Virus record (IMG/VR): IMGVR_UViG_3300046092_000062
Location: 124,001-188,000 of that record
Strand: one strand, 5' to 3'
Length of the DNA stretch: 64,000 nucleotides
Part shown: positions 1 through 64,000 of the stretch, one piece after another
How the letters are laid out: each line of letters opens with the position of its first letter
Position numbering within the stretch: the stretch's first letter is position 1
Made by a program: the position numbers and the translations under genes
The notes under the pieces: generated by a model
Told to the model about the DNA's origin: nothing
The model's input: the letters and a program-made list of their open reading frames with translations, nothing else
The model's database searches: none

Positions 1-259
1 GCAAACTAACAAGCCCAAGAAACGTGAGTGGATTGATGATTACTTTATTCAGCTAGCAGCATACGCCGCAGCACACAATCACACTCACGGCACAGAAATC
101 AACACTGGCGTTATTTTAATGGCTCAACAGCCAACTACATTGCCCAATGGCGAACTAGACAAGCCGGTTTATACCGAATATGTAATCGAAGGCGATGAGT
201 TTGCACATTGGGACAAAGAGTGGATGAAACGTGTAGAGATGTATTACCTGTCTAGCTAA
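1..259 (+). CDS. C-terminal part of a Cas4-like/PD-(D/E)XK phage exonuclease (5' truncated)
   Basis: Frame from nt 2 reads QTNKPKKREWIDDYFIQLAAYAAAHN...YYLSS* (stop 257-259); QLxxY motif of RecB/Cas4-like nucleases. Confidence 0.7.
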   Translation, partial: QTNKPKKREWIDDYFIQLAAYAAAHNHTHGTEINTGVILMAQQPTTLPNGELDKPVYTEYVIEGDEFAHWDKEWMKRVEMYYLSS

Positions 260-286
260 ATACACAATAGTTAGAGGATTAGCACA

Positions 287-1858
287 ATGGCTGTCGTACA
301 GATTTCACGCATTCAGGCACGTAGAGGCCTACAACAAGATTTACCAGCACTAGCAAGCGCAGAGTTTGCATGGAGTGTTGATACACGTAAGTTATACATC
401 GGTAACGGCACGTTAGCCGAAGGCGCCCCTACTGAAGGGGCAACGGAGATTTTAACTCAGTATACCGACTTTGCAGCAGTATTAAAGAATTACACGTTTA
501 AAGGCAATGCTGGCGGATATACTGCACAGACTACTACAAGCCCGCTAAATCCTATCGTACGAACAATTCAAGACAAACTTGACGATATTGTTAGTATCAA
601 AGACTTTGGCGCAGTAGGCGATGGCGTAGCAGACGACACCGCAGCAATTAATCGTGCAATCCAACAAATTTACTTGACTACACGATTGACAAATTATCCT
701 CAAGTGCGTAGAACAATCTTCTTCCCTGCAGGTACCTACAACGTAACTGGAGAAACTATTTTAATTCCGCCATATGCTCGTTTAATCGGGGACGGAATCG
801 AAAGTACAATCATTAAACAAACAGACGGTACACAAACTTCCTTATTCCAGTTTACTGATAGCATGTACCAGACTGGCGCATCGCTAGGACAAAACAGTGC
901 AACCCTGCCTGGTTACATCACAATCGAAAACATGACATTAGCAACAACTAGTGATCGTGATGTTGTTGCCATTGACAGCGCAGAACATGTGACATTCTTT
1001 GGCGTTGAGTTCTTGGGTAGCCTAAGCAGTCCGACTACTGCTGGTAGTCAAGCATACGCAGGCGTAAAAATCAATTCCTTTGCAGCGACTACTAAGAATA
1101 TCAATTTTTGGTCGTGCAAATTTAAGAACACACGTTACGCAGCATTAAGCGATGACGCTAGCAGCGACGTGAGAATGAACGGGTGTTTATTTGTTGGCTT
1201 GTACAAAGGTCTAAAGCTAGGCCAGAACAGTGCAAGCGTTGCAACCACTCCAAGCAACTACAAAATTCTAAACAGCATTTTTGCCAGTGTTGCAAACAAT
1301 GCAATTGACTGCTATGCAAACGTCACTGGCGTACTAAGCAGCGGCAATCACTTCCTTGACGTCGGTAACAACTTTGCAGGTTCCGGATCTCCTGTGGCAT
1401 CAATTATTTCGTTTGTGGCAAACGGTAACACCAGTGCCAACGATATGTTTGATCGCCCCGATGCTGACAACGTAACAGTTCCTCGATTGAGTTTTAACAA
1501 TGCTAAAAACATTGCAATTCAGGCCAACGTTGGTCTAACAGTTGGTACATATACTATCGGCACTAGCGGATATGCAGTACTAGCAGACAATACACCAGCC
1601 TTTACACAATCAAACATTAACTTAGTCAACGGGTGTACACTAACATACTCAATGACTAGAGGTACAGGTAAGCGTTTTGGTACGTTATTCTTTTCAAACG
1701 ATGGCACCACTGGAGCAAACTTCATTGAGACTGCAACACAAACTGGTTCAAACATTGGAGTTACTATCAGTGCAAGTAACGCTAACGTAATCACATATAC
1801 AACAACTTCTACTGGCTCACCTGCCATCGTTAAATACAACATCAACTACTTCAGTTAA
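287..1858 (+). CDS. virion fibre/spike protein with pectate-lyase-3-like beta-helix
   Basis: VSIKDFGAVGDGVADDTAAI motif; N-terminal IQARRG...EFAWSVDTRKLYIG fibre-type segment; TAAATA late promoter upstream. Confidence 0.75.
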   Translation: MAVVQISRIQARRGLQQDLPALASAEFAWSVDTRKLYIGNGTLAEGAPTEGATEILTQYTDFAAVLKNYTFKGNAGGYTAQTTTSPLNPIVRTIQDKLDDIVSIKDFGAVGDGVADDTAAINRAIQQIYLTTRLTNYPQVRRTIFFPAGTYNVTGETILIPPYARLIGDGIESTIIKQTDGTQTSLFQFTDSMYQTGASLGQNSATLPGYITIENMTLATTSDRDVVAIDSAEHVTFFGVEFLGSLSSPTTAGSQAYAGVKINSFAATTKNINFWSCKFKNTRYAALSDDASSDVRMNGCLFVGLYKGLKLGQNSASVATTPSNYKILNSIFASVANNAIDCYANVTGVLSSGNHFLDVGNNFAGSGSPVASIISFVANGNTSANDMFDRPDADNVTVPRLSFNNAKNIAIQANVGLTVGTYTIGTSGYAVLADNTPAFTQSNINLVNGCTLTYSMTRGTGKRFGTLFFSNDGTTGANFIETATQTGSNIGVTISASNANVITYTTTSTGSPAIVKYNINYFS

Positions 1859-1861
1859 TTT

Positions 1862-2299
1862 ATGTTCAAACTACAAGCTAGCGAGAGATTAACTCGCTGG
1901 CGTGAATTTCGAAAATCTCTGGATCACCTACCACTAGACAAAGCATTAGCCGAGGTTAATGACTTCTGGTCAGCATGTCCTTTCTCTCCTTACTACCTAG
2001 ATCCAGCCAAGCCTGACGAATGGCCAGATCCGTGGACCATGATCACCGAAAACTACTACTGCGATATTGCAAAAGCATTGGGTATGTTGTATACTATTAA
2101 GTACACCGCGCACAACCCCGACGTTGAGCTACGCATGTATGTCGATCCAGAAACAAAGTACGGTTATAATTTAGTCTGGATTGAGCAGGGGAAATATGTT
2201 ATTAATTTGGTCACTGATGAGATCGTAAATAAAGAACAGGTTGAAAATACATTAAAGTTGAAAGCTACGTTTAGCGATCAACTGCATTTGAATAGATAA
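1862..2299 (+). CDS. hypothetical phage protein
   Basis: 145-aa ORF tightly packed between neighbours. Confidence 0.7.
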   Translation: MFKLQASERLTRWREFRKSLDHLPLDKALAEVNDFWSACPFSPYYLDPAKPDEWPDPWTMITENYYCDIAKALGMLYTIKYTAHNPDVELRMYVDPETKYGYNLVWIEQGKYVINLVTDEIVNKEQVENTLKLKATFSDQLHLNR

Positions 2300-2311
2300 T
2301 AAGAGGAATCA

Positions 2312-4612
2312 ATGAGTCAAATAAACGTCACGAAGAGAGACGGCCGTAAAGAGCCACTAAATTTAGAGAAGCTACACAAAGTTGTTTTTTGGGCAACCGA
2401 AGGAATTACAGGAGTTAGTGCAAGCGAAGTAGAAATCAATAGTCATGTACAATTCTACAACGGCATCAAGAGTACAGACATTCAAGAAACGCTTATCAAA
2501 AGCGCAGCAGACTTAATTAGCGAAGAATCACCAAATTACCAATATGTAGCAGGACGCTTGCTTACATATCATATCCATAAGTTAGTTTATGGAGACTTTA
2601 AGCCATGGCCATTGCTACAGTTAGTTAAACGTAACACTGACATCGGCTACTACACAAAAGAATTGTTAGAAAACTATAGCGAAGACGAGATCAATCAAAT
2701 GGACTCGTATATCAAACACGAACGTGATGAAACATTCACCTACGTGGCTATGGAACAATGGCGCGGTAAGTACCTAGTACAAAACCGTGTCACTGGCGAA
2801 ATCTTTGAAACACCACAAATTGCATACATGTTGATTGCTGCCACATTGTTTATGGCCTATCCAAAAGAAACACGTATGCAATGGATTAAGGACTACTATG
2901 ATGCTATCTCTAATTTTGATATCAGTTTGCCTACCCCTATTATGGCCGGTTTACGCACTCCACAGAAGCAGTTCAGCTCGTGCGTTCTTATCGAGTCTGG
3001 CGATAGTCTCGATAGTATCAACGCTACTTCTAGCAGCATTGTTAAGTATGTCTCACAAAAGGCAGGTATTGGAATTGGTGCTGGACGTATCCGTGCGCTT
3101 GGAAGCCCTATTCGCAATGGTGACGCATATCATACAGGCATCACACCTTTCTTAAAGCACTTTCAAACAGCCACTCGCTCATGCAGTCAAGGTGGCGTGC
3201 GTAACGGCGCAGCAACTATCTATTACCCATTGTGGCACCTAGAAGTTGAAGATATGCTTGTTTTGAAGAACAACAAAGGCACAGAGGATAACAGAGTACG
3301 CCAGATGGATTACGGCGTCCAATTCAACAAATTAATGTACGAAAGACTTATTCAAGGTGGCAATATCACCTTGTTTAGCCCCCACGACTTGCCGGAAATG
3401 TACGATGCTTTCTTTAACAACCAAGAGTTGTTTAAAGAGCTGTATGAGAAGGCAGAACGCAATACCAAGATCCGCAAGAAGACTATTCCTGCTGCGGAGT
3501 TGTTTGGTAAGTTCATGCAAGAGCGCAAGGACACTGGTCGTATCTATTTGATGAACGTGGACCATGCTAACACGCATAGCCCATTCAAAGAAGAGTTGCA
3601 CCCTGTTAAGATGAGTAACTTGTGTACTGAGATTAACTTGCCAACTGTGCCATTGATGGACATTAACGACGAAGCAGGTCGTATTGCATTGTGTACTCTT
3701 TCTGCACAGAACTGGGGTAACGTTAGAAAGCCACAAGACTTTGAACGCATGTGTACTCTAAGCGTTCGTGGCCTAGACGCATTGTTAAGCTACCAGAACT
3801 ATCCAGTTAAGGCTGCTGAGATTGCAACTAAAGAATTCCGCCCATTGGGTAACGGTATTATTAACTTTGCCTACTTCTTGGCCAAGCATGATGTATCCTA
3901 TAGCGATCCACGTGCATTGGCACTAGTTGACGAGTACGCAGAAGCATGGTCATACTACTTGATTAAAGCAAGTGCAGACTTGGCTCGAGAACAAGGTGCA
4001 TGTGAGAAGTGGGACGAGTTGAAGTATGCCGACGGTATCCTCCCAATGGACACACGCAAGAAAGAAGTTGACGAACTAGTTGAACATCAAGAGCGTATGC
4101 CTTGGCGTGCTCTACGTGAACAGATTCTAACTACAGGTATCCGCAACGCTACACTAATGGCCTTGATGCCAGCGGAAACTAGCGCACAGATCTCTAATGC
4201 CACTAACGGCATTGAACCACCAAGAAACTATGTTTCTATTAAGCAAAGCAAACACGGAGTACTAAAGCAGGTTGTACCTGAATTCCGCAAACTAAAGAAC
4301 AAATACGAATTGTTATGGGACCAACGTAGCCCAGAAGGCTACCTAAAACTATGTGCAGTATTACAAAAATGGATTGACCAGGGTATTAGCATCAACACTT
4401 CGTACAACCCTAAGTTCTACGAAGATGAAAAGATCCCTATGAGTGAGATGCTCAAGCACTTGCTAATGTGCTACAAATACGGAACTAAACAACTTTACTA
4501 CTTCAACACAAACGATGGACAAGGCGAGATTGATGTCGACAAGCTGGGCGCTACAACGCAATTACCAGAAGGTGACATGGGTCAAGAAGACTGCGATAGC
4601 TGTGTAATTTAA
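2312..4612 (+). CDS. nrdA: ribonucleotide reductase class Ia alpha subunit
   Basis: ATP-cone (VTKRDG), SSC, SNLCTEI catalytic motif, MPAETS, C-terminal CDSC. Confidence 0.98.
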   Translation: MSQINVTKRDGRKEPLNLEKLHKVVFWATEGITGVSASEVEINSHVQFYNGIKSTDIQETLIKSAADLISEESPNYQYVAGRLLTYHIHKLVYGDFKPWPLLQLVKRNTDIGYYTKELLENYSEDEINQMDSYIKHERDETFTYVAMEQWRGKYLVQNRVTGEIFETPQIAYMLIAATLFMAYPKETRMQWIKDYYDAISNFDISLPTPIMAGLRTPQKQFSSCVLIESGDSLDSINATSSSIVKYVSQKAGIGIGAGRIRALGSPIRNGDAYHTGITPFLKHFQTATRSCSQGGVRNGAATIYYPLWHLEVEDMLVLKNNKGTEDNRVRQMDYGVQFNKLMYERLIQGGNITLFSPHDLPEMYDAFFNNQELFKELYEKAERNTKIRKKTIPAAELFGKFMQERKDTGRIYLMNVDHANTHSPFKEELHPVKMSNLCTEINLPTVPLMDINDEAGRIALCTLSAQNWGNVRKPQDFERMCTLSVRGLDALLSYQNYPVKAAEIATKEFRPLGNGIINFAYFLAKHDVSYSDPRALALVDEYAEAWSYYLIKASADLAREQGACEKWDELKYADGILPMDTRKKEVDELVEHQERMPWRALREQILTTGIRNATLMALMPAETSAQISNATNGIEPPRNYVSIKQSKHGVLKQVVPEFRKLKNKYELLWDQRSPEGYLKLCAVLQKWIDQGISINTSYNPKFYEDEKIPMSEMLKHLLMCYKYGTKQLYYFNTNDGQGEIDVDKLGATTQLPEGDMGQEDCDSCVI

Positions 4613-4621
4613 GGAAACAAC

Positions 4622-5752
4622 ATGAGCGTTTTTAACATCAACAACAAAAAGAAGCATACCGAAGCACTCATGTTCCTGGACCCAAGTGGTCCAGTGACAG
4701 TGCAACGTTACGAAACACTAAAGTATAGACAATTTGACAAACTAACTGATAAGCAGTTGGGATTCTTTTGGCGACCTGAAGAAATTGACATCGTTCGCGA
4801 TAGCAAAGACTTCAAGGAACTAACAGAGTTTGAACAGCATATCTTTACTAGTAACCTAAAGCGACAAATCTTATTAGACAGTGTGCAAGGACGTAGCCCA
4901 ACGCTGGCGTTCTTGCCATTGGTATCTATTCCCGAATTGGAAACTTGGATTACCACATGGGCGTTTAACGAGACTGTTCACAGTCGTAGTTACACTCACA
5001 TTATTCGCAATATCTATAGCAACCCTAGCGAGATCTTTGATGGCCTAATGGACATTGAACCTATCGTTAATTGTGCTAAGGATATCTCTAAGTACTATGA
5101 TGACCTCATTGAGTACGGTGGCTTCTACAATTTGCTAGGTGCTGGTGTACACACCATTAACGGCAACGAATTTGAAGTTAACCTGTACGAACTAAAGAAG
5201 AAGCTGTGGCTTGCTATCAACAGTGTTAACGCACTAGAAGGCATTCGCTTCTACGTTAGCTTTGCTTGCTCGTGGGCGTTTGCAGAACTAAAGAAGATGG
5301 AAGGCAATGCCAAGAACATCAAACTTATCTGCCGCGACGAGAACGTACACCTTGGCTCAACACAGACCTTGTTGAAGTTGCTACCACAAGATGATCCTGA
5401 CTTTATTAAGATCAAAGAAGAGACACGCGAAGAATGTACTCGCATGTTCTTGAGCGCAGCACAACAAGAAAAGACTTGGGCTGAGTATTTGTTTAAAGAC
5501 GGATCCATGATTGGTCTAAACACTCAATTGCTTTGCCAATACGTGGACTGGTTGACTTGCAAGCGCATGACTGCCATCGGTCTAGACTGCGGCATCGCAA
5601 AGCCTAGTTCTAACCCATTGCCTTGGACTGCTAAGTGGATTGCTGGTGCCGACGTACAAGTTGCGCCACAAGAAACTGAGATTTCATCTTACGTGGTTGG
5701 TGGTACAAAACAAGACGTTGACTCAAATACTTTTAGCGGCTTCAGTCTCTAA
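4622..5752 (+). CDS. nrdB: ribonucleotide reductase class Ia beta subunit
   Basis: FFWRPEE, ETVHSRSY, LEGIRFY, DENVH diiron motifs; VAPQETEISSY tail. Confidence 0.98.
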   Translation: MSVFNINNKKKHTEALMFLDPSGPVTVQRYETLKYRQFDKLTDKQLGFFWRPEEIDIVRDSKDFKELTEFEQHIFTSNLKRQILLDSVQGRSPTLAFLPLVSIPELETWITTWAFNETVHSRSYTHIIRNIYSNPSEIFDGLMDIEPIVNCAKDISKYYDDLIEYGGFYNLLGAGVHTINGNEFEVNLYELKKKLWLAINSVNALEGIRFYVSFACSWAFAELKKMEGNAKNIKLICRDENVHLGSTQTLLKLLPQDDPDFIKIKEETREECTRMFLSAAQQEKTWAEYLFKDGSMIGLNTQLLCQYVDWLTCKRMTAIGLDCGIAKPSSNPLPWTAKWIAGADVQVAPQETEISSYVVGGTKQDVDSNTFSGFSL

Positions 5753-5777
5753 GATAATTATAATAAAAGAGGAAACT

Positions 5778-6020
5778 ATGTTAACAATTTATTCAAAAAG
5801 CAACTGCCCTTTCTGTGATCGTGCTAAGGCACTAATCGAAAGTAAGGGCATTGAGTACAAAACCATCAGCATCGAAGAAGATCAGGACGCACGCCAACAC
5901 CTACTAGACATGGGACTACGCAGCGTACCACAAATTTTTTCAGGCACAACTATTATTCCTGGCGGCTATCAAGGCATCGCAGGTAAAGACGAAGAGTTCT
6001 GGACAACATTAAAAGGATAA
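5778..6020 (+). CDS. glutaredoxin
   Basis: CPFC and SVPQIF motifs; ATG 5778 after GAGGA. Confidence 0.92.
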   Translation: MLTIYSKSNCPFCDRAKALIESKGIEYKTISIEEDQDARQHLLDMGLRSVPQIFSGTTIIPGGYQGIAGKDEEFWTTLKG

Positions 6021-6021
6021 C

Positions 6022-6333
6022 ATGCTAGTAAGTCAACAATACGCATCAGGTGATGTAGTGAGTTTCAAAATGGTCAACGGCGATGAAGTTGTTGCCAAGG
6101 TGTTAGAAGTAACAGACGAGGGCTGGAAAGTAGCTAGTCCTTGCACAGTTATGCCAAGCCAACAAGGCCTTGGTCTAATGCAGAGTTTGTTCAGTGCTAA
6201 AGAAGACTGCAAAGTTTTCATCAGTAAGCAACACGTTATGTTCCATGCTGAGTCATTGGAACAAATGCGAGTGCATTATGTTAAGACCACAACTGGTGTT
6301 GACGTAATTGCCAAACCTGGAATCATTATCTAA
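6022..6333 (+). CDS. conserved phage protein (possibly Sm-like fold)
   Basis: 103-aa beta-rich ORF, KMVNGDEVVAK. Confidence 0.55.
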   Translation: MLVSQQYASGDVVSFKMVNGDEVVAKVLEVTDEGWKVASPCTVMPSQQGLGLMQSLFSAKEDCKVFISKQHVMFHAESLEQMRVHYVKTTTGVDVIAKPGIII

Positions 6334-6620
6334 TGCCAGCAGCAGCACGCCTAAATGATGCAGACACTAGCGACGGACAAATTTGTGGCGACGTTAGTAC
6401 TGATGTTATTATCAACGGGCAAGGTGCTGCACTAGAGGGGAGCCTAGACAGCAGTCATGCTCCTTACGGCGCCCCTCATCCCCCACATGAAGCCGCGACG
6501 GTTACTACCGCTAGCAGCACAGTAATTGCCAATGGCAAAGGTATAGCCTTTGTTGGCAGTGATCTCAGCTGTGGCCATGCTATTGCAGCAGGTAGTCCTG
6601 ACGTGGAAATTGGGTCATAA
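6333..6620 (+). CDS. PAAR-motif baseplate spike tip protein (T4 gp5.4-like)
   Basis: Starts MPAAARLND; CGH motif; GSPDV end. Confidence 0.88.
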   Translation: MPAAARLNDADTSDGQICGDVSTDVIINGQGAALEGSLDSSHAPYGAPHPPHEAATVTTASSTVIANGKGIAFVGSDLSCGHAIAAGSPDVEIGS

Positions 6621-6641
6621 GTATTATAATAGGATACTTTT

Positions 6642-8222
6642 ATGAGTGGAATTAGTCCAACAATGATGATCGCCGCTACTGGTTTTACTAACAACCAGGG
6701 GCTAGGCGTAAGTAGTGCAATGCTAACAGCATTAACCAATTTTGATAACAGCCCAGTGGTCACACTGTACACTGGTGTTATTTCTGCATTGGATGGTGCA
6801 AACGTTGCATTACCAACTATGCCAAATTACTTCACAGGTTTGTCTGGTGGTGAAACTGGCACGAGCATTACTAACAGCATTAGAACTGCGGCAACAGCAA
6901 TTGCTCCAAATACACAAAAGTTTATCAGCAACTTCAACAGTGCTAGCACCTTTGCACAAACCAGCTTTACTTGGTCTGGTGCATTAACTGGCGCAGCATC
7001 TGCGAGCTTTGACAGTTTTGGTCTTGGCATTTCTAATTTTAGTCAGATGGTGTCCGGCGGTGTTGGTACCATTATGGCAGGCGCCAATGGCGCGACAGCA
7101 GACTTCACAGCACTGTCGAGTACTATAACTAAATTTGGATCTGCATTTGATTCTAGTGATCCGCAAAAGATGTTTGACCCAGCTGGCTTTGTGAGGAACC
7201 TGCAAAAGCAAGGTCTCGGTGACGTAGGCGGACTAGAGGACAAGCTGTCTGAGGCTGGACTTGACCCAACTAATTTGGATTCTGCAAATCCCGAAGTCAT
7301 TAAACAGGTGCTAGAAACAATCACAGGATTAGACGTAGCAAAGATCATTAGTCAAACAAAAATGATCTTGCCGGCTAACACTATGATATCTTCAGCAGCT
7401 GATCTTCTCAATGCTAAAAAGATTGTGAGTCCCAGTGAGTTGTCTGCTCTACCAGGCGGTAGTTTGGATGGGCTCGGTAACGCACTATCTAACATGGGCG
7501 GCAAGTTTAAAACAGCAGCAGCAATGGCAGCAAGTTTAGCAGCAACTAAAATTCCATCCCTTAAACACCTAGACGCATTGAGTTCTCCTATGCCGGCTAG
7601 CATTTCATCTGCACTATCTAGCAAGCTAGGCGCAGGTGGAGGACCATTTGGTAACCCCACTATTAATGATATTATTGGCACTGCCGCAGGATACAAACAT
7701 ACCGAAGGCTTTACCACTATAGTGGCCGCACATACTGCGATTCTACAAACCAGTGAAGGACAGTCACTGGAGTCTGCGGCAAATGACTTAATTGCAGATC
7801 CGTCAAACCCATCTACATTAAGTGCATTCGTTTCCGCGCAGGCAGCAGTAACTGGTGCAACTAACCCAACGCTAGCTAAATTGATCAGTGACAGCAGTGC
7901 TGCCATTACTGCAAGTCAGACTCAATTAACCACCGAAGCTACAAATCAAACCAAAGCAGGCTTTGTTCCAAGTGCAGCCACTGTTCCGGCAGCGCCAGCA
8001 CTGCTAGGACTTGCAAACAAGTTGCATGACTTGGGTCTCGATAAACAACAAGTAGGATACAACTTCCTATTCAGCAGCATGGCCACTGACGACCAGTACG
8101 GCGATGCAATCAAGGCAGCACTGTCAGAAGGGCAAAACATTGCCAAATCTGCAGCCGCTGGCATTGCTAACACAACCAAAATTGACCCAATGGATGTGCT
8201 GGCAAAGATCCAAAAGGGGTAA
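6642..8222 (+). CDS. Ala/Ser/Gly-rich probable virion (baseplate/tail) protein
   Basis: 526 aa, follows PAAR gene, structural-type composition. Confidence 0.55.
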   Translation: MSGISPTMMIAATGFTNNQGLGVSSAMLTALTNFDNSPVVTLYTGVISALDGANVALPTMPNYFTGLSGGETGTSITNSIRTAATAIAPNTQKFISNFNSASTFAQTSFTWSGALTGAASASFDSFGLGISNFSQMVSGGVGTIMAGANGATADFTALSSTITKFGSAFDSSDPQKMFDPAGFVRNLQKQGLGDVGGLEDKLSEAGLDPTNLDSANPEVIKQVLETITGLDVAKIISQTKMILPANTMISSAADLLNAKKIVSPSELSALPGGSLDGLGNALSNMGGKFKTAAAMAASLAATKIPSLKHLDALSSPMPASISSALSSKLGAGGGPFGNPTINDIIGTAAGYKHTEGFTTIVAAHTAILQTSEGQSLESAANDLIADPSNPSTLSAFVSAQAAVTGATNPTLAKLISDSSAAITASQTQLTTEATNQTKAGFVPSAATVPAAPALLGLANKLHDLGLDKQQVGYNFLFSSMATDDQYGDAIKAALSEGQNIAKSAAAGIANTTKIDPMDVLAKIQKG

Positions 8223-8352
8223 GTTAACTTACCATATTACTCGCTTTTCAGCGAACTAATTGCTATAATAGTATCAGTTATTGAGTTATAGCAGTTGTTT
8301 ACTTTGATCCTATAGGGTTATATAAACAACAGACAGAAACAAAGGAGAAAGT

Positions 8353-8928
8353 ATGACACTTAAAACGTCAAACAGCAAACAAGATTCTTGGATTGCTCTT
8401 TCTAGAAATGTTGTCCAATTTCTAGCACTAGTTGCAGTTGTATTCCTGGTATGGAATGTAACCACAGCAAAATTTAACACCCTACGCGAAGGTAGCGAAG
8501 CATACAGACAGGGTTTTGTGAGCGCAGCAGATCGTTCCCAACAATTAGAATGCCTAACACGCAATATCTATCATGAGGCTGCAACTGAGCCATTTGAGGG
8601 CAAAGTAGCAGTAGCACAAGTAACCATGAACCGTGTAGACAATGGCCGTTTTGGTCACGGCGTATGCGGAGTAGTTTATCAAAAGAATGTAATTTACGAA
8701 AAGGTCATTTGTCAATTTAGCTGGGCTTGTATTCCGGGCGTAGGTAAGAAAGTAATCTATCCAGCGTTGTATAAAGAAAGCGAAGAAGTAGCCAAAAAGG
8801 TTCTATTGGAAAACTTCCGTTTGCCGGGCATGAAAGACGCAATGTACTACCATGCAGATTATGTCAACCCAAAGTGGGGTAAACCGAAAATCACACAAAT
8901 CGGCCACCACATTTTCTACAAGGACTAA
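8353..8928 (+). CDS. SleB-like cell wall hydrolase (Hydrolase_2) with N-terminal TM anchor
   Basis: CLTRNIYHEA, VAQVTMNRV, CQFSW, YYHADYVNPKW, IGHHIFY. Confidence 0.92.
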   Translation: MTLKTSNSKQDSWIALSRNVVQFLALVAVVFLVWNVTTAKFNTLREGSEAYRQGFVSAADRSQQLECLTRNIYHEAATEPFEGKVAVAQVTMNRVDNGRFGHGVCGVVYQKNVIYEKVICQFSWACIPGVGKKVIYPALYKESEEVAKKVLLENFRLPGMKDAMYYHADYVNPKWGKPKITQIGHHIFYKD

Positions 8929-8929
8929 A

Positions 8930-9247
8930 ATGAAAAAATTCGACATCAATGCAATTAAAGCATCCGTTGTGAGTTACTTTGAAAATCACTTTCATAAGAT
9001 TTCAGCAGACAGCTTAGAGTGGTTGGCAATCATCATTATCCATTGTGCCACTATCCCTACCTTGCTAGCAATGGTAACAGCATTAAGTGATCGGGCTCCT
9101 AGCCTTGATGTGGTATTGTTTGCATGGGGCGGTCTAGTGTTATTGTTCTTCCGTGCCATCTTACTGAAGAACAGTTTAAACATCATCACAAACGGCATGG
9201 GCTTTATCACCCAGGCAGTAATTATGGCATTTATTCTTTTTAAATAA
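8930..9247 (+). CDS. small 3-TM membrane protein (SemiSWEET/PQ-loop-like)
   Basis: Three hydrophobic helices; Pro after TM1, Asn in TM3. Confidence 0.55.
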   Translation: MKKFDINAIKASVVSYFENHFHKISADSLEWLAIIIIHCATIPTLLAMVTALSDRAPSLDVVLFAWGGLVLLFFRAILLKNSLNIITNGMGFITQAVIMAFILFK

Positions 9248-9248
9248 T

Positions 9249-9461
9249 ATGAGCGATATCGAAGACGACGAAATTGATGTAGTTGATGCAGACATAGCAG
9301 ATGATGATTATGTTTTTATTATCGGCCCAGACGGGAATCTAAAGCAGATACTTTTGCCAGACGAAGTTCCGTTTGAGCTGCCGGAAAACATTAACAAAGT
9401 GCTAGCAGTATTCAATGTCAATGACGTTGAGAGTTTAGTAGTTAGTCCAACAATCCATTGA
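9249..9461 (+). CDS. acidic hypothetical protein
   Basis: 70-aa ORF abutting previous gene. Confidence 0.65.
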   Translation: MSDIEDDEIDVVDADIADDDYVFIIGPDGNLKQILLPDEVPFELPENINKVLAVFNVNDVESLVVSPTIH

Positions 9462-9503
9462 CCCATAATGGGATTGGTGTTACAATAGTTCAAAGGAAGC
9501 AAA

Positions 9504-9692
9504 ATGAACGCTCGAGATTACACACAAAAACAACGTGATCAAATTCATTATCTGCAAAATGCAGTTTGGGACTTGGAAAAAGCCCGGGAAAACTTGGTTA
9601 AGGCAAATGGTAGTACTTCGGTATTACAAGCAGTTGATGTTGCTTTGGAAAAGGCCAACTCTGAGCTAAATGACGCTTCTACGCTGATGTAA
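9504..9692 (+). CDS. hypothetical protein
   Basis: AAGGA RBS; TTGACC-17-TACAAT promoter upstream. Confidence 0.65.
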   Translation: MNARDYTQKQRDQIHYLQNAVWDLEKARENLVKANGSTSVLQAVDVALEKANSELNDASTLM

Positions 9693-9721
9693 AAGTAGTA
9701 CTCAAGTACTAGAAATTTCGG

Positions 9722-9750
9722 TTGACCTGAAATGGTTTTCTTGCTATAAT
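9722..9750 (+). promoter_or_regulatory. sigma70-type early promoter (TTGACC-N17-TATAAT)
   Basis: Member of a repeated promoter family, consensus GGTTGACCCGAAATGG-N8-TATAAT. Confidence 0.85.
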
Positions 9751-9756
9751 ACATAC

Positions 9757-10083
9757 ATGCAGAAAACAACAGTTACCCGTAAACGCAGACAAGATACTAA
9801 ACATGCTGTCTATATGTTAGTAAACACTAACACAAATGAAAGCTACATTGGTATTACTGTTTGCGGTAACCAAGTTCGCAAAGCCCTTAAAGTTCGTTTC
9901 CAAAAGCATGTGCGCCGCGCACTGACTGAAGACAAATCTTGGGCATTGTGCGAAAGCATTCGTGAACACGGTGCAGAAGCGTTTGCAGTGTTGTTGGTTG
10001 ATGTTGTGCGTGGTCGCAAGCCAGCACACAGCGTTGAGCGTGAATTGATTAACGGTAACAAGCCCGCACTGAACACTCACTAA
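9757..10083 (+). CDS. stand-alone GIY-YIG nuclease domain protein
   Basis: AVYMLVN...SYIGIT, R..KH, terminal ERELI...LN. Confidence 0.75.
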   Translation: MQKTTVTRKRRQDTKHAVYMLVNTNTNESYIGITVCGNQVRKALKVRFQKHVRRALTEDKSWALCESIREHGAEAFAVLLVDVVRGRKPAHSVERELINGNKPALNTH

Positions 10084-10092
10084 GGAGTTAAC

Positions 10093-10290
10093 ATGATGGT
10101 TATGGTAGCAAAAATGAAGGACAAGATTGTTCAAATTGTGCGCTATGCTGACACAGTTGGCTTCAGCGACGAGCGCGGCTGGTTCTGTATCTGCTTTGAC
10201 TTTGACAAGCAAAACAGACGCCGTGAACAAATCAAGTGGATCCCAGCAGACACTCGCTTTGAGTGGGTGCGTGAGTACATCGGGGAATAA
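10093..10290 (+). CDS. hypothetical protein
   Basis: AAGGAG RBS, 65 aa. Confidence 0.65.
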   Translation: MMVMVAKMKDKIVQIVRYADTVGFSDERGWFCICFDFDKQNRRREQIKWIPADTRFEWVREYIGE

Positions 10291-10291
10291 C

Positions 10292-10507
10292 ATGGCCTAT
10301 GCAACTTGTACCAATTGTGGTTACACAGAAAAATCTCTAGACTCTAAACGGAGCTTCTGGAGTCTACGTGGCTACTACAATATCAGCGGTTACTTCTGCG
10401 GACCATGCTATGACAAAGTGTCACACAACAGTTATGGCAATCCTGAGCAGCCCGGCGAGTACATTGCTATCCTGCTTAAACAAACTGCACAGTTGACAAC
10501 TAACTAA
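10292..10507 (+). CDS. small Zn-finger protein
   Basis: CTNC...CGPC pairs; ATG 10292. Confidence 0.6.
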   Translation: MAYATCTNCGYTEKSLDSKRSFWSLRGYYNISGYFCGPCYDKVSHNSYGNPEQPGEYIAILLKQTAQLTTN

Positions 10508-10527
10508 AAATCAAATAAAATACAAAT

Positions 10528-11076
10528 ATGACAAAAACTTGGGTAACAAGCGACTTACATTTTGGCCACAGAAACATCACAAAGTTCTGCCCTGTAACTC
10601 GCGCACGATTTGGCGAAGACGTTGCTTACATGACTGAAGCAATGATTAAAGAATGGAACGAGTTGATCGGTCCAGATGACATCACCTACATTTTGGGTGA
10701 CGTGGCATTCATGGGTGGCTATGACGCAAGCAAGATCATGAACCGGTTGAACGGTAAAAAGATCTTGGTCGAAGGCAACCATGACCGTAAAACATTGATG
10801 GACAAGCACTTCTTTGAATCTTTTGAAGAAGTACACAAATACTTGGCCATCCAATACAACGGCACAATGGTTGTGATGTTTCACTACCCTATCGCAGAGT
10901 GGGACCAAATGCACCGTGGCTCAGTTCACTTGCATGGTCACTTGCATGGCGGTGTTAGCGGTATGGAAAAGTATCGCTGCCGTGACATGGGCATGGACGC
11001 TACTGGCGTTATTGCTATCAGCATGGAAGACGCTATTGCATCTGCTATGAAGGGCGAAGTAAAGGCGCATCACTAA
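10528..11076 (+). CDS. calcineurin-like metallophosphoesterase
   Basis: SDLHFGH, LGD, GNHD, HYP, HGHLH. Confidence 0.92.
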   Translation: MTKTWVTSDLHFGHRNITKFCPVTRARFGEDVAYMTEAMIKEWNELIGPDDITYILGDVAFMGGYDASKIMNRLNGKKILVEGNHDRKTLMDKHFFESFEEVHKYLAIQYNGTMVVMFHYPIAEWDQMHRGSVHLHGHLHGGVSGMEKYRCRDMGMDATGVIAISMEDAIASAMKGEVKAHH

Positions 11077-11249
11077 TGGATGAACAAGACTTAGTTTACC
11101 GTTTGCGCAAACGTGCAGAGATCCGGAGACAAATTCCAGGACGTAAAAGCGTTGAGGAAGGAACTCCGGATCGCATTGCTGACATTCTCGAAGAAGCAGC
11201 AAATGAGATTGAACGCTTACGCATTGACATCAGCAATTACGACGAGTAA
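11076..11249 (+). CDS. small phage protein (57 aa, MDEQDLVYRLRKRAEIRRQI...)
   Basis: TAATG overlap with the upstream stop; below ORF-track cutoff. Confidence 0.65.
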   Translation: MDEQDLVYRLRKRAEIRRQIPGRKSVEEGTPDRIADILEEAANEIERLRIDISNYDE

Positions 11250-11255
11250 TTTTGG

Positions 11256-11284
11256 TTGACCCGAAATGGGTTTCTTGCTATAAT
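11256..11284 (+). promoter_or_regulatory. sigma70-type early promoter
   Basis: TTGACC-N17-TATAAT; ATG 6 nt after the -10 box. Confidence 0.85.
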
Positions 11285-11290
11285 ACACAC

Positions 11291-11752
11291 ATGAACAAAT
11301 TGTATATGTTAATTGGGGTGCCTGCTAGCGGCAAGAGCACTTGGATCAAGTCGCAAGACTGGACTAAGGACATGCCTGTAGTTAGCAGCGATCGCTTCAT
11401 TGACGAGTATGCTGAAAAAGAAGGCAAGACTTACAACGAAGTGTTCAAAGAATATGCGCCTATTGCTATGAAGTTGATGAACAACCAAGTGTTGATTTGT
11501 CAAGCAAACAGTGTGGACTTGATTTGGGATCAAACTAACACTTCGGCAAAAAGTCGTGCATCAAAGTTGGCCATGTTGCCCAAGTACGAAAAGATTGCAG
11601 TGGTGTTTAGGACTCCTGAACCCGAAGAACATGCTCGTCGTTTAGCAAGCCGCCCAGGTAAGAATATTCCTGAGCATGTTATGCGCAGCATGATTGATAA
11701 TTTGGAAATGCCCTCTGAAGAAGAAGGCTTTAAGGAAATTTGGTATGTTTAA
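11291..11752 (+). CDS. polynucleotide kinase-like P-loop kinase (AAA_33)
   Basis: GVPASGKST Walker A, SSD, DQTN, R..R. Confidence 0.85.
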   Translation: MNKLYMLIGVPASGKSTWIKSQDWTKDMPVVSSDRFIDEYAEKEGKTYNEVFKEYAPIAMKLMNNQVLICQANSVDLIWDQTNTSAKSRASKLAMLPKYEKIAVVFRTPEPEEHARRLASRPGKNIPEHVMRSMIDNLEMPSEEEGFKEIWYV

Positions 11753-12650
11753 GGACAAGCTAAAAGAGTACGTAAACTCGTCGGGCCTAGTTAACATGAA
11801 AGAGTGTGGCCCAGACATTTATGTGCTCAAGTACAAGAAGAAAGTGTTCTACGACAACTTGTGGAACGAGTACATTGCTGAATGCCGTGGAAGCATTGTG
11901 GACCGGGACTTTAACTTAGTTACATATCCATTCACAAAGATCTACAACTATGGTATCGAAAAGGAAGCACCAGTGCTGTCTGGCGATACTAAAGTTACTG
12001 CATTCCGTAAGGTTAACGGCTTCATGGTTGCATGTACTTGGTACAATGGCGACGTGTTAGTGTCAACTACTGGTTCGACTGCCAACGACTATGTTGAGTA
12101 CGCTAAGGAAATGATGCAGAAGCACATGCCTTGGACAGACTGGCAAATGGCAATGGGCACCGCTGACTCACGTGGCATGACTTACATGTTCGAATGTGTG
12201 CATCCAAATGACCCACATATCATTCCTGAAAAGGCTGGTATGTACATTCTGGGTTACCGTGAGAACGAATGGGGTAGCCGTGTGGGACATGACCCAGCTA
12301 TGCTTAAAGAATTGGCAGAAATGTTCAAGTGCTATTGTCCAGAAAGTGTAACAACTAACATGGAACGCCTGGTGCAAATGTCAAAGGAATGTAAGCACGA
12401 AGGTTATGTGTTCTACACTGATGAAGGCATAAGTGCTAAAATCAAAAGCCCTTACTACTTGACTAGCAAGTGGGTTTCTCGGAATCCACGTACAGACAAG
12501 TTGGTTAACATGCAAGCTGATATTAAGAAGCAGTTAGACGAAGAGTACTACCCACTGGTAGACGCTATCCGTGCTAACATTGAAGCTTATACAGCAATGG
12601 ACGAGCAAGCTCGTTTAGCATGGGTACGCAACTATTTGGAGGTGGCCTAA
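11745..12650 (+). CDS. RNA ligase 1-like protein
   Basis: ECRG, PFTKIYN, KVNG (motif I), FE, EGYV, KIKS. Confidence 0.85.
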   Translation: MFKDKLKEYVNSSGLVNMKECGPDIYVLKYKKKVFYDNLWNEYIAECRGSIVDRDFNLVTYPFTKIYNYGIEKEAPVLSGDTKVTAFRKVNGFMVACTWYNGDVLVSTTGSTANDYVEYAKEMMQKHMPWTDWQMAMGTADSRGMTYMFECVHPNDPHIIPEKAGMYILGYRENEWGSRVGHDPAMLKELAEMFKCYCPESVTTNMERLVQMSKECKHEGYVFYTDEGISAKIKSPYYLTSKWVSRNPRTDKLVNMQADIKKQLDEEYYPLVDAIRANIEAYTAMDEQARLAWVRNYLEVA

Positions 12651-12867
12651 GGATGAATGGTTCGGTGGATTCAGTAGTGGCGGGTACGTTGCTAGAAAAA
12701 TCGAAACAGGTCCTTGGCAAGAATGGTTTGCGTGGCGTCCGGTAAAGATACACGGCGAACGGGTATGGCTTAAAACTGTACTCCGCCGATGTGTCAATAC
12801 TTACGTTGACATGGATGATTGGAAGCGTTATGAATATGGCAACATCTTTGACGTGTTAAAAGAGTAG
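12634..12867 (+). CDS. phage-like ORF lacking a canonical start (WFAWRPV...VWLKTV.RR)
   Basis: Open frame 12619-12867; ATT 12634 is the only upstream near-cognate start. Confidence 0.45.
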   Translation: MWRWPKDEWFGGFSSGGYVARKIETGPWQEWFAWRPVKIHGERVWLKTVLRRCVNTYVDMDDWKRYEYGNIFDVLKE

Positions 12868-12892
12868 TACTTAGTACTACTTTTTTTTTTGG

Positions 12893-12921
12893 TTGACGCA
12901 CAATGGTTTCTCGGCTATAAT
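12893..12921 (+). promoter_or_regulatory. sigma70-type early promoter
   Basis: TTGACG-N17-TATAAT. Confidence 0.8.
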
Positions 12922-12927
12922 ACACAC

Positions 12928-13080
12928 ATGAAGAAACTAATCGCTTACTTAAATTCAAAAGAATTTCAAGACTGTATTCGTCCATTGGACAACTACAAAT
13001 ATGGTCAGGGCGAGGACATTGCTGACACCATTGGCCTGTTTGTTATAATGGGCTTGGTTATGTTGGTAATTTTTATCTAA
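12928..13080 (+). CDS. small membrane protein
   Basis: Leaderless ATG; C-terminal TM. Confidence 0.6.
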   Translation: MKKLIAYLNSKEFQDCIRPLDNYKYGQGEDIADTIGLFVIMGLVMLVIFI

Positions 13081-13089
13081 GGAACAACA

Positions 13090-13356
13090 GTGTCTAAAAC
13101 AATTAAAATGACCCGTGATGGTGGCCGCTTTTGGCGTGCGCAGTCTCTAAGCATCTTGCTTACCTGGCCCATGCTGCCCATAGTTGTAGCAGTTATGATC
13201 ATTGGGTTTTTGAACCCCTTGTGGTTCCGCGAGTGGTTCCTGGACAAGTTGATCAGCTATACAGAACGGTACAGCCGCTGGCGTAACTATAAAGTATACA
13301 GTGTGTATTTAGGCATGGATCCCAAAGTTTGGCACACACTCAAAGGTGATGTCTAA
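13090..13356 (+). CDS. hypothetical membrane protein
   Basis: AAGGA RBS, GTG start, one TM. Confidence 0.6.
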   Translation: MSKTIKMTRDGGRFWRAQSLSILLTWPMLPIVVAVMIIGFLNPLWFREWFLDKLISYTERYSRWRNYKVYSVYLGMDPKVWHTLKGDV

Positions 13357-13415
13357 TTTGTCCGAAAATGGATCTTCTGCTATAATAAACACATAGCAGC
13401 AAAAAGGAGTCAGTC

Positions 13416-13616
13416 ATGCCAAAAGATTACTACCCAAAGTTTTACGAAGTGTACGTTGAGCGATTTTTTGCTCCTCCTGCAGGCGGACGTGGCTACAGTT
13501 CAGAGCGTGTGATCAAAACTGGTTTGACTGAAGACGAAGCTAAGGGCATGGTCACAGAACTCCGTCCAATTTACACAGGTGACAAGTATGTTGGTTCTCG
13601 TGTAATGAAAGACTAA
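13416..13616 (+). CDS. hypothetical protein
   Basis: Promoter TTGTCC-17-TATAAT (13358-13386) and AAGGAG RBS. Confidence 0.7.
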   Translation: MPKDYYPKFYEVYVERFFAPPAGGRGYSSERVIKTGLTEDEAKGMVTELRPIYTGDKYVGSRVMKD

Positions 13617-13617
13617 G

Positions 13618-13827
13618 GTGCGTATGATTACTGAAAGTTCTAAAGATTATTGCACCGGCAACATCCTAATGCTGTGGGATGGCGAAGTTCCCACGTATGA
13701 AGAAGTGAATCAATATTGCTTTGACAACTATGGATTCCGTCCCAATTTCAACTACGAGGTCGACACCCCTAGCGATTTTAGGGGTTACAATAACCCCGGG
13801 ACTATTACTGTCATGAAAAACGGTTGA
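13618..13827 (+). CDS. hypothetical protein
   Basis: Packed ORF. Confidence 0.55.
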   Translation: MRMITESSKDYCTGNILMLWDGEVPTYEEVNQYCFDNYGFRPNFNYEVDTPSDFRGYNNPGTITVMKNG

Positions 13828-13852
13828 CCCGAAATGGTTTTGGTTGTATAAT
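13824..13852 (+). promoter_or_regulatory. sigma70-type early promoter
   Basis: TTGACC-N17-TATAAT. Confidence 0.85.
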
Positions 13853-13884
13853 ATATACATACAGAAACAAAGCAGGAGCAGTAA

Positions 13885-14088
13885 ATGAAAGTCGAATCCA
13901 TGTTTTACATTGCACTAGGCACAGTGGTTGATTTGATTGAAAAGGCTGATTCCTGGGCCAGCTTCGTAGAGTTCGCAGAGTCCACAGAAGAACGCAACCG
14001 CTATGCTCGTAGGGCACTCAAGTACAAGACTAAGGCTATTGTTGGTTTTGATCGCGAGATGGATCGCTTGGTAAAGGAATACAAATGA
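13885..14088 (+). CDS. hypothetical protein
   Basis: AGGAG RBS. Confidence 0.65.
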   Translation: MKVESMFYIALGTVVDLIEKADSWASFVEFAESTEERNRYARRALKYKTKAIVGFDREMDRLVKEYK

Positions 14089-14309
14089 ACAAACTGATTA
14101 AACAACTTGCTGACCAGTGTATGGTTGAAGTTAAAAATGTTCCTTGCAAAGGCATTGACGGATGGACTACTCTTGAAACCGTACAACAGATTGATCCAGA
14201 AAAGTTCGCCGAGTTGATTGTGAAAGAAGTAACCAATATTGTGTTACACTATACCGATGTTGACGAAGGTGTAGCAGTAGCCAAGAAACATTTCGGAGTT
14301 GAAGAATGA
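14085..14309 (+). CDS. small phage protein (EKFAELIVKE...KHFGVEE type)
   Basis: ATGA overlap; pattern typical of large-phage early ORFs. Confidence 0.7.
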   Translation: MNKLIKQLADQCMVEVKNVPCKGIDGWTTLETVQQIDPEKFAELIVKEVTNIVLHYTDVDEGVAVAKKHFGVEE

Positions 14310-14506
14310 AAGATGTAACTGGTAAAGAACTATCAGTAGGCAATCAAATAGTATTGATCCCTCAGAATGGATATACAATGTCCCTATCAATGGGAATCAT
14401 TACCGGCTTTACTGCAAAGAAGGTAAAGATACAACTTACTAATAAATCTTGGTCTTATTCGGCGGATGAATGTTTGAAATTTCCAGAACAGGTAGCAAAA
14501 GTATGA
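14306..14506 (+). CDS. small SH3/KOW-like protein
   Basis: KDVTGKELSVG pattern; ATGA overlap. Confidence 0.6.
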   Translation: MKDVTGKELSVGNQIVLIPQNGYTMSLSMGIITGFTAKKVKIQLTNKSWSYSADECLKFPEQVAKV

Positions 14507-14754
14507 ACATCCAAACCGTAGCAGAAAATCTGCGTAACACAATCGCCGGCAAGGAACAGTTGCTGGAAAGTTATAAGTCTTCGCCGCAACCAACTCTGGC
14601 AACGAGCACTCTGTGCCAAATGCTAAAGGTCAACGTTGACGAACTCAAGCGTATCCTTGCTGACGTAGAAGTGTGCGTTGACCAATTTGAAAAACTGAAA
14701 AAAGAAAATTCAGACATGGGTTGGCAAATCAACCCTGACAGGATGGGACAATGA
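14503..14754 (+). CDS. hypothetical coiled-coil protein
   Basis: ATGA overlap; ends WQINPDRMGQ. Confidence 0.65.
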   Translation: MNIQTVAENLRNTIAGKEQLLESYKSSPQPTLATSTLCQMLKVNVDELKRILADVEVCVDQFEKLKKENSDMGWQINPDRMGQ

Positions 14755-14936
14755 AACAAGTGGTGTATAAAGGCAGCATCCTAGCTAAAGGCTCACAAGC
14801 CCTAGAGATGTGGGAAGATTGGCAAAAGGCAAAAAGTGATCGTAACAAGTTTCAGGACAAGCTGGACAAGCACATGAAACAGTTGGATGCAAACGCAAAA
14901 GATTTGGTGACAAGATATGAGAGTGTTCAAAAGTGA
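14751..14936 (+). CDS. hypothetical protein
   Basis: ATGA overlap. Confidence 0.6.
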   Translation: MKQVVYKGSILAKGSQALEMWEDWQKAKSDRNKFQDKLDKHMKQLDANAKDLVTRYESVQK

Positions 14937-15204
14937 TGGTAGGTACAAGTTCCACAATCAAGGGTTAGTGTACATCTGCGAGTTATTGTGGCACGGCGAG
15001 CGGGAGTTATTCAAAAAATTGATCCCAGCATTTGCAGAAATGTATGGGCTATCACACGAATCAGTGCCCACTGCAAATGGATTTAATATCCGCAAGTACA
15101 ATGAGCACTACCGGTTCGAGATGAATACCAAAGCCAAGCGCAGACGCATTTACATGCGGGAAGAACATTACATCACTATGGTGATGTTGACATTGGGGCA
15201 TTAG
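14917..15204 (+). CDS. hypothetical protein (paralogue of next gene)
   Basis: 95 aa; shares architecture with 15206-15484. Confidence 0.65.
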   Translation: MRVFKSDGRYKFHNQGLVYICELLWHGERELFKKLIPAFAEMYGLSHESVPTANGFNIRKYNEHYRFEMNTKAKRRRIYMREEHYITMVMLTLGH

Positions 15205-15205
15205 C

Positions 15206-15484
15206 ATGAGATTGGTAAAATTAAACAAAACCCACAAGGCATACAAGGAACACCATCACCAATGGGCGTTTCGTTTCGACAGCTACGATAGCAAACAATG
15301 TCCAAAGATTGAACGCATTCTGCATGACACTCTTGGCAGTCAATATTCCTATTATGGTCATAGTCCAATTTGGAAATCCAACTTTGGTTCTCCTGTGCGC
15401 GGCTACAACGGCTACCGCCCTTATTGGATCAGCTTTACTAACGAATCTGACGCCACTTTAGTGCTATTGCAGTTATCCAACTAA
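15206..15484 (+). CDS. hypothetical protein
   Basis: 92 aa; YWISFTNESDATLVLL C-terminus. Confidence 0.65.
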   Translation: MRLVKLNKTHKAYKEHHHQWAFRFDSYDSKQCPKIERILHDTLGSQYSYYGHSPIWKSNFGSPVRGYNGYRPYWISFTNESDATLVLLQLSN

Positions 15485-15512
15485 AGTAGTACTTTTTAGT
15501 GCTGAATTTTGG

Positions 15513-15541
15513 TTGACCCGAAATGGATTTCTTGCTATAAT
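15513..15541 (+). promoter_or_regulatory. sigma70-type early promoter
   Basis: TTGACC-N17-TATAAT. Confidence 0.85.
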
Positions 15542-15573
15542 AACTACATAGCAAAGCAAAACAGGAGTAGAAG

Positions 15574-15978
15574 ATGGCATACGTTAGTCAAGAACTTAAA
15601 GCAAAATTGGCCCCACAACTTCGTGCAATTTGCAAAGAGTACAAAGTTAAGGCCAGCATTGCAGTACGTCATCACTCTACTCTTGTGCTTAACATTAGCC
15701 AAGGTGAAATTGACTTCATTGGTAACGCAAACAAAGTTAGCGAAGCCAAGTCACATGGCAGCGAGTGGCGCAAGGCCAAAGACAGCTTGGATGTGAATCC
15801 TTACTGGTTCCAGGAACACTTTGACGGTGTTGCACTGGTGTTCTTGCGCAAAATCTTTGCAGTCATGAATGACGGCAATTGGAACAAAAGCGACATCCAA
15901 ACTGACTACTTCAACGTTGGTTGGTACGTGGATGTAAACGTAGGTCGTTGGAACAAGCCCTACGCATTGGTTAAGTAA
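15574..15978 (+). CDS. conserved phage early protein (SDIQTDYF motif)
   Basis: AGGAG RBS; NWNKSDIQTDYFNVGWY. Confidence 0.75.
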   Translation: MAYVSQELKAKLAPQLRAICKEYKVKASIAVRHHSTLVLNISQGEIDFIGNANKVSEAKSHGSEWRKAKDSLDVNPYWFQEHFDGVALVFLRKIFAVMNDGNWNKSDIQTDYFNVGWYVDVNVGRWNKPYALVK

Positions 15979-15979
15979 T

Positions 15980-16357
15980 ATGAGCAAGACAAATACTTTC
16001 ATCCTCAGCTGGGACTGCGAAGGCCTTGAAGCCTGCGTGGACATTACAGATGATCTCGTGCGCTGCGATGACTTTGAGCGCGAAAGTATTTTTGAGCGCA
16101 TTAAGAATCCCAATGTAGAGCCGCACAACGAAGCATTAAATAAAATCACAAAAATGATTCACATGATGCAGTTGCGGGCTCGCTACAATCCACAGCGTAA
16201 TTACGAAATCTACAAAATCAATACCACACCCAGCATTGATAAAGACAGCATGATTCGCATGTTTGAGGAAGACCCTCAAGCAGCAGCAGACTTAATCAGA
16301 GATCGCGGAGACCAACTCTATAGCGATCGTCGTTCTTCACCAAGGAAAATATCATGA
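15980..16357 (+). CDS. hypothetical protein
   Basis: 125 aa; WDCEGLE, LRARYNPQR. Confidence 0.7.
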   Translation: MSKTNTFILSWDCEGLEACVDITDDLVRCDDFERESIFERIKNPNVEPHNEALNKITKMIHMMQLRARYNPQRNYEIYKINTTPSIDKDSMIRMFEEDPQAAADLIRDRGDQLYSDRRSSPRKIS

Positions 16358-16536
16358 ACAACAAGCCACTTTCTATCAACGGTTACACATTTAGCATTGA
16401 GCTGACCAAGCGTGATCTGGAAAACTTCCAGCGCCAATTTGGCGAGTTTCAAGGGCAAGCTCAGGACAACTTCATGGAAATGATGGACTATGCAGACGCC
16501 AAAGAAGTCATTGCAAATATCAAGGCTAAACTGTGA
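16354..16536 (+). CDS. hypothetical protein
   Basis: ATGA overlap. Confidence 0.6.
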   Translation: MNNKPLSINGYTFSIELTKRDLENFQRQFGEFQGQAQDNFMEMMDYADAKEVIANIKAKL

Positions 16537-16715
16537 GCACATTTGATAGCTGGCTAGAGGAAGAAGATATACAGCGTCTTTGGGATGTATGCCACGGAGT
16601 GCTACCAGAATCTGCCGCTACATTTGATGAAATAAAGGAGTTTGAACGCCTAGTGCTACACTCTGCTATGCTTAAAGTAGCCGGCGAAGATTACGAGTCA
16701 GCTGCAATACACTAA
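16533..16715 (+). CDS. hypothetical protein
   Basis: GTGA overlap. Confidence 0.55.
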   Translation: MSTFDSWLEEEDIQRLWDVCHGVLPESAATFDEIKEFERLVLHSAMLKVAGEDYESAAIH

Positions 16716-16736
16716 TCAATCTCTATGTATATTATG

Positions 16737-16763
16737 GACCCGCCTTTGTGCGGGTTTCCTTTT
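16737..16763 (+). terminator. intrinsic terminator
   Basis: GACCCGC-loop-GCGGGTT then TCCTTTT. Confidence 0.75.
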
Positions 16764-16793
16764 GGCCTCATAAATAACTAAAAGAACATAACT

Positions 16794-17036
16794 ATGAGCT
16801 ATTCCTACCAACAATCCTTTAACGCCACACTTAACGCTCTTTCTAAAGAAGACCGCAGGGATTATAAACTTGCAAATATTGCAGCAGTTGATAGACAACA
16901 AGTGGGAACAGATAGTTATCGTCCATATAACCAATACACTAGCCCCGGCGAAGTTGCACCAACAGAAGGGCGTCCAATGACTTTGGATCCCAATTATGTT
17001 AGTGGCATTGGCGCAACAGCAGTGGTTAACCCTTAA
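16794..17036 (+). CDS. late hypothetical protein
   Basis: CATAAATA upstream. Confidence 0.6.
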   Translation: MSYSYQQSFNATLNALSKEDRRDYKLANIAAVDRQQVGTDSYRPYNQYTSPGEVAPTEGRPMTLDPNYVSGIGATAVVNP

Positions 17037-17045
17037 GGATATAAA

Positions 17046-17345
17046 ATGAAAGCAGCAGAAATACTACGTGGATTAGCAGACGCCATTGAACGTGCAGAAG
17101 GTGGAGCAGCAACTGTACCACAGCAGGACCAAAGTCCTAAGTTCCATAAAGTGGAAGTACCAAACGACGAGCAAGGTAACCCAACATCAATGCAAGCCCC
17201 GTTACAACAAAAATTAGAATTGTTGAAAAAGGCAGTGGGCGTTGAAAGCACATTTGATGATGAGTGTGCTGACCCGTTAGATCAAATGAAGAAAATGGCA
17301 GGAATTCAAATAGTAGCCCAAGCCGGCGAAGACGCAGGAGAGTAA
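17046..17345 (+). CDS. late hypothetical protein, MKAAEIL leader
   Basis: AAGGA RBS; PLQQKLELLKKAVG. Confidence 0.65.
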   Translation: MKAAEILRGLADAIERAEGGAATVPQQDQSPKFHKVEVPNDEQGNPTSMQAPLQQKLELLKKAVGVESTFDDECADPLDQMKKMAGIQIVAQAGEDAGE

Positions 17346-17349
17346 TACT

Positions 17350-20163
17350 GTGGCGTTAACAAGAAAAGTTAAGTCTGGACTAACACAGGCACCGTTTGAC
17401 ACCTACATCGGCGAGGCCGGACAGATTTTCTTTAGTAACGACACAGGTGAAATTCGTATCAGTGACGGTGTTACCCCAAACGGTAAGCCAGTATATGTTG
17501 CGGTTACTAGTGCTAACATTGGTAACTTGGTCATTACTGGTGCTAGTATCACTACTCTGGGGCTCAACGAAGATTTGGATTTAGTTGCTAGCGGAACAGG
17601 AAACGTAAGCGTATACGGTAGCTTTCATGTTCACACAGATGGATTGGGTAGTACCATTGCCTTTGATGTAGACCCTCAGGGCTTTACAACCATTAACGTA
17701 CCAACATTAACTCTAGGCGACAACGGTTTATTAATTAATGGCGGTAGCATGGTATCAACTGTTCCGCAAGTGGCAGGAACAACCCTACGACTAGTTGGTA
17801 ACGATGGCGTAACCAACACCTTTGCAATCGACTCCTTTGGAACTGGTACGTTCCCGGGAACTATTAACCGTGCAGGTCGTGGCACAAGTGCTACACCTAC
17901 AGCAACAAAAACAGGCGACACCATTGGACGTTGGGGTGCAGTTGGCTACGGCGACACAAACTTTGTAATTGACCAAGGAATCGGCCGAGCAGCAAGTGAT
18001 ATCCGCTTTGTTGCCACAGAAGATTTCACCGACACCAATGGCGGAACACAGATTCAGTTTTACACAAGTCCAAACGGTGGCACACAACGAACATTAAGTG
18101 TGACCATGGACTACACTGGTATTACTACTGGTAATATCCACAGTACTAACGTATTTGTAAGTGGCAACACAATTAGCCAAGGTACCACACAAGCAATTGG
18201 TAACTTTACCTCAAATGGGTCAACTACCTTAATCGGCGATGTGACTATTAATGGCAACGTTAACACCACTGGTGCCACTGCTAACTTTGGCCAAAGCAAT
18301 TTCACAGGTAATGTTAGCGTATTTGGTCCAATGTCTATTGACAACCAAGTTAGTATCACTGCCGCAGGTAATCTTAAATTCAGCGATAGCACTGTGCAGT
18401 CAACCGCAGCTATCCAGGCAATCAACAACAGCAACCACGTTACTGGTTCGTTTAATGCCATTGGTGCCACTAGATATTTGGTATTGCAAACAGATGGTAC
18501 ACCAAATAACACACCAAGCACTCTAGTAGCCCGAGATACTGCTGGGAATATCGCGGTTGGCAACGTTACTGCATCTACATTAAACACCACTAGCGTAACT
18601 GCTAACAGTAGCATTGCTGGTAGCTTGACTGTATACGGTAACTTGAACGTTGTTGGTACAACAGTAACAACCAACGCAGTAGTAACCACAGTTGATACAA
18701 AAACATTTACTATTGCTGCCAATGCAGTTAGTGCCATTGCAGCAGATGGCGCAGCATTTTTAGTGGCCAATATTGCTGGTGCTAGCGTTGCAGACTGGAC
18801 ATACGACAATGCTCAAGTGGCCTGGCGCAGTAATGTAAGCGTTATACCAGCAACTTCATTAAACGGACAAAACCTTGGTAGTACAACACGCGAATGGAAT
18901 CACTTATATGCTGGTGAAGCATACCTTAGTCAGAAACTAAATGTTGGTGTTGTTCCATTAGTTGAGTACCTTAACGTTGCACAGTTTACAGCAAACGTTC
19001 CACAATACAGCCAAGTCTACAATCAAAATTTAAGCAGCAATGCAGGCGCAACCACTGACTTTGTTGCAGCCAACGACATCGGTGGCGAGACCAATAATTA
19101 CATTGACATTGGTATCAATTCCAGTAACTATAGCGAGCCAGCGTACAGCATTCAGTATGCCAATGACGGGTATGTGTTTATAAACGGCGGTAACTTAACT
19201 GTTGGTACTCAATCAACTGGTACCGACATTGTGTTCCACACTGATGGTACCACCGCAGACAAAGAAGCGGGTCGCGTACACTTAGGTCGTTGGATTATGA
19301 CTGGTGCCGTTGACGATGGCGTAACTAAATTCCAAATTGGTGATAACCTGCGAGTAGTTGGCAACGTTACTGCTGGCAACGTGAGTGCAACTAACTTAAC
19401 TAACCAATTTGCTACATTAACTGCAAACGCAGCCGCACAAGCAAATCAAATTACTGGGGCAAACGCAGCTATTGTAACTGCCAACACTGCAATGAAATCG
19501 TATGTTGATGCCGTAACAACTGCATGGACAGCTAACGCAGCTACGCAACAAGTATCTATTAACAGTTTAGTAACTAATGCCAATGCAAATACCGCCGCAT
19601 ATCTATCAAACGGTATTAGTTCTAACATTGTCACCACAGCTAACGTAAGTGCAGGTAACCTTCGAGTTGGAACTACAACCTATGGTAACAATACCATTTA
19701 TAGTTCGGCAACAGCAACCGACATTACAATCGGTCAACTTGGGGCCACTGCCAATTTGGTGCTCAACCGAACTACTACAATCAACAAAGATGCGTACATC
19801 GCTGGAAACGTTTCAACAGTTGGATATGTGTCTGCACAAACCTATCGTGGAAATACTCGCAACGTTGGCACATTGGGCGCGGGTGGTACATTGACTATCG
19901 ACTATGCGACAGATCAATATGTATTTGTTAACATTACTGGTGCTATAACTATTGCTCATACCAATATTATTGCAGGTCGTAATGTTAAAGTTGTGGTGGT
20001 TAACGCAACTGGCACAAACTATGCTGTAAATACCGGGGTAGCAGATATTAATACCACTGGCAACAACGCTGGCGCTAACTTAAACTCAACCCGAATGGGT
20101 GTTTATGAGTTTATTAGTTTTGGTACAACTACAACTACCTTGTACGCTAGTGTCAACAAATAA
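17350..20163 (+). CDS. tail fibre-like structural protein
   Basis: 937 aa rich in G/T/N/A; ISDGVTPNG N-terminus; GNVTAGN repeats; coiled segment. Confidence 0.75.
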   Translation: MALTRKVKSGLTQAPFDTYIGEAGQIFFSNDTGEIRISDGVTPNGKPVYVAVTSANIGNLVITGASITTLGLNEDLDLVASGTGNVSVYGSFHVHTDGLGSTIAFDVDPQGFTTINVPTLTLGDNGLLINGGSMVSTVPQVAGTTLRLVGNDGVTNTFAIDSFGTGTFPGTINRAGRGTSATPTATKTGDTIGRWGAVGYGDTNFVIDQGIGRAASDIRFVATEDFTDTNGGTQIQFYTSPNGGTQRTLSVTMDYTGITTGNIHSTNVFVSGNTISQGTTQAIGNFTSNGSTTLIGDVTINGNVNTTGATANFGQSNFTGNVSVFGPMSIDNQVSITAAGNLKFSDSTVQSTAAIQAINNSNHVTGSFNAIGATRYLVLQTDGTPNNTPSTLVARDTAGNIAVGNVTASTLNTTSVTANSSIAGSLTVYGNLNVVGTTVTTNAVVTTVDTKTFTIAANAVSAIAADGAAFLVANIAGASVADWTYDNAQVAWRSNVSVIPATSLNGQNLGSTTREWNHLYAGEAYLSQKLNVGVVPLVEYLNVAQFTANVPQYSQVYNQNLSSNAGATTDFVAANDIGGETNNYIDIGINSSNYSEPAYSIQYANDGYVFINGGNLTVGTQSTGTDIVFHTDGTTADKEAGRVHLGRWIMTGAVDDGVTKFQIGDNLRVVGNVTAGNVSATNLTNQFATLTANAAAQANQITGANAAIVTANTAMKSYVDAVTTAWTANAATQQVSINSLVTNANANTAAYLSNGISSNIVTTANVSAGNLRVGTTTYGNNTIYSSATATDITIGQLGATANLVLNRTTTINKDAYIAGNVSTVGYVSAQTYRGNTRNVGTLGAGGTLTIDYATDQYVFVNITGAITIAHTNIIAGRNVKVVVVNATGTNYAVNTGVADINTTGNNAGANLNSTRMGVYEFISFGTTTTTLYASVNK

Positions 20164-20232
20164 TCACCAAAGTCTTTGACTTCATCAACATCATAACGTA
20201 TAGTGTAGGACTAAACCCTATAAATATACGTT

Positions 20233-21858
20233 ATGATATTCGGATACTTCACACTCTTAGTTGCACTAGTTATTAGTGCCGTTGCAGAATACTACTCAAT
20301 CGTAGGTCTTACTGCCATCTTCTCCGCAGCCTTTTGGCCCATTGTTATCATGGGCGCAGTACTTGGCGTGGGCAAAATCACTGCCGCAGTTTGGCTCAAA
20401 CTCAATTGGGAACGTGCTAGTTGGACCTACAAGTTATACCTTGTGCCAGCTGTGGCGTTCCTAATGGTACTAACTAGTATGGGCATCTTTGGATTCCTAT
20501 CAAAAGCACACAGTGACCAAAGTCTAGTAAGCGGGGACAGCCAAGCAAAAGTTGCTATTTACGACGAGAAGATTAAAACAGCCAAGGACAATATTGATGC
20601 TAACCGCAAAGTACTTAAACAAATGGATGAGGCTGTGGACCAGAGTATGGCACGCTCAACTGATGAAAAGGGTGCCGACAAAGCCGTTGCAATACGCAGG
20701 GGCCAGCTCAAAGAGCGCCAACGCTTACAGTCCGAAATCGCAGCCGAACAGAAAACAATTAATCAACTTTCTGAAGAACGGGCACCGCTAGCAGCAGAGT
20801 TCCGTAAAGTAGAAAGCGAAGTTGGCCCAATCAAATACATTGCAGCACTAATCTACGGAGACAATCCAGACGCCAACATCTTAGAAAAGGCCGTGCGCCT
20901 AGTTATTATGATGATCGTTGCGGTGTTTGATCCATTAGCCCTTGTGTTAATTTTAGCGGCGCAGCAAAGCCTTAAGTGGGCACGTGGGGAGGAACACACA
21001 CCTGTCGAGGTGAACAAACATACGCAGACTGTTGTTGAGGATAACGCAGTCGGGGAACCACACGAACCCACACCCACTGTAGAAGAACAGTCCGTAGTAG
21101 ACGATTGCGCGGTAGTCGATGCTGAGCACACAGCTCAGAGTGTCTCTACTGAGTCTACCCCTACAGTGGAAGTGGATTTGTTTGCGTATCTAAAGAAACC
21201 CTTTGTGCATTTTTCAAACTTGCCACCAATGGTGTATAAACGAGAAGTTGTTGTAGATGAAGAAGACAACATCCGTCCATTAACCGAGGAGGAAGTAATG
21301 GCGCCGGCTTACGAAGAAGATGATGGCCCGTTAAGTGAAGAACAGGTGGCACAACTTATCAAGTCCGTGGAGGCTTTTAAGCCGGTAACTGAGCCCGCTG
21401 AACCAAAGATCCTGGCAATGGGCATTGACGAAGTTGAACGTCCAGGTGACTACATTACTCCCCCTGAGTACACTGGTCCAATGAAAGAAGTAGTCGAAGA
21501 ACACATTGACCCAAATACTCGTATCAAGACTCTTAGTCATTCATGGGTGCCAGACCTAGATGCACACGCAGACAATATTGATCGCGCTAAAGCAGCCAAC
21601 GCAGACTTTGGAACTAAGTTTCCAGAATCTGCAACCAAAGGTGACATGTATCTGCGTGTAGACTTCTTGCCAGCTAGACTGTTTAAGTTCAATGGCGTTA
21701 AATGGATTGAAGTTGACAAAGCAGCAACTGATAGCTACACTTACAATGAAGAATACATCAAGTACCTAATTGACAAAATCAACAGTGGCGAATACGATGT
21801 TGAAACACTAAGCGAGAGCGAACAAGAGCAGATTCGCGAATATCTAAAGAACAAATGA
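20233..21858 (+). CDS. multi-TM membrane protein with periplasmic coiled coil and acidic tail
   Basis: 3 N-terminal TMs, coiled coil, VFDPLA TM; TATAAATA at 20219. Confidence 0.7.
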   Translation: MIFGYFTLLVALVISAVAEYYSIVGLTAIFSAAFWPIVIMGAVLGVGKITAAVWLKLNWERASWTYKLYLVPAVAFLMVLTSMGIFGFLSKAHSDQSLVSGDSQAKVAIYDEKIKTAKDNIDANRKVLKQMDEAVDQSMARSTDEKGADKAVAIRRGQLKERQRLQSEIAAEQKTINQLSEERAPLAAEFRKVESEVGPIKYIAALIYGDNPDANILEKAVRLVIMMIVAVFDPLALVLILAAQQSLKWARGEEHTPVEVNKHTQTVVEDNAVGEPHEPTPTVEEQSVVDDCAVVDAEHTAQSVSTESTPTVEVDLFAYLKKPFVHFSNLPPMVYKREVVVDEEDNIRPLTEEEVMAPAYEEDDGPLSEEQVAQLIKSVEAFKPVTEPAEPKILAMGIDEVERPGDYITPPEYTGPMKEVVEEHIDPNTRIKTLSHSWVPDLDAHADNIDRAKAANADFGTKFPESATKGDMYLRVDFLPARLFKFNGVKWIEVDKAATDSYTYNEEYIKYLIDKINSGEYDVETLSESEQEQIREYLKNK

Positions 21859-22235
21859 CAACTAACTTTATTACCCCGCCGGATTTTGTAGAAGATCCAA
21901 ATCATTCAGTATTGTTAATTGACGTTGATCCAGTTGACGTTGAAACATTGGCATTTTTATGTGCAGGGCATAACGAAGCATTTAACGTGTACCTTTACAG
22001 TGCAGAATTAGATGACGTTAATTGGCTTACTAAGGCAGCAGGGCAAGTAGATGCAATCGTAGTAAACACCGCAGCCACTGATCTAAGTCCAATCAAAGAC
22101 CTATTTGTTGGGTCAGAAAAAACATATCATTACGGGCCAAAGAACTTTATCAATAATGATCGTAAATACACTAACGTATTAGAATATTTTATCAAAAGAG
22201 CCCATGAGCGAAACCATTCAACCGATCCACTGTAA
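21855..22235 (+). CDS. hypothetical protein
   Basis: ATGA overlap; FITPPD. Confidence 0.65.
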   Translation: MTTNFITPPDFVEDPNHSVLLIDVDPVDVETLAFLCAGHNEAFNVYLYSAELDDVNWLTKAAGQVDAIVVNTAATDLSPIKDLFVGSEKTYHYGPKNFINNDRKYTNVLEYFIKRAHERNHSTDPL

Positions 22236-23406
22236 CTTCTGTGGTAAAAGCCGCAACGAAGTTGAAAAGTTAATTGTAGCCAATGACGCGGGCATTTGTA
22301 ATGAATGTATCACGCTTTGTAGCAACATCATTAACAAAGAAGCCAACGATCATATTCGCAAGGATAAGAAAATTGGCAAGGCACTTGATCCAATTAAAAT
22401 CAAACAGCACTTAGACGAATACATTATCGGCCAAGACGCTGCAAAGATTGCAATTAGTGTGGGAGTGGTTAATCACTACAAACGCATCTTCTTTGAAAGC
22501 TCAGTGGAACTAGAAAAGTCGAACATTCTAATTCACGGCCCAACCGGCTCAGGTAAAACACTGCTGGCCAAAACAATCGCACGTTATCTAAACGTGCCCT
22601 TTGTTGTAGCAGATGCCACTACACTAACCGAAGCAGGATACGTAGGGGATGATGTTGAAAGTATTATCTCAGGCTTGCTAGCAGCAGCAGAATACGATGT
22701 TGCTCGTTGTGAGCAAGGTATTATCTTCCTAGATGAAGTGGACAAGATTGCACGTAAAAGTGAATCAGCTAGTCTAACCCGCGACGTAAGCGGTGAAGGT
22801 GTACAGCAAGCTCTACTCAAGCTAGTAGAAGGTACCAAGTGCAAGGTCAGCGTAAATGGTGGTAAGAAGCATCCAGCAATGGATCAAGTGGAAATTGATA
22901 CTAGCAAGATCTTGTTTATTGCTGGAGGCGCATTTGCTGGACTACCTAAGATTGTTGACCGTAGACAGCGTGGAACCAGTATTGGATTCAACTCGGCTAA
23001 CGAAGATCAAATCGACGTTACAGAAGTGACCCCAGACGATTTCCAAAAGTTCGGAATGATCCCTGAGTTCACAGGACGTTTCCCAATCTCTGTACAAATT
23101 GACGAACTAAGCAAGGATGACTTTGTTAAGATTCTAACTGAACCCAAGAACAACTTGCTTGCACAGATGAAGTTTTACTTCTCCTCAGACGAAGTGGAAT
23201 TAATGTTTACACTGGAAGCCATTGAAGCAGTGGCTGACTTGGCAGTGCAGCAAAAGGTTGGAGCTCGTGGACTAAAGAGTATTTTAGAGCGTACTCTTAC
23301 ACCATATATGTACACCCTAACTGAAATTAAAAAGCAGGGTTTTAAAAAGATAGAGATTACTGACAAAGTGGTTAAATATAACGACCCACCTAATTTTATA
23401 GAATAG
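22204..23406 (+). CDS. clpX: ATP-dependent Clp protease ATPase ClpX
   Basis: C4 Zn finger, [12 protein letters not shown] pore loop, DEVDK, IGF loop, GARGL. Confidence 0.97.
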
Positions 23407-23413
23407 GATAAAA

Positions 23414-23647
23414 ATGAACGAAAGAATGAAACTTTATGGCAGCAGCGTAGTTGTGCAGAACGACAACGTTGAAAAAGCCTTACGCAAATTTAAAAAGAAA
23501 ATCATGGAGAGCGGCAAGTTGCAAGAACTTCGCGAACGTGAGTTTTACGAAAAGCCAACTACCAAGCGTAAGAAAGCAGCGGCACAAGCCAAGCGCCGCT
23601 GGCAAAAGAAACTGCAAGCAGAGAGCTTGCCAAAGAAACTGTACTGA
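23414..23647 (+). CDS. rpsU: 30S ribosomal protein S21 (bS21)
   Basis: VEKALRKFKKK...REFYEKPTTKRK. Confidence 0.92.
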   Translation: MNERMKLYGSSVVVQNDNVEKALRKFKKKIMESGKLQELREREFYEKPTTKRKKAAAQAKRRWQKKLQAESLPKKLY

Positions 23648-23943
23648 TGCAAGTTAGGTTTCGATTACCCGCCGACGAAACCATTTTTCCAGGAAACCCT
23701 GTGGGTATTAACCAAACTGCAATATCCTTTATTCGAACGGATATGCAGCGTTGGGGCGATCGTTATCAGCAGCAATACACTCTCAAAAACGACGGACGAT
23801 ACTTGTACCTCACACTAGAGGATCCAACAAGTATCAGCTTTTTCCTACTAACCTACAAACCACAATACCACAGCAGCAGCAGAAAACGTATTGAAGTTGT
23901 AGATGCCCAAAATAATTTGATCACAGACTTTTTGTCTGTATAA
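23647..23943 (+). CDS. hypothetical protein
   Basis: TGATG overlap. Confidence 0.6.
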   Translation: MQVRFRLPADETIFPGNPVGINQTAISFIRTDMQRWGDRYQQQYTLKNDGRYLYLTLEDPTSISFFLLTYKPQYHSSSRKRIEVVDAQNNLITDFLSV

Positions 23944-23951
23944 TAAATAAA

Positions 23952-24016
23952 CATGTAGTGCCGATAATCGGGCTACATTTTAAACGTCATAACTTGCTTA
24001 ATAGGAGAATAACATG
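23952..24016 (+). promoter_or_regulatory. ROSE-like RNA thermometer 5' UTR
   Basis: 5' hairpin ATGTAG..CTACAT plus CTTGCT (23993-98) able to pair with SD AGGAG (24003-07), upstream of Hsp20. Confidence 0.6.
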
Positions 24017-24463
24017 ACACAATTCAACATCCGTACTCTAGACCTACCTTCCCTACATCGTTCAGCCATTGGCTTTGACCGCATGTTTGAGGAATTGAAT
24101 CGCACATTTGCAAACAGCAAAAGCGGCAACTACCCTCCACACAATATCGTTCAAGTTAACGACACCAATTTTGTGGTTGAAGTTGCAGTTGCTGGCTTTG
24201 CAGAAAGCGAAATTGGGGTAGAACTAGCAGACAATGTTCTTACTGTAACTGGCGAAAAGGTTAAGGATCTTACTACACCAAGTGATCCGAAATATCTACA
24301 CCAAGGTATCAGTAACCGCAATTTCGTTCGTGACTTTACGTTAGCAGACAACGTAGAGGTTCGTGGCGCTACTGTGGAAAACGGTATCCTTTCTGTTCAA
24401 CTGGAACTGGTTGTTCCGGAAGAAAAGAAACCAAAATCCATTGCTATTACTTTCAAAAAGTAA
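24014..24463 (+). CDS. ibpA: small heat-shock protein Hsp20 (IbpA-like)
   Basis: IGFDRMF, YPPHNI, AVAGF, GISNRNF, NGIL, IAI tail. Confidence 0.95.
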   Translation: MTQFNIRTLDLPSLHRSAIGFDRMFEELNRTFANSKSGNYPPHNIVQVNDTNFVVEVAVAGFAESEIGVELADNVLTVTGEKVKDLTTPSDPKYLHQGISNRNFVRDFTLADNVEVRGATVENGILSVQLELVVPEEKKPKSIAITFKK

Positions 24464-24476
24464 TATAATGTGATAT

Positions 24477-24502
24477 ACGTAGGGCAATGACGCCCTACGT
24501 TT
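24477..24502 (+). terminator. hairpin/terminator after hsp20
   Basis: ACGTAGGGC-loop-GCCCTACGT. Confidence 0.55.
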
Positions 24503-24516
24503 AACTTAATTCAATT

Positions 24517-24828
24517 ATGGCAAATACCAAAACTCGTCAACAAATTAAAATCCAACCACGTTTCGATGTTAAGCCACCAAGTTTGTACAAGGTGATTTAC
24601 GTTAACGACAATACCACTACTATGGAATTTGTTGTTGAGACGCTGAAGGCTGTTTTCAATCACGACAATGACAGTTCTGAGCAATTGACTATGCGAATCC
24701 ACGAAGAAGGTTCGGCAGTGGTTGCAACTCTCCCTTACGAAATTGCAGAGCAAAAAGGTGTTGAAGTCACACTGCTTGCACGTAACAACGGATTCCCACT
24801 TCAAGTCAAACTCGAAGCTGATCAATGA
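24517..24828 (+). CDS. clpS: N-end rule adaptor ClpS
   Basis: YKVIYVNDNTTTMEFVV, IHEEG, EIAEQK, FPL. Confidence 0.93.
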   Translation: MANTKTRQQIKIQPRFDVKPPSLYKVIYVNDNTTTMEFVVETLKAVFNHDNDSSEQLTMRIHEEGSAVVATLPYEIAEQKGVEVTLLARNNGFPLQVKLEADQ

Positions 24829-25085
24829 TCAAACCCAAAGAGTTCAAGACTAGAGAGGAAGCTCGTGCGTTTCTAAAACGTTGCGGCTTGCTTAAAACTA
24901 CTCGAATTCTAGAAGGCGAAGAGCGTGAGCAAGTATTCACTATGCTTGCGTTACTTCCGCCACCTGAGTCCAGTAACAGCCAACGCTTCTGGACTGACGA
25001 GTGGATAGTAGGCGACAAAACATACCAACACACCACTGGTGAAGGTATAGATGAATTATCAGAAACCACTGACGAAGATGAATGA
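24825..25085 (+). CDS. hypothetical protein
   Basis: ATGA overlap. Confidence 0.6.
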   Translation: MIKPKEFKTREEARAFLKRCGLLKTTRILEGEEREQVFTMLALLPPPESSNSQRFWTDEWIVGDKTYQHTTGEGIDELSETTDEDE

Positions 25086-25284
25086 ACAAGAAAACACATT
25101 CCGAGTACTAAAGGGCGACGATCCATTGGTAACCAGTCGTTGGTGCAGCTTTGGGTTCCATAAATGGACTAAATGGGATAATACCAATGAGGTGCGCACG
25201 TATAGAGGCAACTACATTGTGCAGGTTAAGAAGTGTGCTCATTGCGGGGACTTCAAACAGAGAAAGAAAAATTTAATAGCATGA
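25078..25284 (+). CDS. small Cys/His protein (DUF1660-like)
   Basis: CSFGFHKW...CAHCG. Confidence 0.55.
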   Translation: MNEQENTFRVLKGDDPLVTSRWCSFGFHKWTKWDNTNEVRTYRGNYIVQVKKCAHCGDFKQRKKNLIA

Positions 25285-25748
25285 TTTTCAATAAGATCAA
25301 ACAGCTTAAAGATGAAGGTAAAGTCATTGGCATTACCTTCAGTCAATTTGACTTGCTACATGCAGGACACATTGCCATGCTAGCAGAAGCTAAGAACCAC
25401 TGTGATTACTTGATTGCGGGCCTGCAAACTGATGCCACAATCGATCGCCCTGATACCAAAAACAAGCCTATCCAAAGTGTAGTGGAACGACAAATCCAAC
25501 TGAGTGCATGTCGCTTTGTTGATGAAATTGTCGTGTACCAAACTGAACAAGACCTACGTGACTTGATTCTTATCTTGCCCATTGATGTGCGCATCTTGGG
25601 CGTAGAATACGAAAGCCAAGACTTTACAGGTCGTGCAGAAGGTTCGCACATTGGTATCCAGCATATCTTCAACAGCAGAGATCACAGTTTCTCTAGCAGC
25701 AGTTTGCGCAAACGTGTAGCAGACGCCGAAACTAAAAAGACAAAATAA
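25281..25748 (+). CDS. cytidylyltransferase-like protein (TagD family)
   Basis: FDLLHAGH (HxGH), FSSSSLR. Confidence 0.88.
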   Translation: MIFNKIKQLKDEGKVIGITFSQFDLLHAGHIAMLAEAKNHCDYLIAGLQTDATIDRPDTKNKPIQSVVERQIQLSACRFVDEIVVYQTEQDLRDLILILPIDVRILGVEYESQDFTGRAEGSHIGIQHIFNSRDHSFSSSSLRKRVADAETKKTK

Positions 25749-26639
25749 ATGAAATTAATTCTAGCCTCAATGGTGTTGTTTGCAAGTTCTGTGTTTGCAC
25801 AACCAGTTAAAATAGTCGTACAGTACCAAGCCGGTGGGGTCACTGACCGTGTGGCTAGAACTGTCCAAACAGCCTTAGAAGATAACGGCATCGCCACAGT
25901 TGTGGAATACAGGTTAGGTGGCGGTGGATTCATTGCCTATAACTATCTTGCAAAATATCAAGGCAACGAAACAGTTATTATGGCCGCAAGTAACGGGCTA
26001 ACAGATGGCATTGGTACTGCAACACAAATTGATTATGAGCTTAACGACTTTGTTGTAGTAAAGCATCTAGGTACTGTGCCTTCAATGTTGGTAGTTAATA
26101 CTTCGCACCCTGCTAAAACGTTTAAGCAACTGGTTGATATTGCGCAAACTCGACAGGTTACTTATGGTCATAGCGGAGTAGGGTCTGGCACCCACGTTGC
26201 AGGCGCTATTGTTGGTAATCGCCGGGGTAATTTTGTTGGAATTCCCTACAAGGGCCAATCCCAGGCAATTGTGGATGTGCTAGGTGGCCAAATTGATTAC
26301 ATCATGGAAGCCGACACTGTACTTGACCAGCACATTAAAGCAGGCAAAGTACGACCGCTTGTGGTTATGTCAGCCGAACGACTGCCTTCGTATCCTGATG
26401 TGCCAACACTTCGTGAATTGAGAGTTAGTGATCTTGGGTACACTCGATGGTCTATATTGGTTGCAAATAAAAACGCCAACCCAGAACTGTTGCAGAAGAT
26501 CAGAAAGATCATTGACCAACCAGAAACAATGGCCAAATTAGCAGAGCTAGGGCAACGGCCAGCAAAAACAGTACCGCACCAGTTAGAAGTTCTAGCAACT
26601 CAGTTCCAGAAAATTCGCCAACAAGTTAATCTCGATTGA
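25749..26639 (+). CDS. Bug/TctC tripartite tricarboxylate transporter substrate-binding protein
   Basis: Signal peptide, AGGVTD..AR, GSGTH, PYKG, DVLGGQID, PDVPTL.E. Confidence 0.9.
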   Translation: MKLILASMVLFASSVFAQPVKIVVQYQAGGVTDRVARTVQTALEDNGIATVVEYRLGGGGFIAYNYLAKYQGNETVIMAASNGLTDGIGTATQIDYELNDFVVVKHLGTVPSMLVVNTSHPAKTFKQLVDIAQTRQVTYGHSGVGSGTHVAGAIVGNRRGNFVGIPYKGQSQAIVDVLGGQIDYIMEADTVLDQHIKAGKVRPLVVMSAERLPSYPDVPTLRELRVSDLGYTRWSILVANKNANPELLQKIRKIIDQPETMAKLAELGQRPAKTVPHQLEVLATQFQKIRQQVNLD

Positions 26640-26669
26640 CATTCTCAACTTAACCGCATATAATAACTC

Positions 26670-27203
26670 ATGGATGTAATGCTCGATTTAGAAACGCTAG
26701 GAACTCGCCCAGGGTGTGTAATTCTCACCCTAGGTGCAGTTAAGTTCAACCCATACACAATGGAAGACCCGGGACCTGGTTTGTATATACGACCGGATGC
26801 CGACGAGCAAATAGCGAGAGGACGCACTGTCCAAGAAGACACCCTGCAATGGTGGATGCGGCAAGCCGAGGATGTGCGTGAAGAAGCATTGGGCACAGAA
26901 GGTCGTATCCCAGTAGAGGATATGTATCGGCAGCTCAACAAGTTCTTAGTGGGAGTAGAGAACATTTGGTGCCAGGGCCCTGTGTTTGATATTGCTATTC
27001 TTGAAAACTTGTATGAGCAATATGGCTGGCCTACCCCATGGCAATTCTGGCAAATCGCAGACTCGCGCACACTGTTCAAAGTACACGGCGACCCACGAGT
27101 TAAAGGCAAAGTCGGCCTACACAATGCGCTAGAAGATTGTGTGAGTCAAGCAAACGCAGTGCAGCAAGTGTTCTGCAAGCTGGGTTTAGAAAAACGAAGA
27201 TGA
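26670..27203 (+). CDS. DEDDh 3'-5' exonuclease (Rv2179c-like)
   Basis: DLETL, FD, DSRT, HNALED; promoter 26636-26664. Confidence 0.88.
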   Translation: MDVMLDLETLGTRPGCVILTLGAVKFNPYTMEDPGPGLYIRPDADEQIARGRTVQEDTLQWWMRQAEDVREEALGTEGRIPVEDMYRQLNKFLVGVENIWCQGPVFDIAILENLYEQYGWPTPWQFWQIADSRTLFKVHGDPRVKGKVGLHNALEDCVSQANAVQQVFCKLGLEKRR

Positions 27204-28324
27204 CCAAGTTAGGCCATTATAGGGTTGGCAACCTTATAACACATAGCAAAATAGAAGCAATTGAGCTGCACACTAAGACTGGTATTCACCCCCATTGGGA
27301 TTTCAATGAAGCTGCACTTTCGTGTTATAACTGGAAAGTGGAGCCCCAGCAGCATATACTAGAGCTCTACAGAGCCCGTGCCCAACAGCTTCGAGACAAG
27401 TACGATTATATTGTGCTGATGTATAGTGGCGGCGCAGACAGCGAAACTGTGCTGCAAAGTTTTATCGACAACGATATCAAACTAGACGAAATTGCTTCCT
27501 TCAGCAATTATGCTGCCACAGGCGACAAGGACAACAACTTAAACTGCGAACTGTTTAAGGTTAGCGGCCCGCGAGCCAAGCAACTAAAACAAGATTGCCC
27601 ATGGATGCAACATCGAGTTATTGATCTGAGTCAGATGACTGTGGACTACTTTAACCAAGCTGGATTAGACTGGATACAGGACCTTAACATGTTCTTTACT
27701 CCTAACAGTGCAGTCCGAGAAAGCCTAGGACTAAAGATCAAAGAATGGGCTGACATTATTCACAGCGGCAAGAGTTTCTGTTTGCTATGGGGACACGATA
27801 AGCCTAGACTGCTACACATCAACGGCAAGTACTCTATTAGATTTATGGATCTTCTAGATAACGGACCAACAGTTAAGAGCTTTGCAGGGCAATTGCCCTA
27901 CACTGACGAATTGTTTTATTGGACTCCGGACATGCCCGAGATTGTAATCAAGCAAGGGCACCTGCTTAAAAACTATCTAAACAACAATCTAACAACAAGC
28001 CCCTTTATTAGCAATCACAAAAGTGATTTGGCATATAAAGAAGTCAATGGCGTCAAGTACTGGTTAAATAATCACGGGGTACATAGTGTCATATATCCTA
28101 ACTGGAACATAGACACATTTAGTCCCGGTAAGCCGGCTAGCATTATTTTTAGTCCAAGAGATGAGTGGTTCTTTAATTTGAATCAAGAAGATAGTGCAAA
28201 ACGTATATGGAAAACTGGCCTAGACAAAGTGTGGAGTATTATCCCCGATTACTGGAAGAATGATGTTAACAACATCGCAACAGGATTTAAAGCCTGTTGG
28301 AGCAAAGATTACTATTTGGAATAA
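27200..28324 (+). CDS. PP-loop (SGGADS) adenine-nucleotide alpha-hydrolase-like protein
   Basis: YSGGADS motif; G.DKP motif. Confidence 0.6.
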   Translation: MTKLGHYRVGNLITHSKIEAIELHTKTGIHPHWDFNEAALSCYNWKVEPQQHILELYRARAQQLRDKYDYIVLMYSGGADSETVLQSFIDNDIKLDEIASFSNYAATGDKDNNLNCELFKVSGPRAKQLKQDCPWMQHRVIDLSQMTVDYFNQAGLDWIQDLNMFFTPNSAVRESLGLKIKEWADIIHSGKSFCLLWGHDKPRLLHINGKYSIRFMDLLDNGPTVKSFAGQLPYTDELFYWTPDMPEIVIKQGHLLKNYLNNNLTTSPFISNHKSDLAYKEVNGVKYWLNNHGVHSVIYPNWNIDTFSPGKPASIIFSPRDEWFFNLNQEDSAKRIWKTGLDKVWSIIPDYWKNDVNNIATGFKACWSKDYYLE

Positions 28325-28325
28325 C

Positions 28326-28634
28326 ATGCAACTTATTTTTGGAAAAGACGTAGCAGAAAAGCTACAAGAGCGTTATACAGTTCTAGAGCTTGAGACCCTG
28401 GAGGTAGAAGGCAAAATACTCGATGTGTTTTGCGTAGTTCCTGCAGAGAAAATCGCCCTAACTGAAATTACCACAATCGAGCACTCAACTAAGCTACACA
28501 ATGATTTCGTTGCTGCTCTTAAACGTAAAGATTACAAGATTTGTCAAGACCTAAGCGTACACCTTATTGGGCGGTTTGGTGGCGAAGTTGACAGTTTTTA
28601 CGAAGAAATCCTAAAACGTATTAGCAGCATTTAA
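28326..28634 (+). CDS. conserved phage protein
   Basis: YTVLELET, GEVDSFY. Confidence 0.65.
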   Translation: MQLIFGKDVAEKLQERYTVLELETLEVEGKILDVFCVVPAEKIALTEITTIEHSTKLHNDFVAALKRKDYKICQDLSVHLIGRFGGEVDSFYEEILKRISSI

Positions 28635-28702
28635 TCTAGAGCAAACCTCCTGTAAATAAGTTAGGGTAGCCCTCTAACAATAATAATAACAGGAGATGCG
28701 CT

Positions 28703-29485
28703 TTGGATCCATTAACCCTCTTTGCACTTGCTAACGGAGCTGTCTCCGCAGTTAAGGCTGGCTGCAAATTATACAGGGATATTAAGGGTGCCGCAGGTGA
28801 AGTTAAAGACGTACTTAAAGATCTCGACGATCAATTTAAGAAACTTCACCCACCGGAAAAGCCAGCCACAGTTGAGCAGCGTAACCAGTTCATACAAGAA
28901 AAGAACAAAGTAGTTGAGCTAAACAAGAAGGCTAACGAAGGGCAGCATACCGGCATCTATCAAGAAATCGGGGAAAAGCTAGGCGAGTATTATGACAACT
29001 TCTATAAGTGCTTGGCCATTATGGAAGAAGAAGAACGCCGTGCGGAAAACGAAGTATACACAGGCGATGCCAGTCTAGGTAAACGTGCCCTACAACGTGT
29101 TCTAATGCGTAAGCAGCTAGAGCAAATGAGTGTAGACCTACGTGAGCTTATGGTATATCAAAGCCCACCTGAGCTAGGTGCGTTATACACCGAAGTAGAA
29201 GCTATGATGAAGCACATGGGTCAAACCCAACGTGTGCTTATTGCTCGTAAGATGCGCAACGAAGAGCTTGCAGCAAAACGTAAAAAACAACTAATGGACA
29301 AATACTTCATTGAAGGAGTTGGCGCCATTGGTATGATTCTCGGCATAGGATTTAGCATTGTGCTAATGATGTATGTCGTAGAAGACCGAATTCAAAAATA
29401 TCCACAGTACGGCACCGAATGGGTACCAAAAACGGAAGAACAACGTCGATTAGAAATGTCACCTAAAAAGTACATTGGACGATAA
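28703..29485 (+). CDS. late coiled-coil protein with C-terminal TM
   Basis: MDPLTL N-terminus (TTG start, AGGAG RBS); TAAATA at 28653. Confidence 0.7.
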   Translation: MDPLTLFALANGAVSAVKAGCKLYRDIKGAAGEVKDVLKDLDDQFKKLHPPEKPATVEQRNQFIQEKNKVVELNKKANEGQHTGIYQEIGEKLGEYYDNFYKCLAIMEEEERRAENEVYTGDASLGKRALQRVLMRKQLEQMSVDLRELMVYQSPPELGALYTEVEAMMKHMGQTQRVLIARKMRNEELAAKRKKQLMDKYFIEGVGAIGMILGIGFSIVLMMYVVEDRIQKYPQYGTEWVPKTEEQRRLEMSPKKYIGR

Positions 29486-29487
29486 TT

Positions 29488-29640
29488 GTGAAAAAGAAAA
29501 AACAAAGTATTCTAGCATGGTTGCTGGAACAAGGGGTAGGGTCAGCGTATACTGTTCTACTTGCGCTATCAGTTGGCTTAACTAAATGGGCCATAATTGG
29601 GATTCTATTTTTCATTGCGTGGTGGGAGCGAGTACGATAA
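29488..29640 (+). CDS. small membrane peptide (50 aa)
   Basis: GTG start; KKKKQSILAWLL...WAIIGILFFIAWW. Confidence 0.5.
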   Translation: MKKKKQSILAWLLEQGVGSAYTVLLALSVGLTKWAIIGILFFIAWWERVR

Positions 29641-29648
29641 GTATTTGC

Positions 29649-29963
29649 ATGTCTAAATACCTTATTGCTCTCTGTCTTGCTCTAGCATGTGCTGCATCGT
29701 ATGCACAAAAACCAGTGGAAACAAACAAGAAGATTGTGTGCTTTCCTGTTAAAGTCCTAATGAAGGATCTTAAAGACAAGTACGGCGAAGAACCAATGGT
29801 AATGGGCACAACTTCAAATATGAGCGACGTTGCAATGGCGTTGTACCTTAATAAAGAAACCGGCTCATTCACTATTATTGAGTTTGACAGCGAAGCAGCT
29901 TGCGTTATTAGCATCGGTAAAGATGTGCGTTACCGTTTTCCCAAGACCGGAACGATGCTATAA
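29649..29963 (+). CDS. secreted hypothetical protein
   Basis: Signal peptide; C...YGEEP...N.ETGSFTIIE...AC..G. Confidence 0.7.
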   Translation: MSKYLIALCLALACAASYAQKPVETNKKIVCFPVKVLMKDLKDKYGEEPMVMGTTSNMSDVAMALYLNKETGSFTIIEFDSEAACVISIGKDVRYRFPKTGTML

Positions 29964-29970
29964 ATACTAG

Positions 29971-30510
29971 ATGCGTATTACAGAAGTTAGCCTGCCTAAA
30001 AATCTATGGGAATTAGTTGTATCCAATGCCGATAAGCAAGAGCTTGGGGACAATTTAATTGATCTAGTTAACAACGCCTACGGTTCTACTGCACACGGCA
30101 GTTTCGTTACTAGCATTAGAGATGTTATTCCAAGCGACTGGAACGTCATTGACTGGGATGAAGATCCTGAAGTTGATGCGTGTGTATTTTATCGTGGACC
30201 TAGGGCAAACGAGCAATGGGTTGGGTATAAGATCCAAGGCATCGGGCACGATGGGCAAAAACAAAGCAAAGACCGTGTGATAAACAAAGTGACTCAGTTG
30301 CTTAACAAGCCAGGTTTCTGGATTGAAAGTAGTGATGCTATGCGAGCAACCCTAAAGCGTTTACCAGTACCAATGGTAGACAGCGAACACTTGCTGAAGT
30401 TCTTATTCAATGATCCGCATCTAAAGATGGTTGACCATGGAACCTACCAACGCAAGCTACAAAGCGGCATGGCAATTGAAACAGTATTCGGAAATCCACG
30501 AATAACCTAA
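29971..30510 (+). CDS. late protein with MRITE leader (possibly GNAT-like)
   Basis: TATAAATA at 29959-66 just before ATG. Confidence 0.65.
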   Translation: MRITEVSLPKNLWELVVSNADKQELGDNLIDLVNNAYGSTAHGSFVTSIRDVIPSDWNVIDWDEDPEVDACVFYRGPRANEQWVGYKIQGIGHDGQKQSKDRVINKVTQLLNKPGFWIESSDAMRATLKRLPVPMVDSEHLLKFLFNDPHLKMVDHGTYQRKLQSGMAIETVFGNPRIT

Positions 30511-30553
30511 ACACTTTAATATCGTTGGCATCTATGCTAAACTACTTTGACAA

Positions 30554-31309
30554 ATGCGTAGCACTATACTTATTTTGGCATTACTTGCCAGCAGCATTAG
30601 TTGGGCGAAACCTGCCACAACTATCGACGACACTAGCGACCTTACTGCAAAGTCCTGGCTCATTGCAGACGAACAAAACCAAATCCTAGCCAGTAAAGAC
30701 ACTGGTACCATACGCCCAATGGCCAGCATTACCAAGGTAATGACTGTGCTAACAGTGATGGAAGCAAAACAGGATCTAAATCAATCTATAGCCTACAATC
30801 GAACTCTACGCCTAACTAGGCAAGAGCTTATCAATCTTGCAATAGTCAAAAGCGACAACCATGCAGCAGACCTGCTATGCAGACATTACGTGGGCGGGTA
30901 CGGCAATTGCATCAGCGATATGAATGCTAACGCTATGAAGTACGGTATGCGACATACTAACTATGTTGATGCTACTGGATTGCTAGCAGACAATACCAGC
31001 ACCGCAGAAGATTTGTTACTGTTATTGAACGTAGCAGAGAAGAATTATCTTATTGTGGACTCGGCCACCAAGACCAAAGTGGAAATTAAGAACAAGAAGA
31101 AATGGTTGATCTTTAAACAAACCAATCCCTTAATAGGTCACAAGCACAAGTTCATTGTTAGTAAGACTGGTACCACTAACGCAGCAGGTGGTTGTATCAT
31201 TTTAACAGTTGAAACAGAACGCGGCCTGCGCCGCGTTGTTGTGTTGGGTAGTAAGAACGGTAGAACCCGTATACCTGAAGCTGAGTTTATCTACAAGCAA
31301 GTAGACTAG
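30554..31309 (+). CDS. peptidase S11 D-Ala-D-Ala carboxy/endopeptidase (PBP7-like)
   Basis: Signal peptide; SITK, SDN and KTG motifs. Confidence 0.92.
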   Translation: MRSTILILALLASSISWAKPATTIDDTSDLTAKSWLIADEQNQILASKDTGTIRPMASITKVMTVLTVMEAKQDLNQSIAYNRTLRLTRQELINLAIVKSDNHAADLLCRHYVGGYGNCISDMNANAMKYGMRHTNYVDATGLLADNTSTAEDLLLLLNVAEKNYLIVDSATKTKVEIKNKKKWLIFKQTNPLIGHKHKFIVSKTGTTNAAGGCIILTVETERGLRRVVVLGSKNGRTRIPEAEFIYKQVD

Positions 31310-32136
31310 AACCCAAAGTCTGCCACGTTAACTCCGTTCTTTACCACAATCATATTCTTAATGATGTGGTTATTGTTTAAACCGCCAGTTCTTGCACCGA
31401 ATCCAAATAGTGTTCCAGATAGATCTCGTATTACTGTATCCTTATAGTCAATTAATGTAGTACCATCTCGTTTAAGAACAATGCGATTCTGTGATATGTA
31501 AACATCAACTACATGATTTACGTTGTCCGCAATGCCAGTAACGGCCGCAGATGCTAACTGCCCGGTCATATTAGTCCCGGTCCAAGATGCTGATCCTCCG
31601 CCATTATTGCCCCACGATAGTACCGCAGACCCATGGTATTCGCTTAATCCAATAATATAGCCTTTTGTATTTGGACCACCACCTTCTGTTGTTGGCACCT
31701 GATCGCAAAAACAATAAAACCATGTTGCATCAGCACCATTGCCGCCGCCAGCAAGATATGTAAACCTGGCGTGCATAAAGGGCATCTGAGTAAAGTTCCA
31801 GCCCACTGCCCCAGATATACCGTTTATTGCAGTAGTTAACACCATGCCTGTTCCGGCGGTAAACGCAGCAGATCCTGTTTTTGTACCTACAGGATATACC
31901 CCAGGGTTAGTGGATAGTGTTGGATCTGCAACCCCGTCCCAATATGCTAAACACGACCCAAGCAATGCACTATTAAAAGAATTCGGCAACGAATCTAGTT
32001 TAGTCTTGTCAATAGTAGACATTAACCCACTTGAGGTAGTTGTAACGTTTCCCACTTTGATTAGTGTCCCGGCTGCATCTACCCCAAGTGCAGTTAATGC
32101 ACCTGTTCCCGTTGTAATTGGTCCCAAGTATTGCAT
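31306..32136 (-). CDS. fibre-associated protein with L-type (legume) lectin-like domain
   Basis: GLMSTIDKTKLD fibre motif; GADA.WF and GFGARTGG lectin motifs. Confidence 0.65.
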   Translation of the reverse strand: MQYLGPITTGTGALTALGVDAAGTLIKVGNVTTTSSGLMSTIDKTKLDSLPNSFNSALLGSCLAYWDGVADPTLSTNPGVYPVGTKTGSAAFTAGTGMVLTTAINGISGAVGWNFTQMPFMHARFTYLAGGGNGADATWFYCFCDQVPTTEGGGPNTKGYIIGLSEYHGSAVLSWGNNGGGSASWTGTNMTGQLASAAVTGIADNVNHVVDVYISQNRIVLKRDGTTLIDYKDTVIRDLSGTLFGFGARTGGLNNNHIIKNMIVVKNGVNVADFGF

Positions 32137-32145
32137 TGACTATCC

Positions 32146-32934
32146 TTACGCAATAACTACAACCGTAAATGCGCCAGCAGCTGGCGCGGCAGCAAAGGCA
32201 ATATCCACAGTGTTAACGGTTGTTAATTTAGTATCAACCATCACCTGGTCGTACGGAGAAGCAGTACGATATACCGCAACGTCAACTAAACGAGTATTAA
32301 AGTTGTGAGTCACAGTGTATGTCACTGCCGCACCATCGCCGATTACTGCTGACGTCTTGCGGGCACGATTTGCATAGGCTGCTAATGTCGCAGGAGTTAC
32401 TGGTTTATTAGCTACAGTACCAGCATCAACTTCGGCTTGTGTAGCAAGGGCAGTAATACCAGCTGTGGAAGTAGTTGCAGGGGGAGCAACGGTGCCAAAT
32501 GTAACAAACGCAATAGCGTCAGTTCCGATCACAGGTAATACAGTAGATTGGCGGAACGTTGTGCTGCCATTTGTGCCTGATGTTACAGTAACAACAGCTT
32601 CTGACAATTCGCTGCTGGCATTAGCATCTGCTGCACGAGTCATTGCAACAGCAGCGCCATTCCATACATAGATACCGTTCTCTAATGCACTAGTTTGATC
32701 TTTTAACAACACACGATCGTTAACAACCATGGTTACGCCGTCAATTGTTGCTCCTGGACTAGCCACTGAGACGTTAGTACCGGAGCTTGCCACGCGGACG
32801 TTTTCCTTGTGCTTCATTCCCTCAACTGCTGAAGTCAACTGTGCCAACGTAACCGGCGATTGCGCCGCTGTTGCGTTTGGTAAGTTTGTGATTGAGCCTG
32901 TGTTGCTAAAATCTAAATTCGTTAATACTTGCAT
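32146..32934 (-). CDS. tail-fibre/head-decoration-like structural protein
   Basis: DRVLLKDQT..ENGIY, TRAADAN, LATQAEVDAG, THNFNTR. Confidence 0.7.
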   Translation of the reverse strand: MQVLTNLDFSNTGSITNLPNATAAQSPVTLAQLTSAVEGMKHKENVRVASSGTNVSVASPGATIDGVTMVVNDRVLLKDQTSALENGIYVWNGAAVAMTRAADANASSELSEAVVTVTSGTNGSTTFRQSTVLPVIGTDAIAFVTFGTVAPPATTSTAGITALATQAEVDAGTVANKPVTPATLAAYANRARKTSAVIGDGAAVTYTVTHNFNTRLVDVAVYRTASPYDQVMVDTKLTTVNTVDIAFAAAPAAGAFTVVVIA

Positions 32935-32949
32935 TACATTTTCCTTTTA

Positions 32950-33294
32950 TTATAGTAATCTGGCGGTGCCAGTGGTAGGGAATGAAAATTGAATTGTTAA
33001 ATTATTTGGATCTACGTTTCTAACAGAGCCGGTCATTTCTGTACCAGTGCTATCGTAAATCCCGACTATTGGAAAGTATCCTAGACTATGATGTATCTCC
33101 CAGACTGCACTAGGCGTAGTTTGTGTAAACACAAATGCCTGAGATTGATTACTTAATAGACGAGCTATCCCTACTAGGTCGTTGTGTAATTGTGCAAACT
33201 GATCGCTGCTGATTGCTGCAACCGTTCGCATGACTACATTGCCGTTTGTATCAAACTGCAACGAGTTACACATATTTTTTAATTCATTTGACAT
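32950..33294 (-). CDS. small fibre-associated protein
   Basis: WEIHHSLGYFP.V, G.ARL C-terminus. Confidence 0.65.
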   Translation of the reverse strand: MSNELKNMCNSLQFDTNGNVVMRTVAAISSDQFAQLHNDLVGIARLLSNQSQAFVFTQTTPSAVWEIHHSLGYFPIVGIYDSTGTEMTGSVRNVDPNNLTIQFSFPTTGTARLL

Positions 33295-33536
33295 GTTATC
33301 CCTGATGCGTAAAGATAGGTATGCAATAAATTTTATATTGTATACCTACCTAAACTCGGGATAAAGCTCGATCTACCAACGTGGTGTTGAATGAAGTTTA
33401 GTTTTTACGCCGTATTGATCTGATTTAGGCGGTTGCTGTTGCAACACAATTATTTATCTTTAAGAAAAATTGTTTTGCAAATTTCGTTGGTACAGCAAAT
33501 TGTTAAAACTGCTAAAACCTCTATAGCTAACACATT

Positions 33537-33607
33537 TAGCAATTTTTTGCTATGATTTTTCAGGAGATGCCAGCAGTTACTACTGGTAACTAGCAATTTT
33601 TTGCTAT
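33537..33607. repeat. two identical 17-bp near-palindromes TAGCAATTTTTTGCTAT, 54 bp apart
   Basis: Copies at 33537-33553 and 33591-33607. Confidence 0.85.
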
Positions 33608-33730
33608 CGACTACACCGGTTGTCTGTTATATTATACGTAAGTTAACAAAAAGTGATCAACACTTACAGTTAACTATCAAAATCTACATACAATGTAGTT
33701 AACACCAACTAATTACCAACGAAAGAATTT

Positions 33731-33898
33731 ATGAAAGCCTTGGGTATCATATTAACACTACTGTTACTTGATGTCTTTATTCAAGATGTGCTAGAGTACC
33801 CCCGTGACATTCAAGCAGTGATCGAACAAACAGCACTTCAATGTTTAGGGATTGCAGTGTACCATGCTTTTTTTCGTGGAGAGCAAGATGCTGGGTAA
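33731..33898 (+). pseudogene. 55-aa ORF resembling the N-terminal remnant of a SleB-like hydrolase
   Basis: TM then LQCLGIAVYHAFFRGE, versus LECLTRNIYHEAATE in 8353-8928. Confidence 0.4.
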
Positions 33899-34085
33899 AG
33901 TCAAGTGGTTTAGTGCCCAACGAGGGTACGGATTTATCATTGCATACCCATCGTTAGATGAAGTGTTTGTTCATTACACTAACATCATTAGCGATGGATT
34001 TCAAGTACTAACAAAAGACCAGCTAGTGGAATTCACCATTAGTAATGGCAGGGCTGCAAACGTTACTAAGATCAGTTCAGAGTAA
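33888..34085 (+). CDS. csp: cold-shock domain protein
   Basis: GKVKWF, RGYGFI, VFVHY, V.F, AANV. Confidence 0.9.
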   Translation: MLGKVKWFSAQRGYGFIIAYPSLDEVFVHYTNIISDGFQVLTKDQLVEFTISNGRAANVTKISSE

Positions 34086-34476
34086 CTTTTGGTTCTGGGC
34101 CAAGCCAGCGTGTGTCACGCATAACTGTGCGTAACTGAAACTTGTTCTTGCCCATCTTAATAAACGGGATATTCAAATTAGTGTGCGGATCATAGAATAC
34201 TAAGTTAGTACCGTCAGGCTTTGCTCTGAACAAATGCAAGCCTCTATTAATGATTCGACCAAATGTGTCAATTAACATACCAGGCTCGATCCTACTCATA
34301 CCACGTTTAGCCAGTAACTGATCAAAGAAATGGTCTTTAATATCTAATCGTATGCCAATATGATTTGCATAGTCTTGCACAGCCTTAATCGATAGGTACA
34401 ACGAGCGAGTGCGCTCTTCTGTGTAATAGGGATCTTGCGGCCAATCGCTATGCTCAAGTAATTCTTTTATTTTCAT
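34072..34476 (-). CDS. late protein with MKIKE leader, putative RNase-like domain
   Basis: HFFDQ...R...I, D..TNLNIPF, RTVMR. Confidence 0.55.
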   Translation of the reverse strand: MKIKELLEHSDWPQDPYYTEERTRSLYLSIKAVQDYANHIGIRLDIKDHFFDQLLAKRGMSRIEPGMLIDTFGRIINRGLHLFRAKPDGTNLVFYDPHTNLNIPFIKMGKNKFQLRTVMRDTRWLGPEPKVTLN

Positions 34477-35171
34477 ATGGTTCCTAGTACGTCGTGATAC
34501 CAAGGGTCAATGATAACTGGCGTACCATCTGCACGTTGCATAACGTTTTCTGTATGCAAGTCCCATCCCCAACCTTTATGTGCGCCTAGTCTAGCTAGAA
34601 TGACCATAGTAATGTACAGGGCTTCGTAGTAGCTTTGCTTACGATGGTCCATGAACTCGTTATGCACTAGTTCCGGAACATCAGGATCGCCGCCCCAGTA
34701 ACGCCAGAGATCACTTTCAGTCATGAAGTCATCTAATACCTCTTGCCATCTGAGTTGACGGGCAGCACACTCACTCATAATCCAAACAATACCTTGTAGC
34801 GCAGTACCAGCTGGAATAGGTTGCAAGCGTTCCATGGCAATTTGTCTAAACTGTTCGCCGTCGATCTCGAAACGTGTATGGTGTTGCCCTTGAATCTTAA
34901 CAAATCTTGGCAAGAATGGATTTGGCTTGCTAGTGGTTACGTATTGATAAAAGTCCAGGAATGTCTTTTCACCTGTACTTAACTGTCCACTCTCTGGCAT
35001 AAGGATTTTAATCACAGTGTGAGCGTCTTTTGCATAGACTGAAGCGTCTGCGCCTGCGCCCAACTCAGTATATCCCGCAGCCTTCATTACTTGCTCAATC
35101 TTGTCACGGTGATCACTAGTGATTAATTCATCAAGTACTTGGGCTTCTGTTAAAATTTCGTTTATTTTCAT
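34473..35171 (-). CDS. Ser/Thr protein kinase-like protein with MKINE leader
   Basis: LGAGADASVY Gly loop, VIKI, MERL, DLHTENVM catalytic loop, IIDP. Confidence 0.8.
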   Translation of the reverse strand: MKINEILTEAQVLDELITSDHRDKIEQVMKAAGYTELGAGADASVYAKDAHTVIKILMPESGQLSTGEKTFLDFYQYVTTSKPNPFLPRFVKIQGQHHTRFEIDGEQFRQIAMERLQPIPAGTALQGIVWIMSECAARQLRWQEVLDDFMTESDLWRYWGGDPDVPELVHNEFMDHRKQSYYEALYITMVILARLGAHKGWGWDLHTENVMQRADGTPVIIDPWYHDVLGTI

Positions 35172-36325
35172 CGCATGTTCATCGCTACAGTGTACTCTTT
35201 GAAGTTGTGCAAGCGATCTTGCAGTCCTCTGAGCGCAGGGTTAATATATTTAGTGACCGTGGCAGTGTCATTGAAGTTGTGTACGTTAGGTCTAACGCGA
35301 GTTTGCCAATACCACACTGCAATCTTGGCAGCAATTTCTGGGTTAGCAGCAAGCTCTGGCTTTTGCTCTAACGGCAACCCTAACGCTTTTCCTGCCATGC
35401 GATAGTTGTCGCGTCCGGTGATTTGAATAAAGCCACGACCGTGATACCTAACTCCGTCCCCTGCATGTGTATTGCCCAAGGTCTTAGCCATACCCGGTGC
35501 AGCCTTGGGGTCGTAACGCTTGTGGAAGTACTTGGCGCCGCCGATCTCCTTCATTCGTGTAAAATCTGCACTTTCGTGACGTGTTTGTGCCATGAATTGT
35601 GCTAGTTCTGCCCCTTTAATGCCTGCTCTGATAGCAGTACGTTGTAGAGTATGCTCGGGCCCCATATTCATACTCACCCCAAATGTGTCTGGTTGTGCTA
35701 CTTTTGGAGTTGCTACTTTAGGTTGTGCAGCTTTGGCTACATGGTGTGCTGTTGCCTTAGGTTGTGCATGTGGCGCAGATTTAGCATCAGCTGCGCCACC
35801 ACCTAACGCCATGCCCGCAGCAAGTGCGCCAGTAGCAGCCCAGTCTTTCCATCCCTCTTCAAGATCTTGTGCAGAATAAATGGCATCTAGTGCATCGTCT
35901 AGCTGTCGCAACGGAATTCCTGCGTTGTTGTATCCGCGTTCCAATCGAGCAATATACGCATCGTTTGGTTCTGTGCCTTGCATGTACTCACGAGTCTCCG
36001 GAGTCATTGTATAGATCTCTGCTTCGTGGCGCTTTCCATTGGCAAATACTGGAACTGTTTTGCGATCGTATAAACTTGGGTAGCCCTCTGTTTGGTCCAG
36101 TTGAGCAAGTAGCTGTCTATCGATTGCCCACAAGCTACCAATTACTCTAGCTCCGGGATATGGAAATACGTTGGCATAAGTGAACATTTCAAACACAAAG
36201 TTCTTTAGCTCTGCACGACTAACAAATTCTGCACCGGGCATCAGTTCTGGGTCTGTTAACATGCCGTAGGCAAAATAGTATATAGGGGCCGCGCCAGCTT
36301 CGTCTAGTACATCTGTGATTTTCAT
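35168..36325 (-). CDS. gamma-glutamylcyclotransferase (AIG2-like) fused to a GH19 lysozyme/chitinase
   Basis: YFAYG, LDQTEGYP..Y (GGCT); FMAQTRHES, YHGRGFIQITGRDNY (GH19). Confidence 0.85.
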   Translation of the reverse strand: MKITDVLDEAGAAPIYYFAYGMLTDPELMPGAEFVSRAELKNFVFEMFTYANVFPYPGARVIGSLWAIDRQLLAQLDQTEGYPSLYDRKTVPVFANGKRHEAEIYTMTPETREYMQGTEPNDAYIARLERGYNNAGIPLRQLDDALDAIYSAQDLEEGWKDWAATGALAAGMALGGGAADAKSAPHAQPKATAHHVAKAAQPKVATPKVAQPDTFGVSMNMGPEHTLQRTAIRAGIKGAELAQFMAQTRHESADFTRMKEIGGAKYFHKRYDPKAAPGMAKTLGNTHAGDGVRYHGRGFIQITGRDNYRMAGKALGLPLEQKPELAANPEIAAKIAVWYWQTRVRPNVHNFNDTATVTKYINPALRGLQDRLHNFKEYTVAMNMR

Positions 36326-36332
36326 ACTGTAT

Positions 36333-37454
36333 TTAGTAAGCCAATATACGGTTTAAGTTCTGCAAGTCTGCAGGGTTGTAGGGAATGTTGCACTCAGTTA
36401 ATGCGCTACCTAGTTTGTCTGTTAACTCGTTTACTACCAGTGGACGCATGGTAGTATAAAAGTGGTTAAAGTTGTATTCTAATATTTCAGCCATTGCTAA
36501 TTTCATTTGCACCAGTTCTTCGTGCGTTTTATTACATAGATCTTCAAGTATAGCTAGCACCGCATCAAAGCGATCGGCACTGTTAGTAATAGTGTCGTAT
36601 CCCTCGTCCCAGAATTCCCCAAAGGTACGAAAGCCATACTTGCGCAAGTACGCCAAATTGCCAGCGCCAGCTAACAACAAAAAGGGCATCTTAGCCACAA
36701 TCGGCTTAAAGATCTTTTCAGTTAGATGTTGTTTATTTTCGTAGAAGATGGTTTCAGTAACTAGATTTACAAATGCCTTTTGCATATCCGCAACATTGAC
36801 CGCTGCACTAAGCTCTCCGCGTGGGTCGCTGGTGTCTATTATCATCTGCTTTTCAAGCAGGTGCATATGAGATCGAATGTTTGTTTTGTGAGGTTCTGGT
36901 AGCCATTGGTACGAGTTAGTAGAAGCCTCAATACTTTTAACATCAGCTGTATTGTAACTCACATATCCTTTCCCTACTAGATCTCTTTTCTGCAATTCGA
37001 TTACCAAGTTGGCGCGGTACAAACGTTTGTCTAATGTTAGATTGTTATAAGTAATATATGTGCGTTCAAAATCGGTATTGACATTTATGTTGTCGTACCA
37101 ATGCAATCTATACCATTCGTGACACAACAGTGCGTGATAAAAATACTGGACATCTTTCAAATTGTAATCATTACACAGTTTGTCGCTTTCTGTGCTATAC
37201 TCACTGGTTACTAGTACCCGACAAGCTGAAAAAGATTGAGAATACGATCTATAGAGTTCAATGTAAAATTTAGTAACGTCTATAGGTTCTTGGTCATAAA
37301 AAATAACAGTAGGTTTAAGTACAATCGGATAAGACGTCGATTTTGAAACAAAGTATATACGATTTTGATTAAACACAGGACACAATAACGCAATGCCCGA
37401 TTTATCAAAAAAGTGATCTCTCATTACATTATAGAAAAAATCAAAAGGAATCAT
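36333..37454 (-). CDS. putative glycosyltransferase-like protein
   Basis: LVTET, TEKIFKPI, GFRTF..FWDE.YD; paralogue of 43074-44165. Confidence 0.55.
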   Translation of the reverse strand: MIPFDFFYNVMRDHFFDKSGIALLCPVFNQNRIYFVSKSTSYPIVLKPTVIFYDQEPIDVTKFYIELYRSYSQSFSACRVLVTSEYSTESDKLCNDYNLKDVQYFYHALLCHEWYRLHWYDNINVNTDFERTYITYNNLTLDKRLYRANLVIELQKRDLVGKGYVSYNTADVKSIEASTNSYQWLPEPHKTNIRSHMHLLEKQMIIDTSDPRGELSAAVNVADMQKAFVNLVTETIFYENKQHLTEKIFKPIVAKMPFLLLAGAGNLAYLRKYGFRTFGEFWDEGYDTITNSADRFDAVLAILEDLCNKTHEELVQMKLAMAEILEYNFNHFYTTMRPLVVNELTDKLGSALTECNIPYNPADLQNLNRILAY

Positions 37455-38693
37455 ATGTTAAGCAAGAAAATTGGATTTATTGGAATTGGCAAGTTAGGGA
37501 TGGCGTGCGCCGAAGTGATGGCCGAAAAGCATTCTGTTACCGGCTATGATATTTACCCCAAAACCAGCAACAAGATCAAAATTGTCAACCAACTTAAAGA
37601 TGCTGTACTCGGTCAAGACATTATTTTTGTTGCAGTACAAACACCACATGATGCTAAGTATGGCGGCGCCAGCCCAATTGCACATTTGCCTAACGTAGAC
37701 TTTAACTACGATGTAGTTGAGCATGTGCTTAAACAGATTAACTGTTGGGCAAGACCAAATCAAATGGTTGTGTTAATTAGCACAGTACTACCAGGAACAG
37801 TGCGTGGACGATTGCGCCAACACATTACTAATCCACGTTTCATTTACAACCCTTACTTAATTGCAATGGGCAGTGTGGAGTGGGATATGGTTAATCCTGA
37901 GATGGTTATCATTGGAACAGAGGACGGCGATGTTACAACTGATGCAGCAGAGCTAATTGAGTTTTATAAAGGACTGATGCAAAACAATCCACGTTACGAA
38001 GTTGGTACATGGGACGAAGCGGAATGTATTAAGGTGTTTTACAACACATTCATTAGTGCCAAGATCGGATTAGCTAACATGATCCAGGACGTTGCTATCA
38101 AGCAAGGCAATATTAATGTGGATGTCGTGACTGATGCACTAGCAAGATCTAGTATGCGAATCATGGGGCCAAAATACATGACAGCAGGAATGGGTGATGC
38201 CGGACCTTGCCACCCACGTGACAACATTGCATTACGTTACATGGCAGAGAAGTTGGATCTAGGGTACGACCTGTTTGATGCTATTATGAATGCACGAGAA
38301 ATTCAAGCACGTAACCTAGCTAAGTTTATCGCTGACGAAGCCAACAATGCGTTGCTGCCAGTTTATATTCACGGCAAAGCATACAAGCCGGACGTGGACT
38401 ACTTAGAAGGCAGCTATAGTTTGCTAGTTGGACATTTTCTAAAACAGGATTTTGGCATCACACCGCACTATGTTGATCCACTAACAGAAGAACTTAATCC
38501 CAAATCTGTTAAGGGCGTTGTGCTACTTGCACACAATAGAAAAATCACATACGGGTATGCGGGCGAAGAGAACGAGCAGGAACTCTACTGCAAACTTAAC
38601 GAAGGTAGTATTGTAGTTGACCCATGGCGTCAATACGCTACTGCTCGCACCGACATCAAGGTCATCCACTATGGCAATACACGCAAAGTATAA
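37455..38693 (+). CDS. ugd: UDP-glucose/GDP-mannose 6-dehydrogenase
   Basis: GIGKLG, AVQTP, STVLPG, AE.IK..YN, GPCHPRD. Confidence 0.9.
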   Translation: MLSKKIGFIGIGKLGMACAEVMAEKHSVTGYDIYPKTSNKIKIVNQLKDAVLGQDIIFVAVQTPHDAKYGGASPIAHLPNVDFNYDVVEHVLKQINCWARPNQMVVLISTVLPGTVRGRLRQHITNPRFIYNPYLIAMGSVEWDMVNPEMVIIGTEDGDVTTDAAELIEFYKGLMQNNPRYEVGTWDEAECIKVFYNTFISAKIGLANMIQDVAIKQGNINVDVVTDALARSSMRIMGPKYMTAGMGDAGPCHPRDNIALRYMAEKLDLGYDLFDAIMNAREIQARNLAKFIADEANNALLPVYIHGKAYKPDVDYLEGSYSLLVGHFLKQDFGITPHYVDPLTEELNPKSVKGVVLLAHNRKITYGYAGEENEQELYCKLNEGSIVVDPWRQYATARTDIKVIHYGNTRKV

Positions 38694-39183
38694 GATCCCT
38701 AAGTTTTGGGGCATTGAATACAAGCTCTTAGATTATGTAACTGAAGAGTTCAATGACCCTGAGAGCTTGCGTATCTGGCGCCACCAAGGATACCCGGGAC
38801 CATTCACTGGCGCCATGTGTGACATGCGCAGTCCTCAGCCTAGCTGGAATGATAAGTTCATTGAGATATATCAAGAGATGGGATGGAAGGACATTGGCAC
38901 CAGTTACTACCGCATGGATACTGGAACAGTCTTACCAACTCACTCTGATTTGTATGCGAAGTATGTTAAACTACACAACTTGCAAGGTCAGGAGCAACGT
39001 ATCCGTAGAGCAGTAGTGTTCTTAGAAGATTGGAAGCCCGGGCACTACAGTGAAATCAATGGCATGGGCCTTGTTCACTGGGATGCAGGAACAGTGCTAG
39101 AGTGGGATTATGATACCCCGCACGCCGCGGCCAATATTGGAATTGAGTCGCGTTACACACTTCAAATAACAGGTTGGGTATGA
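38671..39183 (+). CDS. 2OG-Fe(II) dioxygenase-like (cupin) protein
   Basis: PTHSD (HxD), distal H (PHAAAN), RYTLQIT. Confidence 0.75.
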   Translation: MAIHAKYKIPKFWGIEYKLLDYVTEEFNDPESLRIWRHQGYPGPFTGAMCDMRSPQPSWNDKFIEIYQEMGWKDIGTSYYRMDTGTVLPTHSDLYAKYVKLHNLQGQEQRIRRAVVFLEDWKPGHYSEINGMGLVHWDAGTVLEWDYDTPHAAANIGIESRYTLQITGWV

Positions 39184-40097
39184 TATCAAGTTGGAATGAA
39201 TACGATCCGTTAAAGCGTATTATTGTTGGTGATGCAACACATGCGAATTGGCCAGTATATGATAAGGTCTTTCGCGCAGAAGAACAAAATACCTTGTGGA
39301 AAGAAACTCCACTCCCATCTGGTCCAGTACCACAGTGGATCATTGATGAAACTAATCGTGACCTGCAACGTCTTTGCACCATTCTTACTGTACACGGCGT
39401 AGAAGTGGAGCGCCCAACTACAATGAATTTCCAAGTGCATGATGGCCTGTACAATTACTGTCCCCGAGATCGTTTCATTGTGCATGGCGGTATTATTATC
39501 AACCCTGCAATGATGTATCCTTGCAGAGATATGGAATATCAATGCTACATGGATTTTCTTGACGAAGCAGAACACATTATTCACATGCCACGTGATAAGG
39601 GCATGGTGCTGGATGCAGCAAACATTCTACGTATTGCTAAAGACAAGTGGTTGTTCTTAGAATCGGCCAGCGGCAATCGCGCTGCATACGATTGGCTATG
39701 CAAACAAGTGCCAGACGTTGAAATTGAACTGTGTAACTTCTACGCTGGTGTGCATATTGATTCAACCATTGTTGCATTAAATGAAAATACCTTTATTGTT
39801 AACGGCAGCAGAGTAACCAATGACACGCTGCCTAAGATGTTGCGAGACAAAGAACTGATCTTCGTTAACGATGTTGTGGCGCAAGAGTTCCACGAGTATC
39901 CGTATGCTAGCAAGTGGATTGCGCTTAACATGCTGAGTATCAATCCCACTACTGTCATCGTTGACGCTGCACAAGACCTACTAATTAAAACCTTAGAGGC
40001 ATTAAAGTTCACAGTTATTCCGTTGACCCTACGCCATAGCCGCACTCTCGGCGGAGGCTTCCACTGTGTAACGCTCGATTTAGTTCGTTCGATATAA
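39180..40097 (+). CDS. amidinotransferase (glycine/inosamine-phosphate AT family)
   Basis: SWNEYDPL, CPRD, DAAN, HIDS, GGFHCVTLD. Confidence 0.9.
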   Translation: MISSWNEYDPLKRIIVGDATHANWPVYDKVFRAEEQNTLWKETPLPSGPVPQWIIDETNRDLQRLCTILTVHGVEVERPTTMNFQVHDGLYNYCPRDRFIVHGGIIINPAMMYPCRDMEYQCYMDFLDEAEHIIHMPRDKGMVLDAANILRIAKDKWLFLESASGNRAAYDWLCKQVPDVEIELCNFYAGVHIDSTIVALNENTFIVNGSRVTNDTLPKMLRDKELIFVNDVVAQEFHEYPYASKWIALNMLSINPTTVIVDAAQDLLIKTLEALKFTVIPLTLRHSRTLGGGFHCVTLDLVRSI

Positions 40098-40119
40098 ATA
40101 CTTGATAATAAGAACAACT

Positions 40120-40881
40120 ATGACCGATTTTTCTAGATATTCAGATGCACTGCTTTCAGCACTTAAACACTCAAGCAAAGAGCAAGAGATTGTAACAAAG
40201 AAGCAAGAAATTTTAGATGGCATCTATGGATTTCACAACTTTGTGCCAAATACAACTTTATTCGTTGGGTTCAATCCCGCATTGCTTTCTGCCAAGAACG
40301 GCGACGTTTCTGTCACCTGTATTAGCCAAGCCGCAAGGGATTACTTAGACAGCAAGAACGTCAAGTACACATACGTATCAGAATCTGAAACTGTTGGTAA
40401 GAAGTTTGACGTTGTGGTTGCAATGGAAGAATTCTTTACGTTTGCTGATAACGAGTTAGATCAGCAAAATGTTGTTAAACAGATTTGTAACCTAGCCAGT
40501 GAATTTGTGGTAAGTACTTTACGTGATTATAAGAATCAAGACTTTAAAGATCGTGAGTTCAGTATCCCAGCTGTGATTCGAAATGGCAAGACCAACTGCG
40601 TTTACAATGAGTTCCATGACTGGGACTTTGCAAACCGTAGCGCATGGACCACTACTGTATACGAAATTTCAAATCCAGCACACGAACTAACCACTTACGG
40701 ACCGTTTAATAGACGTACTATGTACTTCAAACAGTTGGCTAAGTTTAGTATGGATGCAGGTGCAGGTGATTTCATTGTGCATAAAAACCTCATGTATAAG
40801 TCATTGATTAAGAAAAATTATGAACACGTTATCAGCATAAGATTTGAAGATCAATGGAACTATCAAAATTCGACTCGTTAG
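40120..40881 (+). CDS. degenerate methyltransferase-fold protein
   Basis: TLFVG...FDVVVA pattern; late promoter at 40093. Confidence 0.45.
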   Translation: MTDFSRYSDALLSALKHSSKEQEIVTKKQEILDGIYGFHNFVPNTTLFVGFNPALLSAKNGDVSVTCISQAARDYLDSKNVKYTYVSESETVGKKFDVVVAMEEFFTFADNELDQQNVVKQICNLASEFVVSTLRDYKNQDFKDREFSIPAVIRNGKTNCVYNEFHDWDFANRSAWTTTVYEISNPAHELTTYGPFNRRTMYFKQLAKFSMDAGAGDFIVHKNLMYKSLIKKNYEHVISIRFEDQWNYQNSTR

Positions 40882-42071
40882 TAGCTAACATATTAGAAGA
40901 CGTACAAACAAAGGTTGGTAATCAAATTACTGACCTTGTTAAAGATGAGCTTAGAGCTCGACTAGACACGTATAATTACGATCTAGCTGTACACAAATTA
41001 AACCAAGTACTTGACCCCACTGACACCGAAGCGTTGCAGAAACGTATTAACTCGGCTGTTAACGCGGTCGTAAATAACATCCAGGCGCAGCTAGAAGCAG
41101 AGATTGCAGACCTTGTTTATAAGAAACTCAAGGACCTTGACGTTAATCGACAATTTAACCAAACACTAGCGACCGCAGTTAAGGACAAGATCTTTAATCT
41201 TGACTTTCCCGAAGGCAGTGTTAGTGCAGCAAGTATCAAGCAGTCAGACTTGGCTATTTCGGGTGATCAAGTTGCAGGCGGTATTATTAGAAACTTTGCA
41301 TCCACTGGCATTGACGACCAATCAACTAATTGTGTTGTCACTATTCTCGATGCTGCGGTAGTTGTTGAAAACAATCTGGTAACAATGGATTTAACTGTTG
41401 AGGGCGATCTCAACGTAAAAGGCAAAGTAGACGAGGACAGTGCGTTCTACAAACAGTTAGCTAACTCAGTTACTAATGCAGTCCAGCAAGGCCTAGATAG
41501 TGAATTATTTGCAGGGTTCAGCGACACTATTTTTAGCAAAATCAAAACAGATGGTCTAGACTTATCCAAGATTACAGTCAATGAAAATGTAGTAATCGAA
41601 GGCAATCGCATTGGATACACTATTACCGAAAGTAACTTGCAGAAGCTGGGTATGCTAAAGGAATTGCAAGTAGCAGGCGAAACTCAACTTTCAGACACGT
41701 TATACGTGGGTAACAAACGTACTGGCATTAACACTCTAGAACCTAGTGCAGCATTGGCGGTATGGGACGAAGATATTGAAATTACTGTTAGCAAAGAACG
41801 TAACGGTCAGGGCCGAATTGGCACACCCAGAAACCAATCACTTGTTTTAGGCAGCAACCAGCACAGCAACATTGTGCTTAACACAGATGGGTCGGCTCAA
41901 ATCAATGATCTGCGTATGGGTAATGTAAAGATGTCTGCTAGCGACACACCGCCTAATTTCTCTAGCACCAAAGGACATATTGTGTTTAATGCCAACCCTA
42001 GCGCAGGCGGCCCATTGGGTTGGGTTTGCTTAGGTGCTGCAAATTGGGCAAATTTTGGCATAGTTGACTGA
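40854..42071 (+). CDS. probable virion/fibre protein
   Basis: Coiled N-terminus; SNLQKLG.L; C-terminal GHIVFN.NP..G.PLGWVC. Confidence 0.6.
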   Translation: MELSKFDSLVANILEDVQTKVGNQITDLVKDELRARLDTYNYDLAVHKLNQVLDPTDTEALQKRINSAVNAVVNNIQAQLEAEIADLVYKKLKDLDVNRQFNQTLATAVKDKIFNLDFPEGSVSAASIKQSDLAISGDQVAGGIIRNFASTGIDDQSTNCVVTILDAAVVVENNLVTMDLTVEGDLNVKGKVDEDSAFYKQLANSVTNAVQQGLDSELFAGFSDTIFSKIKTDGLDLSKITVNENVVIEGNRIGYTITESNLQKLGMLKELQVAGETQLSDTLYVGNKRTGINTLEPSAALAVWDEDIEITVSKERNGQGRIGTPRNQSLVLGSNQHSNIVLNTDGSAQINDLRMGNVKMSASDTPPNFSSTKGHIVFNANPSAGGPLGWVCLGAANWANFGIVD

Positions 42072-42097
42072 TAATGGGTCACATGCTATAATACAGC

Positions 42098-43105
42098 ATG
42101 ACTACACCACGAATTGGGTTTGCCTGTAAGTTTAGTGAACTTACCCCTAAAGGCATTGAAAGTGTTCCGGAATTAAATACACGCGGCACTACTGTGGCGT
42201 GGCTAAATAGACAGAGCAAGCATATTGCAGAGGAACGTCTCTGGGATATCATGAAGCACAACATCGAATCGGCAAAACTGCTGGTAGAAAAAGTAGGAAC
42301 CCTTGAACAACATCTCAGAATGGTGCGCCTTAGCAGCGACCTTCTTCCTGTATATACCGAGCCTTCTTGGAGTTATTTTTGGCGTCAGCCTGACGTTAGG
42401 GCTTATTGCGAAAAACACTTTGCGCAGGTTGGCGCTGTTGCTCGTTGCAGCAATGTGCGTCTTAGTTTTCACCCAGGTCAATTCTGCGTTCTCGCAAGCG
42501 ATTCTGGAGATGTTGTTGAACGCTCAATCCTTGAGTTCGAATACCATGCTGATATGACCCGTTGGATGGGCTATGGACAAAAATTTCAAGACTTCAAAAT
42601 CAACGTACACATATCGGGACGCAAGGGTCCGCAGGGCATTAGAGATGTATATGGCCGTCTATCGCCTGAAGCACGTAACTGTCTAACACTAGAGAACGAG
42701 GAATACACACATGGTTTGGACGATTGTTTGTCTTTACACGATCTTGTACCTACTGTGCTCGATATTCATCATCACTGGATCCGAGAAGGTGAGTACATTG
42801 ATGCGGGCAGCGATCGTGTTAAGGCAGTTGTTGATAGCTGGCGCGGCGTGCGCCCTACTTTACACTACAGTGTTTCACGAGAAGATGTCCTTGTCGGGCA
42901 CTGTGCGAACACCTTGCCCGATCACCCAGCGTTGCTTGTAAGCGGTTACAAAAAGCAAAAACTTCGTGCTCACAGTGACTACTACTGGAACAATGCAGTT
43001 AACGAGTGGGCTGCTACGTTTACTAAAGACTTTGATGTCATGTGCGAGAGCAAGGCCAAGAACCTTGCTAGCATTAAGTTCGCGACAGTAGCTCTTCAAT
43101 CTTAG
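42098..43105 (+). CDS. uvsE: UV damage endonuclease
   Basis: RIGFAC, RLSSD, HPGQF, LENEE, DIHHH, RAHSD, ESKAK; promoter 42064-42092. Confidence 0.93.
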   Translation: MTTPRIGFACKFSELTPKGIESVPELNTRGTTVAWLNRQSKHIAEERLWDIMKHNIESAKLLVEKVGTLEQHLRMVRLSSDLLPVYTEPSWSYFWRQPDVRAYCEKHFAQVGAVARCSNVRLSFHPGQFCVLASDSGDVVERSILEFEYHADMTRWMGYGQKFQDFKINVHISGRKGPQGIRDVYGRLSPEARNCLTLENEEYTHGLDDCLSLHDLVPTVLDIHHHWIREGEYIDAGSDRVKAVVDSWRGVRPTLHYSVSREDVLVGHCANTLPDHPALLVSGYKKQKLRAHSDYYWNNAVNEWAATFTKDFDVMCESKAKNLASIKFATVALQS

Positions 43106-44165
43106 ATTCTAAACCGCGCACAAGAGACAAGTGCCAATCGGTTGACATCATAATGTTAAAGTTATGTTCAACGATTGGCCTTGCCTTTTGTAGTATTAGA
43201 TTCTGGTCTTGCTTGCTTAACCAACTCATCTGTTCACATGCTGCGGCCCAACGTTGTTGATCATCAGCAATAGAGTCGTAGCTTTCATCTATAACGGAAC
43301 CAAACGTTCGAAATCCCAACTTGCGTAAATTGCGTAGGTAGTGCTGGCCAGCAAACATAATAAACAAGCGTCTAGCAATAATGGGCTTGGCAGTCTTCTC
43401 AGTGTAGAAACTGTATCTATTATCGTAGTTGGTTTCTGCCACTACAGTGTAAGCAGTGCGGTTGTAAATATCAATGGGTATAACTTGACTGATACTCATT
43501 GCGTGGCCGTAGTACTTAACAAAGTCTACAGTCCATTTAGGATCGTTGATAAACTGCATACCACGATCCTCCCATATCCATTGTTCGCTACCCGTAGCAA
43601 AATCTACCTGGTGCTCGTTAAAGTAAGTGAGCACACGATTTTCTTGCCTTAGGTTTGCTTTTACAAATTGGTAAACAGCATCTCGGTGAGGCTTCTTTCG
43701 GCCTAGTAGGATATCAAAGTGCGATTCCTTACTGTGAACGTAATTGATTCTTCCTAGCAGCTCAGGCAAGTAATCACGATAAAAATAACGACTGGTTTCA
43801 AACCAATCGAAGTATTGATGAACAGTTGCATGTTCCAACGGTTGCTCAACGAACCCGCAAAGGTAGTAGGCAATGTTGGGACGATCGTTCTTTAGTATAA
43901 ACTCTAAGGTACTAGCATGTAGCTCAGAGCCTATAACAAAAACAAAATCGCTGATTTCGTACACTGAATCTAACTTGGCTTGAGTGTCAGATTTGAATGG
44001 ATAGGGTAGGTGAATAAACGCGATGTTCAGTGGATGCCCACTGTTTAAATAGTGACCTAGATCATCGTAAACTGCCCATTCGTTTGGAGTGAGCTTTTCA
44101 AAATGATCTAGGTGGTACCTAACCGTGTCGGAATTATCGCGAAAAACTCCGACGTTGAGAAACAT
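43074..44165 (-). CDS. putative glycosyltransferase-like protein
   Basis: VVAET, TEKTAKPI, GFRTF...IDESYD. Confidence 0.55.
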   Translation of the reverse strand: MFLNVGVFRDNSDTVRYHLDHFEKLTPNEWAVYDDLGHYLNSGHPLNIAFIHLPYPFKSDTQAKLDSVYEISDFVFVIGSELHASTLEFILKNDRPNIAYYLCGFVEQPLEHATVHQYFDWFETSRYFYRDYLPELLGRINYVHSKESHFDILLGRKKPHRDAVYQFVKANLRQENRVLTYFNEHQVDFATGSEQWIWEDRGMQFINDPKWTVDFVKYYGHAMSISQVIPIDIYNRTAYTVVAETNYDNRYSFYTEKTAKPIIARRLFIMFAGQHYLRNLRKLGFRTFGSVIDESYDSIADDQQRWAAACEQMSWLSKQDQNLILQKARPIVEHNFNIMMSTDWHLSLVRGLESKIEELLSRT

Positions 44166-44467
44166 TACTTGCTAGCAGGTTTCTTGGCAGGTTTCTTAGC
44201 TGGCTTTGGATCGCCGGCTTTGGCCAATGCTTTCTTAGCAGGTGCCTTAGGTGCAGCTGGCTTCTTTGCAGGAGCAGCTTTTGCCTTTGGTGCAGCTGGC
44301 TTCTTTGCAGGAGCAGCTTTTGGTGCAGCAACAGGCTTTTTTACTGGTGCGGCAACTGGTGCTTCGATTTTGTATGGTGCTGCATTAACAACTTCTACTT
44401 TTGTTTCTTCAATTCTTGGTGCCGGAGTTGGCTTGCCAAAAAAGAATTCTTTGATTGCTTTAAACAT
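44165..44467 (-). CDS. histone H1-like Ala/Lys/Pro repeat protein
   Basis: Repeated KAAPAKKPAAP; amphipathic MFKAIKEFFFG N-terminus. Confidence 0.75.
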   Translation of the reverse strand: MFKAIKEFFFGKPTPAPRIEETKVEVVNAAPYKIEAPVAAPVKKPVAAPKAAPAKKPAAPKAKAAPAKKPAAPKAPAKKALAKAGDPKPAKKPAKKPASK

Positions 44468-44533
44468 TGGATCTCCTTAAACATGTTTCAATGTATATGT
44501 ATTTAATTAGTGACAGCTCACTAGGAAAATTTG

Positions 44534-44563
44534 TTGACTTTTGCTGCGGCGCAGCATTATAAT
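44534..44563 (+). promoter_or_regulatory. sigma70 promoter with a PhaR-like palindromic operator in its spacer
   Basis: TTGACT-N18-TATAAT enclosing TGCTGCG-G-CGCAGCA (44542-44556). Confidence 0.7.
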
Positions 44564-44635
44564 AACTAAATACTTTGTACGGTGCTGCATAGGGCGGGCC
44601 GTAAAAGAAGTATTCGTCTATTTAGGAGAAACAAC

Positions 44636-44905
44636 ATGTTTATTACAGACACATTCATCGACACCGTATCTAACGGTAAAAAACAATTCGTTAACACAGT
44701 ATTCGCAAACAACCAAGCAGTCGCCAAGGCACTGAACGGGTTCGTTGACGCACAAGCTGAGTACACAAAGAAGGCAGCTAAGGCCGGTTCCGACACAGTT
44801 GCTCAATTGACTAGCGAAGCAGTCAAGGCAGCTACCGAAGCCAGCAAGTTTGACTTCGCCAAAGCCACAAAAGACTTCAGCGAGAAGTTCAGCTTTAAAA
44901 AGTAA
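44636..44905 (+). CDS. phasin-like PHA-granule-associated protein
   Basis: 89-aa Ala/Lys-rich amphipathic helical protein (FVDAQAEYTKKAAK); operator context. Confidence 0.6.
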   Translation: MFITDTFIDTVSNGKKQFVNTVFANNQAVAKALNGFVDAQAEYTKKAAKAGSDTVAQLTSEAVKAATEASKFDFAKATKDFSEKFSFKK

Positions 44906-44926
44906 TCGTTGCAGCAACGCAACACT

Positions 44927-44951
44927 AGCCCCTTAATTGGGGCTTTCTTTT
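44927..44951 (+). terminator. intrinsic terminator
   Basis: AGCCCC-TTAATT-GGGGCT + T run. Confidence 0.8.
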
Positions 44952-45000
44952 GGCCAATTGATGTTATACTTTCCGCATTGCAATTAACAAAGGAAATACT

Positions 45001-45522
45001 GTGGCAAACAAAATGGAAAACTTAGAACTCGATGTTGCACACTTTGTAGCGTTTGCGTCACACCTTCCTGGGTTTAAAAATCAAGACCGTGGTACCATTA
45101 AATGGATGTTAATGGAAATGGGCATAGTTGAAGTAAGTACTGCATTTGAGCGGGTCCTAGCTGAGCTGGGCGGACATACATTAGTGAGCAAAGATAATGG
45201 TGACTTGTATAAGAACGGCAAGTACAGCGATGCTAAACTTAGCACGGTGAGAACTTCCAGTAGGGGGATGGCATATTCTGCACCAGTTACAAATATTTTC
45301 AACAAGACCGGTGCATTACGAGTGCAAGTGTTTGAGCGCAAGCAATATAAGTTTTATTATTTTGCTATCCCCCGTCACGCATACATGCACATACCCAAGA
45401 CAAGTAACATCGAAATTCCGTTTGAACTCGATGGCACACCGCGGACTAACAATAATTGCACAGTCAACTGGTGGAAATACAAGGTAGATACCCTTCAAGA
45501 GGCAGCTACAAAATATAGCTAA
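45001..45522 (+). CDS. hypothetical protein, possible PD-(D/E)XK nuclease
   Basis: FE...GDL...SDAK pattern. Confidence 0.5.
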   Translation: MANKMENLELDVAHFVAFASHLPGFKNQDRGTIKWMLMEMGIVEVSTAFERVLAELGGHTLVSKDNGDLYKNGKYSDAKLSTVRTSSRGMAYSAPVTNIFNKTGALRVQVFERKQYKFYYFAIPRHAYMHIPKTSNIEIPFELDGTPRTNNNCTVNWWKYKVDTLQEAATKYS

Positions 45523-45564
45523 ATTTCGGTTGACCAGAAATGATTTTGGTTATATAATACACAC

Positions 45565-45888
45565 ATGAAACAAATTATTGCACTCTGTATCGTTCTTGCA
45601 ATCGCTGGCACTGCCCAAGCTAAAGGTGGTGGTGGTGGAGGTGGACATGGTGGTCACGCCAGTTCTGGTGGACATGCAAGCTCAAGTCACGCAGCAGCAC
45701 CAGCAAAAGCACCTGCTCCTGTTGCACCTGCTCCAGCAAAAAGTACTACTTCGCCAAGCAAAAGTACTACAGAAAGTCCTAGCACTGTGACTAGTCCTTC
45801 GTACTTCTATATGCCATGGAACATCTGGCATCAGAAAAGCAATGGCAGCAAAGATTGCGATAAAAACAAAGACAAAAACTGCAAATAA
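45565..45888 (+). CDS. secreted Gly/Ser/Pro-rich protein
   Basis: Signal peptide; promoter 45530-45558. Confidence 0.7.
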   Translation: MKQIIALCIVLAIAGTAQAKGGGGGGGHGGHASSGGHASSSHAAAPAKAPAPVAPAPAKSTTSPSKSTTESPSTVTSPSYFYMPWNIWHQKSNGSKDCDKNKDKNCK

Positions 45889-45951
45889 TGGTTGTCCATT
45901 AATGATTTTGGTTGTATAATAGATACATAGCAAGCAAAAACAGGAGTTGAG

Positions 45952-46374
45952 ATGAGCACAAACGCAACAATCGGAATTATGCACGGTGACAAATGCAAAC
46001 ACATTTACCTGCATAGCGATGGTTATCTGGACTACGCTGGCAAGGTGTTACTGGCAAACTATGACAGCACCAAAGCTCAGTTCCTAGTTGCCCAAGGTTC
46101 CTGCTCTATGCTTGGCAAAGAGATTGGCGAGAAGATTGATTTTAGCGATCGTCTAGAGTACGACGAATATCATGTTGCCAAGCAATGTCGCTTTTACAAG
46201 CGTGATCGCGATGAGTCCGGCGTTGACTTTCAAGTTGCATTTAGCATGGAAGAGTTGTTGGCTAGCACACAAGCTCACTACACTTACATCATGAAAGACG
46301 GTGTGTGGTACGTTAGCTTGGGTGGTGGTCCTTTGCAAGTGTTGGCAGACGCTATTGAAGCAGAACTGGAATAA
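45952..46374 (+). CDS. conserved phage early protein (MSTxA.I...Y.HxDGY)
   Basis: AGGAG RBS; promoter 45892-45920. Confidence 0.75.
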   Translation: MSTNATIGIMHGDKCKHIYLHSDGYLDYAGKVLLANYDSTKAQFLVAQGSCSMLGKEIGEKIDFSDRLEYDEYHVAKQCRFYKRDRDESGVDFQVAFSMEELLASTQAHYTYIMKDGVWYVSLGGGPLQVLADAIEAELE

Positions 46375-46375
46375 T

Positions 46376-46702
46376 ATGAGCCTACTGTATCTCCGCGCAA
46401 GACCTATTGTGGCTTTTGATGCAACCAATGCAGAGCATCGACGCTATTACAGAAAGTTCATCGAAACGCAATCGTGGGGCCATTGCCCTGTGCGTTTTAT
46501 GGTAGAAAGTTTGAACACGGATTTATTGGCTTATATCAATGCTACAATGTTAGCTTGGTACATTGAGCAAGAGTTTAAAAATGACAAAGCAGCGACAAAG
46601 AAAAACACGAAACCCAGATCCAAGAGCACATCTGGTACTGTTTCATCAAGACAGTCCATTTCGACAAAAAGTAGTCGAGTCAAAGAAAAAGTTTCAGCGT
46701 AA
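46376..46702 (+). CDS. hypothetical protein
   Basis: RP.VAFDA.N.EHR, WGHCP.RF. Confidence 0.65.
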   Translation: MSLLYLRARPIVAFDATNAEHRRYYRKFIETQSWGHCPVRFMVESLNTDLLAYINATMLAWYIEQEFKNDKAATKKNTKPRSKSTSGTVSSRQSISTKSSRVKEKVSA

Positions 46703-46728
46703 ACCCAAACATCGTAACCAAGGAGAAA

Positions 46729-46887
46729 ATGATGTCTAACCAAGCCGAGCGTTTTGCCAATGAGGCAGTGTTTCAACTTCAATTCAACAGCCGTGATGCT
46801 GTGCGCTATATCCAGCGCAACGCACAGGTTGATGAGAAAACAGCGCAAACCGCGTTGAAGGCAGCAGTAACTTTCCACAAGCATTGA
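46729..46887 (+). CDS. small hypothetical protein (52 aa)
   Basis: AGGAG RBS; MMSNQAERFANEAVFQL. Confidence 0.55.
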   Translation: MMSNQAERFANEAVFQLQFNSRDAVRYIQRNAQVDEKTAQTALKAAVTFHKH

Positions 46888-47120
46888 AACTCTTTGCTTT
46901 GATCTTAGTCGCTGCATTGGCAGGTTGTGCTAGCCAGCACCGCCCTCCATATAGTGCAGTGACTAACTTTAACCCAGACTGTGCAAACAGGGATGCCAGG
47001 ATCAGGATGCTGACTAAATGGAAACGTTTTCCGCTTGGTCCAGACAGCACTGTTTCACAGTCTGAGTATGATCAAACCATTGATGTTCAGATTGAACGCT
47101 TAAAACACTACTGCCAATGA
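46884..47120 (+). CDS. lipoprotein
   Basis: LAGC lipobox. Confidence 0.7.
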   Translation: MKLFALILVAALAGCASQHRPPYSAVTNFNPDCANRDARIRMLTKWKRFPLGPDSTVSQSEYDQTIDVQIERLKHYCQ

Positions 47121-47566
47121 GACTCGTACTTGCAATCAGTTTACTTGCCCTAGCCGGGTGTAGCACAACTACTACCAGCAAGATGGATGTGGTTGATTTG
47201 AATCGCTTTCAAATTGATTGCAAGTACCGAGACGAACAAATTGCATTTCTGCAAGGTCAGATACCCACTGTAAATGACCGTTGGAGAAACGCATTAAGAA
47301 TAACCAGCCCTGTGGCGTCTGCGGTGTCAATAGCAGATGGTACGTACTACGAAGAACGTGCCATGTTTGATCGCAGACAAGAACACATTGCTAAGAATTT
47401 GATCAGGACAATCCATGATTGGTGTCCTGCTCCAGTAGCCCGTCCACAAGGGTGCGTGACAGTAACTGAGCAGTTGCCTTCGGGTAACGGCCAAGGTACA
47501 AAATGCTATCGTGGAAATAACCCCAAGCCAGTTGTCAACCGTTGGGAAGCCATTGTTGACCGGTAA
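47117..47566 (+). CDS. lipoprotein
   Basis: LAGC lipobox. Confidence 0.75.
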   Translation: MRLVLAISLLALAGCSTTTTSKMDVVDLNRFQIDCKYRDEQIAFLQGQIPTVNDRWRNALRITSPVASAVSIADGTYYEERAMFDRRQEHIAKNLIRTIHDWCPAPVARPQGCVTVTEQLPSGNGQGTKCYRGNNPKPVVNRWEAIVDR

Positions 47567-47613
47567 TGGGATCTATGTTAAACTGTGTTATCGAAACAAA
47601 CAAGAGGTGTGAA

Positions 47614-48195
47614 ATGAAACGTATTTTATCAATTGCCGCAATCGCCCTGATCATGACAGGCTGTAGCTCAACCCGTGACCCGTACGAGCGCCGTGCAGAA
47701 GAAGTGCGTGAACGTCAAGAACGTGTGGTTAAGCAAACCATTAACGAAGCTCCTGAGTGGATGACTAAGTTGCCTAAGAGCACCGATGCAGTATATGCGT
47801 CTGGTACTGCAATTTCGGGGGACTTTAACATGGCCAAGGACATTGCGGAAACCAACGCATTCCGACAAATTTGTATGGCAGCAGGTGGTACAGTGCGCAG
47901 CCAGACTAAGGTGTTCCGAGTGGACACCGAAAGCACTAGCAACGCAATTAACACCACAGCCATTAAAAGCATGTGCCCGGACGTTGATGTAACTGGTACT
48001 GAAATCCGAGAGATTAAGGTGATTGAAAGCCAGGGCCGTTTCCGAGCTTATGTGTTGGTTGCACTCCCAATGGGCGAAGCTAACGTAATTGCCCGTACTA
48101 AGGAACGAGATCGTGCAGCACGTGGTGCAATGGCCCGAGCAGAGCGAGAGTTCAAAGAGCTTGATGCAACAGTATCTACAGTAAAGAAAGAATAA
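47614..48195 (+). CDS. LPP20-like lipoprotein
   Basis: MTGC lipobox; PEWM, YASGTA, AYVLV. Confidence 0.75.
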   Translation: MKRILSIAAIALIMTGCSSTRDPYERRAEEVRERQERVVKQTINEAPEWMTKLPKSTDAVYASGTAISGDFNMAKDIAETNAFRQICMAAGGTVRSQTKVFRVDTESTSNAINTTAIKSMCPDVDVTGTEIREIKVIESQGRFRAYVLVALPMGEANVIARTKERDRAARGAMARAEREFKELDATVSTVKKE

Positions 48196-48210
48196 ACGCT
48201 GTAGATTACG

Positions 48211-48252
48211 AGCCCCTGGGCGGTAGTTAAATACCGTAACCAGGGGCTTTTC
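48211..48252 (+). terminator. terminator hairpin with TAAATA late promoter in its loop
   Basis: AGCCCCTGG...CCAGGGGCT TTT. Confidence 0.7.
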
Positions 48253-48253
48253 T

Positions 48254-48748
48254 ATGGCAAGACCGAACCCGATACGCAGCATTATGGCAGTACCACTGCC
48301 CAGCATAACGTACCAACGTAGAAAGCAGTTTCGTCCAAATGAAATGGACGTTCTATACGCATATAACATTATCAATCGTTATGTGTTTGATGGAGTACTA
48401 ACCCGCCCTCAAATCACACTTGGCGGAATACGCAAATGCTGGGGCCTGTGTAGTTGGTTAACTAAAGAGCAGCACAACGGCAGCTGGTGCGATATTAGAC
48501 TAGTCCCGAACTGGTTTTGTCAACAATGGTTCATGAACACTATTGCACACGAAATGGTACATCAGTATCAATGGGATGTGTACCGTTGGGAACTAGCAGA
48601 AGACGGTCGCCAAATTTACATGAACAGTGGCGCACATGGTCCTAGCTTCTATATGTTCCGTGATCGCTTTGAGCATTACGGCTTAAACTTAAAAATCTCT
48701 TTTGGACAAAAGCGTTGGTTTAAACACCAAAATTTTAGCAAATGTTAA
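48254..48748 (+). CDS. SprT-like zinc metalloprotease
   Basis: HEMVH, HG..F. Confidence 0.85.
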   Translation: MARPNPIRSIMAVPLPSITYQRRKQFRPNEMDVLYAYNIINRYVFDGVLTRPQITLGGIRKCWGLCSWLTKEQHNGSWCDIRLVPNWFCQQWFMNTIAHEMVHQYQWDVYRWELAEDGRQIYMNSGAHGPSFYMFRDRFEHYGLNLKISFGQKRWFKHQNFSKC

Positions 48749-48796
48749 GGTAATCCTGTTATAATAGTTGCTCAACAACTAACTAACAGGAATCTA

Positions 48797-49420
48797 ATGC
48801 CTAACTTTGTACCTACCGTACTCGAAAAAACTGCCAACGGCGAACGTGCTTACGACATCTATAGTCGTTTGCTTAAAGATCGTATTGTCATGTTGGACAC
48901 GGATGTTAGCGAGCATTCCGCTAGTCTCGTTATTGCACAAATGCTCTTTTTAGAAAGTGAAGATCCCAATGCAGACATCCTCTTTTACATCAACTCACCC
49001 GGCGGTCTCGTCACTGCTGGCCTGGCAATCTATGATACTATGCAGTTCATTAAGCCTGATGTTTCTACCATTGTACTTGGCCAAGCCTGCTCTATGGGAA
49101 GTTTCCTTGCCAACGCAGGAGCCCCGGGCAAACGACTAGTATTGCCAGAATCACGTACAATGATTCACCGTGTTAGCTCGGGCACTCCTAGCACACGTGG
49201 TAGCGTACACGTTCAAGAACTGCAATTTGAAGATGCTAAACGCAGCTTTGAAGAAAGCCAACGCTTGAATCAACGCCTTACTGAGCTGTACATCCGTCAC
49301 AACACTGCGGGCAAAACATACGACGAAATGTTTGCTACTATGAAGTTTGACACATTCCTGTCTGCACAAGAAGCAGTGGAAATGGGTCTTGCTGATGAAG
49401 TGATCTCTAAACGTCCATAA
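48797..49420 (+). CDS. clpP: ATP-dependent Clp protease proteolytic subunit
   Basis: DIYSRLLKDRI, YINSPGG, GQACSMG, MIH, D.FLSA.EA...GL.D. Confidence 0.96.
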   Translation: MPNFVPTVLEKTANGERAYDIYSRLLKDRIVMLDTDVSEHSASLVIAQMLFLESEDPNADILFYINSPGGLVTAGLAIYDTMQFIKPDVSTIVLGQACSMGSFLANAGAPGKRLVLPESRTMIHRVSSGTPSTRGSVHVQELQFEDAKRSFEESQRLNQRLTELYIRHNTAGKTYDEMFATMKFDTFLSAQEAVEMGLADEVISKRP

Positions 49421-49731
49421 TGGCCGTATTCAACGTTACTCCCAACATACTCGGGTGGGCTCGCGAGTATGATCCTTTTTTCCGCGGCTCTATCAGCAGT
49501 GCATTGGCTCAAATCGAAGACTGGCTAGAGGAGAATGTTGGGGAGTACTGTGGCCCCGGTAATGACGGCTTTAACGACAATGTTATTTCCATTGGCTATG
49601 GGTGGGAAGTATTCTCCCTGTACAACGGAAAGCCCGAACGTCCCGATCATATGGACGCAGAAGTAACATGGCACGTTGACATTAGCGATGAACACAAAGC
49701 CGTATTATTCGCATTGAAATGGACAAAGTGA
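49420..49731 (+). CDS. hypothetical protein
   Basis: WLEENVG...DEHKAVLFALKW. Confidence 0.65.
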   Translation: MAVFNVTPNILGWAREYDPFFRGSISSALAQIEDWLEENVGEYCGPGNDGFNDNVISIGYGWEVFSLYNGKPERPDHMDAEVTWHVDISDEHKAVLFALKWTK

Positions 49732-49802
49732 CTCAGTAGAAACCATGAGATAATGTTGCATTTCAGTATAAATACTAGTACACTCACTAGAAGGAAACTG
49801 AA

Positions 49803-49955
49803 ATGCAATTATTACAATGGATCAAAAGTCTATTTGCTGCACCATCTTACCAAGATGAACTAGACAGCTATGTCACAAGCAAGCACCCAACTACCACTAC
49901 AGAAGTCGAGCACTGGATTCGCCAGTACGACTCACGCAAGGGGTGGTCACTATGA
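49803..49955 (+). CDS. DUF3563-like small protein (50 aa)
   Basis: MQLLQWIKSLF..SYQDELDSYV.S.....EVEHWIRQYD; TATAAATA at 49767. Confidence 0.6.
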   Translation: MQLLQWIKSLFAAPSYQDELDSYVTSKHPTTTTEVEHWIRQYDSRKGWSL

Positions 49956-50041
49956 AACTGTTAAATACAATATGGGAGTTCTTAGAGCAGTGGGGCGAGT
50001 ATCGCTACCAGCTATCAAAGAAACACGGCTTCCGCTATTAA
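49952..50041 (+). CDS. 29-aa amphipathic peptide
   Basis: ATGA overlap; MKLLNTIWEFLEQWGEYRYQLSKKHGFRY. Confidence 0.5.
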   Translation: MKLLNTIWEFLEQWGEYRYQLSKKHGFRY

Positions 50042-50042
50042 C

Positions 50043-50606
50043 ATGATCACTTACCGAATTCTATCTGCGCCTGAGTTACCAAAATACGCTATGTTTCTAA
50101 AACAGCGTAATTCCGATTCCCTTAACCTTTATTTCGGACACGCTATGCGCCACGAAATGATTGATCATTTAATGGACGGAATGATTGCAGATGCACACTT
50201 GCACAATATTGTGGTAGCAGAAGATATTGATCAAGAAATTGTGGGCACTGTGCATATTGCACGTATGAGCGACCACGAAGTAGAGTTTGGTGTAATGGTA
50301 GCAGAAGCATATCGCAGCAAGGGCATTGCTAGTGGTATGATGGATTATGCTATGACATGGGCACAAAATAGAGGTTTTAGAGACCTTTACATGCACTGTT
50401 TGAGCTATAATGCACCCATCAAGCACCTTGTTACCAAGCACGGACTCGCTATCAGCAGAGACGGAATCGAAAGCGATGCCCGTGTTACTATGCCTCCTAC
50501 TAACATCTTTAGTATTGGGCACGAAATTGCCCTGCGCCAACAGAACGCAGTTAACACAACTCTTAACCACACAATTCAAAGTTTTCGTCGAGCGCTAGCG
50601 TTATAA
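50043..50606 (+). CDS. GNAT acetyltransferase
   Basis: EFGVMVAEAYRSKGIAS (motif A), CLSYN. Confidence 0.88.
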   Translation: MITYRILSAPELPKYAMFLKQRNSDSLNLYFGHAMRHEMIDHLMDGMIADAHLHNIVVAEDIDQEIVGTVHIARMSDHEVEFGVMVAEAYRSKGIASGMMDYAMTWAQNRGFRDLYMHCLSYNAPIKHLVTKHGLAISRDGIESDARVTMPPTNIFSIGHEIALRQQNAVNTTLNHTIQSFRRALAL

Positions 50607-50616
50607 ATACGTTACC

Positions 50617-51534
50617 GTGAAAACATTTGAATTAAACAACTCTTACTCAGATCGCCCTGTTGTCTATGTAGATATGGACGGTGTCCTTGCGGACATGTTC
50701 GGCGAAGCTGCCCGTCGTGAAGGTGCAACGCATTGGCGTAGAGCACGTAAAGAAAAAGACTGCATTGATCAAGTCGCACAAGAACCTGGATTCTTCGCTG
50801 AATTGCCAGCATTACCACAAGCAGGTAAACTGCTACATGGTGTGCTGAAATTAGCCGGTGAGTACAGTATCTTATCTGCTCCGCTAATGAGCGATGTGGA
50901 ACAAAGCAGTAGAGAAAAAGCTGACTGGATTGATCGCAAGCTATCTAGAATCCCTCCCGAAAGCATTATCTTTGATCACCAAAAGGAAAAGTTTGCTAGA
51001 CAAGCAGATGGTACTCCTAACATCTTAATTGATGATTGGGATAGCAATATCAAGCTATGGGAAGCCAATGGCGGCATTGGTATCTTGTACAAAGATGGCG
51101 AGTGTGAGCGGGCTTTAAAGAAACTGCACTATGCACTAGAGGGCTTGATCCCTGCTAGTGAAGTAGAAGACGAAGATGTTGACCTAAGCGTAGAAAACAA
51201 ACTCTACACCAATCAGCAGGTGCTCAAGTATGTTAAAGGCATACATAATGAATATCATTTAGAAAAGCCAATTCTGCGACACAAGGTGTGGGTGCTTAAA
51301 GAAGTCCCACTAAGTGAGTTGCAGACTCCAGAGTTCTACGATCAAGACGATCCTTACCGCAGAGTAATCGACTTGGACTGGGACCACATCAACAATGTTA
51401 CAACCCGTGATATTTTAAAGAAGCCCGTAGTTGCAGACAGCAACGGGTGGTTACTAGATGGCAACCATAGGGTTACAGCCGCTAGAGCCAAGGGCTTGCA
51501 AAGCATCCGAGCATTAGTTCCGTACCAAGATTAA
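50617..51534 (+). CDS. HAD 5'(3')-nucleotidase fused to a ParB/Srx-like domain
   Basis: DMDGVLAD, LIDD (HAD); LDGNHRV.A (ParB-like); acidic linker. Confidence 0.85.
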   Translation: MKTFELNNSYSDRPVVYVDMDGVLADMFGEAARREGATHWRRARKEKDCIDQVAQEPGFFAELPALPQAGKLLHGVLKLAGEYSILSAPLMSDVEQSSREKADWIDRKLSRIPPESIIFDHQKEKFARQADGTPNILIDDWDSNIKLWEANGGIGILYKDGECERALKKLHYALEGLIPASEVEDEDVDLSVENKLYTNQQVLKYVKGIHNEYHLEKPILRHKVWVLKEVPLSELQTPEFYDQDDPYRRVIDLDWDHINNVTTRDILKKPVVADSNGWLLDGNHRVTAARAKGLQSIRALVPYQD

Positions 51535-51567
51535 TAGTGCGTATAAATACCTAATACAGGTATTTTT

Positions 51568-54027
51568 ATGCGCTATAAACAAATCAAAACATTAACAGAA
51601 CAAACATTATTTGAAGTCAATATGAGCCCAGGCAGCTTGCGTAAACTCGCAAGTCAGATCAATGCCAAGGCTGGTATGGAATTTGAAATGATTGTTCCTA
51701 ACGTCAAAATTGATGGTGAAGAAGATTTTGAATCGGAACCCGACTACGAACATGACCCACGCACACGCAGCATCAGCGACATTCGTGATTTCTTCCACGA
51801 TGGTGATCATAACGGACGCCGTGCAGTTGATGAGCTAGTAGAAGAATTAGAACAAGAATTCTACGAGTGGCGCCAAACGAAAATTGACGAAGAATGGGCC
51901 AGTGACGGTTACGAGTTCTTTTCCCAATGGGTTAGAGAAAACGTCAGCGACGATGAATGGCTAACCGGCGATGATGAAGACGACGAAAATGAAGCGTTTT
52001 CCAAATATATAGATCGCGAATGGGAATCACAAGACCGTGCTTACACAGAAGCATACAATGAATTTGTTTCTGACCACGAAGACGATTGGGATAGCGGCGA
52101 TTGGTTGAATGCAGTTGATTATGACTACATGACCGACATTGCCAACAACTTTGATATCAGCTGGCCTTATTGGACAGAATATCAAGGGGACGATGATAAC
52201 ATGGATGTAGAGAAGGTTGCTGATGATTTTAGCAACGCAATCGGTCGTCCAGTTAATCACAGTACCAGCTACCATGGCGCACGCCGAGAAGAAGGCACAT
52301 ACGTAGTCGAACCCGATGGCAGCTTAGAAGGTGACGATAGCGATGATGGTGGTTTAGAATTTGTTAGCCCACCATTGCCTATTGCAGAATTGCTAAGTGA
52401 CTTGCAGAAAGTTAAACGTTGGGCCAAGCGTAGAGGTTGCTATACAGGTAGCGATTACGGCACAGGCCTGCACATTAACGTATCAGTTGATGGTTGGAAA
52501 GGGCTTGAGAGTTTAGACTACGTTAAGCTAGCAATCTTACTTGGCGACGAGTACGTGCTAAAGCAATTTGAACGACAAAGCAATACCTATTGCAAGAGTG
52601 CGTTGGGACTAGTTAAAAACGCAATCAAGCAGAATCCTCTAAGTGCCAAAGAGCTGCTAGAGAAGATGAAGAACCACATGAACACTGCGGCCAGCAAGTT
52701 GATCCACAGTGGTATCACCAACAAGTTTACTAGTATCAACACCAAAGACGGTTACGTAGAGTTCCGCAGTCCGGGCGGTGATTGGTTAGATGAATTTGAA
52801 GACAAAATTGAACCTACGCTACTACGCTTTGTGGTTGCATTGGATGCAGCAGTACACGAAGACAAGTACAAACAAGAATACCAAAAGAAGTTGTATAAAC
52901 TACTAGAGCCAAGCATGGACGAATATGGTGCAATGGTTAAAGACTTCAGTGACTACGTAAGTGGTGTCGGTGGTGCTCCTGAACAAGTTGTTAAAGACTT
53001 TAGACGTGCAGCATTGTCTAAACTGCAACAAAGTAACGTAGGCAAGAAGTCACAGCGCAATGAAGGCAACTGGGGCTTGTGGGCAAAAGTTCCTAACAGA
53101 TTCGCCGCATTGAGTACAGACAAGGACAGTGCGTTACGTAGATTTAAATCTAAAGAGGACGGTGAGGCATGGATGGCTAGTCATGGGCTAAAGCCAGAAC
53201 GTTTTGACGTTTTAGAAATCCCAGCTGATTATGTACCCTCTGAGCGAAATGTCAATACGTTCCAAGAGCCAACTGCTAACCGCGGCGACTTAGTTCCACG
53301 TGGTCCGGGTCCATGGGAAATTTACAGAATAAGCGATGGTAGCAGTGTAAGAGCATTAGATCAAACTAACCGCAACGGAGCTGAAACCGAAGCGAGAACT
53401 GCATTAGGGTTGCGTGCCGAAGCTCCTGAGTTATACGGAGTACGTACTCGCCAATCAGCACAACAGCCAAATTGGGAAATTCGAAACGCAAGTACCAATG
53501 GTTTAGTGGATCAGTTTTATGCACCCGACCAGAATACGGCCATTGGCATACAGTTTGATTACTTACAAGATCAAGGACTAGATTCAAATGATTACGTGCT
53601 TCAAGCTATCGAGCAACCTAGTGCAGCACAAGTAGCACAACAGTCGCACAATGCTCATCAAGCAGCAAACATGCAAGAGTGGACTATCTTAAATGGCCAG
53701 GGCGCAGTGATGGGCAGAGTGCAAGCTGCCACACAAGGTGAGGCTAATCAACGTGCAGCCGGATTCCTTGGCAGACACCATCCCAACATGATGGGGCAAG
53801 AAGTTGAGGTAGTACCGACCGCGGCGCACAATGCTAGACAACAAAGTCAAGCACAGCCTCAGCGATTTGAAATCTACAAACGAAGCACAGGTCAACCTGC
53901 TGTTGAATTAACTAGCACTAATCAACAAGATGCATGGCTCGAAGCACAAGAGATGTTTAGAACTCGTTATGCCGCTTACGACCCAGCTGAATATAGCGTT
54001 AGAGCTGTAACTCCATCTATCCCGTAA
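51568..54027 (+). CDS. putative amidoligase (COOH-NH2 ligase type 2) with C-terminal repeats
   Basis: GMEFE, EPDGSL, LEFVSPP, TGLHINVS, VEFRSPGG. Confidence 0.8.
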   Translation: MRYKQIKTLTEQTLFEVNMSPGSLRKLASQINAKAGMEFEMIVPNVKIDGEEDFESEPDYEHDPRTRSISDIRDFFHDGDHNGRRAVDELVEELEQEFYEWRQTKIDEEWASDGYEFFSQWVRENVSDDEWLTGDDEDDENEAFSKYIDREWESQDRAYTEAYNEFVSDHEDDWDSGDWLNAVDYDYMTDIANNFDISWPYWTEYQGDDDNMDVEKVADDFSNAIGRPVNHSTSYHGARREEGTYVVEPDGSLEGDDSDDGGLEFVSPPLPIAELLSDLQKVKRWAKRRGCYTGSDYGTGLHINVSVDGWKGLESLDYVKLAILLGDEYVLKQFERQSNTYCKSALGLVKNAIKQNPLSAKELLEKMKNHMNTAASKLIHSGITNKFTSINTKDGYVEFRSPGGDWLDEFEDKIEPTLLRFVVALDAAVHEDKYKQEYQKKLYKLLEPSMDEYGAMVKDFSDYVSGVGGAPEQVVKDFRRAALSKLQQSNVGKKSQRNEGNWGLWAKVPNRFAALSTDKDSALRRFKSKEDGEAWMASHGLKPERFDVLEIPADYVPSERNVNTFQEPTANRGDLVPRGPGPWEIYRISDGSSVRALDQTNRNGAETEARTALGLRAEAPELYGVRTRQSAQQPNWEIRNASTNGLVDQFYAPDQNTAIGIQFDYLQDQGLDSNDYVLQAIEQPSAAQVAQQSHNAHQAANMQEWTILNGQGAVMGRVQAATQGEANQRAAGFLGRHHPNMMGQEVEVVPTAAHNARQQSQAQPQRFEIYKRSTGQPAVELTSTNQQDAWLEAQEMFRTRYAAYDPAEYSVRAVTPSIP

Positions 54028-54033
54028 GACTAC

Positions 54034-54057
54034 AAACCCGCTTCGGCGGGTTTCTCT
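54034..54057 (+). terminator. intrinsic terminator
   Basis: AAACCCGC-TTCG-GCGGGTTT. Confidence 0.85.
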
Positions 54058-54091
54058 TGACCAAAAACTATTTTGGGCGTATAATATCTAT

Positions 54092-54322
54092 ATGAAAAAA
54101 TTAAACGTCAACGATATCATGCAGTGGACTGGTACACTCTGCTTCATGGCCATGTACACTTTGATGTCAATGAACATCTACCCATGGAACATTGTAGCAG
54201 GACTTAGCGGTAGTACTTGCTACTTAATATGGTGTCTGCGTGTTGTAAATAAGCCACAGATGGTTGTTAACGCAGTGGGCATCATTGTGTGCCTAGTTGG
54301 TCTAGTTAAGGCTTTTGGTTGA
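54092..54322 (+). CDS. small 3-TM membrane protein
   Basis: Hydrophobic; YPWN, VVN; promoter 54057-54085. Confidence 0.7.
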   Translation: MKKLNVNDIMQWTGTLCFMAMYTLMSMNIYPWNIVAGLSGSTCYLIWCLRVVNKPQMVVNAVGIIVCLVGLVKAFG

Positions 54323-54377
54323 CCCGAAATGGATTTCTTGCTATAATAATGGCATAGTAAGTAAAAAGGAGTTAGCA

Positions 54378-54803
54378 ATGAAAAACTGGACCGATTCGTG
54401 CATTAACTGGCATCAACTCTCTGGTACCGAAGTCAAGCGTTTGCTTGATACTTGGGGCATGACTGAGCGTCAAATTGCTAACTACGATGTCAAGCATGGG
54501 TATGCAACTGCACCCAAAGCAGAACCAGCTACTAAGAAAGTAGTAGAAAAGGCTCCTGCTAAAAAGACAGCAGAGGCCAAGCCCGCAGCAAAGGCGCCGG
54601 CTAAAACTCCTGCTAAGAAAACTGCTACAAAAGTAGTACAAAAAGCTGCCACCCGTCAAAAGCACACCGGTGCAGATGGCGAAATCAAGTTCCTGGATCA
54701 CCGTGATCTCTATGTGGGATTTTGGGGCGGGCGTGTTGTAGTTACCAAGCGTACCGAAGCTCAGTGCCGTGCGTACTTGACTGCGAACCACGGCACAGAA
54801 TAA
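54378..54803 (+). CDS. early protein with K/A/P-rich linker
   Basis: Promoter 54319-54347; AAGGAG RBS. Confidence 0.7.
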   Translation: MKNWTDSCINWHQLSGTEVKRLLDTWGMTERQIANYDVKHGYATAPKAEPATKKVVEKAPAKKTAEAKPAAKAPAKTPAKKTATKVVQKAATRQKHTGADGEIKFLDHRDLYVGFWGGRVVVTKRTEAQCRAYLTANHGTE

Positions 54804-54866
54804 ATGGTTGACCCGAAATGAATTTTCGGGTATAATAGCTACATAGCAAACAAAACAGGAGTTAGC

Positions 54867-55193
54867 ATGTTAACGATGTCACTTGAAACTAAAGAATCGA
54901 ATAACAAGTTTTTCGCATTGCAAGATCGTCGTATGCGCAATCATGCAAACAAAACCCTGTATACGACAGCCCAGCAAATTCGCTTGGACCGCATTAAGCT
55001 CGCACTCGAGATGGTGCTCCACGGTACTGTTTACGAGCCATCGTATGGTAAGAAAAGTGCCAGTGTTAAAGTGCAAGACGGTGCCCTAATTGCAGATCGC
55101 AAAACACTGCGATTGCTTGAAGAAGACTGGTCAAAGGAAGGCATCTTTAAGAAAGTGTCTGCCCAAGGCTTTCAATACCACGTGCCACGCTAA
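54867..55193 (+). CDS. hypothetical early protein
   Basis: Promoter 54808-54836; AGGAG RBS. Confidence 0.7.
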   Translation: MLTMSLETKESNNKFFALQDRRMRNHANKTLYTTAQQIRLDRIKLALEMVLHGTVYEPSYGKKSASVKVQDGALIADRKTLRLLEEDWSKEGIFKKVSAQGFQYHVPR

Positions 55194-55258
55194 TTTCGGT
55201 TGACCCGAAATGGTTTTGGTTGTATAATATACACATAGTAAGAAACAAAGGAACTGAA

Positions 55259-55534
55259 ATGCAAGCTGTTGAAATCGCCCGTGCAATTATTGCTAGCAAC
55301 TACACTAACGACGAACTGAATAACATCAGTGATGCAATCCGTTTTGTACGTGCGCAAATGATTCACAAGAATACAGGCAGCTTGGTTATCGGTACCAAGG
55401 TTAAGTTTACACATCCTAAAACCCGTGCAGTGCATTACGGTGTGGTTAAGAAAGTTAAGATCAAGAACGTGACTGTTCTGGAAAACGGTACACTGAACTG
55501 GAACGTTCCGGCTAACATGCTGGAGGCAGCATAA
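55259..55534 (+). CDS. hypothetical early protein (SH3-like C-terminus)
   Basis: Promoter 55200-55228; W.VPA.ML. Confidence 0.7.
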   Translation: MQAVEIARAIIASNYTNDELNNISDAIRFVRAQMIHKNTGSLVIGTKVKFTHPKTRAVHYGVVKKVKIKNVTVLENGTLNWNVPANMLEAA

Positions 55535-55607
55535 TGCTTGAAAAGGTAAGTGCGTTCTTGCTTGGTGTGTTTATTGGTATGAACATTATTGTTTGGGGGT
55601 TTATGGT

Positions 55608-55823
55608 ATGATGGAAATGCGTTGACTTAAACGCCCAATTGGAAACAAACTTAGCGGAACAAAAATTGTCACCGTTTACGAACGTGTGCTGCAATACCGC
55701 CAAATGGAAGACAAGACAGTTTATGCGCAGGCAAATGCCTTGTCGCAAGACTTTATCGCCCGAGGTCATCGCAACATGCAATGGTCTGAGTGGACTGACA
55801 TTCGTGAAGTTGTAGAGGAGTAA
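55608..55823 (+). pseudogene. small ORF interrupted by TGA at codon 6
   Basis: MMEMR*LKR...ERVLQYRQ...WSEWTDI; TGA at 55623-25. Confidence 0.5.
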
Positions 55824-55825
55824 TC

Positions 55826-55954
55826 ATGCGTAATTTAGCAATTGGCTTTGTTCTTGGTTTGGTTGTGGCCACTGTTGGCTTTAGCGGTGTTGCAAGGATT
55901 CTGGATAAGAGCATCGACTCCGTCAAGACTCACAGCAAGGAATTGGCTCAGTAA
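55826..55954 (+). CDS. small membrane peptide (42 aa)
   Basis: GAGGAG RBS; GFVLGLVVATVGFSG. Confidence 0.6.
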   Translation: MRNLAIGFVLGLVVATVGFSGVARILDKSIDSVKTHSKELAQ

Positions 55955-56077
55955 AATGGGCAAAAAGAATTTAAATTGTGGTTGACTCATTATTCGAAAT
56001 CAACTATAATTTAAATACTGTAGCAATGAGGCTACATTGAGAGTGTGTTTTTCAATTAACGTAAATGGAGTTTACAA

Positions 56078-56416
56078 ATGACTAAATTGTTCAAAGTCGG
56101 TGGTGTTTCTAAGTGCAAATCTGGTTACAAGGTGCGTTTCGCAACTGACATGACCCGCGTCAAGATTCTGGCAAAGACTGATACGGATATCCAGCTAATG
56201 GATTTGCCCAATGAGATGACCAAGCCTGACTTGGTTACTTATCTTAAGACCACAGACTTGTATGCCAATGCTGCATACAAAGAGGCGATTGACAATGCTG
56301 ATGCAAAGTACAACGCCGTGGCAACGGTTAAGGTCACAAAGACCAAAGCAGAAAAGCCAAGCATGGAAAAGCTCAAGGCTAAGGCCGCAGCTAAAACAGA
56401 AGCAGACGCAGCTTAA
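56078..56416 (+). CDS. basic hypothetical protein
   Basis: Promoter 55982-56010; KVRFA.D..RVK.L. Confidence 0.7.
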   Translation: MTKLFKVGGVSKCKSGYKVRFATDMTRVKILAKTDTDIQLMDLPNEMTKPDLVTYLKTTDLYANAAYKEAIDNADAKYNAVATVKVTKTKAEKPSMEKLKAKAAAKTEADAA

Positions 56417-56435
56417 TCAGCAAGTGTGCAAAAAC

Positions 56436-56460
56436 AGGGCGAACTTGGCTTCGCCCTTTC
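56436..56460 (+). terminator. intrinsic terminator
   Basis: AGGGCGAA-loop-TTCGCCCT TTC. Confidence 0.7.
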
Positions 56461-56489
56461 TCTTGGCTAAATATAGCATATAGGAGAAC

Positions 56490-56876
56490 TTGATGATCAA
56501 GTACATTAAAGAAACCACCACGCCAGCGGATGTAATTAGACCTGTGTTCCGCCCAGAACTCAAGCATGTGTTTGATGCAAGGGATGCAATTATTACAAAA
56601 TATAATGTTGCAGGTACCGAAACAACCCACGAAAAAACAGATTTACCAGACGGGTCAAAAATCACTGTAATGGTCAAGTTCTTTGAGTCTGTAGAGAAGT
56701 TTGATCAATGCTTTGCAGAGTTGCGAGATGCAAATCAAACTATCACTGCAACAGTCAACAATGAAAATGTCACAGTTGACTCAATCAACCACAATTTTGG
56801 AATCACAATTCGATATCAATTGCGTGATGCAGAGACTGACGAAATTGTACGAGATTGGACAGTTGCAGGTCGTTAA
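56490..56876 (+). CDS. late hypothetical protein
   Basis: CTAAATA and AGGAG upstream. Confidence 0.65.
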   Translation: MMIKYIKETTTPADVIRPVFRPELKHVFDARDAIITKYNVAGTETTHEKTDLPDGSKITVMVKFFESVEKFDQCFAELRDANQTITATVNNENVTVDSINHNFGITIRYQLRDAETDEIVRDWTVAGR

Positions 56877-56902
56877 ATTATAGCCTTGTGCTATAATGTA
56901 AG

Positions 56903-57226
56903 TTATTGCTGTATGAAGCAAAGAGAAAAGTGTTCTGGACGCGGGTTCGACTCCCGCCAGGTCCACCATTAAGCATACTACCCGACTGTAAAATTCAGTA
57001 AGCATTTAGGGAAGATCCACAGTAGTATGTTTAATAATGGGCCTGCCATGGTTTCGACAGGGCAACAAGTAAACAAGTGGACAGCTCGGCAATGTGAAAG
57101 CCGTTAGGGTTGGGGATTCCCGGCCGTAGAAGCAAAAAACGTAAATGCAAACGACGAACAGTTTCTAATGGTAGCCTGATAAAGGCTTCCGGGGCAGCTA
57201 TGCCTTGCAACAGGAAATAGTAATAG
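56903..57226 (+). ncRNA. ssrA: circularly permuted (two-piece) tmRNA
   Basis: T-arm and 3' acceptor strand GCGGGTTCGACTCCCGC-CAGGTCC-A-CCA (ends 56968) precede the 5' end GGGCCTG..TTCGAC (57039); G3-U70 Ala pair; tag ORF 57147-57179 ANDEQFLMVA. Confidence 0.9.
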
Positions 57227-57246
57227 GGGCTTCGGCCCCTATTTTC
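57222..57246 (+). terminator. intrinsic terminator
   Basis: AATAGGGGC-TTCG-GCCCCTATTTT. Confidence 0.85.
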
Positions 57247-57265
57247 TAATTACATACTCTATTCA

Positions 57266-58234
57266 ATGAAAAAATTCTTTTGTCCTGCACCGTGGCGATC
57301 TTTGTTCTACCATGTTGATCAATCGGCTGTGTGCTGCATTAGTTCTAAGAAGTTTAGCATGAGTCCAATAGAGTTTAGAAATAGCGACTACCTTAAAGAT
57401 TTAAAAACTAAATTTTTAAATAACGAGTTCGACGAAACTTGCAGTGGATGCAAGTCTCTAGAAGACGCAGGGCTGCAAAGTATAAGACAGCACCTACTCG
57501 CACTATACAGTGAGACCACAGTTGACCAACTCGATTATATGGAGCTGCGAGCAAGCAATCTTTGTAATTTTCAGTGCAAGATGTGCAATAGTGAAAACAG
57601 CTCTCTTATCAGTGGCTCAGTTAATACCGTCTTAGATTCTGACTGGGACGAAATACTTACTATGTCAGAGAATCTAAAGTTCCTTACATTAACTGGCGGC
57701 GAGCCAATGATAATTAAGCACTACTACCAGTTACTGGATCACTTGATAGCTAAAGACAAAACAGACATTAACTTGCGAGTCTACACCAATGCAAGTGTGT
57801 ATAATCACATATTCGTTGAGAAGCTGCTGAAATTTAATACAACATTAAACCTCAGTGTTGACGGAGTAGGAAGAACAGCAGAACTACAACGCACAGGCAC
57901 AGTCTGGTCTACAGTACAAGATAACATTACCAAGTTTGTGGCTTTACCGATTCAGATAAAATTTCATACCACTCTCACAAACATCTCGATCGTTGACATA
58001 CACTCGTTGGCCAAGTACTTTGTCGAGATAGTTGAAAATAATCCCCACTGCACCTTTGTTGCACATACTGCCAACAGTCCCAAATACCTATCCATTTACA
58101 ATCTAGCGCCTGCATTGTTTAACACCGCATTACGTAGCATCGAATCTGCACTAGGCATTCTAGTGCATCCACAATTTGCACAACTCAGAGAGCAGTTGGT
58201 TGCACATCAATCACTAATCAAAAGCAAACAATAA
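57266..58234 (+). CDS. radical SAM protein with N-terminal Cys (twitch/SPASM-like) domain
   Basis: CNFQCKMC, GGEP, TNAS, SVDG; FCPAPW, CC, C..C. Confidence 0.88.
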   Translation: MKKFFCPAPWRSLFYHVDQSAVCCISSKKFSMSPIEFRNSDYLKDLKTKFLNNEFDETCSGCKSLEDAGLQSIRQHLLALYSETTVDQLDYMELRASNLCNFQCKMCNSENSSLISGSVNTVLDSDWDEILTMSENLKFLTLTGGEPMIIKHYYQLLDHLIAKDKTDINLRVYTNASVYNHIFVEKLLKFNTTLNLSVDGVGRTAELQRTGTVWSTVQDNITKFVALPIQIKFHTTLTNISIVDIHSLAKYFVEIVENNPHCTFVAHTANSPKYLSIYNLAPALFNTALRSIESALGILVHPQFAQLREQLVAHQSLIKSKQ

Positions 58235-58370
58235 CTTGAATATGCCGTCGGCCTTAGGCCTATTGTCGACATAGGAAAAGTTAATGGAAAATCGTAGATT
58301 TATAGAGTAAATAAATGTACAATAGATACACGAACATACAGTTCTTAACATTTTAACAAAGGAAATCAAA

Positions 58371-58910
58371 ATGAAAACAATCGGTGATAAACTAACCCCA
58401 TTCGCAGTAACAGGTGTTAAGCCAGGGCAACCAGCTGACCCATACTTCACAATTACAGACCAAAGCTTCGAAGGCAAGTGGAAAGTAATCGTGTTCTATC
58501 CAAAAGACTTTACATTCGTATGTCCAACAGAAATCGTAGCATACGATAAGTTGACAGGTGACTTTGCTGACCGTGATGCAATCTTGCTAACAGGTTCGAC
58601 AGACAACGAGTTCTGTAAGACAGCATGGCAAATGGCACACGCTGACTTGAAGAAAATCACTCACACTCAGTTTGCTGATACACAACGTGGTGAGTTGAGC
58701 TTGGTTGAGCAGTTGGGTGTATTCTACGCTCCAGCAGGTGCTGCACTTCGTGCAACATTCATCGTTGACCCAGAAAACGTTATCCAACACGTTACCGTCA
58801 ACAACTTGGACGTGGGCCGTAGCCCAGAAGAAACCCTGCGTATTCTTGACGCATTGCAAACTGGCGAACTTTGCGCTTGCAACCGTACCATCGGTGGCGA
58901 AACACTTTAA
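58371..58910 (+). CDS. ahpC: peroxiredoxin AhpC
   Basis: FYPKDFTFVCPTE, RATFIVDP, GR..EE.LR. Confidence 0.95.
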   Translation: MKTIGDKLTPFAVTGVKPGQPADPYFTITDQSFEGKWKVIVFYPKDFTFVCPTEIVAYDKLTGDFADRDAILLTGSTDNEFCKTAWQMAHADLKKITHTQFADTQRGELSLVEQLGVFYAPAGAALRATFIVDPENVIQHVTVNNLDVGRSPEETLRILDALQTGELCACNRTIGGETL

Positions 58911-58924
58911 TTAAGGAGACTGGC

Positions 58925-59431
58925 ATGGCTTTTATCGATACAGTAAAAGGTGCGTTACCCGAGTACGCAAAAGACACCAAACTTAATTTGGAAGCAGTCC
59001 TTGTCCGTAGTACACTAGATGCTGATGTTGCAATGGGCTGTGCAGTAGCCGCACTTGCTGCAACTGGCAATGGTAAAGTACTGAGCATCTTGTTAGCAGA
59101 CAGTCCAGTACACGCAGAGTCAGCAATGACGGCTGCATCAATTATGGCACAAAACAACACGTGGTATCCATTTGTTGAAATGGCAGACGATCCTAATCTA
59201 AAGGGATTGCCAGCTCAGTTGCGTATGAACGCCATTGCAAGTCACGGTGGTACTACCAAAGCTAATTTTGAAGCGTTTAGTCTTGCAGCCAGCATTGTTG
59301 GTAAATGTCACTTCTGTGTTAAGGCGCATTACGAGACATTGAAGGCAGAAGGCTACACAGTAGAGAACTTACGAGACATTGGGCGTATTGCAAGTGTCAT
59401 GAATGCTGTAGCCAAAGTGCTAAACAGTTAA
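58925..59431 (+). CDS. ahpD: alkyl hydroperoxide reductase AhpD
   Basis: PEYAKD.KLN, MAQNN.WY, CHFCVKAH. Confidence 0.93.
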   Translation: MAFIDTVKGALPEYAKDTKLNLEAVLVRSTLDADVAMGCAVAALAATGNGKVLSILLADSPVHAESAMTAASIMAQNNTWYPFVEMADDPNLKGLPAQLRMNAIASHGGTTKANFEAFSLAASIVGKCHFCVKAHYETLKAEGYTVENLRDIGRIASVMNAVAKVLNS

Positions 59432-59437
59432 TCGGAT

Positions 59438-59461
59438 ACCCGCTTCGGCGGGTTTTCTTTT
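59438..59461 (+). terminator. intrinsic terminator
   Basis: ACCCGC-TTCG-GCGGGT TTTCTTTT. Confidence 0.85.
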
Positions 59462-59529
59462 GGTTGCATTTTAATGACTCTGGTGTTATACTAAAACTGT
59501 AGAAAGTAGTTAACCCAAAGGAGCAGAAA

Positions 59530-59721
59530 ATGGCAGAAGTTAAACTAAATGGTCCCTTGTACAAAGTCACAATGACTGAATATGAGCGTGGTTATGGCCA
59601 GCGCCCAATGGGAGAAAAGTTGTTTGATAACGAGCAAGAAGCCAAGGATTTTGTTGCAGCATACAACAAAGATCCCGGCGATCCCGACTGCTACTACCGC
59701 GCAGACTACAGAAAGGTTTGA
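59530..59721 (+). CDS. small phage protein (EYERGYGQR)
   Basis: AGGAG RBS. Confidence 0.7.
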   Translation: MAEVKLNGPLYKVTMTEYERGYGQRPMGEKLFDNEQEAKDFVAAYNKDPGDPDCYYRADYRKV

Positions 59722-59752
59722 CAAATAATGGTTTTGGTTGTATAATACATAT

Positions 59753-59923
59753 ATGAACAAAACAAAACGCTTTTATTTCGGTAACGAATGGTTTCTTCCA
59801 CCCTTCCGCGTACACGGATATTGGGTGGAAGATGCTACCGGAAAGAACGTAGCAGAAGCAGCAAGCCCTGCACTTGCCAAAGCATTAGCAGAATTGCTAA
59901 CTAAAATGTCTGTAACTGCTTGA
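59753..59923 (+). CDS. small hypothetical protein
   Basis: Promoter 59718-59746, leaderless ATG. Confidence 0.6.
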   Translation: MNKTKRFYFGNEWFLPPFRVHGYWVEDATGKNVAEAASPALAKALAELLTKMSVTA

Positions 59924-59965
59924 CAATAAAAGAATCAGGTGTTATAATAAACACATAAATAAAAA

Positions 59966-59988
59966 TACAGAGAGATAGACTTTCTGTA
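59966..59988 (+). promoter_or_regulatory. 5' UTR hairpin with G-ATAGA-C loop
   Basis: TACAGAGAG-ATAGA-CTTTCTGTA after promoter 59920-59948. Confidence 0.6.
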
Positions 59989-60014
59989 CTCAACATTATA
60001 CAAAGGATTTTTGT

Positions 60015-60482
60015 ATGTCAGTAGATTTCACATCACCCGAGATGATTGCAGCAGTATGCGAGGCACTGCCCTTAGCAAACCGCCCAGCAGTTGAAGCAAT
60101 CGTAAAAGCATTAACTGAAAAGCTCAATGTAGCAACCCCCAAACAACGAACTGTCTACGCAGTGTGGACCAACACAGACTTGACTGAAGGTCGTGGTCGT
60201 GAGTATGTTCAATACCTTTGCGAGAAACGTGCAACAGCACTTCGCAAAGCCAAGAAGAACTATGTTATGGGCACCGATAGCCGCGTAACAGAAGAAAAAC
60301 TGTTTAACGCAGGCAGTGGCTGGTATGGTCCAGTTAACGTGCTTGACCCAAGTCAAGAAGACTTACGAGTTGAGCAACAACTTGAAGCTGAACAGAAAGC
60401 AAAGTCTGCCAAAGAAGCAGCTATTGCTAAAGCAAAAGAATTGGGCTTAACCGAAGCCGACATCAAAGCATTGCGAGGTTAA
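60015..60482 (+). CDS. phage protein (NTDLTEGRG motif)
   Basis: AAGGA RBS; C-terminal coiled coil. Confidence 0.7.
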   Translation: MSVDFTSPEMIAAVCEALPLANRPAVEAIVKALTEKLNVATPKQRTVYAVWTNTDLTEGRGREYVQYLCEKRATALRKAKKNYVMGTDSRVTEEKLFNAGSGWYGPVNVLDPSQEDLRVEQQLEAEQKAKSAKEAAIAKAKELGLTEADIKALRG

Positions 60483-60483
60483 T

Positions 60484-61500
60484 ATGAAAAAATACAATAC
60501 ACTGGTCTTGATTGGTCGCTTTCAACCCTTCCACAATGCTCACTTGGAAATTATCAAACGCAGCACTGCACTCTGCGACAAGCTGATTGTGATTACAGGT
60601 AGCGCAGCTCAACCCCGTACTTACAAGAACCCCTTCACTAGTGCCGAACGAGCACAAATGATTAAAGCCGCAACTGGCGGACTTGCATTGCAAATTGTCA
60701 TTGAAGAAAACATTGACACCATGTACAACGACCAAGCCTGGGCAGTTCGTGTTCAAGGTATTGTGCAACGCAATACAAAAGCTGGTGAGAAAATTGCTAT
60801 CATTGGACACAAGAAAGACGACAGCAGCTTTTATCTCGATATGTTCCCACAGTGGGGCTACGAGAACGTAGAAGAAATTGCACCACTCAGTGCAGTTAAC
60901 ATTCGCGATTTGTACTTCAAGCGTGATTGCAACATGGAATTCATCCGTGGTGTAGTGCCCCGTACTACTTTTGATTTCTTGACACAATTCAAAGAAACAC
61001 CAGAGTACGAACAAATCATTCGTGAACGTGAGTTCTTGATTGAACACGCCAAGCAATATGCTGGTCTCAAATATCCTCCAATCTTTAGCACAGCTGATGC
61101 CGCAGTGATTTGTTCGGGCCATGTGCTTATGATCAAACGCCGTGCTGAACCTGGACGTGGCTTGTGGGCACTGCCCGGCGGTTACGTTAACGCCAGCACT
61201 GACAAGACTGTACTGGATGCAGCTATTCGCGAACTCCGCGAAGAAACTGGTATCAAAGTACCCGAGCCAGTGTTGCGTGGCAGCATTACAGGCAACCGAG
61301 TGTTTGATGCAGTGGATCGCAGTCCACGTGGTCGTATCATCACCCACGCCTTTAAAATTGAATTGCCTGATGGTGCATTGCCTAAAGTAAAAGGCAGCGA
61401 CGATGCTGAAAAAGCACGTTGGGTTCCTATTGCAGAAGTGCGCAGCGATGAGTGTTTCGAAGATCACTACGATATGGTCCAGTGGGCTGTGGGTGTTTAA
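60484..61500 (+). CDS. nadM: bifunctional NMN adenylyltransferase / ADP-ribose pyrophosphatase (NadM-Nudix)
   Basis: GRFQPFHNAH, KNPF, SA..IR; Nudix box PGG...RELREETG, SDDA. Confidence 0.95.
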   Translation: MKKYNTLVLIGRFQPFHNAHLEIIKRSTALCDKLIVITGSAAQPRTYKNPFTSAERAQMIKAATGGLALQIVIEENIDTMYNDQAWAVRVQGIVQRNTKAGEKIAIIGHKKDDSSFYLDMFPQWGYENVEEIAPLSAVNIRDLYFKRDCNMEFIRGVVPRTTFDFLTQFKETPEYEQIIREREFLIEHAKQYAGLKYPPIFSTADAAVICSGHVLMIKRRAEPGRGLWALPGGYVNASTDKTVLDAAIRELREETGIKVPEPVLRGSITGNRVFDAVDRSPRGRIITHAFKIELPDGALPKVKGSDDAEKARWVPIAEVRSDECFEDHYDMVQWAVGV

Positions 61501-61501
61501 T

Positions 61502-61711
61502 ATGCACAAAAGCAATTACCAACCCAAGCGTAGTCAACAACTTTTCCTAGCTGAACAAGTTAGGACTCAAGTGTTTAACGACACAATGGATCAGATTGTT
61601 GTGCATCATGTGTTGGAAGATACTCCAACCCGATTGTATCTACAAATTGAACGCCGTGCAACAAGCCCGATGGGCTTTGATAAGATTTACTTTGAAAGAG
61701 TGGAGTTGTAA
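61502..61711 (+). CDS. hypothetical protein
   Basis: Packed ORF. Confidence 0.55.
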   Translation: MHKSNYQPKRSQQLFLAEQVRTQVFNDTMDQIVVHHVLEDTPTRLYLQIERRATSPMGFDKIYFERVEL

Positions 61712-61972
61712 ATGGTTACACTACCTGTAGATTTTGTGGCAACACGCTTTCCGGGTTACTTCTGGAACGTGGCAGAAGAGAAACTGTATTCTGTCAAAGT
61801 TACAGGCGAACTTCGCCCAATGGCATTCCATAAAGGTGGATTCTTTTACGGAACCAAGGTTGAACCCGGATATCAAATCAGCGTTAATGGCAGGAAGCGT
61901 ACATACCCAATGTCGTACTTGACTTCGCTCAAAGCAACCACAGCTATCCAAGAAATTGGTGTAGCGAAATAA
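61712..61972 (+). CDS. hypothetical protein
   Basis: PGYFWN...LYS.K. Confidence 0.65.
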   Translation: MVTLPVDFVATRFPGYFWNVAEEKLYSVKVTGELRPMAFHKGGFFYGTKVEPGYQISVNGRKRTYPMSYLTSLKATTAIQEIGVAK

Positions 61973-62012
61973 TAGTTGACACAGAAATAGGTCTGCGTTA
62001 TACTGTAAGCAA

Positions 62013-62034
62013 GTCCCAGAGATAGACTCAGGGC
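62013..62034 (+). promoter_or_regulatory. 5' UTR hairpin with G-ATAGA-C loop
   Basis: GTCCCAGAG-ATAGA-CTCAGGGC after promoter 61976-62004. Confidence 0.6.
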
Positions 62035-62058
62035 AACTTTAAATAAAGGAACTTTATT

Positions 62059-63462
62059 ATGAAACTCTCTAAAAACATCATTCTCAACACCGACAGCTAC
62101 AAAGTGTCAATGGGCCGCCAATACCCAGCTGGCACTACCAATGTATTCAGCTACATTGCAGCACGTGGTGGTAAATTCACATTCACGCAGTTTGTTGGAC
62201 TGCAAATGTTCATCAAGGAGTATTTGCTTGAACAAATCACCAAAGAAGACATCGACATTGCAGAAGAAATCCTCACAGCGCACGGCGAGCCATTTGACCG
62301 CAGCATGTGGGACTACATTGTCGAAGCACACAACGGCTACTTGCCAGTGGTCATTAAAGCCGTACCAGAAGGCACTGTTGTGCCAGTTGGCAACGCATTA
62401 GTCACAATCGAAAACACTGACCCCAAGTGCCACGGTTTAACTACTTGGTTGGAAACTCCATTGCTTCGCGCAGTGTGGTACCCAACTACAGTCTCAACAC
62501 AAAGCAAGTACATTAAAAACATCTTGCAAGAATACTTGGAGAAATCAGGTGATCCTGCTTCTATCGGTTTTAAACTGCACGATTTTGGTGCTCGTGGTGT
62601 ATCTTCAATGGAGAGTGCTGGTATTGGGGGTGCAGCCCACTTGGTCAACTTCATGGGCACGGACACTATTACTGGTGTTCTTTACGCTCGTGAATATTAC
62701 AATGCTGGTATTGCTGGATTTAGCATTCCTGCAGCCGAACACAGTACTATCACTAGTTGGGGTCGCGCAGGCGAACTGAACGCTTACAGCAACATGGTTA
62801 CACAGTTTGGCAAGCCAGGCGGCATTGTTGCAGTTGTGTCTGACAGCTATAACATCTACGAAGCATGTAAAATGTGGAGCACTGGTGCGCTGAAACAGCA
62901 AGTGATTGATTCAGGTGCCACAGTTGTTATCCGTCCTGACTCAGGTGATCCTGTTGACGTGATGCCAAAGATGATTGCAATTCTTGCAGAAGGTTTTGGT
63001 TACACTACAAACGACAAGGGCTACAAAGTTCTCAACAATGTGCGTATGATCTGGGGTGATGGTATTAACCCATTGTCAATCCAAAGCATCTTGCGCACAA
63101 TGGTTGACGTGGGTGGTTGGAGTGCAGACAACTTTGCGTTTGGTATGGGCGGTGCTTTGTTGCAAGCAATTGATCGTGATACACAAAAATGGGCTATGAA
63201 ATGCTCAAGTGCATGTATCGATGGTGAATGGGTTGATGTTTACAAAGACCCAATCACTGACAGCGGCAAAGCTTCACTCAAAGGTCGTGTCAAGTTGTGG
63301 ACCAACAGTGGTGGCGAGTTTGCGACAAGTGTGCAAGCCCCTACTGGTTGGAGCGACAAGGGCATCGGTGGTTGGGTTGATGCAATGAAAACTGTCTACA
63401 TGGATGGTGCATTGTTTAACGAAATCACCTTTGAAGAAGTTCGTGCTAACAGCATGAAATAA
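62059..63462 (+). CDS. nadV: nicotinamide phosphoribosyltransferase (NAMPT)
   Basis: TDSYK, LHDFGARG, PAAEHS, VSDSY, RPDSGDP, GDG, FGMGG.L. Confidence 0.96.
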   Translation: MKLSKNIILNTDSYKVSMGRQYPAGTTNVFSYIAARGGKFTFTQFVGLQMFIKEYLLEQITKEDIDIAEEILTAHGEPFDRSMWDYIVEAHNGYLPVVIKAVPEGTVVPVGNALVTIENTDPKCHGLTTWLETPLLRAVWYPTTVSTQSKYIKNILQEYLEKSGDPASIGFKLHDFGARGVSSMESAGIGGAAHLVNFMGTDTITGVLYAREYYNAGIAGFSIPAAEHSTITSWGRAGELNAYSNMVTQFGKPGGIVAVVSDSYNIYEACKMWSTGALKQQVIDSGATVVIRPDSGDPVDVMPKMIAILAEGFGYTTNDKGYKVLNNVRMIWGDGINPLSIQSILRTMVDVGGWSADNFAFGMGGALLQAIDRDTQKWAMKCSSACIDGEWVDVYKDPITDSGKASLKGRVKLWTNSGGEFATSVQAPTGWSDKGIGGWVDAMKTVYMDGALFNEITFEEVRANSMK

Positions 63463-63514
63463 TGAGTAACAAGGGCATTGACTAACATCGGTGCTCTTGT
63501 TATAATTACAAAAT

Positions 63515-63589
63515 GCGCTAGTAGCTAAATGGTATAGCAGGAGTTTCTAAACCTCTGAATCGCGGGTTCGATTCCCGCCTAGCGCACCA
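63515..63589 (+). tRNA. tRNA with CUA anticodon (amber suppressor)
   Basis: GCGCTAG/CTAGCGC acceptor, GCTA/TAGC D stem, GGAGT-TTCTAAA-CCTCT anticodon arm (CTA 63547-49), GCGGG-TTCGATT-CCCGC, encoded CCA; promoter 63478-63506. Confidence 0.8.
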
Positions 63590-63699
63590 TAGTTAAGTAC
63601 ATTAGCGGTTTGCCTGGGAACCAGTAGAGCGATCTATCCAGGACGGAACAAAGTGGGCAAGTTGGTTCTTGCTACTCCGGCAGTGTACTTAACTATGGT
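63586..63699 (+). ncRNA. unknown structured RNA closed by an 18-bp stem
   Basis: ACCATAGTTAAGTACATT pairs with AGTGTACTTAACTATGGT; two internal hairpins with complementary loops. Confidence 0.55.
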
Positions 63700-63714
63700 T
63701 AATAAGGAAATAAC

Positions 63715-63999
63715 ATGCAAGTAATGCACGACAGAGTTTTAATTAAGAAACTCGAACCCGAAACAAAATCCGCAGGTGGCATTATGCTAACGACTTCAGT
63801 AACTCCAGTTTACGAAGCTGAAGTTGTAGCAGTAGGCACAGGCAAGCCCGTTAAAGACGGCGCACCTATTCCACTTACGGTAAAAGTTGGTGACCGAGTG
63901 ATGTACAATCCTTCTGCTACTATTACTGTAACAGTCAAGGGCGAAACTTTGCTAGTAATCAAGGAAGAAGAAATCTTCGCTATTTTGGACAACGAGTAA
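63715..63999 (+). CDS. groES: co-chaperonin GroES
   Basis: HDRVLIK, KSAGGI.L, VVAVG.G, VKVGDRV, EEEIFAI. Confidence 0.93.
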   Translation: MQVMHDRVLIKKLEPETKSAGGIMLTTSVTPVYEAEVVAVGTGKPVKDGAPIPLTVKVGDRVMYNPSATITVTVKGETLLVIKEEEIFAILDNE

Positions 64000-64000
64000 A

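What the first reader, a model, noticed from the sequence alone, without database searches (positions are those of the whole stretch)
36333..44165. Sugar-modification cluster containing an amidinotransferase
Seen: Ugd, a 2OG-Fe(II) oxygenase and an amidinotransferase overlap in one operon, followed by a methyltransferase-like ORF and a fibre-like protein. Two paralogous GT-like genes on the minus strand bracket the region. Known: this amidinotransferase family makes guanidino groups in creatine and streptidine biosynthesis. Inference: synthesis of an unusual guanidinylated/hydroxylated uronic-acid glycan for virion proteins, DNA or the host surface.
Basis: partly seen in the sequence, partly recalled or inferred. 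Interest (0 to 1): 0.65.

Follow-up and report, generated by a model that had tools for sequence, protein, structure and literature searches.

The report
Phage guanidino-sugar tailoring gene module
A 320-kb freshwater phage carries a StrB1-type amidinotransferase translationally coupled to a new small 2-oxoglutarate oxygenase and a divergent sugar dehydrogenase; the same gene set recurs, reshuffled, in a second viral clade, so these phages probably build a guanidino-bearing sugar that has not yet been chemically identified.

Summary
The gene calls are largely right. Ugd-like dehydrogenase (37455-38693), a 170-aa 2OG-Fe(II) oxygenase (38671-39183) and a StrB1/AGAT-type amidinotransferase (39180-40097) overlap in one + strand operon. 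Two paralogous GT-B-fold genes on the minus strand flank the region. The methyltransferase call has only weak support. The "fibre-like" call has none.

New evidence:
- Ugd-2OG-AT occurs in 83 of 84 related phage loci, with an ATGA stop/start overlap in 64.
- A second viral clade includes cyanophage S-SCSM2R. Its AT is only 33-36% identical, yet it carries the same families in other orders: short DegT, AT, 2OG, GT-like, Ugd, carbamoyltransferase.
- The 2OG domain occurs naturally fused to the GT-like family and to a DegT aminotransferase.
- Bacterial homologues of the AT lack these neighbours.

Most likely this is a virus-specific nucleotide-sugar tailoring pathway that yields a guanidino amino/uronic sugar. 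The product and its acceptor (virion protein, host envelope or DNA) are unresolved. The 2OG and GT-like families have no Pfam model. The GT-like family is absent from 50,697 deposited phage genomes, and the 2OG family occurs in only one.

The parts
36333..37454 (-). GT-like A: orphan GT-B-fold glycosyltransferase-like protein (373 aa). Its start codon abuts the Ugd start codon head-to-head (CATATG).
   Evidence: No Pfam, PHROG or NCBIfam hit. AF2 pLDDT 90. All Foldseek hits are GT-B. VIA Z 10.8-11.2 T4 BGT, 10.3 T4 AGT, 10.1-10.4 H. pylori FucT. 911 relatives, all unnamed. Present divergently upstream of Ugd in 71/84 related loci.
37455..38693 (+). Ugd-like nucleotide-sugar 6-dehydrogenase (412 aa), a divergent aquatic-myovirus clade.
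   Evidence: Pfam N-terminal and central domains; phrog_9148 E 1.5e-90. TIGR03026 scores 131 bits, below its cut-off of 189.8. Lys/Asn/Cys/Asp align with human K220/N224/C276/D280, but NPEFLxEG is replaced by NPYLIAxG. Present in 83/84 related loci.
38671..39183 (+). Small 2OG-Fe(II) oxygenase (170 aa) of a family without a Pfam model.
   Evidence: AF2 pLDDT 96. VIA Z 14.6 (3dkq), 14.3 PiuC, 13.6 P. putida P4H, about 13 PHD2/SnoN, about 12 AlkB/ABH3. H91, D93, H151 and R161 are nearly invariant in 65 sequences. 508 clusters at 50% identity. Fusions to GT-like and DegT.
39180..40097 (+). StrB1/AGAT-family amidinotransferase (305 aa). Its start overlaps the 2OG stop codon (ATGA).
   Evidence: PDB 1bwd E 8.7e-50, AGAT 5e-27, HsvA 2.6e-23, SxtG 3.5e-19. 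D99, D147, H194, D196 and C298 are invariant across phage homologues. The ATGA overlap occurs in 64/84 loci.
40120..40881 (+). Class-I SAM methyltransferase-like ORF (253 aa). Accessory: present in 16/84 related loci.
   Evidence: Atlas features 0.93 with 177-184 shared features. No Pfam, PHROG or PDB hit. Tally.
40854..42071 (+). 405-aa acidic protein of unknown function. Accessory: present in 26/84 loci.
   Evidence: No hit in Pfam, PHROGs, PDB or deposited phages, and no paralogue in the genome. A contig from an RNA library spans MT plus this ORF.
42098..43105 (+). UvdE UV-damage endonuclease. It is a conserved downstream neighbour and probably not part of the sugar pathway.
   Evidence: Pfam UvdE 2.6e-34; phrog_8420 1.9e-77; TIGR00629 9.5e-31. 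Present downstream in 73/84 loci. Absent from the second-clade loci.
43074..44165 (-). GT-like B (363 aa), a paralogue of GT-like A. It co-varies with the MT/405-aa insert.
   Evidence: 28% identity, E 4e-16 to GT-like A over the C-terminal half. Present in 13/16 loci with MT against 3/68 without. Four paralogues in the genome.

Best explanation
The core is a virus-specific nucleotide-sugar tailoring module.

Shown:
- A catalytically intact StrB1/AGAT-type amidinotransferase.
- A 2OG-Fe(II) oxygenase translationally coupled to it.
- A Ugd-like dehydrogenase.
- Orphan GT-B enzymes.
- Elsewhere in the same 320-kb genome: two SDR dehydratase/epimerase genes each next to a DegT aminotransferase (one full-length, one short), a carbamoyltransferase and two further GT-like paralogues.

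Inferred pathway:
1. A UDP-hexose is oxidised by the Ugd-like and SDR enzymes.
2. It is aminated by a DegT-type enzyme.
3. The amine receives an amidino group from L-arginine through the Cys298 thio-uronium intermediate typical of the family. This gives a guanidino sugar, analogous to the action of StrB1 on inosamine phosphate.
4. The 2OG oxygenase, carbamoyltransferase and methyltransferase-like protein add further decoration.
5. The GT-B proteins transfer the sugar to an acceptor that remains unknown. A virion or host-envelope component is the likeliest.
For: AT identity and catalytic residues.
2OG identity.
Operon coupling: the 4-nt ATGA overlap in the window and in 64/84 related loci; Ugd-2OG-AT in 83/84 loci.
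Second viral AT clade (33-36% identity; a separate clade in the tree): the same families in different orders. Counts are short DegT 17/22, 2OG 19/22, GT-like 18/22, Ugd 15/22, carbamoyltransferase 7/22.
S-SCSM2R has short DegT ... GT, 2OG-AT, GT2.
Rosetta-stone fusions: 2OG+GT-like (P0253), GT-like+2OG+GT-like (P0255), DegT+2OG (P0389).
Distant 2OG members sit next to SDR and Ugd-like genes.
The genome encodes the missing steps: SDR+DegT twice, a carbamoyltransferase and GT-like paralogue C.
The closest solved relative of the AT is the one that amidinates a phosphorylated amino-cyclitol, not glycine.
Bacterial homologues lack all these neighbours.
Contigs from RNA libraries of close relatives cover Ugd, the 2OG/AT junction, AT and MT+405-aa ORF.
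Against: - No biochemical data exist for any member.
- In the window genome the aminotransferases and the carbamoyltransferase lie 100-140 kb away, so their participation is inferred from other lineages.
- The Ugd-like enzyme lacks both Glu of NPEFLxEG. Its product may not be a uronic acid.
- Bacterial relatives of the AT work in small-molecule contexts: NRPS-like, AsnB-like, GlmS-like and Lys-2,3-aminomutase neighbours.
- The P4H/PHD-like fold of the 2OG enzyme, and its fusion to GTs, fit equally well an enzyme that hydroxylates the acceptor macromolecule.
- Many loci in each clade are close relatives, so the counts overstate independence.
- The RNA-library contigs cannot exclude DNA carry-over.
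Confidence: 0.5

Rival explanations
1. Acceptor-hydroxylation model, like PLOD3/LH3, Mimivirus L230 or Skp1-P4H. The 2OG oxygenase hydroxylates a Pro or Lys of a virion or host protein. The GT-B paralogues glycosylate that hydroxyl. The Ugd-like enzyme and the AT tailor the donor sugar, or the AT converts a Lys or Hyl amine into a guanidine.
For: The best structural matches of the 2OG model include prolyl hydroxylases that act on proteins: P. putida P4H/EF-Tu Z 13.6, PHD2 about 13, algal P4H 13.1, PBCV-1 collagen P4H 12.1. 2OG is fused to one or two GT-like domains in one polypeptide. The accessory 405-aa ORF is inserted in the operon and co-varies with GT-like B and MT. In S-SCSM2R another amidinotransferase and a prolyl dihydroxylase were found in the virion proteome (PMC12801897).
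Against: The DegT-2OG fusion and the SDR/Ugd-2OG adjacency point to a sugar-nucleotide substrate. No Pro-, Lys- or collagen-like target was identified. The Z-scores of protein, small-molecule and nucleic-acid oxygenases are within about 2 of each other.
Confidence: 0.2
2. DNA hypermodification, base-J-like. The 2OG oxygenase oxidises a base in phage DNA. The BGT/AGT-like GT-B proteins glycosylate it. The sugar, or an aminoalkyl side chain, is amidinated. This would protect the DNA from host nucleases.
For: In an unbiased scan of 48,161 chains, the two best structural matches of GT-like A are the T4 DNA beta- and alpha-glucosyltransferases (Z 10.8, 10.3). AlkB/ABH3 are among the matches of the 2OG model (Z about 12). 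A DNA-repair endonuclease, UvdE, follows the operon in 73/84 loci.
Against: The Z-scores are tied within 1 with FucT, GlgM and POGLUT. The genome has only one canonical ThyA (357 bits), no C5-DNA methyltransferase, no TGT/DpdA and no QueC, so no known route to hmC, hmU or deazaguanine acceptors. The GT-like proteins are acidic (pI 5.5-6.0). UvdE is not linked to the module in the second clade.
Confidence: 0.12
3. Free small-molecule product. The AT makes guanidinoacetate, homoarginine, agmatine-like compounds or an aminocyclitol/antibiotic-like metabolite ('antibiotic synthesis genes'), and the sugar genes are unrelated neighbours.
For: Bacterial homologues lie in small-molecule clusters. The S-SCSM2R authors propose antibiotic synthesis (PMC12801897). 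AGAT-type chemistry is the textbook role of the family.
Against: Linkage to 2OG, GT-like, DegT and Ugd is retained across two deep viral clades despite rearrangement. The fusions tie 2OG to GT and DegT. The bacterial small-molecule neighbours are absent from the phage loci.
Confidence: 0.12
4. There is no functional module. The adjacency is inherited synteny within one phage lineage.
For: The 84 loci of the window lineage are 60-97% identical in the AT and share flanking genes.
Against: The same families recur with different order and orientation in a clade whose AT is only 33-36% identical. Gene fusions exist. The ATGA coupling is conserved.
Confidence: 0.05

Closest known systems
StrB1, scyllo-inosamine-4-phosphate amidinotransferase of streptomycin biosynthesis (PDB 1bwd); also AGAT, HsvA, SxtG
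   Same: Full-length homology (E 8.7e-50). The Asp-His-Cys triad and both guanidinium-binding Asp positions are conserved. The presumed mechanism is the same: a covalent amidino-Cys intermediate formed from L-arginine.
   Different: The window clade lacks about 30 residues present in StrB1 (query 131-141 against StrB1 140-173). It is encoded by viruses, coupled to a 2OG oxygenase and GT-B genes rather than to inositol or aminocyclitol genes, and its acceptor is unknown. No Pfam hit at E<=0.01.
Arn pathway (Ugd-ArnA-ArnB) and WbpA/B/E-type pathways that make amino and amidino uronic sugars for LPS
   Same: The enzyme classes match: a Ugd-family dehydrogenase, SDR, DegT aminotransferase and transferases. 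The phage DegT matches WbpE, QdtB and ArnB at 1e-32 to 1e-47.
   Different: The known pathways use no amidinotransferase of the StrB1 type. Acetamidino groups there come from amidotransferases (own knowledge). The phage genes are dispersed in three clusters, and no Wzx/Wzy/undecaprenyl machinery was seen in the window.
Hydroxylase-glycosyltransferase fusions (human PLOD3/LH3, Mimivirus L230) and the JBP/JGT base-J system
   Same: A 2OG oxygenase is physically or genetically joined to glycosyltransferases.
   Different: There is no sequence relation. The GT domains here are an orphan GT-B family, and the substrate is unknown. The comparison rests on my own knowledge of those systems and was not tested.
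Sugar-gene clusters of aquatic T4-like myoviruses (Synechococcus phage Bellamy gp219-228, Pelagibacter phage HTVC008M gp156-164)
   Same: A homologous Ugd-like gene (58% and 50% identity, with the same NPYLIAxG variant) sits next to carbamoyltransferase, methyltransferase and GT genes.
   Different: Those clusters have NadE-like genes but no AT, no 2OG of this family and no GT-like family member.
Synechococcus phage S-SCSM2R ORF305-310, annotated 'antibiotic synthesis genes'
   Same: It is the only deposited phage with this 2OG family, and the gene lies directly upstream of an AT (36% identity), with a short DegT and GTs nearby.
   Different: It is a T4-like cyanomyovirus, marine, with no Ugd in that cluster. 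Its function has not been tested (PMC12801897).

Membership tests
Amidinotransferase (AGAT/StrB1 family, pentein/GME superfamily) | Significant full-length similarity to characterised amidinotransferases rather than to the hydrolases of the superfamily | tested here: met
   1bwd 8.7e-50, AGAT 5e-27, HsvA 2.6e-23, SxtG 3.5e-19. The only hydrolase signal is DDAH at E 0.007.
Amidinotransferase (AGAT/StrB1 family, pentein/GME superfamily) | Catalytic Cys-His-Asp triad (StrB1 C332/H227/D179) | tested here: met
   C298, H194 and D147 align, and they are invariant in window-clade, S-SCSM2R and CP220 homologues.
Amidinotransferase (AGAT/StrB1 family, pentein/GME superfamily) | Arg-dependent amidino transfer to an amine acceptor | not testable with these tools
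   Needs an enzyme assay.
Amidinotransferase (AGAT/StrB1 family, pentein/GME superfamily) | Match to the Pfam or NCBIfam family model above its cut-off | tested here: not met
   No Pfam family at E<=0.01. NCBIfam gives only DDAH at 15.6 bits against a cut-off of 300.
2OG-Fe(II) oxygenase superfamily | Double-stranded beta-helix fold | tested here: met
   Model pLDDT 96. Z 14.6-12 over 135-155 residues to many 2OG oxygenases.
2OG-Fe(II) oxygenase superfamily | HxD/E...H iron triad and a basic residue that binds the 2OG C5 carboxylate | tested here: met
   H91, D93, H151 and R161 (R-Y-T) are conserved in at least 90% of 65 family members. The assignment of R161 to 2OG binding is by motif position and was not modelled with ligand.
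UDP-glucose/GDP-mannose dehydrogenase family | NAD-binding and central domains; catalytic Cys with the Lys/Asn/Asp partners | tested here: met
   Pfam PF03721 and PF00984. K193, N197, C252 and D256 align with human K220, N224, C276 and D280, and they are invariant in 5 phage homologues.
UDP-glucose/GDP-mannose dehydrogenase family | Conserved NPEFLxEG motif with two Glu (thioester-hydrolysis/water-activating role, from own knowledge) | tested here: not met
   NPYLIAMG in the window and NPYLIAxG in Bellamy, HTVC008M, L006 and L008, against NPEFLAEG/NPEFLREG in the solved Ugds.
UDP-glucose/GDP-mannose dehydrogenase family | C-terminal UDP-binding domain; NCBIfam NDP-sugar dehydrogenase cut-off | tested here: inconclusive
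   PF03720 E 0.0022, 18.8 bits against a cut-off of 30. TIGR03026 131 bits against 189.8.
GT-B glycosyltransferases | Two Rossmann-like domains with an interdomain cleft | tested here: met
   Model pLDDT 90. In the unbiased scan all 29 matches with Z>=8 are GT-B-fold glycosyltransferases.
GT-B glycosyltransferases | Membership of a classified sequence family (Pfam/CAZy) or sugar-nucleotide binding | tested here: not met
   No Pfam hit for any of 44 members. No PDB hit with a profile at E<=10. The nearest named Atlas cluster, GT10, scores only 0.80. Binding was not tested.
T4-type DNA glucosyltransferases (BGT/AGT) | A hydroxymethylated base in phage DNA as acceptor (needs a dCMP/dUMP hydroxymethylase, or 5mC plus TET) | tested here: not met
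   One canonical ThyA, no C5 methyltransferase, no TGT, no QueC in the 320-kb record, which is 92% complete. The fold match is a tie.
Class I SAM methyltransferase (ORF 40120-40881) | Rossmann-like MTase fold with a Gly-rich SAM motif | tested here: inconclusive
   Atlas features 0.93 with 177-184 shared features. No Pfam, PHROG or PDB match. Weak TIGR02021 at 0.019.
Phage tail fibre (ORF 40854-42071) | Similarity to any fibre, spike or structural family | tested here: not met
   No hits in Pfam, PHROGs, PDB or 50,697 phage records. Not folded.
UvdE UV-damage endonuclease (ORF 42098-43105) | Match to the family model above its cut-off | tested here: met
   PF03851 119 bits against a cut-off of 24; phrog_8420 1.9e-77.

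The most novel reading that the evidence does not exclude
Aquatic phages use a virus-specific pathway to install a guanidinium-bearing, further decorated sugar on a macromolecule: a virion protein, the host envelope or DNA. The pathway comprises a StrB1-type amidinotransferase, a new minimal 2OG oxygenase, a short DegT, a Glu-less Ugd-like dehydrogenase, a carbamoyltransferase and an unclassified GT-B family that is often fused to the oxygenase. A cationic guanidino glycan has not been described for any virus.
Probability: 0.35. Interest if true: 0.8.

Novelty: new variant of a known kind. Interest (0 to 1): 0.62.

Why it matters
If the product is a guanidino sugar attached to virions, the host surface or DNA, it would add a new chemical class to phage glycobiology and to phage-host surface or defence interactions. 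It would also give functions to two large orphan viral families: the 2OG family (about 500 clusters at 50% identity) and the GT-B family (about 900 relatives). A third consequence is a new acceptor class for StrB1-type amidinotransferases, which would be useful for enzymatic guanidinylation of sugars. The module is common in freshwater metagenomes: 24 sequencing runs from 19 studies hold all or part of this stretch, and over 550 viral contigs hold an AT relative. One cultured phage, S-SCSM2R, carries the module, so the question can be tested directly.

Tried and rejected
- Pfam, PHROGs and NCBIfam gave nothing for the 2OG ORF, either GT-like ORF, the MT-like ORF or the 405-aa ORF.
- Profile and sequence searches of the PDB gave nothing for the GT-like family, the MT-like ORF, the 405-aa ORF or the short DegT.
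- CP220 gp085 and HTVC008M gp163, the small ORFs in equivalent positions, are not homologous to the window 2OG.
- The 307-aa ORF next to the DegT-2OG fusion in L095 is not an AT.
- A 7-deazaguanine DNA modification was rejected: no TGT/DpdA and no QueC.
- An hmC/5mC-TET route was rejected: a single canonical ThyA and no C5 methyltransferase.
- Bacterial homologue contexts were examined for a shared pathway; none is shared with the phage.
- The promoter/terminator scan was at shuffle level overall. Its best site (42064-42092, 11/12 with an extended -10) precedes UvdE and is only a consensus match.
- The literature searches found no functional study of a phage amidinotransferase or of this cluster.
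It was not run, so no claim of binding is made.
- The careful tree search did not finish. The quick tree was used, and it leaves the relation of the two viral clades to the bacterial clade unresolved.
- No alternative genetic code was needed.

Full report
**Context.** The window is bases 124001-188000 of a 320,767-bp IMG/VR virus record, which CheckV rates 92% complete. Elsewhere the window carries NrdA, a ClpX-like ATPase, a tail-spike-like protein and NAMPT. The stretch and its close relatives occur in freshwater metagenomes: 24 runs from 19 studies. The GC content is even at about 0.40-0.46 across the region.

**Check of the observation.**
- The + strand operon is real. Ugd-like spans 37455-38693. 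I prefer this ATG, which follows AAGGA, to the listed GTG at 37413, because relatives are 412 aa.
- The 2OG ORF spans 38671-39183 and overlaps Ugd by 23 nt.
- The AT spans 39180-40097. Its ATG overlaps the 2OG TGA as ATGA.
- Ugd-like is supported by Pfam and phrog_9148 at 1.5e-90.
- The AT has no Pfam hit, but it matches StrB1 (1bwd) at 8.7e-50, AGAT at about 1e-26, HsvA and SxtG. D147/H194/C298 sit on the catalytic triad and D99/D196 on the two further conserved Asp positions.
- The 170-aa ORF has no family hit. It folds with pLDDT 96 into a DSBH, with Z 14.6-12 to PiuC, P. putida P4H, PHD2, SnoN, PolD and AlkB/ABH3. Its family conserves H91-x-D93, H151 and R161-Y-T.
- The two flanking minus-strand genes are paralogues (E 4e-16). 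The model (pLDDT 90) has a GT-B fold. Two more paralogues lie elsewhere in the genome.
- The MT-like call rests on language-model features only.
- The 405-aa 'fibre-like' ORF matched nothing.

**Conservation in the window lineage.** I compared 84 related loci with AT identity of 60-97%.
- Ugd-2OG-AT is present in 83.
- GT-like A lies divergently upstream in 71.
- UvdE lies downstream in 73.
- The MT-like ORF is present in 16 and the 405-aa ORF in 26.
- GT-like B accompanies MT in 13 of 16 loci, against 3 of 68 without MT.
- The ATGA stop/start overlap of 2OG and AT is kept in 64 of 84.

The constant core is therefore GT-like A | Ugd-2OG-AT, and MT / 405-aa ORF / GT-like B form an accessory insert.

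**Evidence beyond inherited synteny.**
1. The 2OG family is large: 508 clusters at 50% identity and 2,895 proteins at 90%. It contains natural fusions.
   - P0253 is 2OG plus GT-like (E 8e-20 to GT-like A).
   - P0255 is GT-like, 2OG, GT-like.
   - P0389 is a DegT aminotransferase plus 2OG, followed by an SDR gene.
   - A distant 2OG member follows an SDR and a Ugd-like gene.
2. The contig that carries P0255 has short DegT - AT (35% identity) - GT-2OG-GT - carbamoyltransferase.
3. A search with that AT gave 22 further viral loci with the same families in varying order and orientation. Counts are short DegT 17/22, 2OG 19/22, GT-like 18/22, Ugd 15/22 and carbamoyltransferase 7/22. Several of these loci are truncated or near-duplicates.
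4. In a quick ML tree, these sequences plus cyanophage S-SCSM2R form one clade (SH-aLRT 86). The window lineage forms another (99), and 25 bacterial homologues form a third (89). The branching order of the three is unresolved, and CP220 sits on a very long branch.
5. The bacterial homologues (33-39% identity) have none of the phage partner genes. Their neighbours are instead NRPS-like, AsnB-like, GlmS-like/kinase, or Lys-2,3-aminomutase/ATP-grasp genes.
6. Among 50,697 deposited phage genomes, the GT-like family and the 405-aa ORF have no match. The 2OG family occurs only in S-SCSM2R, directly upstream of its AT.

**The rest of the genome supplies plausible missing steps.**
- G000 295.4-304.3 kb holds an SDR, a full DegT, a GNAT-like gene, GT-like paralogue C and a carbamoyltransferase. 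They lie beside ThyA and DHFR. The best PDB matches of this DegT are an entry named glutamine-scyllo-inositol transaminase (2.5e-50), then QdtB, DesV, WbpE and ArnB.
- G000 266-270 kb holds a GT1-like gene, a 4,6-dehydratase-like SDR, the short DegT and GTP cyclohydrolase I.

**Mechanism.** The following are shown: the enzyme classes, intact catalytic residues, translational coupling, the fusions and the recurrent gene set. The following is inferred. An NDP-hexose is oxidised, aminated and then amidinated from arginine, as StrB1 does on inosamine phosphate. It is further modified by the 2OG oxygenase, the carbamoyltransferase and the MT-like protein, and the GT-B proteins transfer it.

The fusions of 2OG to both a DegT and GTs are most simply read as consecutive steps on a sugar nucleotide. 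The P4H-like fold also allows a model in which 2OG hydroxylates the acceptor protein, as in LH3/L230.

DNA as acceptor is suggested only by the tied top fold matches to T4 BGT/AGT and by the UvdE neighbour. It is weakened by the absence of any route to hydroxymethyl, methyl or deazaguanine bases, and by the acidic GT-like proteins.

**A caveat on 'uronic acid'.** The Ugd-like enzyme keeps Lys, Asn, Cys and Asp. However, it and its relatives in Bellamy and HTVC008M replace the NPEFLxEG motif with NPYLIAxG. From my own knowledge, the first Glu of that motif assists thioester hydrolysis in UGDH, so the product of this clade may differ.

**Expression.** Contigs from three freshwater metatranscriptome libraries (two studies), 90-99% identical to the window, cover parts of the operon.
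- Covered: parts of Ugd, the 2OG/AT junction (38814-39317), the AT, and MT plus the 405-aa ORF (40125-42008).
- Not covered: GT-like A.
- These contigs cannot prove transcription or a single transcript.

**Literature.** CP220-type Campylobacter phages were annotated with a 'possible glycine amidinotransferase' (PMC2853527 appears in the list but was not read). The S-SCSM2R authors call ORF305/306/309 'antibiotic synthesis genes' without testing them (PMC12801897). Sullivan et al. list cyanophage carbamoyltransferases and 2OG oxygenases as sporadic genes of unknown role (PMC3037559). I found no study of this module.

**Verdict.**
- The individual enzymes are new members of known superfamilies.
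- Their recurrent, fused and virus-restricted combination around an amidinotransferase is a new variant of phage sugar-tailoring clusters, with a potentially new product.
- The product and its target remain open.

Noticed in passing
window 37455-38693; L001:7623-8861; L002:7635-8780: The Ugd-like proteins of this phage, Synechococcus phage Bellamy and Pelagibacter phage HTVC008M all carry NPYLIAxG where solved Ugds have NPEFLxEG. Both conserved Glu are lost while the catalytic Cys, Lys, Asn and Asp are kept. The clade may release a different product.
   Followed up: partly
window 37452-37457: GT-like A and Ugd start head-to-head with no intergenic base (CATATG). Both promoters must therefore lie inside the neighbouring coding sequence.
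   Followed up: no
window 35168-36325 (-): A fusion of a gamma-glutamyl-cyclotransferase-like (GGACT/AIG2) domain with a GH19 chitinase-like lysozyme domain. It matches endolysin PHROGs. This is an unusual endolysin architecture.
   Followed up: no
window 34473-35171 (-): A protein-kinase-like ORF: phrog_15752 at 1.8e-7 and a weak Kinase-PolyVal hit. It lies beside the endolysin.
   Followed up: no
window 42064-42092: A near-consensus sigma-70-like promoter (TTGACT, 17-nt spacer, TG, TATAAT; 11/12) ends 6 nt before the UvdE start codon. UvdE may be transcribed separately, with almost no leader.
   Followed up: no
window 30554-31309: A D-Ala-D-Ala carboxypeptidase (Peptidase_S11, 3.8e-32) encoded by the phage.
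   Followed up: no
G000:C1 295400-304400 and 266000-270000 (L104, L105): Two further sugar-gene clusters in the same genome. The first has SDR, DegT, GNAT-like, an 815-aa ORF, GT-like paralogue C and a carbamoyltransferase, next to ThyA/DHFR and a Bax1-I family protein. The second has GT1-like, SDR, short DegT and GTP cyclohydrolase I, followed by a Rieske protein.
   Followed up: partly
L108, L109, L110, L111, L112: The phage block GT-like/Ugd/2OG/AT/UvdE (AT 59-71% identical) sits on contigs binned into MAGs named Haliscomenobacter, Terrimicrobiaceae, Bacteroidetes UBA11400 and Legionella. These are probably mis-binned phage contigs and not reliable host evidence.
   Followed up: partly
L006:2076-2300; L006, L008, L009: Relatives of this jumbo phage encode ribosomal protein S21, HSP20, ClpS, a ClpX-like ATPase and ClpP near the module.
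   Followed up: no
L005 (Campylobacter phage CP220, record positions 70690-79273): In CP220 the distant AT homologue (25% identity) is embedded among five radical-SAM genes and followed by two GT-A-like genes and a PAP2 phosphatase. This is a different partner set from the aquatic phages.
   Followed up: no
window 62059-63462 and 2312-4612: Nicotinamide phosphoribosyltransferase (phrog_448, 1.3e-156) and the class I ribonucleotide reductase large subunit.
   Followed up: no

What the first reader, a model, noticed from the sequence alone, without database searches (positions are those of the whole stretch)
44165..44924. Phasin-like gene under a PhaR-type operator, divergent from an AAKP histone-like protein: candidate PHA-granule hijack module
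Seen: a perfect palindrome TGCTGCG-G-CGCAGCA lies between the -35 and -10 of the promoter for an 89-aa amphipathic protein. A related GCAACGCAACA follows the gene. The divergent gene is almost entirely KAAPAKKPAAP repeats behind an amphipathic N-terminal helix. Known: PhaR represses phasin genes at TGC-N3-GCA-type boxes (reported consensus TGCRNYGCASMA, matched here) and is titrated away by PHA; Pseudomonas PhaF joins a phasin domain to an AAKP DNA-binding tail. Inference: the phage senses host carbon storage through host PhaR and deploys a split PhaF-like pair to mobilise or position granules.
Basis: partly seen in the sequence, partly recalled or inferred. Interest (0 to 1): 0.8.

Follow-up and report, generated by a model that had tools for sequence, protein, structure and literature searches.

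The report
Jumbo-phage gene under host PhaR operator
A large clade of uncultured freshwater jumbo phages carries a small, heavily transcribed gene whose promoter is overlapped by what looks exactly like the host's PhaR (storage-polymer sensor) operator, so the phage probably reads the host's carbon-storage state; whether the encoded protein is a true granule-coating phasin is likely but unproven.

Summary
TGCTGCGGCGCAGCA (44542-44556) lies in the spacer of an 11/12 sigma-70 promoter (TTGACT-18-TATAAT), ahead of an 89-aa amphipathic helical protein (44636-44905). A 100-aa Ala/Lys/Pro-rich gene (44165-44467) lies divergently upstream.

The window is part of a 320.8-kb metagenomic jumbo phage. 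The box is single-copy in promoter context: the genome's other two exact matches lack promoter-like flanks. It recurs (TGYTGC-N3-GCARCA, at most 1 mismatch) upstream of the homologous gene in 43 of 67 non-redundant phage loci. In 4 of 5 other near-complete 320-350 kb genomes it is the only exact copy.

The same box sits upstream of phasin genes and of phaR in Polynucleobacter and other Burkholderiales. It matches published, footprinted PhaR/PhbF consensus sequences. The PhaR-operator reading is therefore strongly supported in silico.

The phasin reading is weaker. Phasin_2 is the only recurrent Pfam hit but stays below threshold, and profile-profile comparison with host phasins is negative. 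Language-model neighbours are mostly phasins.

Metatranscriptome contigs show an abundant monocistronic RNA ending at the predicted terminator. The "split PhaF pair / granule hijack" remains speculation. The downstream GCAACGCAACA is not conserved.

Two further conserved, gene-specific elements were found: an upstream palindrome and a covarying 5'-UTR hairpin.

The parts
44165..44467 (-). Divergent gene for a 100-aa Ala/Lys/Pro-rich basic protein (pI 10.4) with an N-terminal amphipathic segment MFKAIKEFFFGK. Its stop overlaps the start of the 363-aa gene 43074-44165 (TAATG).
   Evidence: A divergent K/P-rich-tail ORF starts within 450 nt upstream in 40 of 65 non-redundant loci. No Pfam/PHROG hit. 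RNA contig depth 66 in run X19.
44508..44523 (.). Second palindrome (IR2), TAGTGA-N4-TCACTA. It lies about 33-34 bp centre-to-centre upstream of the PhaR-type box. The factor that binds it is unknown.
   Evidence: Unique in the 320.8-kb genome. Present (at most 1 mismatch) in 46 of 67 non-redundant loci at near-constant spacing from the box. Found in only 1 of 21 Polynucleobacter genomes, so not a host regulon motif there.
44534..44563 (+). Sigma-70-type promoter: TTGACT (44534-44539), 18-nt spacer, TATAAT (44558-44563).
   Evidence: 11 of 12 matches. Homologous loci keep a TAYAAT -10.
44542..44556 (.). PhaR-type operator: perfect palindrome TGCTGCG-G-CGCAGCA, an instance of TGYTGC-N3-GCARCA, overlapping the core promoter.
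   Evidence: Same motif upstream of phaP/phaR in Burkholderiales. Published consensus sequences: PMC3206438, PMC12849132, PMC6201568, PMC12542648.
44571..44612 (+). Conserved 5'-UTR stem-loop at or near the mRNA 5' end. The core hairpin is 44578-44603: inner stem CUGC/GCGG, loop AUAGG.
   Evidence: fold. Covariation on 42 sequences: 95.3% of cells paired, 7 of 10 pairs with changes on both sides, 0 of 500 shuffles reach the covariation score, slid controls at most 53% paired. Unique in the genome. No Rfam family.
44636..44905 (+). Gene for the 89-aa (9.6 kDa, pI 9.2) amphipathic three-helix protein. It founds a large phage-restricted family and is a candidate viral phasin.
   Evidence: RNA contig 44586-44953 at depth 111.7.
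44907..44924 (.). Small hairpin after the stop codon.
44927..44952 (+). Intrinsic terminator (AGCCCC-TTAATT-GGGGCT plus T-run).
   Evidence: The metatranscriptome contig ends at 44953.

Best explanation
The 89-aa gene is an early, host-RNA-polymerase-transcribed gene of an uncultured freshwater jumbo phage, probably infecting PHB-storing Burkholderiales such as Polynucleobacter. It has been wired into the host PhaR regulon. Free host PhaR would bind the single TGYTGC-N3-GCARCA operator that overlaps the core promoter and would block transcription. When the host holds PHB granules, PhaR is sequestered on the polymer and the promoter fires. The resulting short monocistronic mRNA has a 5'-terminal stem-loop, a strong Shine-Dalgarno sequence and an intrinsic terminator, and it accumulates to a high level. 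The product is a small basic amphipathic helical protein that most likely acts like a phasin: it would coat the hydrophobic surface of PHB granules and so change access of host proteins (phasins, PhaR, depolymerase, synthase) to the stored carbon during infection. Shown here: the cis-architecture, its conservation, its identity with host phaP/phaR promoter boxes and with published PhaR sites, and the abundance of the RNA. Inferred: PhaR binding, the host, granule binding and the physiological outcome. Sub-claims: PhaR-type operator about 0.8; product is a granule-binding phasin analogue about 0.45.
For: (1) The box overlaps the core promoter. (2) It matches the footprinted Herbaspirillum PhbF consensus TG[N]TGC[N]3GCAA. 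It matches Ralstonia YTKNTGCRNYGCANMAR at 13 of 14 specified positions (count made here). It matches Bradyrhizobium TGCRNYGCASMA exactly, and its 12-mer is identical to the site that paper lists beside the PhaR-repressed cyoA. (3) In 21 genomes of the genus of a Polynucleobacter MAG, 16 of 32 phasin loci and 11 of 19 phaR loci carry the box (at most 1 mismatch) just upstream. In a Burkholderiales sample, 27 of 29 phasin loci have TGC-N3-GCA cores upstream. One MAG genome has only 4 exact boxes in 2.8 Mb: one at a phasin promoter, one on a phage-like contig and two inside ORFs. (4) 43 of 67 non-redundant phage loci keep the box at -88 to -97 from the ATG (most loci), against 4 background hits in 437 kb. 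It is the only exact copy per genome in 4 of 5 other 320-350 kb phages. The arms are conserved and the centre is free. (5) No phage PhaR was found. (6) Phasin_2 is the only recurrent Pfam hit. 70 of 100 nearest named ESM-Atlas clusters are Phasin_2; PHB_acc and PhaE clusters also appear. The protein is helical and amphipathic. (7) Metatranscriptome contigs cover 44586-44953 at depth 111.7, against 2.7-5 for the 363-aa gene.
Against: The Phasin_2 score is below the curated cut-off (14.5 against 24.9 bits; best relative E about 1e-4). NCBIfam gives equally weak unrelated hits. hhalign and hmmsearch against 32 Polynucleobacter phasins show nothing. Fold searches return only generic helical hairpins. 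The host is not established: two related contigs sit in MAGs of Polynucleobacter and of Haliscomenobacter, and the latter lacks phasins. About a third of homologous loci lack the canonical box; some have a 4-nt-spaced variant or none. A second, phage-specific palindrome (IR2) implies another regulator. The phage has no PHB enzymes. The RNA evidence comes from assembled contigs of related strains, not raw reads, and DNA carry-over cannot be fully excluded.
Confidence: 0.55

Rival explanations
1. The promoter is PhaR-controlled, but the product is not a granule-coating phasin. It would be a PHB-state-dependent phage effector of another kind: for example a binder or antagonist of PhaR or of another host protein, a membrane- or nucleoid-associated factor, or a regulator that uses PHB status only as a proxy for host energy state.
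For: All the operator evidence applies. Phasin homology never passes a curated threshold and is negative against host phasins. The phage has no PHB enzymes.
Against: Phasin_2 is the only family hit repeatedly across diverged members. PHA-granule families dominate the language-model neighbours. Size, charge and amphipathic helices fit phasins. In bacteria the archetypal strongly PhaR-repressed genes are phasins.
Confidence: 0.25
2. The palindrome is the operator of a phage-encoded or other non-PhaR regulator, perhaps acting together with IR2. Its likeness to PhaR boxes would then be convergent or inherited from an old capture and no longer used by PhaR.
For: A second conserved, phage-specific palindrome lies 33-34 bp away and is not a Polynucleobacter motif. 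About a third of loci lack the canonical box. The host is unproven.
Against: No PHB_acc_N-type protein is found in the phage genome. The box equals the phaP/phaR promoter box of Burkholderiales down to the RNY centre preference and the footprinted consensus sequences. A phage regulator with a single target per 320-350 kb genome is possible but unusual.
Confidence: 0.12
3. The operator's main role is as a decoy. As phage DNA replicates, the hundreds of copies of a high-affinity PhaR site would titrate the scarce host repressor and derepress the host PHB regulon. Regulation of the 89-aa gene would be secondary.
For: One strong, near-perfect site per genome, conserved across genomes. Only inference beyond that.
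Against: The site is always locked to this gene's core promoter at a fixed distance, together with a conserved UTR and gene. That argues for cis-regulation. A decoy could sit anywhere.
Confidence: 0.05
4. Chance palindrome with no function.
For: Short GC-rich palindromes occur by chance. Matches with at most 1 mismatch number 12 per genome.
Against: The position is conserved in 43 of 67 diverged loci against 4 hits in 437 kb of background. It is the sole exact copy per genome in four other phages.
Confidence: 0.02

Closest known systems
Bacterial phaP (phasin) promoters repressed by PhaR/PhbF/AniA: Ralstonia eutropha phaP1, Herbaspirillum seropedicae phaP1/phbF, Bradyrhizobium phaP1/phaP4
   Same: A palindromic TGC-N3-GCA operator with the same extended arms (TG-N-TGC-N3-GCAA) overlaps the -35/-10 region of a strong sigma-70 promoter in front of a small amphipathic protein gene (PMC3206438, PMC12849132, PMC6201568). 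The same box was found here upstream of phaP and phaR in Polynucleobacter.
   Different: The promoter is on a phage genome. It has one box instead of the usual two spaced about 55-60 bp apart. It is accompanied by a phage-specific palindrome (IR2) and a conserved 5'-UTR hairpin. Binding by PhaR is not demonstrated.
Phasin_2 family phasins (PF09361), including activator-type phasins such as ApdA of Rhodospirillum rubrum (the latter from general knowledge, not checked here)
   Same: Small, Ala/Lys-rich, all-helical and amphipathic. Recurrent weak Phasin_2 matches in register (residues 11-61 to profile positions 3-53). PHA-granule families dominate the language-model neighbours.
   Different: Half the length of typical Burkholderiales phasins (89 against 180-200 aa). 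Scores are below the gathering threshold. No profile-profile similarity to host phasins. The family is confined to viral contigs.
PhaF of Pseudomonas putida and PhaM of Ralstonia eutropha: granule-nucleoid tethers with AAKP/PAKKA lysine-rich tails (general knowledge, not checked here)
   Same: The divergent neighbour has a long Ala/Lys/Pro repeat tail of the same composition. It is linked to the 89-aa gene in about 60% of loci.
   Different: It has no phasin or PhaC-binding domain. Its N-terminus is only a short amphipathic segment, replaced by a transmembrane helix in some relatives. It is a separate gene, apparently with its own upstream element, and its stop overlaps the start of a 363-aa gene. 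DNA or granule binding is untested.
Phage auxiliary genes wired to host nutrient regulators: Pho boxes upstream of cyanophage pstS/phoA and NtcA sites in cyanophage promoters (PMC3037559, PMC10976474); LexA boxes in temperate phages (general knowledge)
   Same: A host transcription-factor site in a phage promoter lets the phage read host physiological state.
   Different: The sensor here would be PhaR, which reports a storage polymer rather than a nutrient or DNA damage. The controlled gene is not a recognisable copy of a host gene. No report linking phasins or PhaR to jumbo phages turned up in the paper library.

Membership tests
PhaR/PhbF operator (member of a PhaR regulon) | Palindrome with TGC-N3-GCA core matching experimentally derived consensus sequences | tested here: met
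   44545-44556 equals TGCRNYGCASMA. 44542-44556 fits TG[N]TGC[N]3GCA-type. 13 of 14 specified positions of YTKNTGCRNYGCANMAR match.
PhaR/PhbF operator (member of a PhaR regulon) | Site overlaps the core promoter, so that binding represses | tested here: met
   The box lies in the spacer of TTGACT-18-TATAAT. In most relatives it covers the -35 region 10 nt upstream of TAYAAT.
PhaR/PhbF operator (member of a PhaR regulon) | Same motif upstream of phaP and phaR in the (candidate) host lineage | tested here: met
   16 of 32 phasin loci and 11 of 19 phaR loci in 21 Polynucleobacter-genus genomes. 27 of 29 Burkholderiales phasin loci have cores upstream.
PhaR/PhbF operator (member of a PhaR regulon) | Conserved in orthologous loci beyond background | tested here: met
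   43 of 67 loci against 4 hits in 437 kb. Sole exact copy in 4 of 5 other genomes.
PhaR/PhbF operator (member of a PhaR regulon) | Physical binding by PhaR and derepression by PHB | not testable with these tools
   Needs EMSA or footprinting and reporter assays.
PhaR/PhbF operator (member of a PhaR regulon) | Host encodes PhaR and makes PHB | tested here: inconclusive
   The host is unknown. PhaR is found in 18 of 21 Polynucleobacter-genus genomes and phasins in 21 of 21. Host assignment rests on one binned 6-kb contig, GC content and the motif itself.
Phasin_2 (PF09361) | Score at or above the Pfam gathering threshold (24.9 bits) | tested here: not met
   14.5 bits, E 0.041 for the window protein. 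Best family member E about 1.2e-4.
Phasin_2 (PF09361) | Profile-profile similarity to bona fide phasins | tested here: not met
   hhalign probability at most 9% against three Polynucleobacter phasin subfamilies; hmmsearch scores below 10 bits. No full-database HHsearch was possible.
Phasin_2 (PF09361) | Consistent family-specific signal across diverged members | tested here: inconclusive
   Phasin_2 is hit by 21 of 39 and 12 of 63 members, while any other family is hit by at most 4 and 1. 70 of 100 nearest named Atlas clusters are Phasin_2, at scores of 0.81-0.86, which the tool rates as leads only.
Phasin_2 (PF09361) | Small amphipathic alpha-helical protein | tested here: met
   Helices 2-22, 27-71 and 74-85, pLDDT 82. 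Hydrophobic moment above 998 of 1000 shuffles.
Phasin_2 (PF09361) | Binds PHA granules in vivo or in vitro | not testable with these tools
   Needs localisation and binding assays.
PhaF/PhaM-type granule-nucleoid tether (for the AKP-rich neighbour) | Lys/Ala/Pro-rich histone-H1-like tail | tested here: met
   71% Ala+Lys+Pro, pI 10.4.
PhaF/PhaM-type granule-nucleoid tether (for the AKP-rich neighbour) | Phasin or PhaC-interacting domain in the same protein | tested here: not met
   No Pfam/PHROG domain. The N-terminus is a 12-residue amphipathic segment, or a TM helix in relatives. The Atlas search is uninformative.
PhaF/PhaM-type granule-nucleoid tether (for the AKP-rich neighbour) | Co-regulated with the phasin-like gene | tested here: inconclusive
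   Divergent neighbour in 40 of 65 loci, and both are abundant in RNA contigs. But a separate conserved TAAATA element precedes its SD, and no sigma-70 consensus promoter was found for it.

The most novel reading that the evidence does not exclude
A widespread clade of freshwater jumbo phages senses the host's intracellular carbon-storage polymer through the host repressor PhaR. In PHB-loaded cells only, it switches on a new virus-specific phasin family that takes over the surface of PHB granules, possibly with the neighbouring polycationic AKP protein. This would redirect stored carbon and reducing power to phage production. It would be the first viral phasin and the first case of a phage reading a storage-granule sensor.
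Probability: 0.4. Interest if true: 0.85.

Novelty: new variant of a known kind. Interest (0 to 1): 0.72.

Why it matters
Phages are known to plug auxiliary genes into host nutrient regulons (Pho, NtcA, LexA). No example is known to me, or was found in the searched literature, of a phage reading the PHB-granule sensor PhaR or encoding a phasin. PHB is a major carbon and redox reserve in freshwater Burkholderiales.

A phage switch keyed to it would link viral infection outcome to host storage state. It would give a concrete, testable mechanism: one 15-bp site, one 89-aa protein. It would also assign a function to a family of more than 650 protein clusters (at 90% identity), found on hundreds of jumbo-phage contigs, that is currently annotated only as hypothetical. 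The box could also serve as a host-prediction marker for PhaR-bearing hosts.

Tried and rejected
(1) The downstream 'second box' (44910-44924) is not conserved in any of 67 relatives and is compatible with chance.

(2) The box as a phage-wide promoter motif is rejected. The genome holds only 3 exact matches, and only this one has promoter-like flanks. The exact box occurs once per genome in five other phages, and in four of them that copy lies at this gene.

(3) IR2 as a host regulon motif is rejected for Polynucleobacter: 1 of 21 genomes, fewer than the reversed-pattern control. CRP/FNR-like and LacI-like readings were considered by eye and dropped, because the half-site spacing is N4 and the centre is variable.

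(4) Recent capture of a host phasin is rejected. There is no profile similarity to 32 Polynucleobacter phasins.

(5) Structure route: Foldseek against PDB, AFDB clusters, Swiss-Prot models and the ESM Atlas gave only generic helical hairpins. The PDB sequence-profile search gave nothing below E 0.1.

(6) Rfam gave no match for the UTR.

(7) GenBank phages hold no homologue of the 89-aa protein and no Polynucleobacter-type phasin. Distant structural-protein relatives are jumbo phages of Stenotrophomonas, Xanthomonas and Ralstonia, among others.

(8) Phage-encoded PhaR, PhaC and two PHB-depolymerase families were not found.

(9) Atlas and Pfam searches of the AKP protein were uninformative.

(10) The profile searches enlarged the family but did not reach named bacterial proteins in the listed part.
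Full report
WHAT IS THERE. The window is bases 124001-188000 of a 320,767-bp viral record (IMG/VR class, about 92% complete, 43.8% G+C). It encodes ribonucleotide reductase, NAMPT, UvdE, clamp-loader-like and tail proteins, so it is a jumbo phage. Its distant cultured relatives are jumbo myoviruses of Stenotrophomonas, Xanthomonas and Ralstonia, among others.

At the finding's coordinates the sequence shows the following, left to right:
- a 100-aa Ala/Lys/Pro-rich gene on the minus strand (44165-44467);
- a 168-bp intergenic region;
- in that region, a palindrome TAGTGA-N4-TCACTA (IR2, 44508-44523);
- a near-consensus sigma-70 promoter, TTGACT (44534-44539), 18 nt, TATAAT (44558-44563);
- the perfect palindrome TGCTGCG-G-CGCAGCA (44542-44556) inside the promoter spacer;
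- a 65-nt leader that folds into a stem-loop (44571-44612);
- AGGAG (44624-44628);
- an 89-aa ORF (44636-44905);
- a small hairpin (44907-44924);
- an intrinsic terminator (44927-44944 plus a T-run).

IS IT MORE THAN CHANCE. In the whole phage genome, TGYTGC-N3-GCARCA matches exactly three times. Only this copy lies in a promoter-like context; the flanks of the other two read like coding sequence. IR2 occurs once in the genome.

The 89-aa protein founds a large family:
- 106 clusters at 90% identity with the single sequence;
- 659 clusters with a profile;
- 416 clusters at 50% identity in an exhaustive HMM search;
- 322 confirmed loci in IMG/VR, many on contigs of 260-366 kb.

In GTDB species genomes it was found only on two MAG contigs. 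It was not found in 50,697 GenBank phage records.

I compared the 130-200 nt upstream of 67 non-redundant loci. The box is exact in 33 and has at most one mismatch in 43, at -88 to -97 from the ATG in most. The background is 4 hits in 437 kb of flanking phage DNA. The arms are nearly invariant, while the central triplet is free apart from an R-N-Y preference.

In four of five other near-complete 320-350 kb genomes, the exact box occurs once per genome, and that copy is the one upstream of this gene. A further seven or so loci carry a related palindrome with a 4-nt centre (ATGTGCGGTCGCAGCAT type). About ten loci have a plain TTGAYT -35 and no box.

WHOSE OPERATOR IS IT. Published PhaR sites fit:
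- Herbaspirillum seropedicae PhbF protects a region containing TG[N]TGC[N]3GCAA (PMC3206438).
- Ralstonia eutropha sites give YTKNTGCRNYGCANMAR. Sites next to the -35 and -10 boxes repress phaP1 (PMC12849132).
- Bradyrhizobium gives TGCRNYGCASMA. That paper lists TGCGGCGCAGCA, identical to 44545-44556, beside cyoA among its PhaR-repressed genes that carry a consensus-like site (PMC6201568).
- Sinorhizobium gives YGC-RNY-GCR with AT-rich arms (PMC12542648).

I then tested the motif in real genomes. One related phage contig is binned in a Polynucleobacter MAG. That MAG has three Phasin_2 genes, and one of them has TGTTGCGTCGCAACA and ATTGCAGTGCAACA upstream. The whole 2.8-Mb MAG has four exact boxes: that phasin promoter, the phage-like contig, and two inside ORFs.

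In 21 genomes of that genus, 16 of 32 phasin loci carry the box (at most 1 mismatch) within 300 nt upstream. PhaR is present in 18 of the 21, and 11 of 19 phaR loci have the box 60-170 nt upstream of the PHB_acc_N domain. That is the classic phaP-plus-autoregulated-phaR pattern.

In 29 phasin loci sampled across Burkholderiales, 27 have TGC-N3-GCA cores upstream, usually two about 55-60 nt apart. The phage has no PHB_acc_N protein of its own.

So the phage box is, in sequence and promoter position, a Burkholderiales PhaR operator. This step is comparative inference; binding has not been shown.

WHAT IS THE PROTEIN. It is 9.6 kDa with pI 9.2, and contains 18% Ala, 15% Lys and 11% Phe. It is predicted as three helices (2-22, 27-71, 74-85; pLDDT 82). 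It is significantly amphipathic.

Evidence on whether it is a phasin:
- Pfam gives Phasin_2 at E 0.041 (14.5 bits; cut-off 24.9), in register from the N-terminus.
- Across relatives, Phasin_2 is the only family hit repeatedly: 21 of 39 members (next best 4) and 12 of 63 more diverged members (all others 1), with best E about 1.2e-4.
- Among named ESM-Atlas clusters, 70 of the 100 nearest carry Phasin_2. PHB_acc and PhaE clusters also appear, but the scores (0.81-0.86) are only leads.
- Against this, NCBIfam gives equally weak unrelated hits.
- hhalign and hmmsearch against 32 Polynucleobacter phasins are negative.
- Fold searches are non-specific.

I therefore do not file it as a Phasin_2 member. 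I consider 'works like a phasin' the most likely function, because composition, weak homology and regulation all point the same way.

EXPRESSION. Assembled contigs from four freshwater metatranscriptome runs were laid on 43000-46000. In run X19, a 369-nt contig of a roughly 95%-identical strain spans 44586-44953 at depth 111.7. That is the leader hairpin to the end of the terminator T-run, and nothing more. The 363-aa gene upstream has depth 2.7-5, and the AKP gene contig has depth 66. Run X20 shows the same ranking (about 40-66 against 4-6). A contig in X24 starts at 44585.

The uneven depth argues for RNA rather than carried-over DNA. Still, these are contigs, so this is supportive evidence and not proof. 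It fits a short, abundant monocistronic mRNA.

OTHER CIS ELEMENTS. The leader hairpin is strongly supported by covariation on 42 sequences:
- 95.3% of cells are paired;
- 7 of 10 pairs show changes on both sides;
- the closing inner pair is C-G, G-C or A-U;
- no shuffle out of 500 reaches the covariation score;
- slid controls reach at most 53% paired.

The hairpin is unique in the genome and matches no Rfam family. In most loci it starts at the predicted +1. In the window's sub-type the -10 lies 9-10 nt further upstream, and an extra outer stem keeps the 5' end paired. This suggests a 5'-terminal stabiliser or a protein-binding operator.

IR2 is kept in 46 of 67 loci at a fixed 33-34 bp from the box, but it is not a Polynucleobacter motif. 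Its ligand is unknown.

THE AKP NEIGHBOUR. A divergent ORF with a Lys/Pro-rich tail starts within 450 nt upstream in 40 of 65 loci. Its N-terminus is either M-F/L-x-K-I-K-E-F-x-F-G-K-P ... A-P-Y-K-V-E or, in other phages, a transmembrane helix. A conserved TAAATA element lies 8-35 nt before its SD, and its stop overlaps the start of the 363-aa gene.

The composition recalls PhaF and PhaM tails (general knowledge). However, there is no phasin domain, and no evidence of co-regulation beyond proximity and RNA abundance. A membrane- or surface-anchored polycation is all that can be said.

MODEL AND STATUS. Shown: the architecture, its conservation, its identity with the host-type PhaR box, and the abundant short RNA. 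Inferred: host PhaR represses the promoter in PHB-free cells and is titrated off by PHB; the product coats granules; the consequence for PHB use. The phage encodes no PHB synthase, depolymerase or PhaR, so any effect must act through host enzymes. Rivals are listed with probabilities in the rival explanations.

NOVELTY. Host-regulator sites in phage promoters are known, for example Pho boxes and NtcA sites in cyanophages (PMC3037559, PMC10976474) and LexA boxes. A PhaR-operated phage gene and a viral phasin were not found in the searched literature. I rate it a new variant of a known kind, with high interest because it is widespread, sharply defined and directly testable.

Noticed in passing
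window 44508-44523: Palindrome TAGTGA-N4-TCACTA (IR2). It is unique in the 320.8-kb genome and conserved in 46 of 67 homologous loci, at a fixed 33-34 bp from the PhaR-type box. It is essentially absent from 21 Polynucleobacter genomes. Its binding factor is unknown (a phage regulator?).
   Followed up: partly
window 44571-44612 (core 44578-44603): Conserved 5'-UTR stem-loop with strong covariation (inner stem CUGN/N'CGG, loop AUAGG). It is unique in the genome, matches no Rfam family, and starts at or near the predicted +1. Contigs from two independent metatranscriptome runs begin at 44585/44586, inside its 5' arm, which may mark a processing site.
   Followed up: partly
window 45001-45522: A 173-aa ORF with no Pfam/PHROG hit is absent from relatives whose flanking genes are 81-100% identical (L001/L002/L003). 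In those, the next gene follows the 89-aa gene directly. It looks like a strain-specific insertion between the terminator and the next sigma-70 promoter (TTGACC-17-TATAAT at about 45529-45557).
   Followed up: partly
L014, L017, L036, L053, L054, L075, L078 (about 90-115 nt upstream of the match start): A subset of related phages carries a variant palindrome with a 4-nt centre (ATGCTGCGACCGCACAT / ATGTGCGGTCGCAGCAT; two copies in L053) in place of the N3 box. About ten loci have a plain TTGAYT -35 and no box. This may reflect different hosts or PhaR variants.
   Followed up: no
window 44165-44467 and L004-L007, L010, L016, L048, L049, L073, L076: The AKP-rich protein's N-terminus alternates between a short amphipathic segment (MFxKIKEFxFGKP...APYKVE) and a hydrophobic transmembrane-like helix (MEIIxxLxVxAVxGY...) in different phages. 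A conserved TAAATA element (reminiscent of T4 late promoters) precedes its SD. Its stop overlaps the start of the 363-aa gene (TAATG at 44163-44167).
   Followed up: partly
L082 and L083 (genome contigs): The only hits for the family in the GTDB species genomes are two MAG contigs from one study, binned as Haliscomenobacter (70 kb) and Polynucleobacter (6 kb). They are probably phage contigs swept into bins. The Haliscomenobacter MAG has no Phasin_2 gene.
   Followed up: partly
window 45565-45888: A 107-aa ORF with a signal-peptide-like N-terminus followed by Gly/His/Ser/Ala/Pro low-complexity sequence (GGGGGGGHGGHASSGGHASSSH...). It sits behind its own sigma-70-type promoter, and its homologues directly follow the 89-aa gene in the closest relatives.
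   Followed up: no
whole genome G000: 51 full sigma-70-type promoter matches (TTGAC[ATC]-N16-18-TAYAAT) on both strands, enriched upstream of crude gene calls. The phage seems to rely on host RNA polymerase for many genes. The window also holds UvdE (42098-43105), NrdA-like RNR (2312-4612) and NAMPT (62059-63462).
   Followed up: no

Follow-up and report, generated by a model that had tools for sequence, protein, structure and literature searches.

An acidic, repeat-bearing amidoligase of a T4-related jumbo phage as a candidate capsid-packaged effector

The 64,000-nt stretch of freshwater jumbo-phage DNA analyzed here (the window) holds, at 51568..54027 on the plus strand, an open ORF of 819 amino acids, P0001 (hereafter the ligase), in which an amidoligase domain is combined with an acidic insert and five C-terminal repeats. 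Residues 212-405 match the Pfam family PF12224, Amidoligase_2 (E 4.8e-11; 43.4 bits against a gathering cut-off of 22), a whole-genome Pfam scan gives the ligase 45.7 bits for the same family, and no other PF12224 gene was found in the 320,767-bp genome. A literature search returned no characterized member of Amidoligase_2. Directly upstream of the ligase gene lies one whose product joins an NT5C deoxyribonucleotidase with a ParB-like domain (50617..51534, plus strand); this gene also bears the late motif described below, and upstream of this a GNAT acetyltransferase gene (50043..50606, plus strand). The window is rich in genes of metabolism, namely RNR, NAMPT, NMNAT-Nudix (NAD salvage), NT5C and UDP-glucose dehydrogenase. 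On the minus strand at 35168..36325, 15 kb from the ligase gene and thus not adjacent to it, is a gene for a 385-residue protein that begins with the leader MKITDVLDE and comprises a GGACT/AIG2 domain (aa 17-139) and a GH19 lysozyme domain (aa 237-349), between which stand the motif EEGWKDW and a Gly/Ala-rich, hydrophobic, signal-like segment (aa 156-182).

The catalytic region of the ligase begins with strand beta1 (51664..51702, plus strand; modeled strand aa 33-43, GMEFEM), where G36, E38 and E40 are invariant in the alignment, and resumes after the insert with the remaining core, aa 216-470 (52213..52977, plus strand), which corresponds to PF12224 and has a glutamine-synthetase (GS)/GCS2-like fold. 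Across 60 aligned homologues E38, E40, E248, D250, E264, H302, N304 and R400 are invariant, as are the motifs GxExE, EPDGSL, GLEFVSPP, GLHINVS and EFRSPGG; by analogy with GS-like active sites, the conserved E, D, H, N and R residues may be assigned to metal and ATP binding. The core evolves under a dN/dS of 0.02. Its closest structures are GS, YbdK/GCS2 and PafA/Dop (8fbp, 1r8g, 1tt4 and 7oxv), although the similarity is weak (E 5e-3 or worse, TM approximately 0.2; the best Foldseek rows, to GS, YbdK [1r8g, 1tt4] and Dop, span E 5e-3 to 5e-2), and a search of PDB sequences with the ligase found no match. The chemistry to be expected of such ligases is that ATP activates a carboxylate, which an amine then attacks. 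Judged from its sequence, P0001 is apparently an ATP-dependent carboxylate-amine ligase of GS/GCS2-like fold, and is predicted to be catalytically competent. Canonical PF12224 amidoligases of phages and Firmicutes, reportedly described by Iyer and colleagues in 2009 as proteins of approximately 315 aa encoded next to AIG2/GGACT genes, share this catalytic domain: the profile alignment spans the DGSL..EFVSP and GxHIN motifs, albeit weakly (hhalign E 0.0019). Unlike them, P0001 carries a leader, five repeats at its C-terminus and, following beta1, approximately 180 additional residues of acidic helix, and its relatives are polyprotein fusions.

The acidic insert (aa 46-215; 51703..52212, plus strand) places 170 residues between beta1 and the rest of the core; a canonical 315-aa PF12224 protein has approximately 65 residues ahead of a point that 244 residues precede in P0001. 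It contains 58 D and E against 12 K and R residues, giving a pI of 4.05 and a charge of approximately -46, and is modeled by AlphaFold2 as a helical bundle (helices 84-125, 140-154 and 157-173; pLDDT 85-96). The insert is kept throughout the family, with D59, F75, A162, L180, W199 and P200 invariant in the 60 homologues, and has a dN/dS of 0.11. A resemblance to the anti-CRISPR AcrIIC5 (E 0.2) was discarded as probably compositional. The ligase as a whole is strongly acidic (charge approximately -55), a value unusual for a passenger beside packed DNA.

The C-terminal region is built from five units of a 55-residue module not described before, with motifs at aa 501, 582, 635, 704 and 766. A profile made solely from the C-terminal 62 residues of 101 homologues matched repeat 4 in its first round (EWTIL type, aa 695-753; 53650..53826, plus strand; i-E 1.3e-10), and after one iteration, which still excluded P0001's own repeats 2 and 3, it matched both repeat 2 (PGPWEIYR type, aa 573-631; 53284..53460, plus strand; i-E 2e-5) and repeat 3 (NWEIR type, aa 632-686; 53461..53625, plus strand; i-E 2.5e-5, over aa 624-684). 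Repeat 5 (RFEIY type, aa 757-817; 53836..54018, plus strand) was matched at i-E 2.4e-15. No repeat profile matched repeat 1 (GNWGLW type, aa 499-557; 53062..53238, plus strand), which is a unit of the structural model and of a type conserved in homologues. In that AlphaFold2 model (aa 478-819, mean pLDDT 75), beta-beta-alpha-beta units occupy residues 502-550, 583-627, 636-680, 703-750 and 766-814. The earlier note on this DNA, which had described an amidoligase bearing an acidic insert and, at its C-terminus, five variable repeats, each ending in a (Y/F/V)x(V/L) strand, and had proposed repeat detection and AlphaFold as checks, is thus borne out by the Pfam match, by the pI of the insert and by the repeats themselves: four are recovered by profile and five by model, all five modeled units end in that strand, copy number ranges from one to five or more in the family, and repeats 2 and 3 have been exchanged between close relatives. 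The type of repeat 4 is the C-terminal repeat of most homologues, and that of repeat 2 is the best conserved across the family, yet it is only 56% identical to its counterpart in the closest relative (63% for repeat 3).

Attempts to connect the repeats with known domains gave little. They match no Pfam family at E values up to 10 and no known wall-binding family; Foldseek with the five-repeat model found nothing in the PDB below E 0.07, nor did a search of PDB sequences with the repeat profile give anything significant. The name YegP/DUF1508, which JGI attaches to one homologue (P0086), was rejected on the lack of a Pfam match and an hhalign probability of 0.3% against Escherichia coli YegP. 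Searching the atlas by features yielded no usable match, and searching it by shape returned the query's own family and one weak PaaB row, nothing else; the PaaB fold (PF06243) and the small phage inhibitor folds of T7 Gp2, AcrIF9 and AcrIE2 are counted among the closest known systems. No standalone copy was found among proteins of 36-115 aa, candidates of 140-446 aa proved to be contig-end fragments or split genes, and the domain occurs nowhere else in the 320,767-bp genome. The repeat represents an unassigned domain family whose copies are exchanged like cassettes among close relatives.

P0001 is one of the shorter proteins of a very large, uncharacterized family which, as far as seen, is confined to T4-related jumbo phages: more than 2290 homologues at 90% clustering, 554 repeat-bearing representatives at 50% clustering, and 256 viral contigs. 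Among cultured phages there is no close homologue, Atu_ph07 and RsoM2USA having distant ones at 28-32% identity. Gene order round the ligase is poorly kept beyond the two closest relatives. In many relatives the ligase is part of a giant fusion protein. These long relatives run from a Pol-beta nucleotidyltransferase through a zincin-like metallopeptidase, the ligase and the repeats to a dCMP-type deaminase, ParB, GNAT or GH19 domain; in 24 long homologues we counted NTP_transf_2 in 15, metallopeptidase families in six, deaminase in three, and ParB_N, GH19 and GNAT in one each. In L007 and L008 a GNAT domain forms part of the ligase polyprotein, and in L073 one is joined to GH19. A ParB-like domain is fused to the ligase in L058, and ParB-like proteins are encoded within 10 kb on either side of the ligase in approximately ten loci, in some directly adjacent. 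A GH19 gene lies immediately 3' of the ligase in L011, L043, L064-67 and L073, and a short gap downstream of it in L017; in L069 the two are fused, and one relative joins repeats, LysM and GH19. Modules of the polyproteins of relatives are here separate late genes, with GNAT and NT5C-ParB upstream and GGACT-GH19 15 kb away.

This architecture recalls the polyvalent proteins (Iyer et al., 2017), for which Pol-beta nucleotidyltransferase, MPTase, ParB, GNAT and lysozyme domains have been named (PMC5512222). The relatives of P0001 share nucleotidyltransferase, zincin, ParB, GNAT and lysozyme domains, with small unassigned domains interspersed over 1.3-2.1 thousand residues; P0001 itself, with a single catalytic domain, is a reduced form, whereas the long homologues do have the multi-domain feature. 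That paper mentions no amidoligase, and reports the Pol-beta nucleotidyltransferase from conjugative elements only (PMC5512222).

Expression signals point to late synthesis. The exact T4 late promoter, TATAAATA, is too rare (nine copies in 320 kb) and not enriched, so the broader motif [ACT]TAAATA[CT] was used instead; in the 60-nt stretches preceding genes its 7-mers are enriched 12-17-fold, and of its 91 copies in the genome 62 stand no more than 40 nt ahead of an ORF of 50 aa or longer. Genes so tagged include those for tail sheath, tail fibre, head-tail adaptor and a virion protein. A copy, ATAAATAC, stands at 51543..51550 (plus strand), 17 nt upstream of the ligase ATG, and among relatives 20 of the 61 unique ORFs for the ligase carry the motif too, against approximately 0.9 expected. 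On this motif the ligase would be expressed late. Another candidate, AATACAG as a shared leader, occurred at chance level (12 found, 11 expected).

The N-terminal leader, MRYKQIKTLTEQTLFE (51568..51615, plus strand), contains LxE at aa 9-11 (LTE) and 14-16 (LFE). In the 60 homologues E16 and M19 never vary, and L14 is kept in at least 90%; the leader is modeled as disordered (pLDDT 34-48), and an [LI]xE-[IV]xM motif recurs at an internal junction of the long fusion proteins. The genome encodes a gp21-type prohead protease (PF03420, E 5.6e-27), and at least eight of its ORFs, including those for GGACT-GH19 and a GNAT+DUF6934 protein, carry a leader of the form MK-I-T/N-E/D-I-I/L-x-E. The T4 enzyme Alt is injected and modifies host proteins. 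An N-terminal capsid-targeting sequence of approximately 10 residues steers T4 internal proteins into the head (PMC9958956), and gp21, which cleaves after Glu, cuts Alt inside it (PMC9026906). As a predicted late gene product with a putative short leader ending in (L/I)xE, and with a gp21-type protease in the genome, the ligase would resemble Alt and IPI-III. It differs from them in being another class of enzyme and highly acidic; its leader, of 11-16 residues against approximately 10 in T4, is only loosely alike, and the other tagged ORFs have shorter leaders that fit the 9-residue consensus better. We infer that the ligase leader is a propeptide or a capsid-targeting signal; however, the conserved LxE could simply belong to the first structural element of the domain, and by a hand estimate from residue frequencies LxE would occur by chance in approximately 14% of N-termini.

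The earlier note had further described the ligase and GGACT genes as both late and leader-tagged, and had proposed them as the possible writer and eraser of a common mark. The description holds: [ACT]TAAATA[CT] lies just upstream of both (CTAAATAC stands 3 nt upstream of the GGACT-GH19 start) and both proteins begin with leader-like peptides. The proposal is partly supported. The two genes are linked beyond this genome: of 18 long related viral contigs 14 hold a GGACT gene, among them all three that are at least 90% complete, and in seven loci a standalone GGACT gene lies 3-6 kb downstream of the ligase; by hand from coordinates, the distance in relatives varies from 3 kb to approximately 130 kb. 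The genes are direct neighbours only in unrelated Heliusvirales gut phages, where canonical PF12224 genes adjoin one or two GGACT genes. Against this, the co-occurrence comes from one phage clade and is therefore not phylogenetically independent, and neither of the two cultured jumbo phages with a distant ligase, Atu_ph07 and RsoM2USA, has a GGACT gene. Moreover, the GGACT domain of the window is fused to GH19, and in the GH19 proteins of relatives its N-terminal position is held by GNAT, another unassigned domain or nothing; this variability suggests that GGACT is one exchangeable cargo, not a dedicated eraser.

The reading that we favor, with a probability of roughly 0.45, is that this amide ligase is made late and may be packaged in the capsid and injected. 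As its relatives are fused to other effector-type enzymes, the ligase probably acts by modifying some target inside the host cell. According to this reading, the gene would be transcribed late with the structural genes, as the motif suggests; the leader would take the ligase into the prohead, where the gp21-type protease would trim it after the conserved LxE; and the ligase would be delivered with the DNA, like T4 Alt and internal proteins. Once in the cytoplasm it may, going by family chemistry, couple an amine with a carboxylate of some host or phage target at the expense of ATP, the obvious candidate product being a gamma-glutamyl-type amide, while the acidic bundle and the swappable beta-beta-alpha-beta repeats might serve as docking or spacer modules. 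More tentatively, GGACT may belong to the same effector set, and undo or consume the product. A far more specific proposal, which we regard as quite doubtful, would make this the first capsid-packaged, injected ATP-dependent amide ligase, with a T4-like, protease-trimmed leader, covalently amidating (e.g., gamma-glutamylating) a host defence or housekeeping protein in the following round of infection, with swappable PaaB-like repeats setting its target range and the GGACT domain on GH19 removing or recycling the adduct.

Several other readings account for parts of the evidence. If the ligase puts a gamma-glutamyl-type mark on host proteins selected by the repeats, and GGACT erases it, then the association of the two genes in relatives and in Heliusvirales, their shared late motif, the Dop/PafA-type ligases among the fold matches and the exchange of repeats 2 and 3 would be in keeping. 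GGACT-type enzymes, though, release 5-oxoproline from gamma-glutamyl compounds whose alpha-amino group is free, a reaction that would destroy the mark and not, as an eraser usually does, regenerate the substrate; together with the single-clade co-occurrence, the two cultured phages lacking GGACT and the exchangeable GGACT position, this makes such a scheme unlikely. Equally unlikely is a small-molecule pathway, in which the ligase would make a gamma-glutamyl amide or dipeptide that GGACT converts to 5-oxoproline and an amine, so that glutamate, amine or ATP is depleted or rerouted in the infected cell, or a metabolite is made. The GCS2/YbdK and GS families, which supply the top fold matches, make small gamma-glutamyl compounds, and both the GGACT pairing and the metabolic genes of the window agree with such a role, but it is not evident why a metabolic enzyme should require five docking-like repeats, an acidic bundle of 170 residues, a metallopeptidase-bearing polyprotein fusion or a leader with a cleavage motif.

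The stem peptide of peptidoglycan contains a gamma-D-glutamyl bond and free carboxylates, and the ligase, the GH19 lysozyme and GGACT might act on it or on its precursors, with the repeats as wall-binding modules. GH19 is found right next to the ligase, or fused with it, more often than any other partner, repeats, LysM and GH19 meet in one relative, and GH19 carries the GGACT domain of the window. We nonetheless hold this to be improbable: a ligase that needs ATP and has neither a signal peptide nor a hydrophobic segment should act in the cytoplasm, the repeats resemble no known wall-binding family, and lysozyme domains of polyvalent proteins have been interpreted as entry tools, not pathway partners (PMC5512222). 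Least probable is a role in nucleotide or DNA modification, in which the ligase would couple an amino acid or an amine with a nucleotide or modified base, together with NT5C, ParB-like, deaminase and nucleotidyltransferase activities. NT5C-ParB directly upstream, and the dCMP-type deaminase, NTP_transf_2 and ParB_N domains fused to the ligase in relatives, speak for it; however, polyvalent fusions combine unrelated activities (PMC5512222), so fusion is weak evidence of a common pathway, and genes of the kind that typify base hypermodification, for a hydroxymethylase, kinase or glycosylase, were not seen next to that of the ligase.

If the ligase is a delivered effector, then amide ligation would join ADP-ribosylation, acetylation and phosphorylation among the chemistries that phages bring into their hosts, and the polyvalent-protein concept would extend to T4-related jumbo phages. 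The shared leader also hints that packaged proteins of an uncultured phage could be catalogued purely from its sequence. More broadly, the family forms a subfamily within Amidoligase_2 of more than two thousand jumbo-phage members from freshwater and wastewater. Contigs of four runs yielded pieces of related sequence in an RNA library, which is not proof of transcription, and the ligase gene itself in independent freshwater samples.

The best-supported account of P0001, the product of the single 819-aa ORF at 51568-54027 (+), is that of a late-made, possibly capsid-delivered amide ligase out of a polyvalent-type effector network. The architecture described in the earlier note, namely an amidoligase with an acidic insert and five C-terminal repeats, is confirmed by domain match, composition, profiles and structure model. 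Amidoligase_2 (PF12224) is matched at aa 212-405 (E 4.8e-11) in this gene alone across the genome (an IMG/VR virus record of 320,767 bp whose bases 124001-188000 form the window; CheckV-estimated completeness 92%), and an alignment of 60 homologues reveals invariant residues in the first strand, GMEFEM (G36, E38, E40), and in EPDGSL (E248, D250), GLEFVSPP (E264), GLHINVS (H302, N304) and EFRSPGG (R400). The core has a dN/dS of 0.02 relative to the closest relative. We conclude that the enzyme is intact; family membership would make its chemistry ATP-dependent carboxylate-amine ligation. No sequence match to any PDB chain was found, and the best structural matches of the AlphaFold2 model (mean pLDDT 74), which are to glutamine synthetase, YbdK/GCS2 and Dop, are weak yet consistent. 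Metagenome contig comparison places the same sequence in several freshwater samples that are independent of each other, and relatives in wastewater. The approximately 470-residue N-terminal part is common to more than 2290 homologues at around 50% identity, and 256 viral contigs encode a homologue. No close homologue was found in cultured phages, where the only matches, in Agrobacterium phage Atu_ph07 and Ralstonia phage RsoM2USA, are 28-32% identical over at most a third of the protein.

The acidic insert (aa 46-215; 58 D+E versus 12 K+R; pI 4.05), which is lacking in the canonical 315-aa amidoligase, is not disordered filler, because it is modelled as long helices (pLDDT 85-96, AlphaFold2), contains several positions invariant across the family and has a dN/dS of 0.11. 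A weak likeness of aa 88-168 (51829-52071) to the anti-CRISPR AcrIIC5 (8jb9_A, 8hj4_C; E ~0.2) is probably compositional. C-terminally, the model predicts five beta-beta-alpha-beta units of about 55 residues. A profile drawn solely from 62 C-terminal residues in each of 101 homologues detected repeat 4 (i-E 1.3e-10) and, after one iteration that did not yet include the window's own copies, repeats 2 and 3 (~2e-5 each); repeat 1 is visible in the structure model only. This profile matched 554 representatives (50% clustering), but neither standalone copies nor, on searching this genome, further copies elsewhere were found, and the repeat is a domain without family assignment. Every repeat type is kept as an ortholog across homologues; copy number by profile ranges from one to five (120 homologues), with an extra unit in one close relative. 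The low identity of repeats 2-3 (53284-53625) to the closest relative (56-63%), against 96% in the ligase core and 97% in repeat 4, points to cassette exchange. In this comparison (L004/L005) the flanks of the segment are 93-97% identical, and its dS is also raised (1.5-1.8), which suggests that it was replaced by recombination and did not diverge through point changes. Contigs from two other metagenome samples have a gap exactly at repeats 2-3, which fits cassette exchange and proves nothing.

Judging from domain content, the P0001 family is polyvalent in architecture. Among 24 long homologues inspected (1011-2082 aa), 15 start with a Pol-beta-type nucleotidyltransferase and six match zincin-type metallopeptidase families, and there are dCMP-type deaminases in three and ParB_N, GH19 and GNAT in one each. 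These domains overlap the set catalogued by Iyer et al. (2017, PMC5512222) for polyvalent proteins, which are delivered together with the DNA of phages or plasmids; that set includes Pol-beta nucleotidyltransferase, metallopeptidase, ParB, GNAT and lysozyme, and amidoligase goes unmentioned. In giant relatives (L007/L008, L034/L035, L058, L069; 1587-2082 aa), a nucleotidyltransferase, the amidoligase and repeats are joined to dCMP-type deaminase, ParB_N, DUF6934, GNAT or GH19, and a conserved N-terminal extension of long homologues carries an HELxH metallopeptidase-like motif. In the window, GNAT (50043-50606) and NT5C fused to ParB (50617-51534) each have a gene of their own, directly upstream of the ligase.

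Late synthesis is indicated by the motif [ACT]TAAATA[CT], which is enriched 12-17-fold upstream of genes (62 of 91 copies are no more than 40 nt away from the start of an ORF), and precedes a tail sheath, a tail fibre, a head-tail adaptor and a virion protein. In line with the late timing claimed previously, both the ligase and GGACT-GH19 carry this tag, as does NT5C-ParB; in relatives it precedes 20 of 61 ligase genes (~0.9 expected). A leader, MK-I-T/N-E/D-I/V-I/L-x-E, starts at least eight ORFs genome-wide, including GGACT-GH19, its downstream neighbour and a GNAT+DUF6934 protein (within the window: 17046-17345, 29971-30510, 34473-35171 (-) and 35168-36325 (-)). It resembles the T4 capsid-targeting propeptide, and may mark a set of packaged proteins. 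In T4, an N-terminal sequence of about ten residues sends internal proteins to the prohead, gp21 cuts after Glu, and Alt undergoes the same processing (PMC9958956, PMC9026906). A prohead protease of the T4 gp21 type is encoded here (862-1314 of the whole genome). The ligase itself begins MRYKQIKTLTE-QTLFE-V, in which the LxE motif is invariant (60 homologues) although the stretch is modelled as disordered, and recurs at an internal junction of long polyproteins. From the protease, shared leader, invariant LxE and T4 precedent together, packaging of the ligase in the capsid may coherently be inferred.

The earlier note also cast ligase and GGCT (here a GGACT/AIG2 domain) as writer and eraser of gamma-glutamyl-type marks, a reading that is partly supported. 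Their association is real as a tendency, because seven loci have a standalone GGACT gene 3-6 kb away from the ligase, 14 of 18 long related contigs (all of one clade) contain a single GGACT gene, and the canonical amidoligase of unrelated gut phages (Heliusvirales) adjoins one or two, albeit with none in Atu_ph07 or RsoM2USA. The window's GGACT, however, behaves as one among several interchangeable cargo domains. It forms the N-terminus of a 385-aa protein (35168-36325, minus) whose C-terminal half is a lysozyme-type GH19; several loci have a homologue of this module (55-68% identical) immediately 3' of the ligase gene, and in one locus the module is joined to the ligase C-terminus. The domain preceding GH19 is GNAT in locus L073, other unassigned domains elsewhere, or nothing. 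Ahead of GH19, aa 156-190 (35756-35860, minus) comprise EEGWKDW, a Gly/Ala-rich hydrophobic stretch of some 20 residues and AxA-K, an arrangement conserved in six of seven relatives' GH19 proteins inspected (L011, L017, L018, L043, L058, L073) and not evident in the seventh (L067). This segment resembles a signal sequence or an SAR-type anchor, yet a folded N-terminal domain often comes before it. Directly 3' of GGACT-GH19, a leader-tagged 232-aa ORF (34473-35171, -) has a sub-threshold match to Kinase-PolyVal (PF18762, E 0.004).

As further auxiliary genes, the window encodes a pectate-lyase/Mtd_N tail-fibre-like protein (287-1858), large and small RNR subunits (2312-5752), ClpX (22204-23406), a TctC-type binding protein (25749-26639), UDP-glucose dehydrogenase (37413-38693), UvdE (42098-43105), ClpP (48797-49420), a radical SAM protein (57266-58234), NMNAT-Nudix (60484-61500) and NAMPT (62059-63462). 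Just 3' of the ligase, five near-consensus sigma-70 promoters (54057, 54319, 54808, 55200 and 55982, within 54057-56010, +; TTGACC or TTGACT, N17, TATAAT; 11 of 12 matches) each precede a small ORF, an arrangement suggestive of an early-gene cluster transcribed by the host polymerase.
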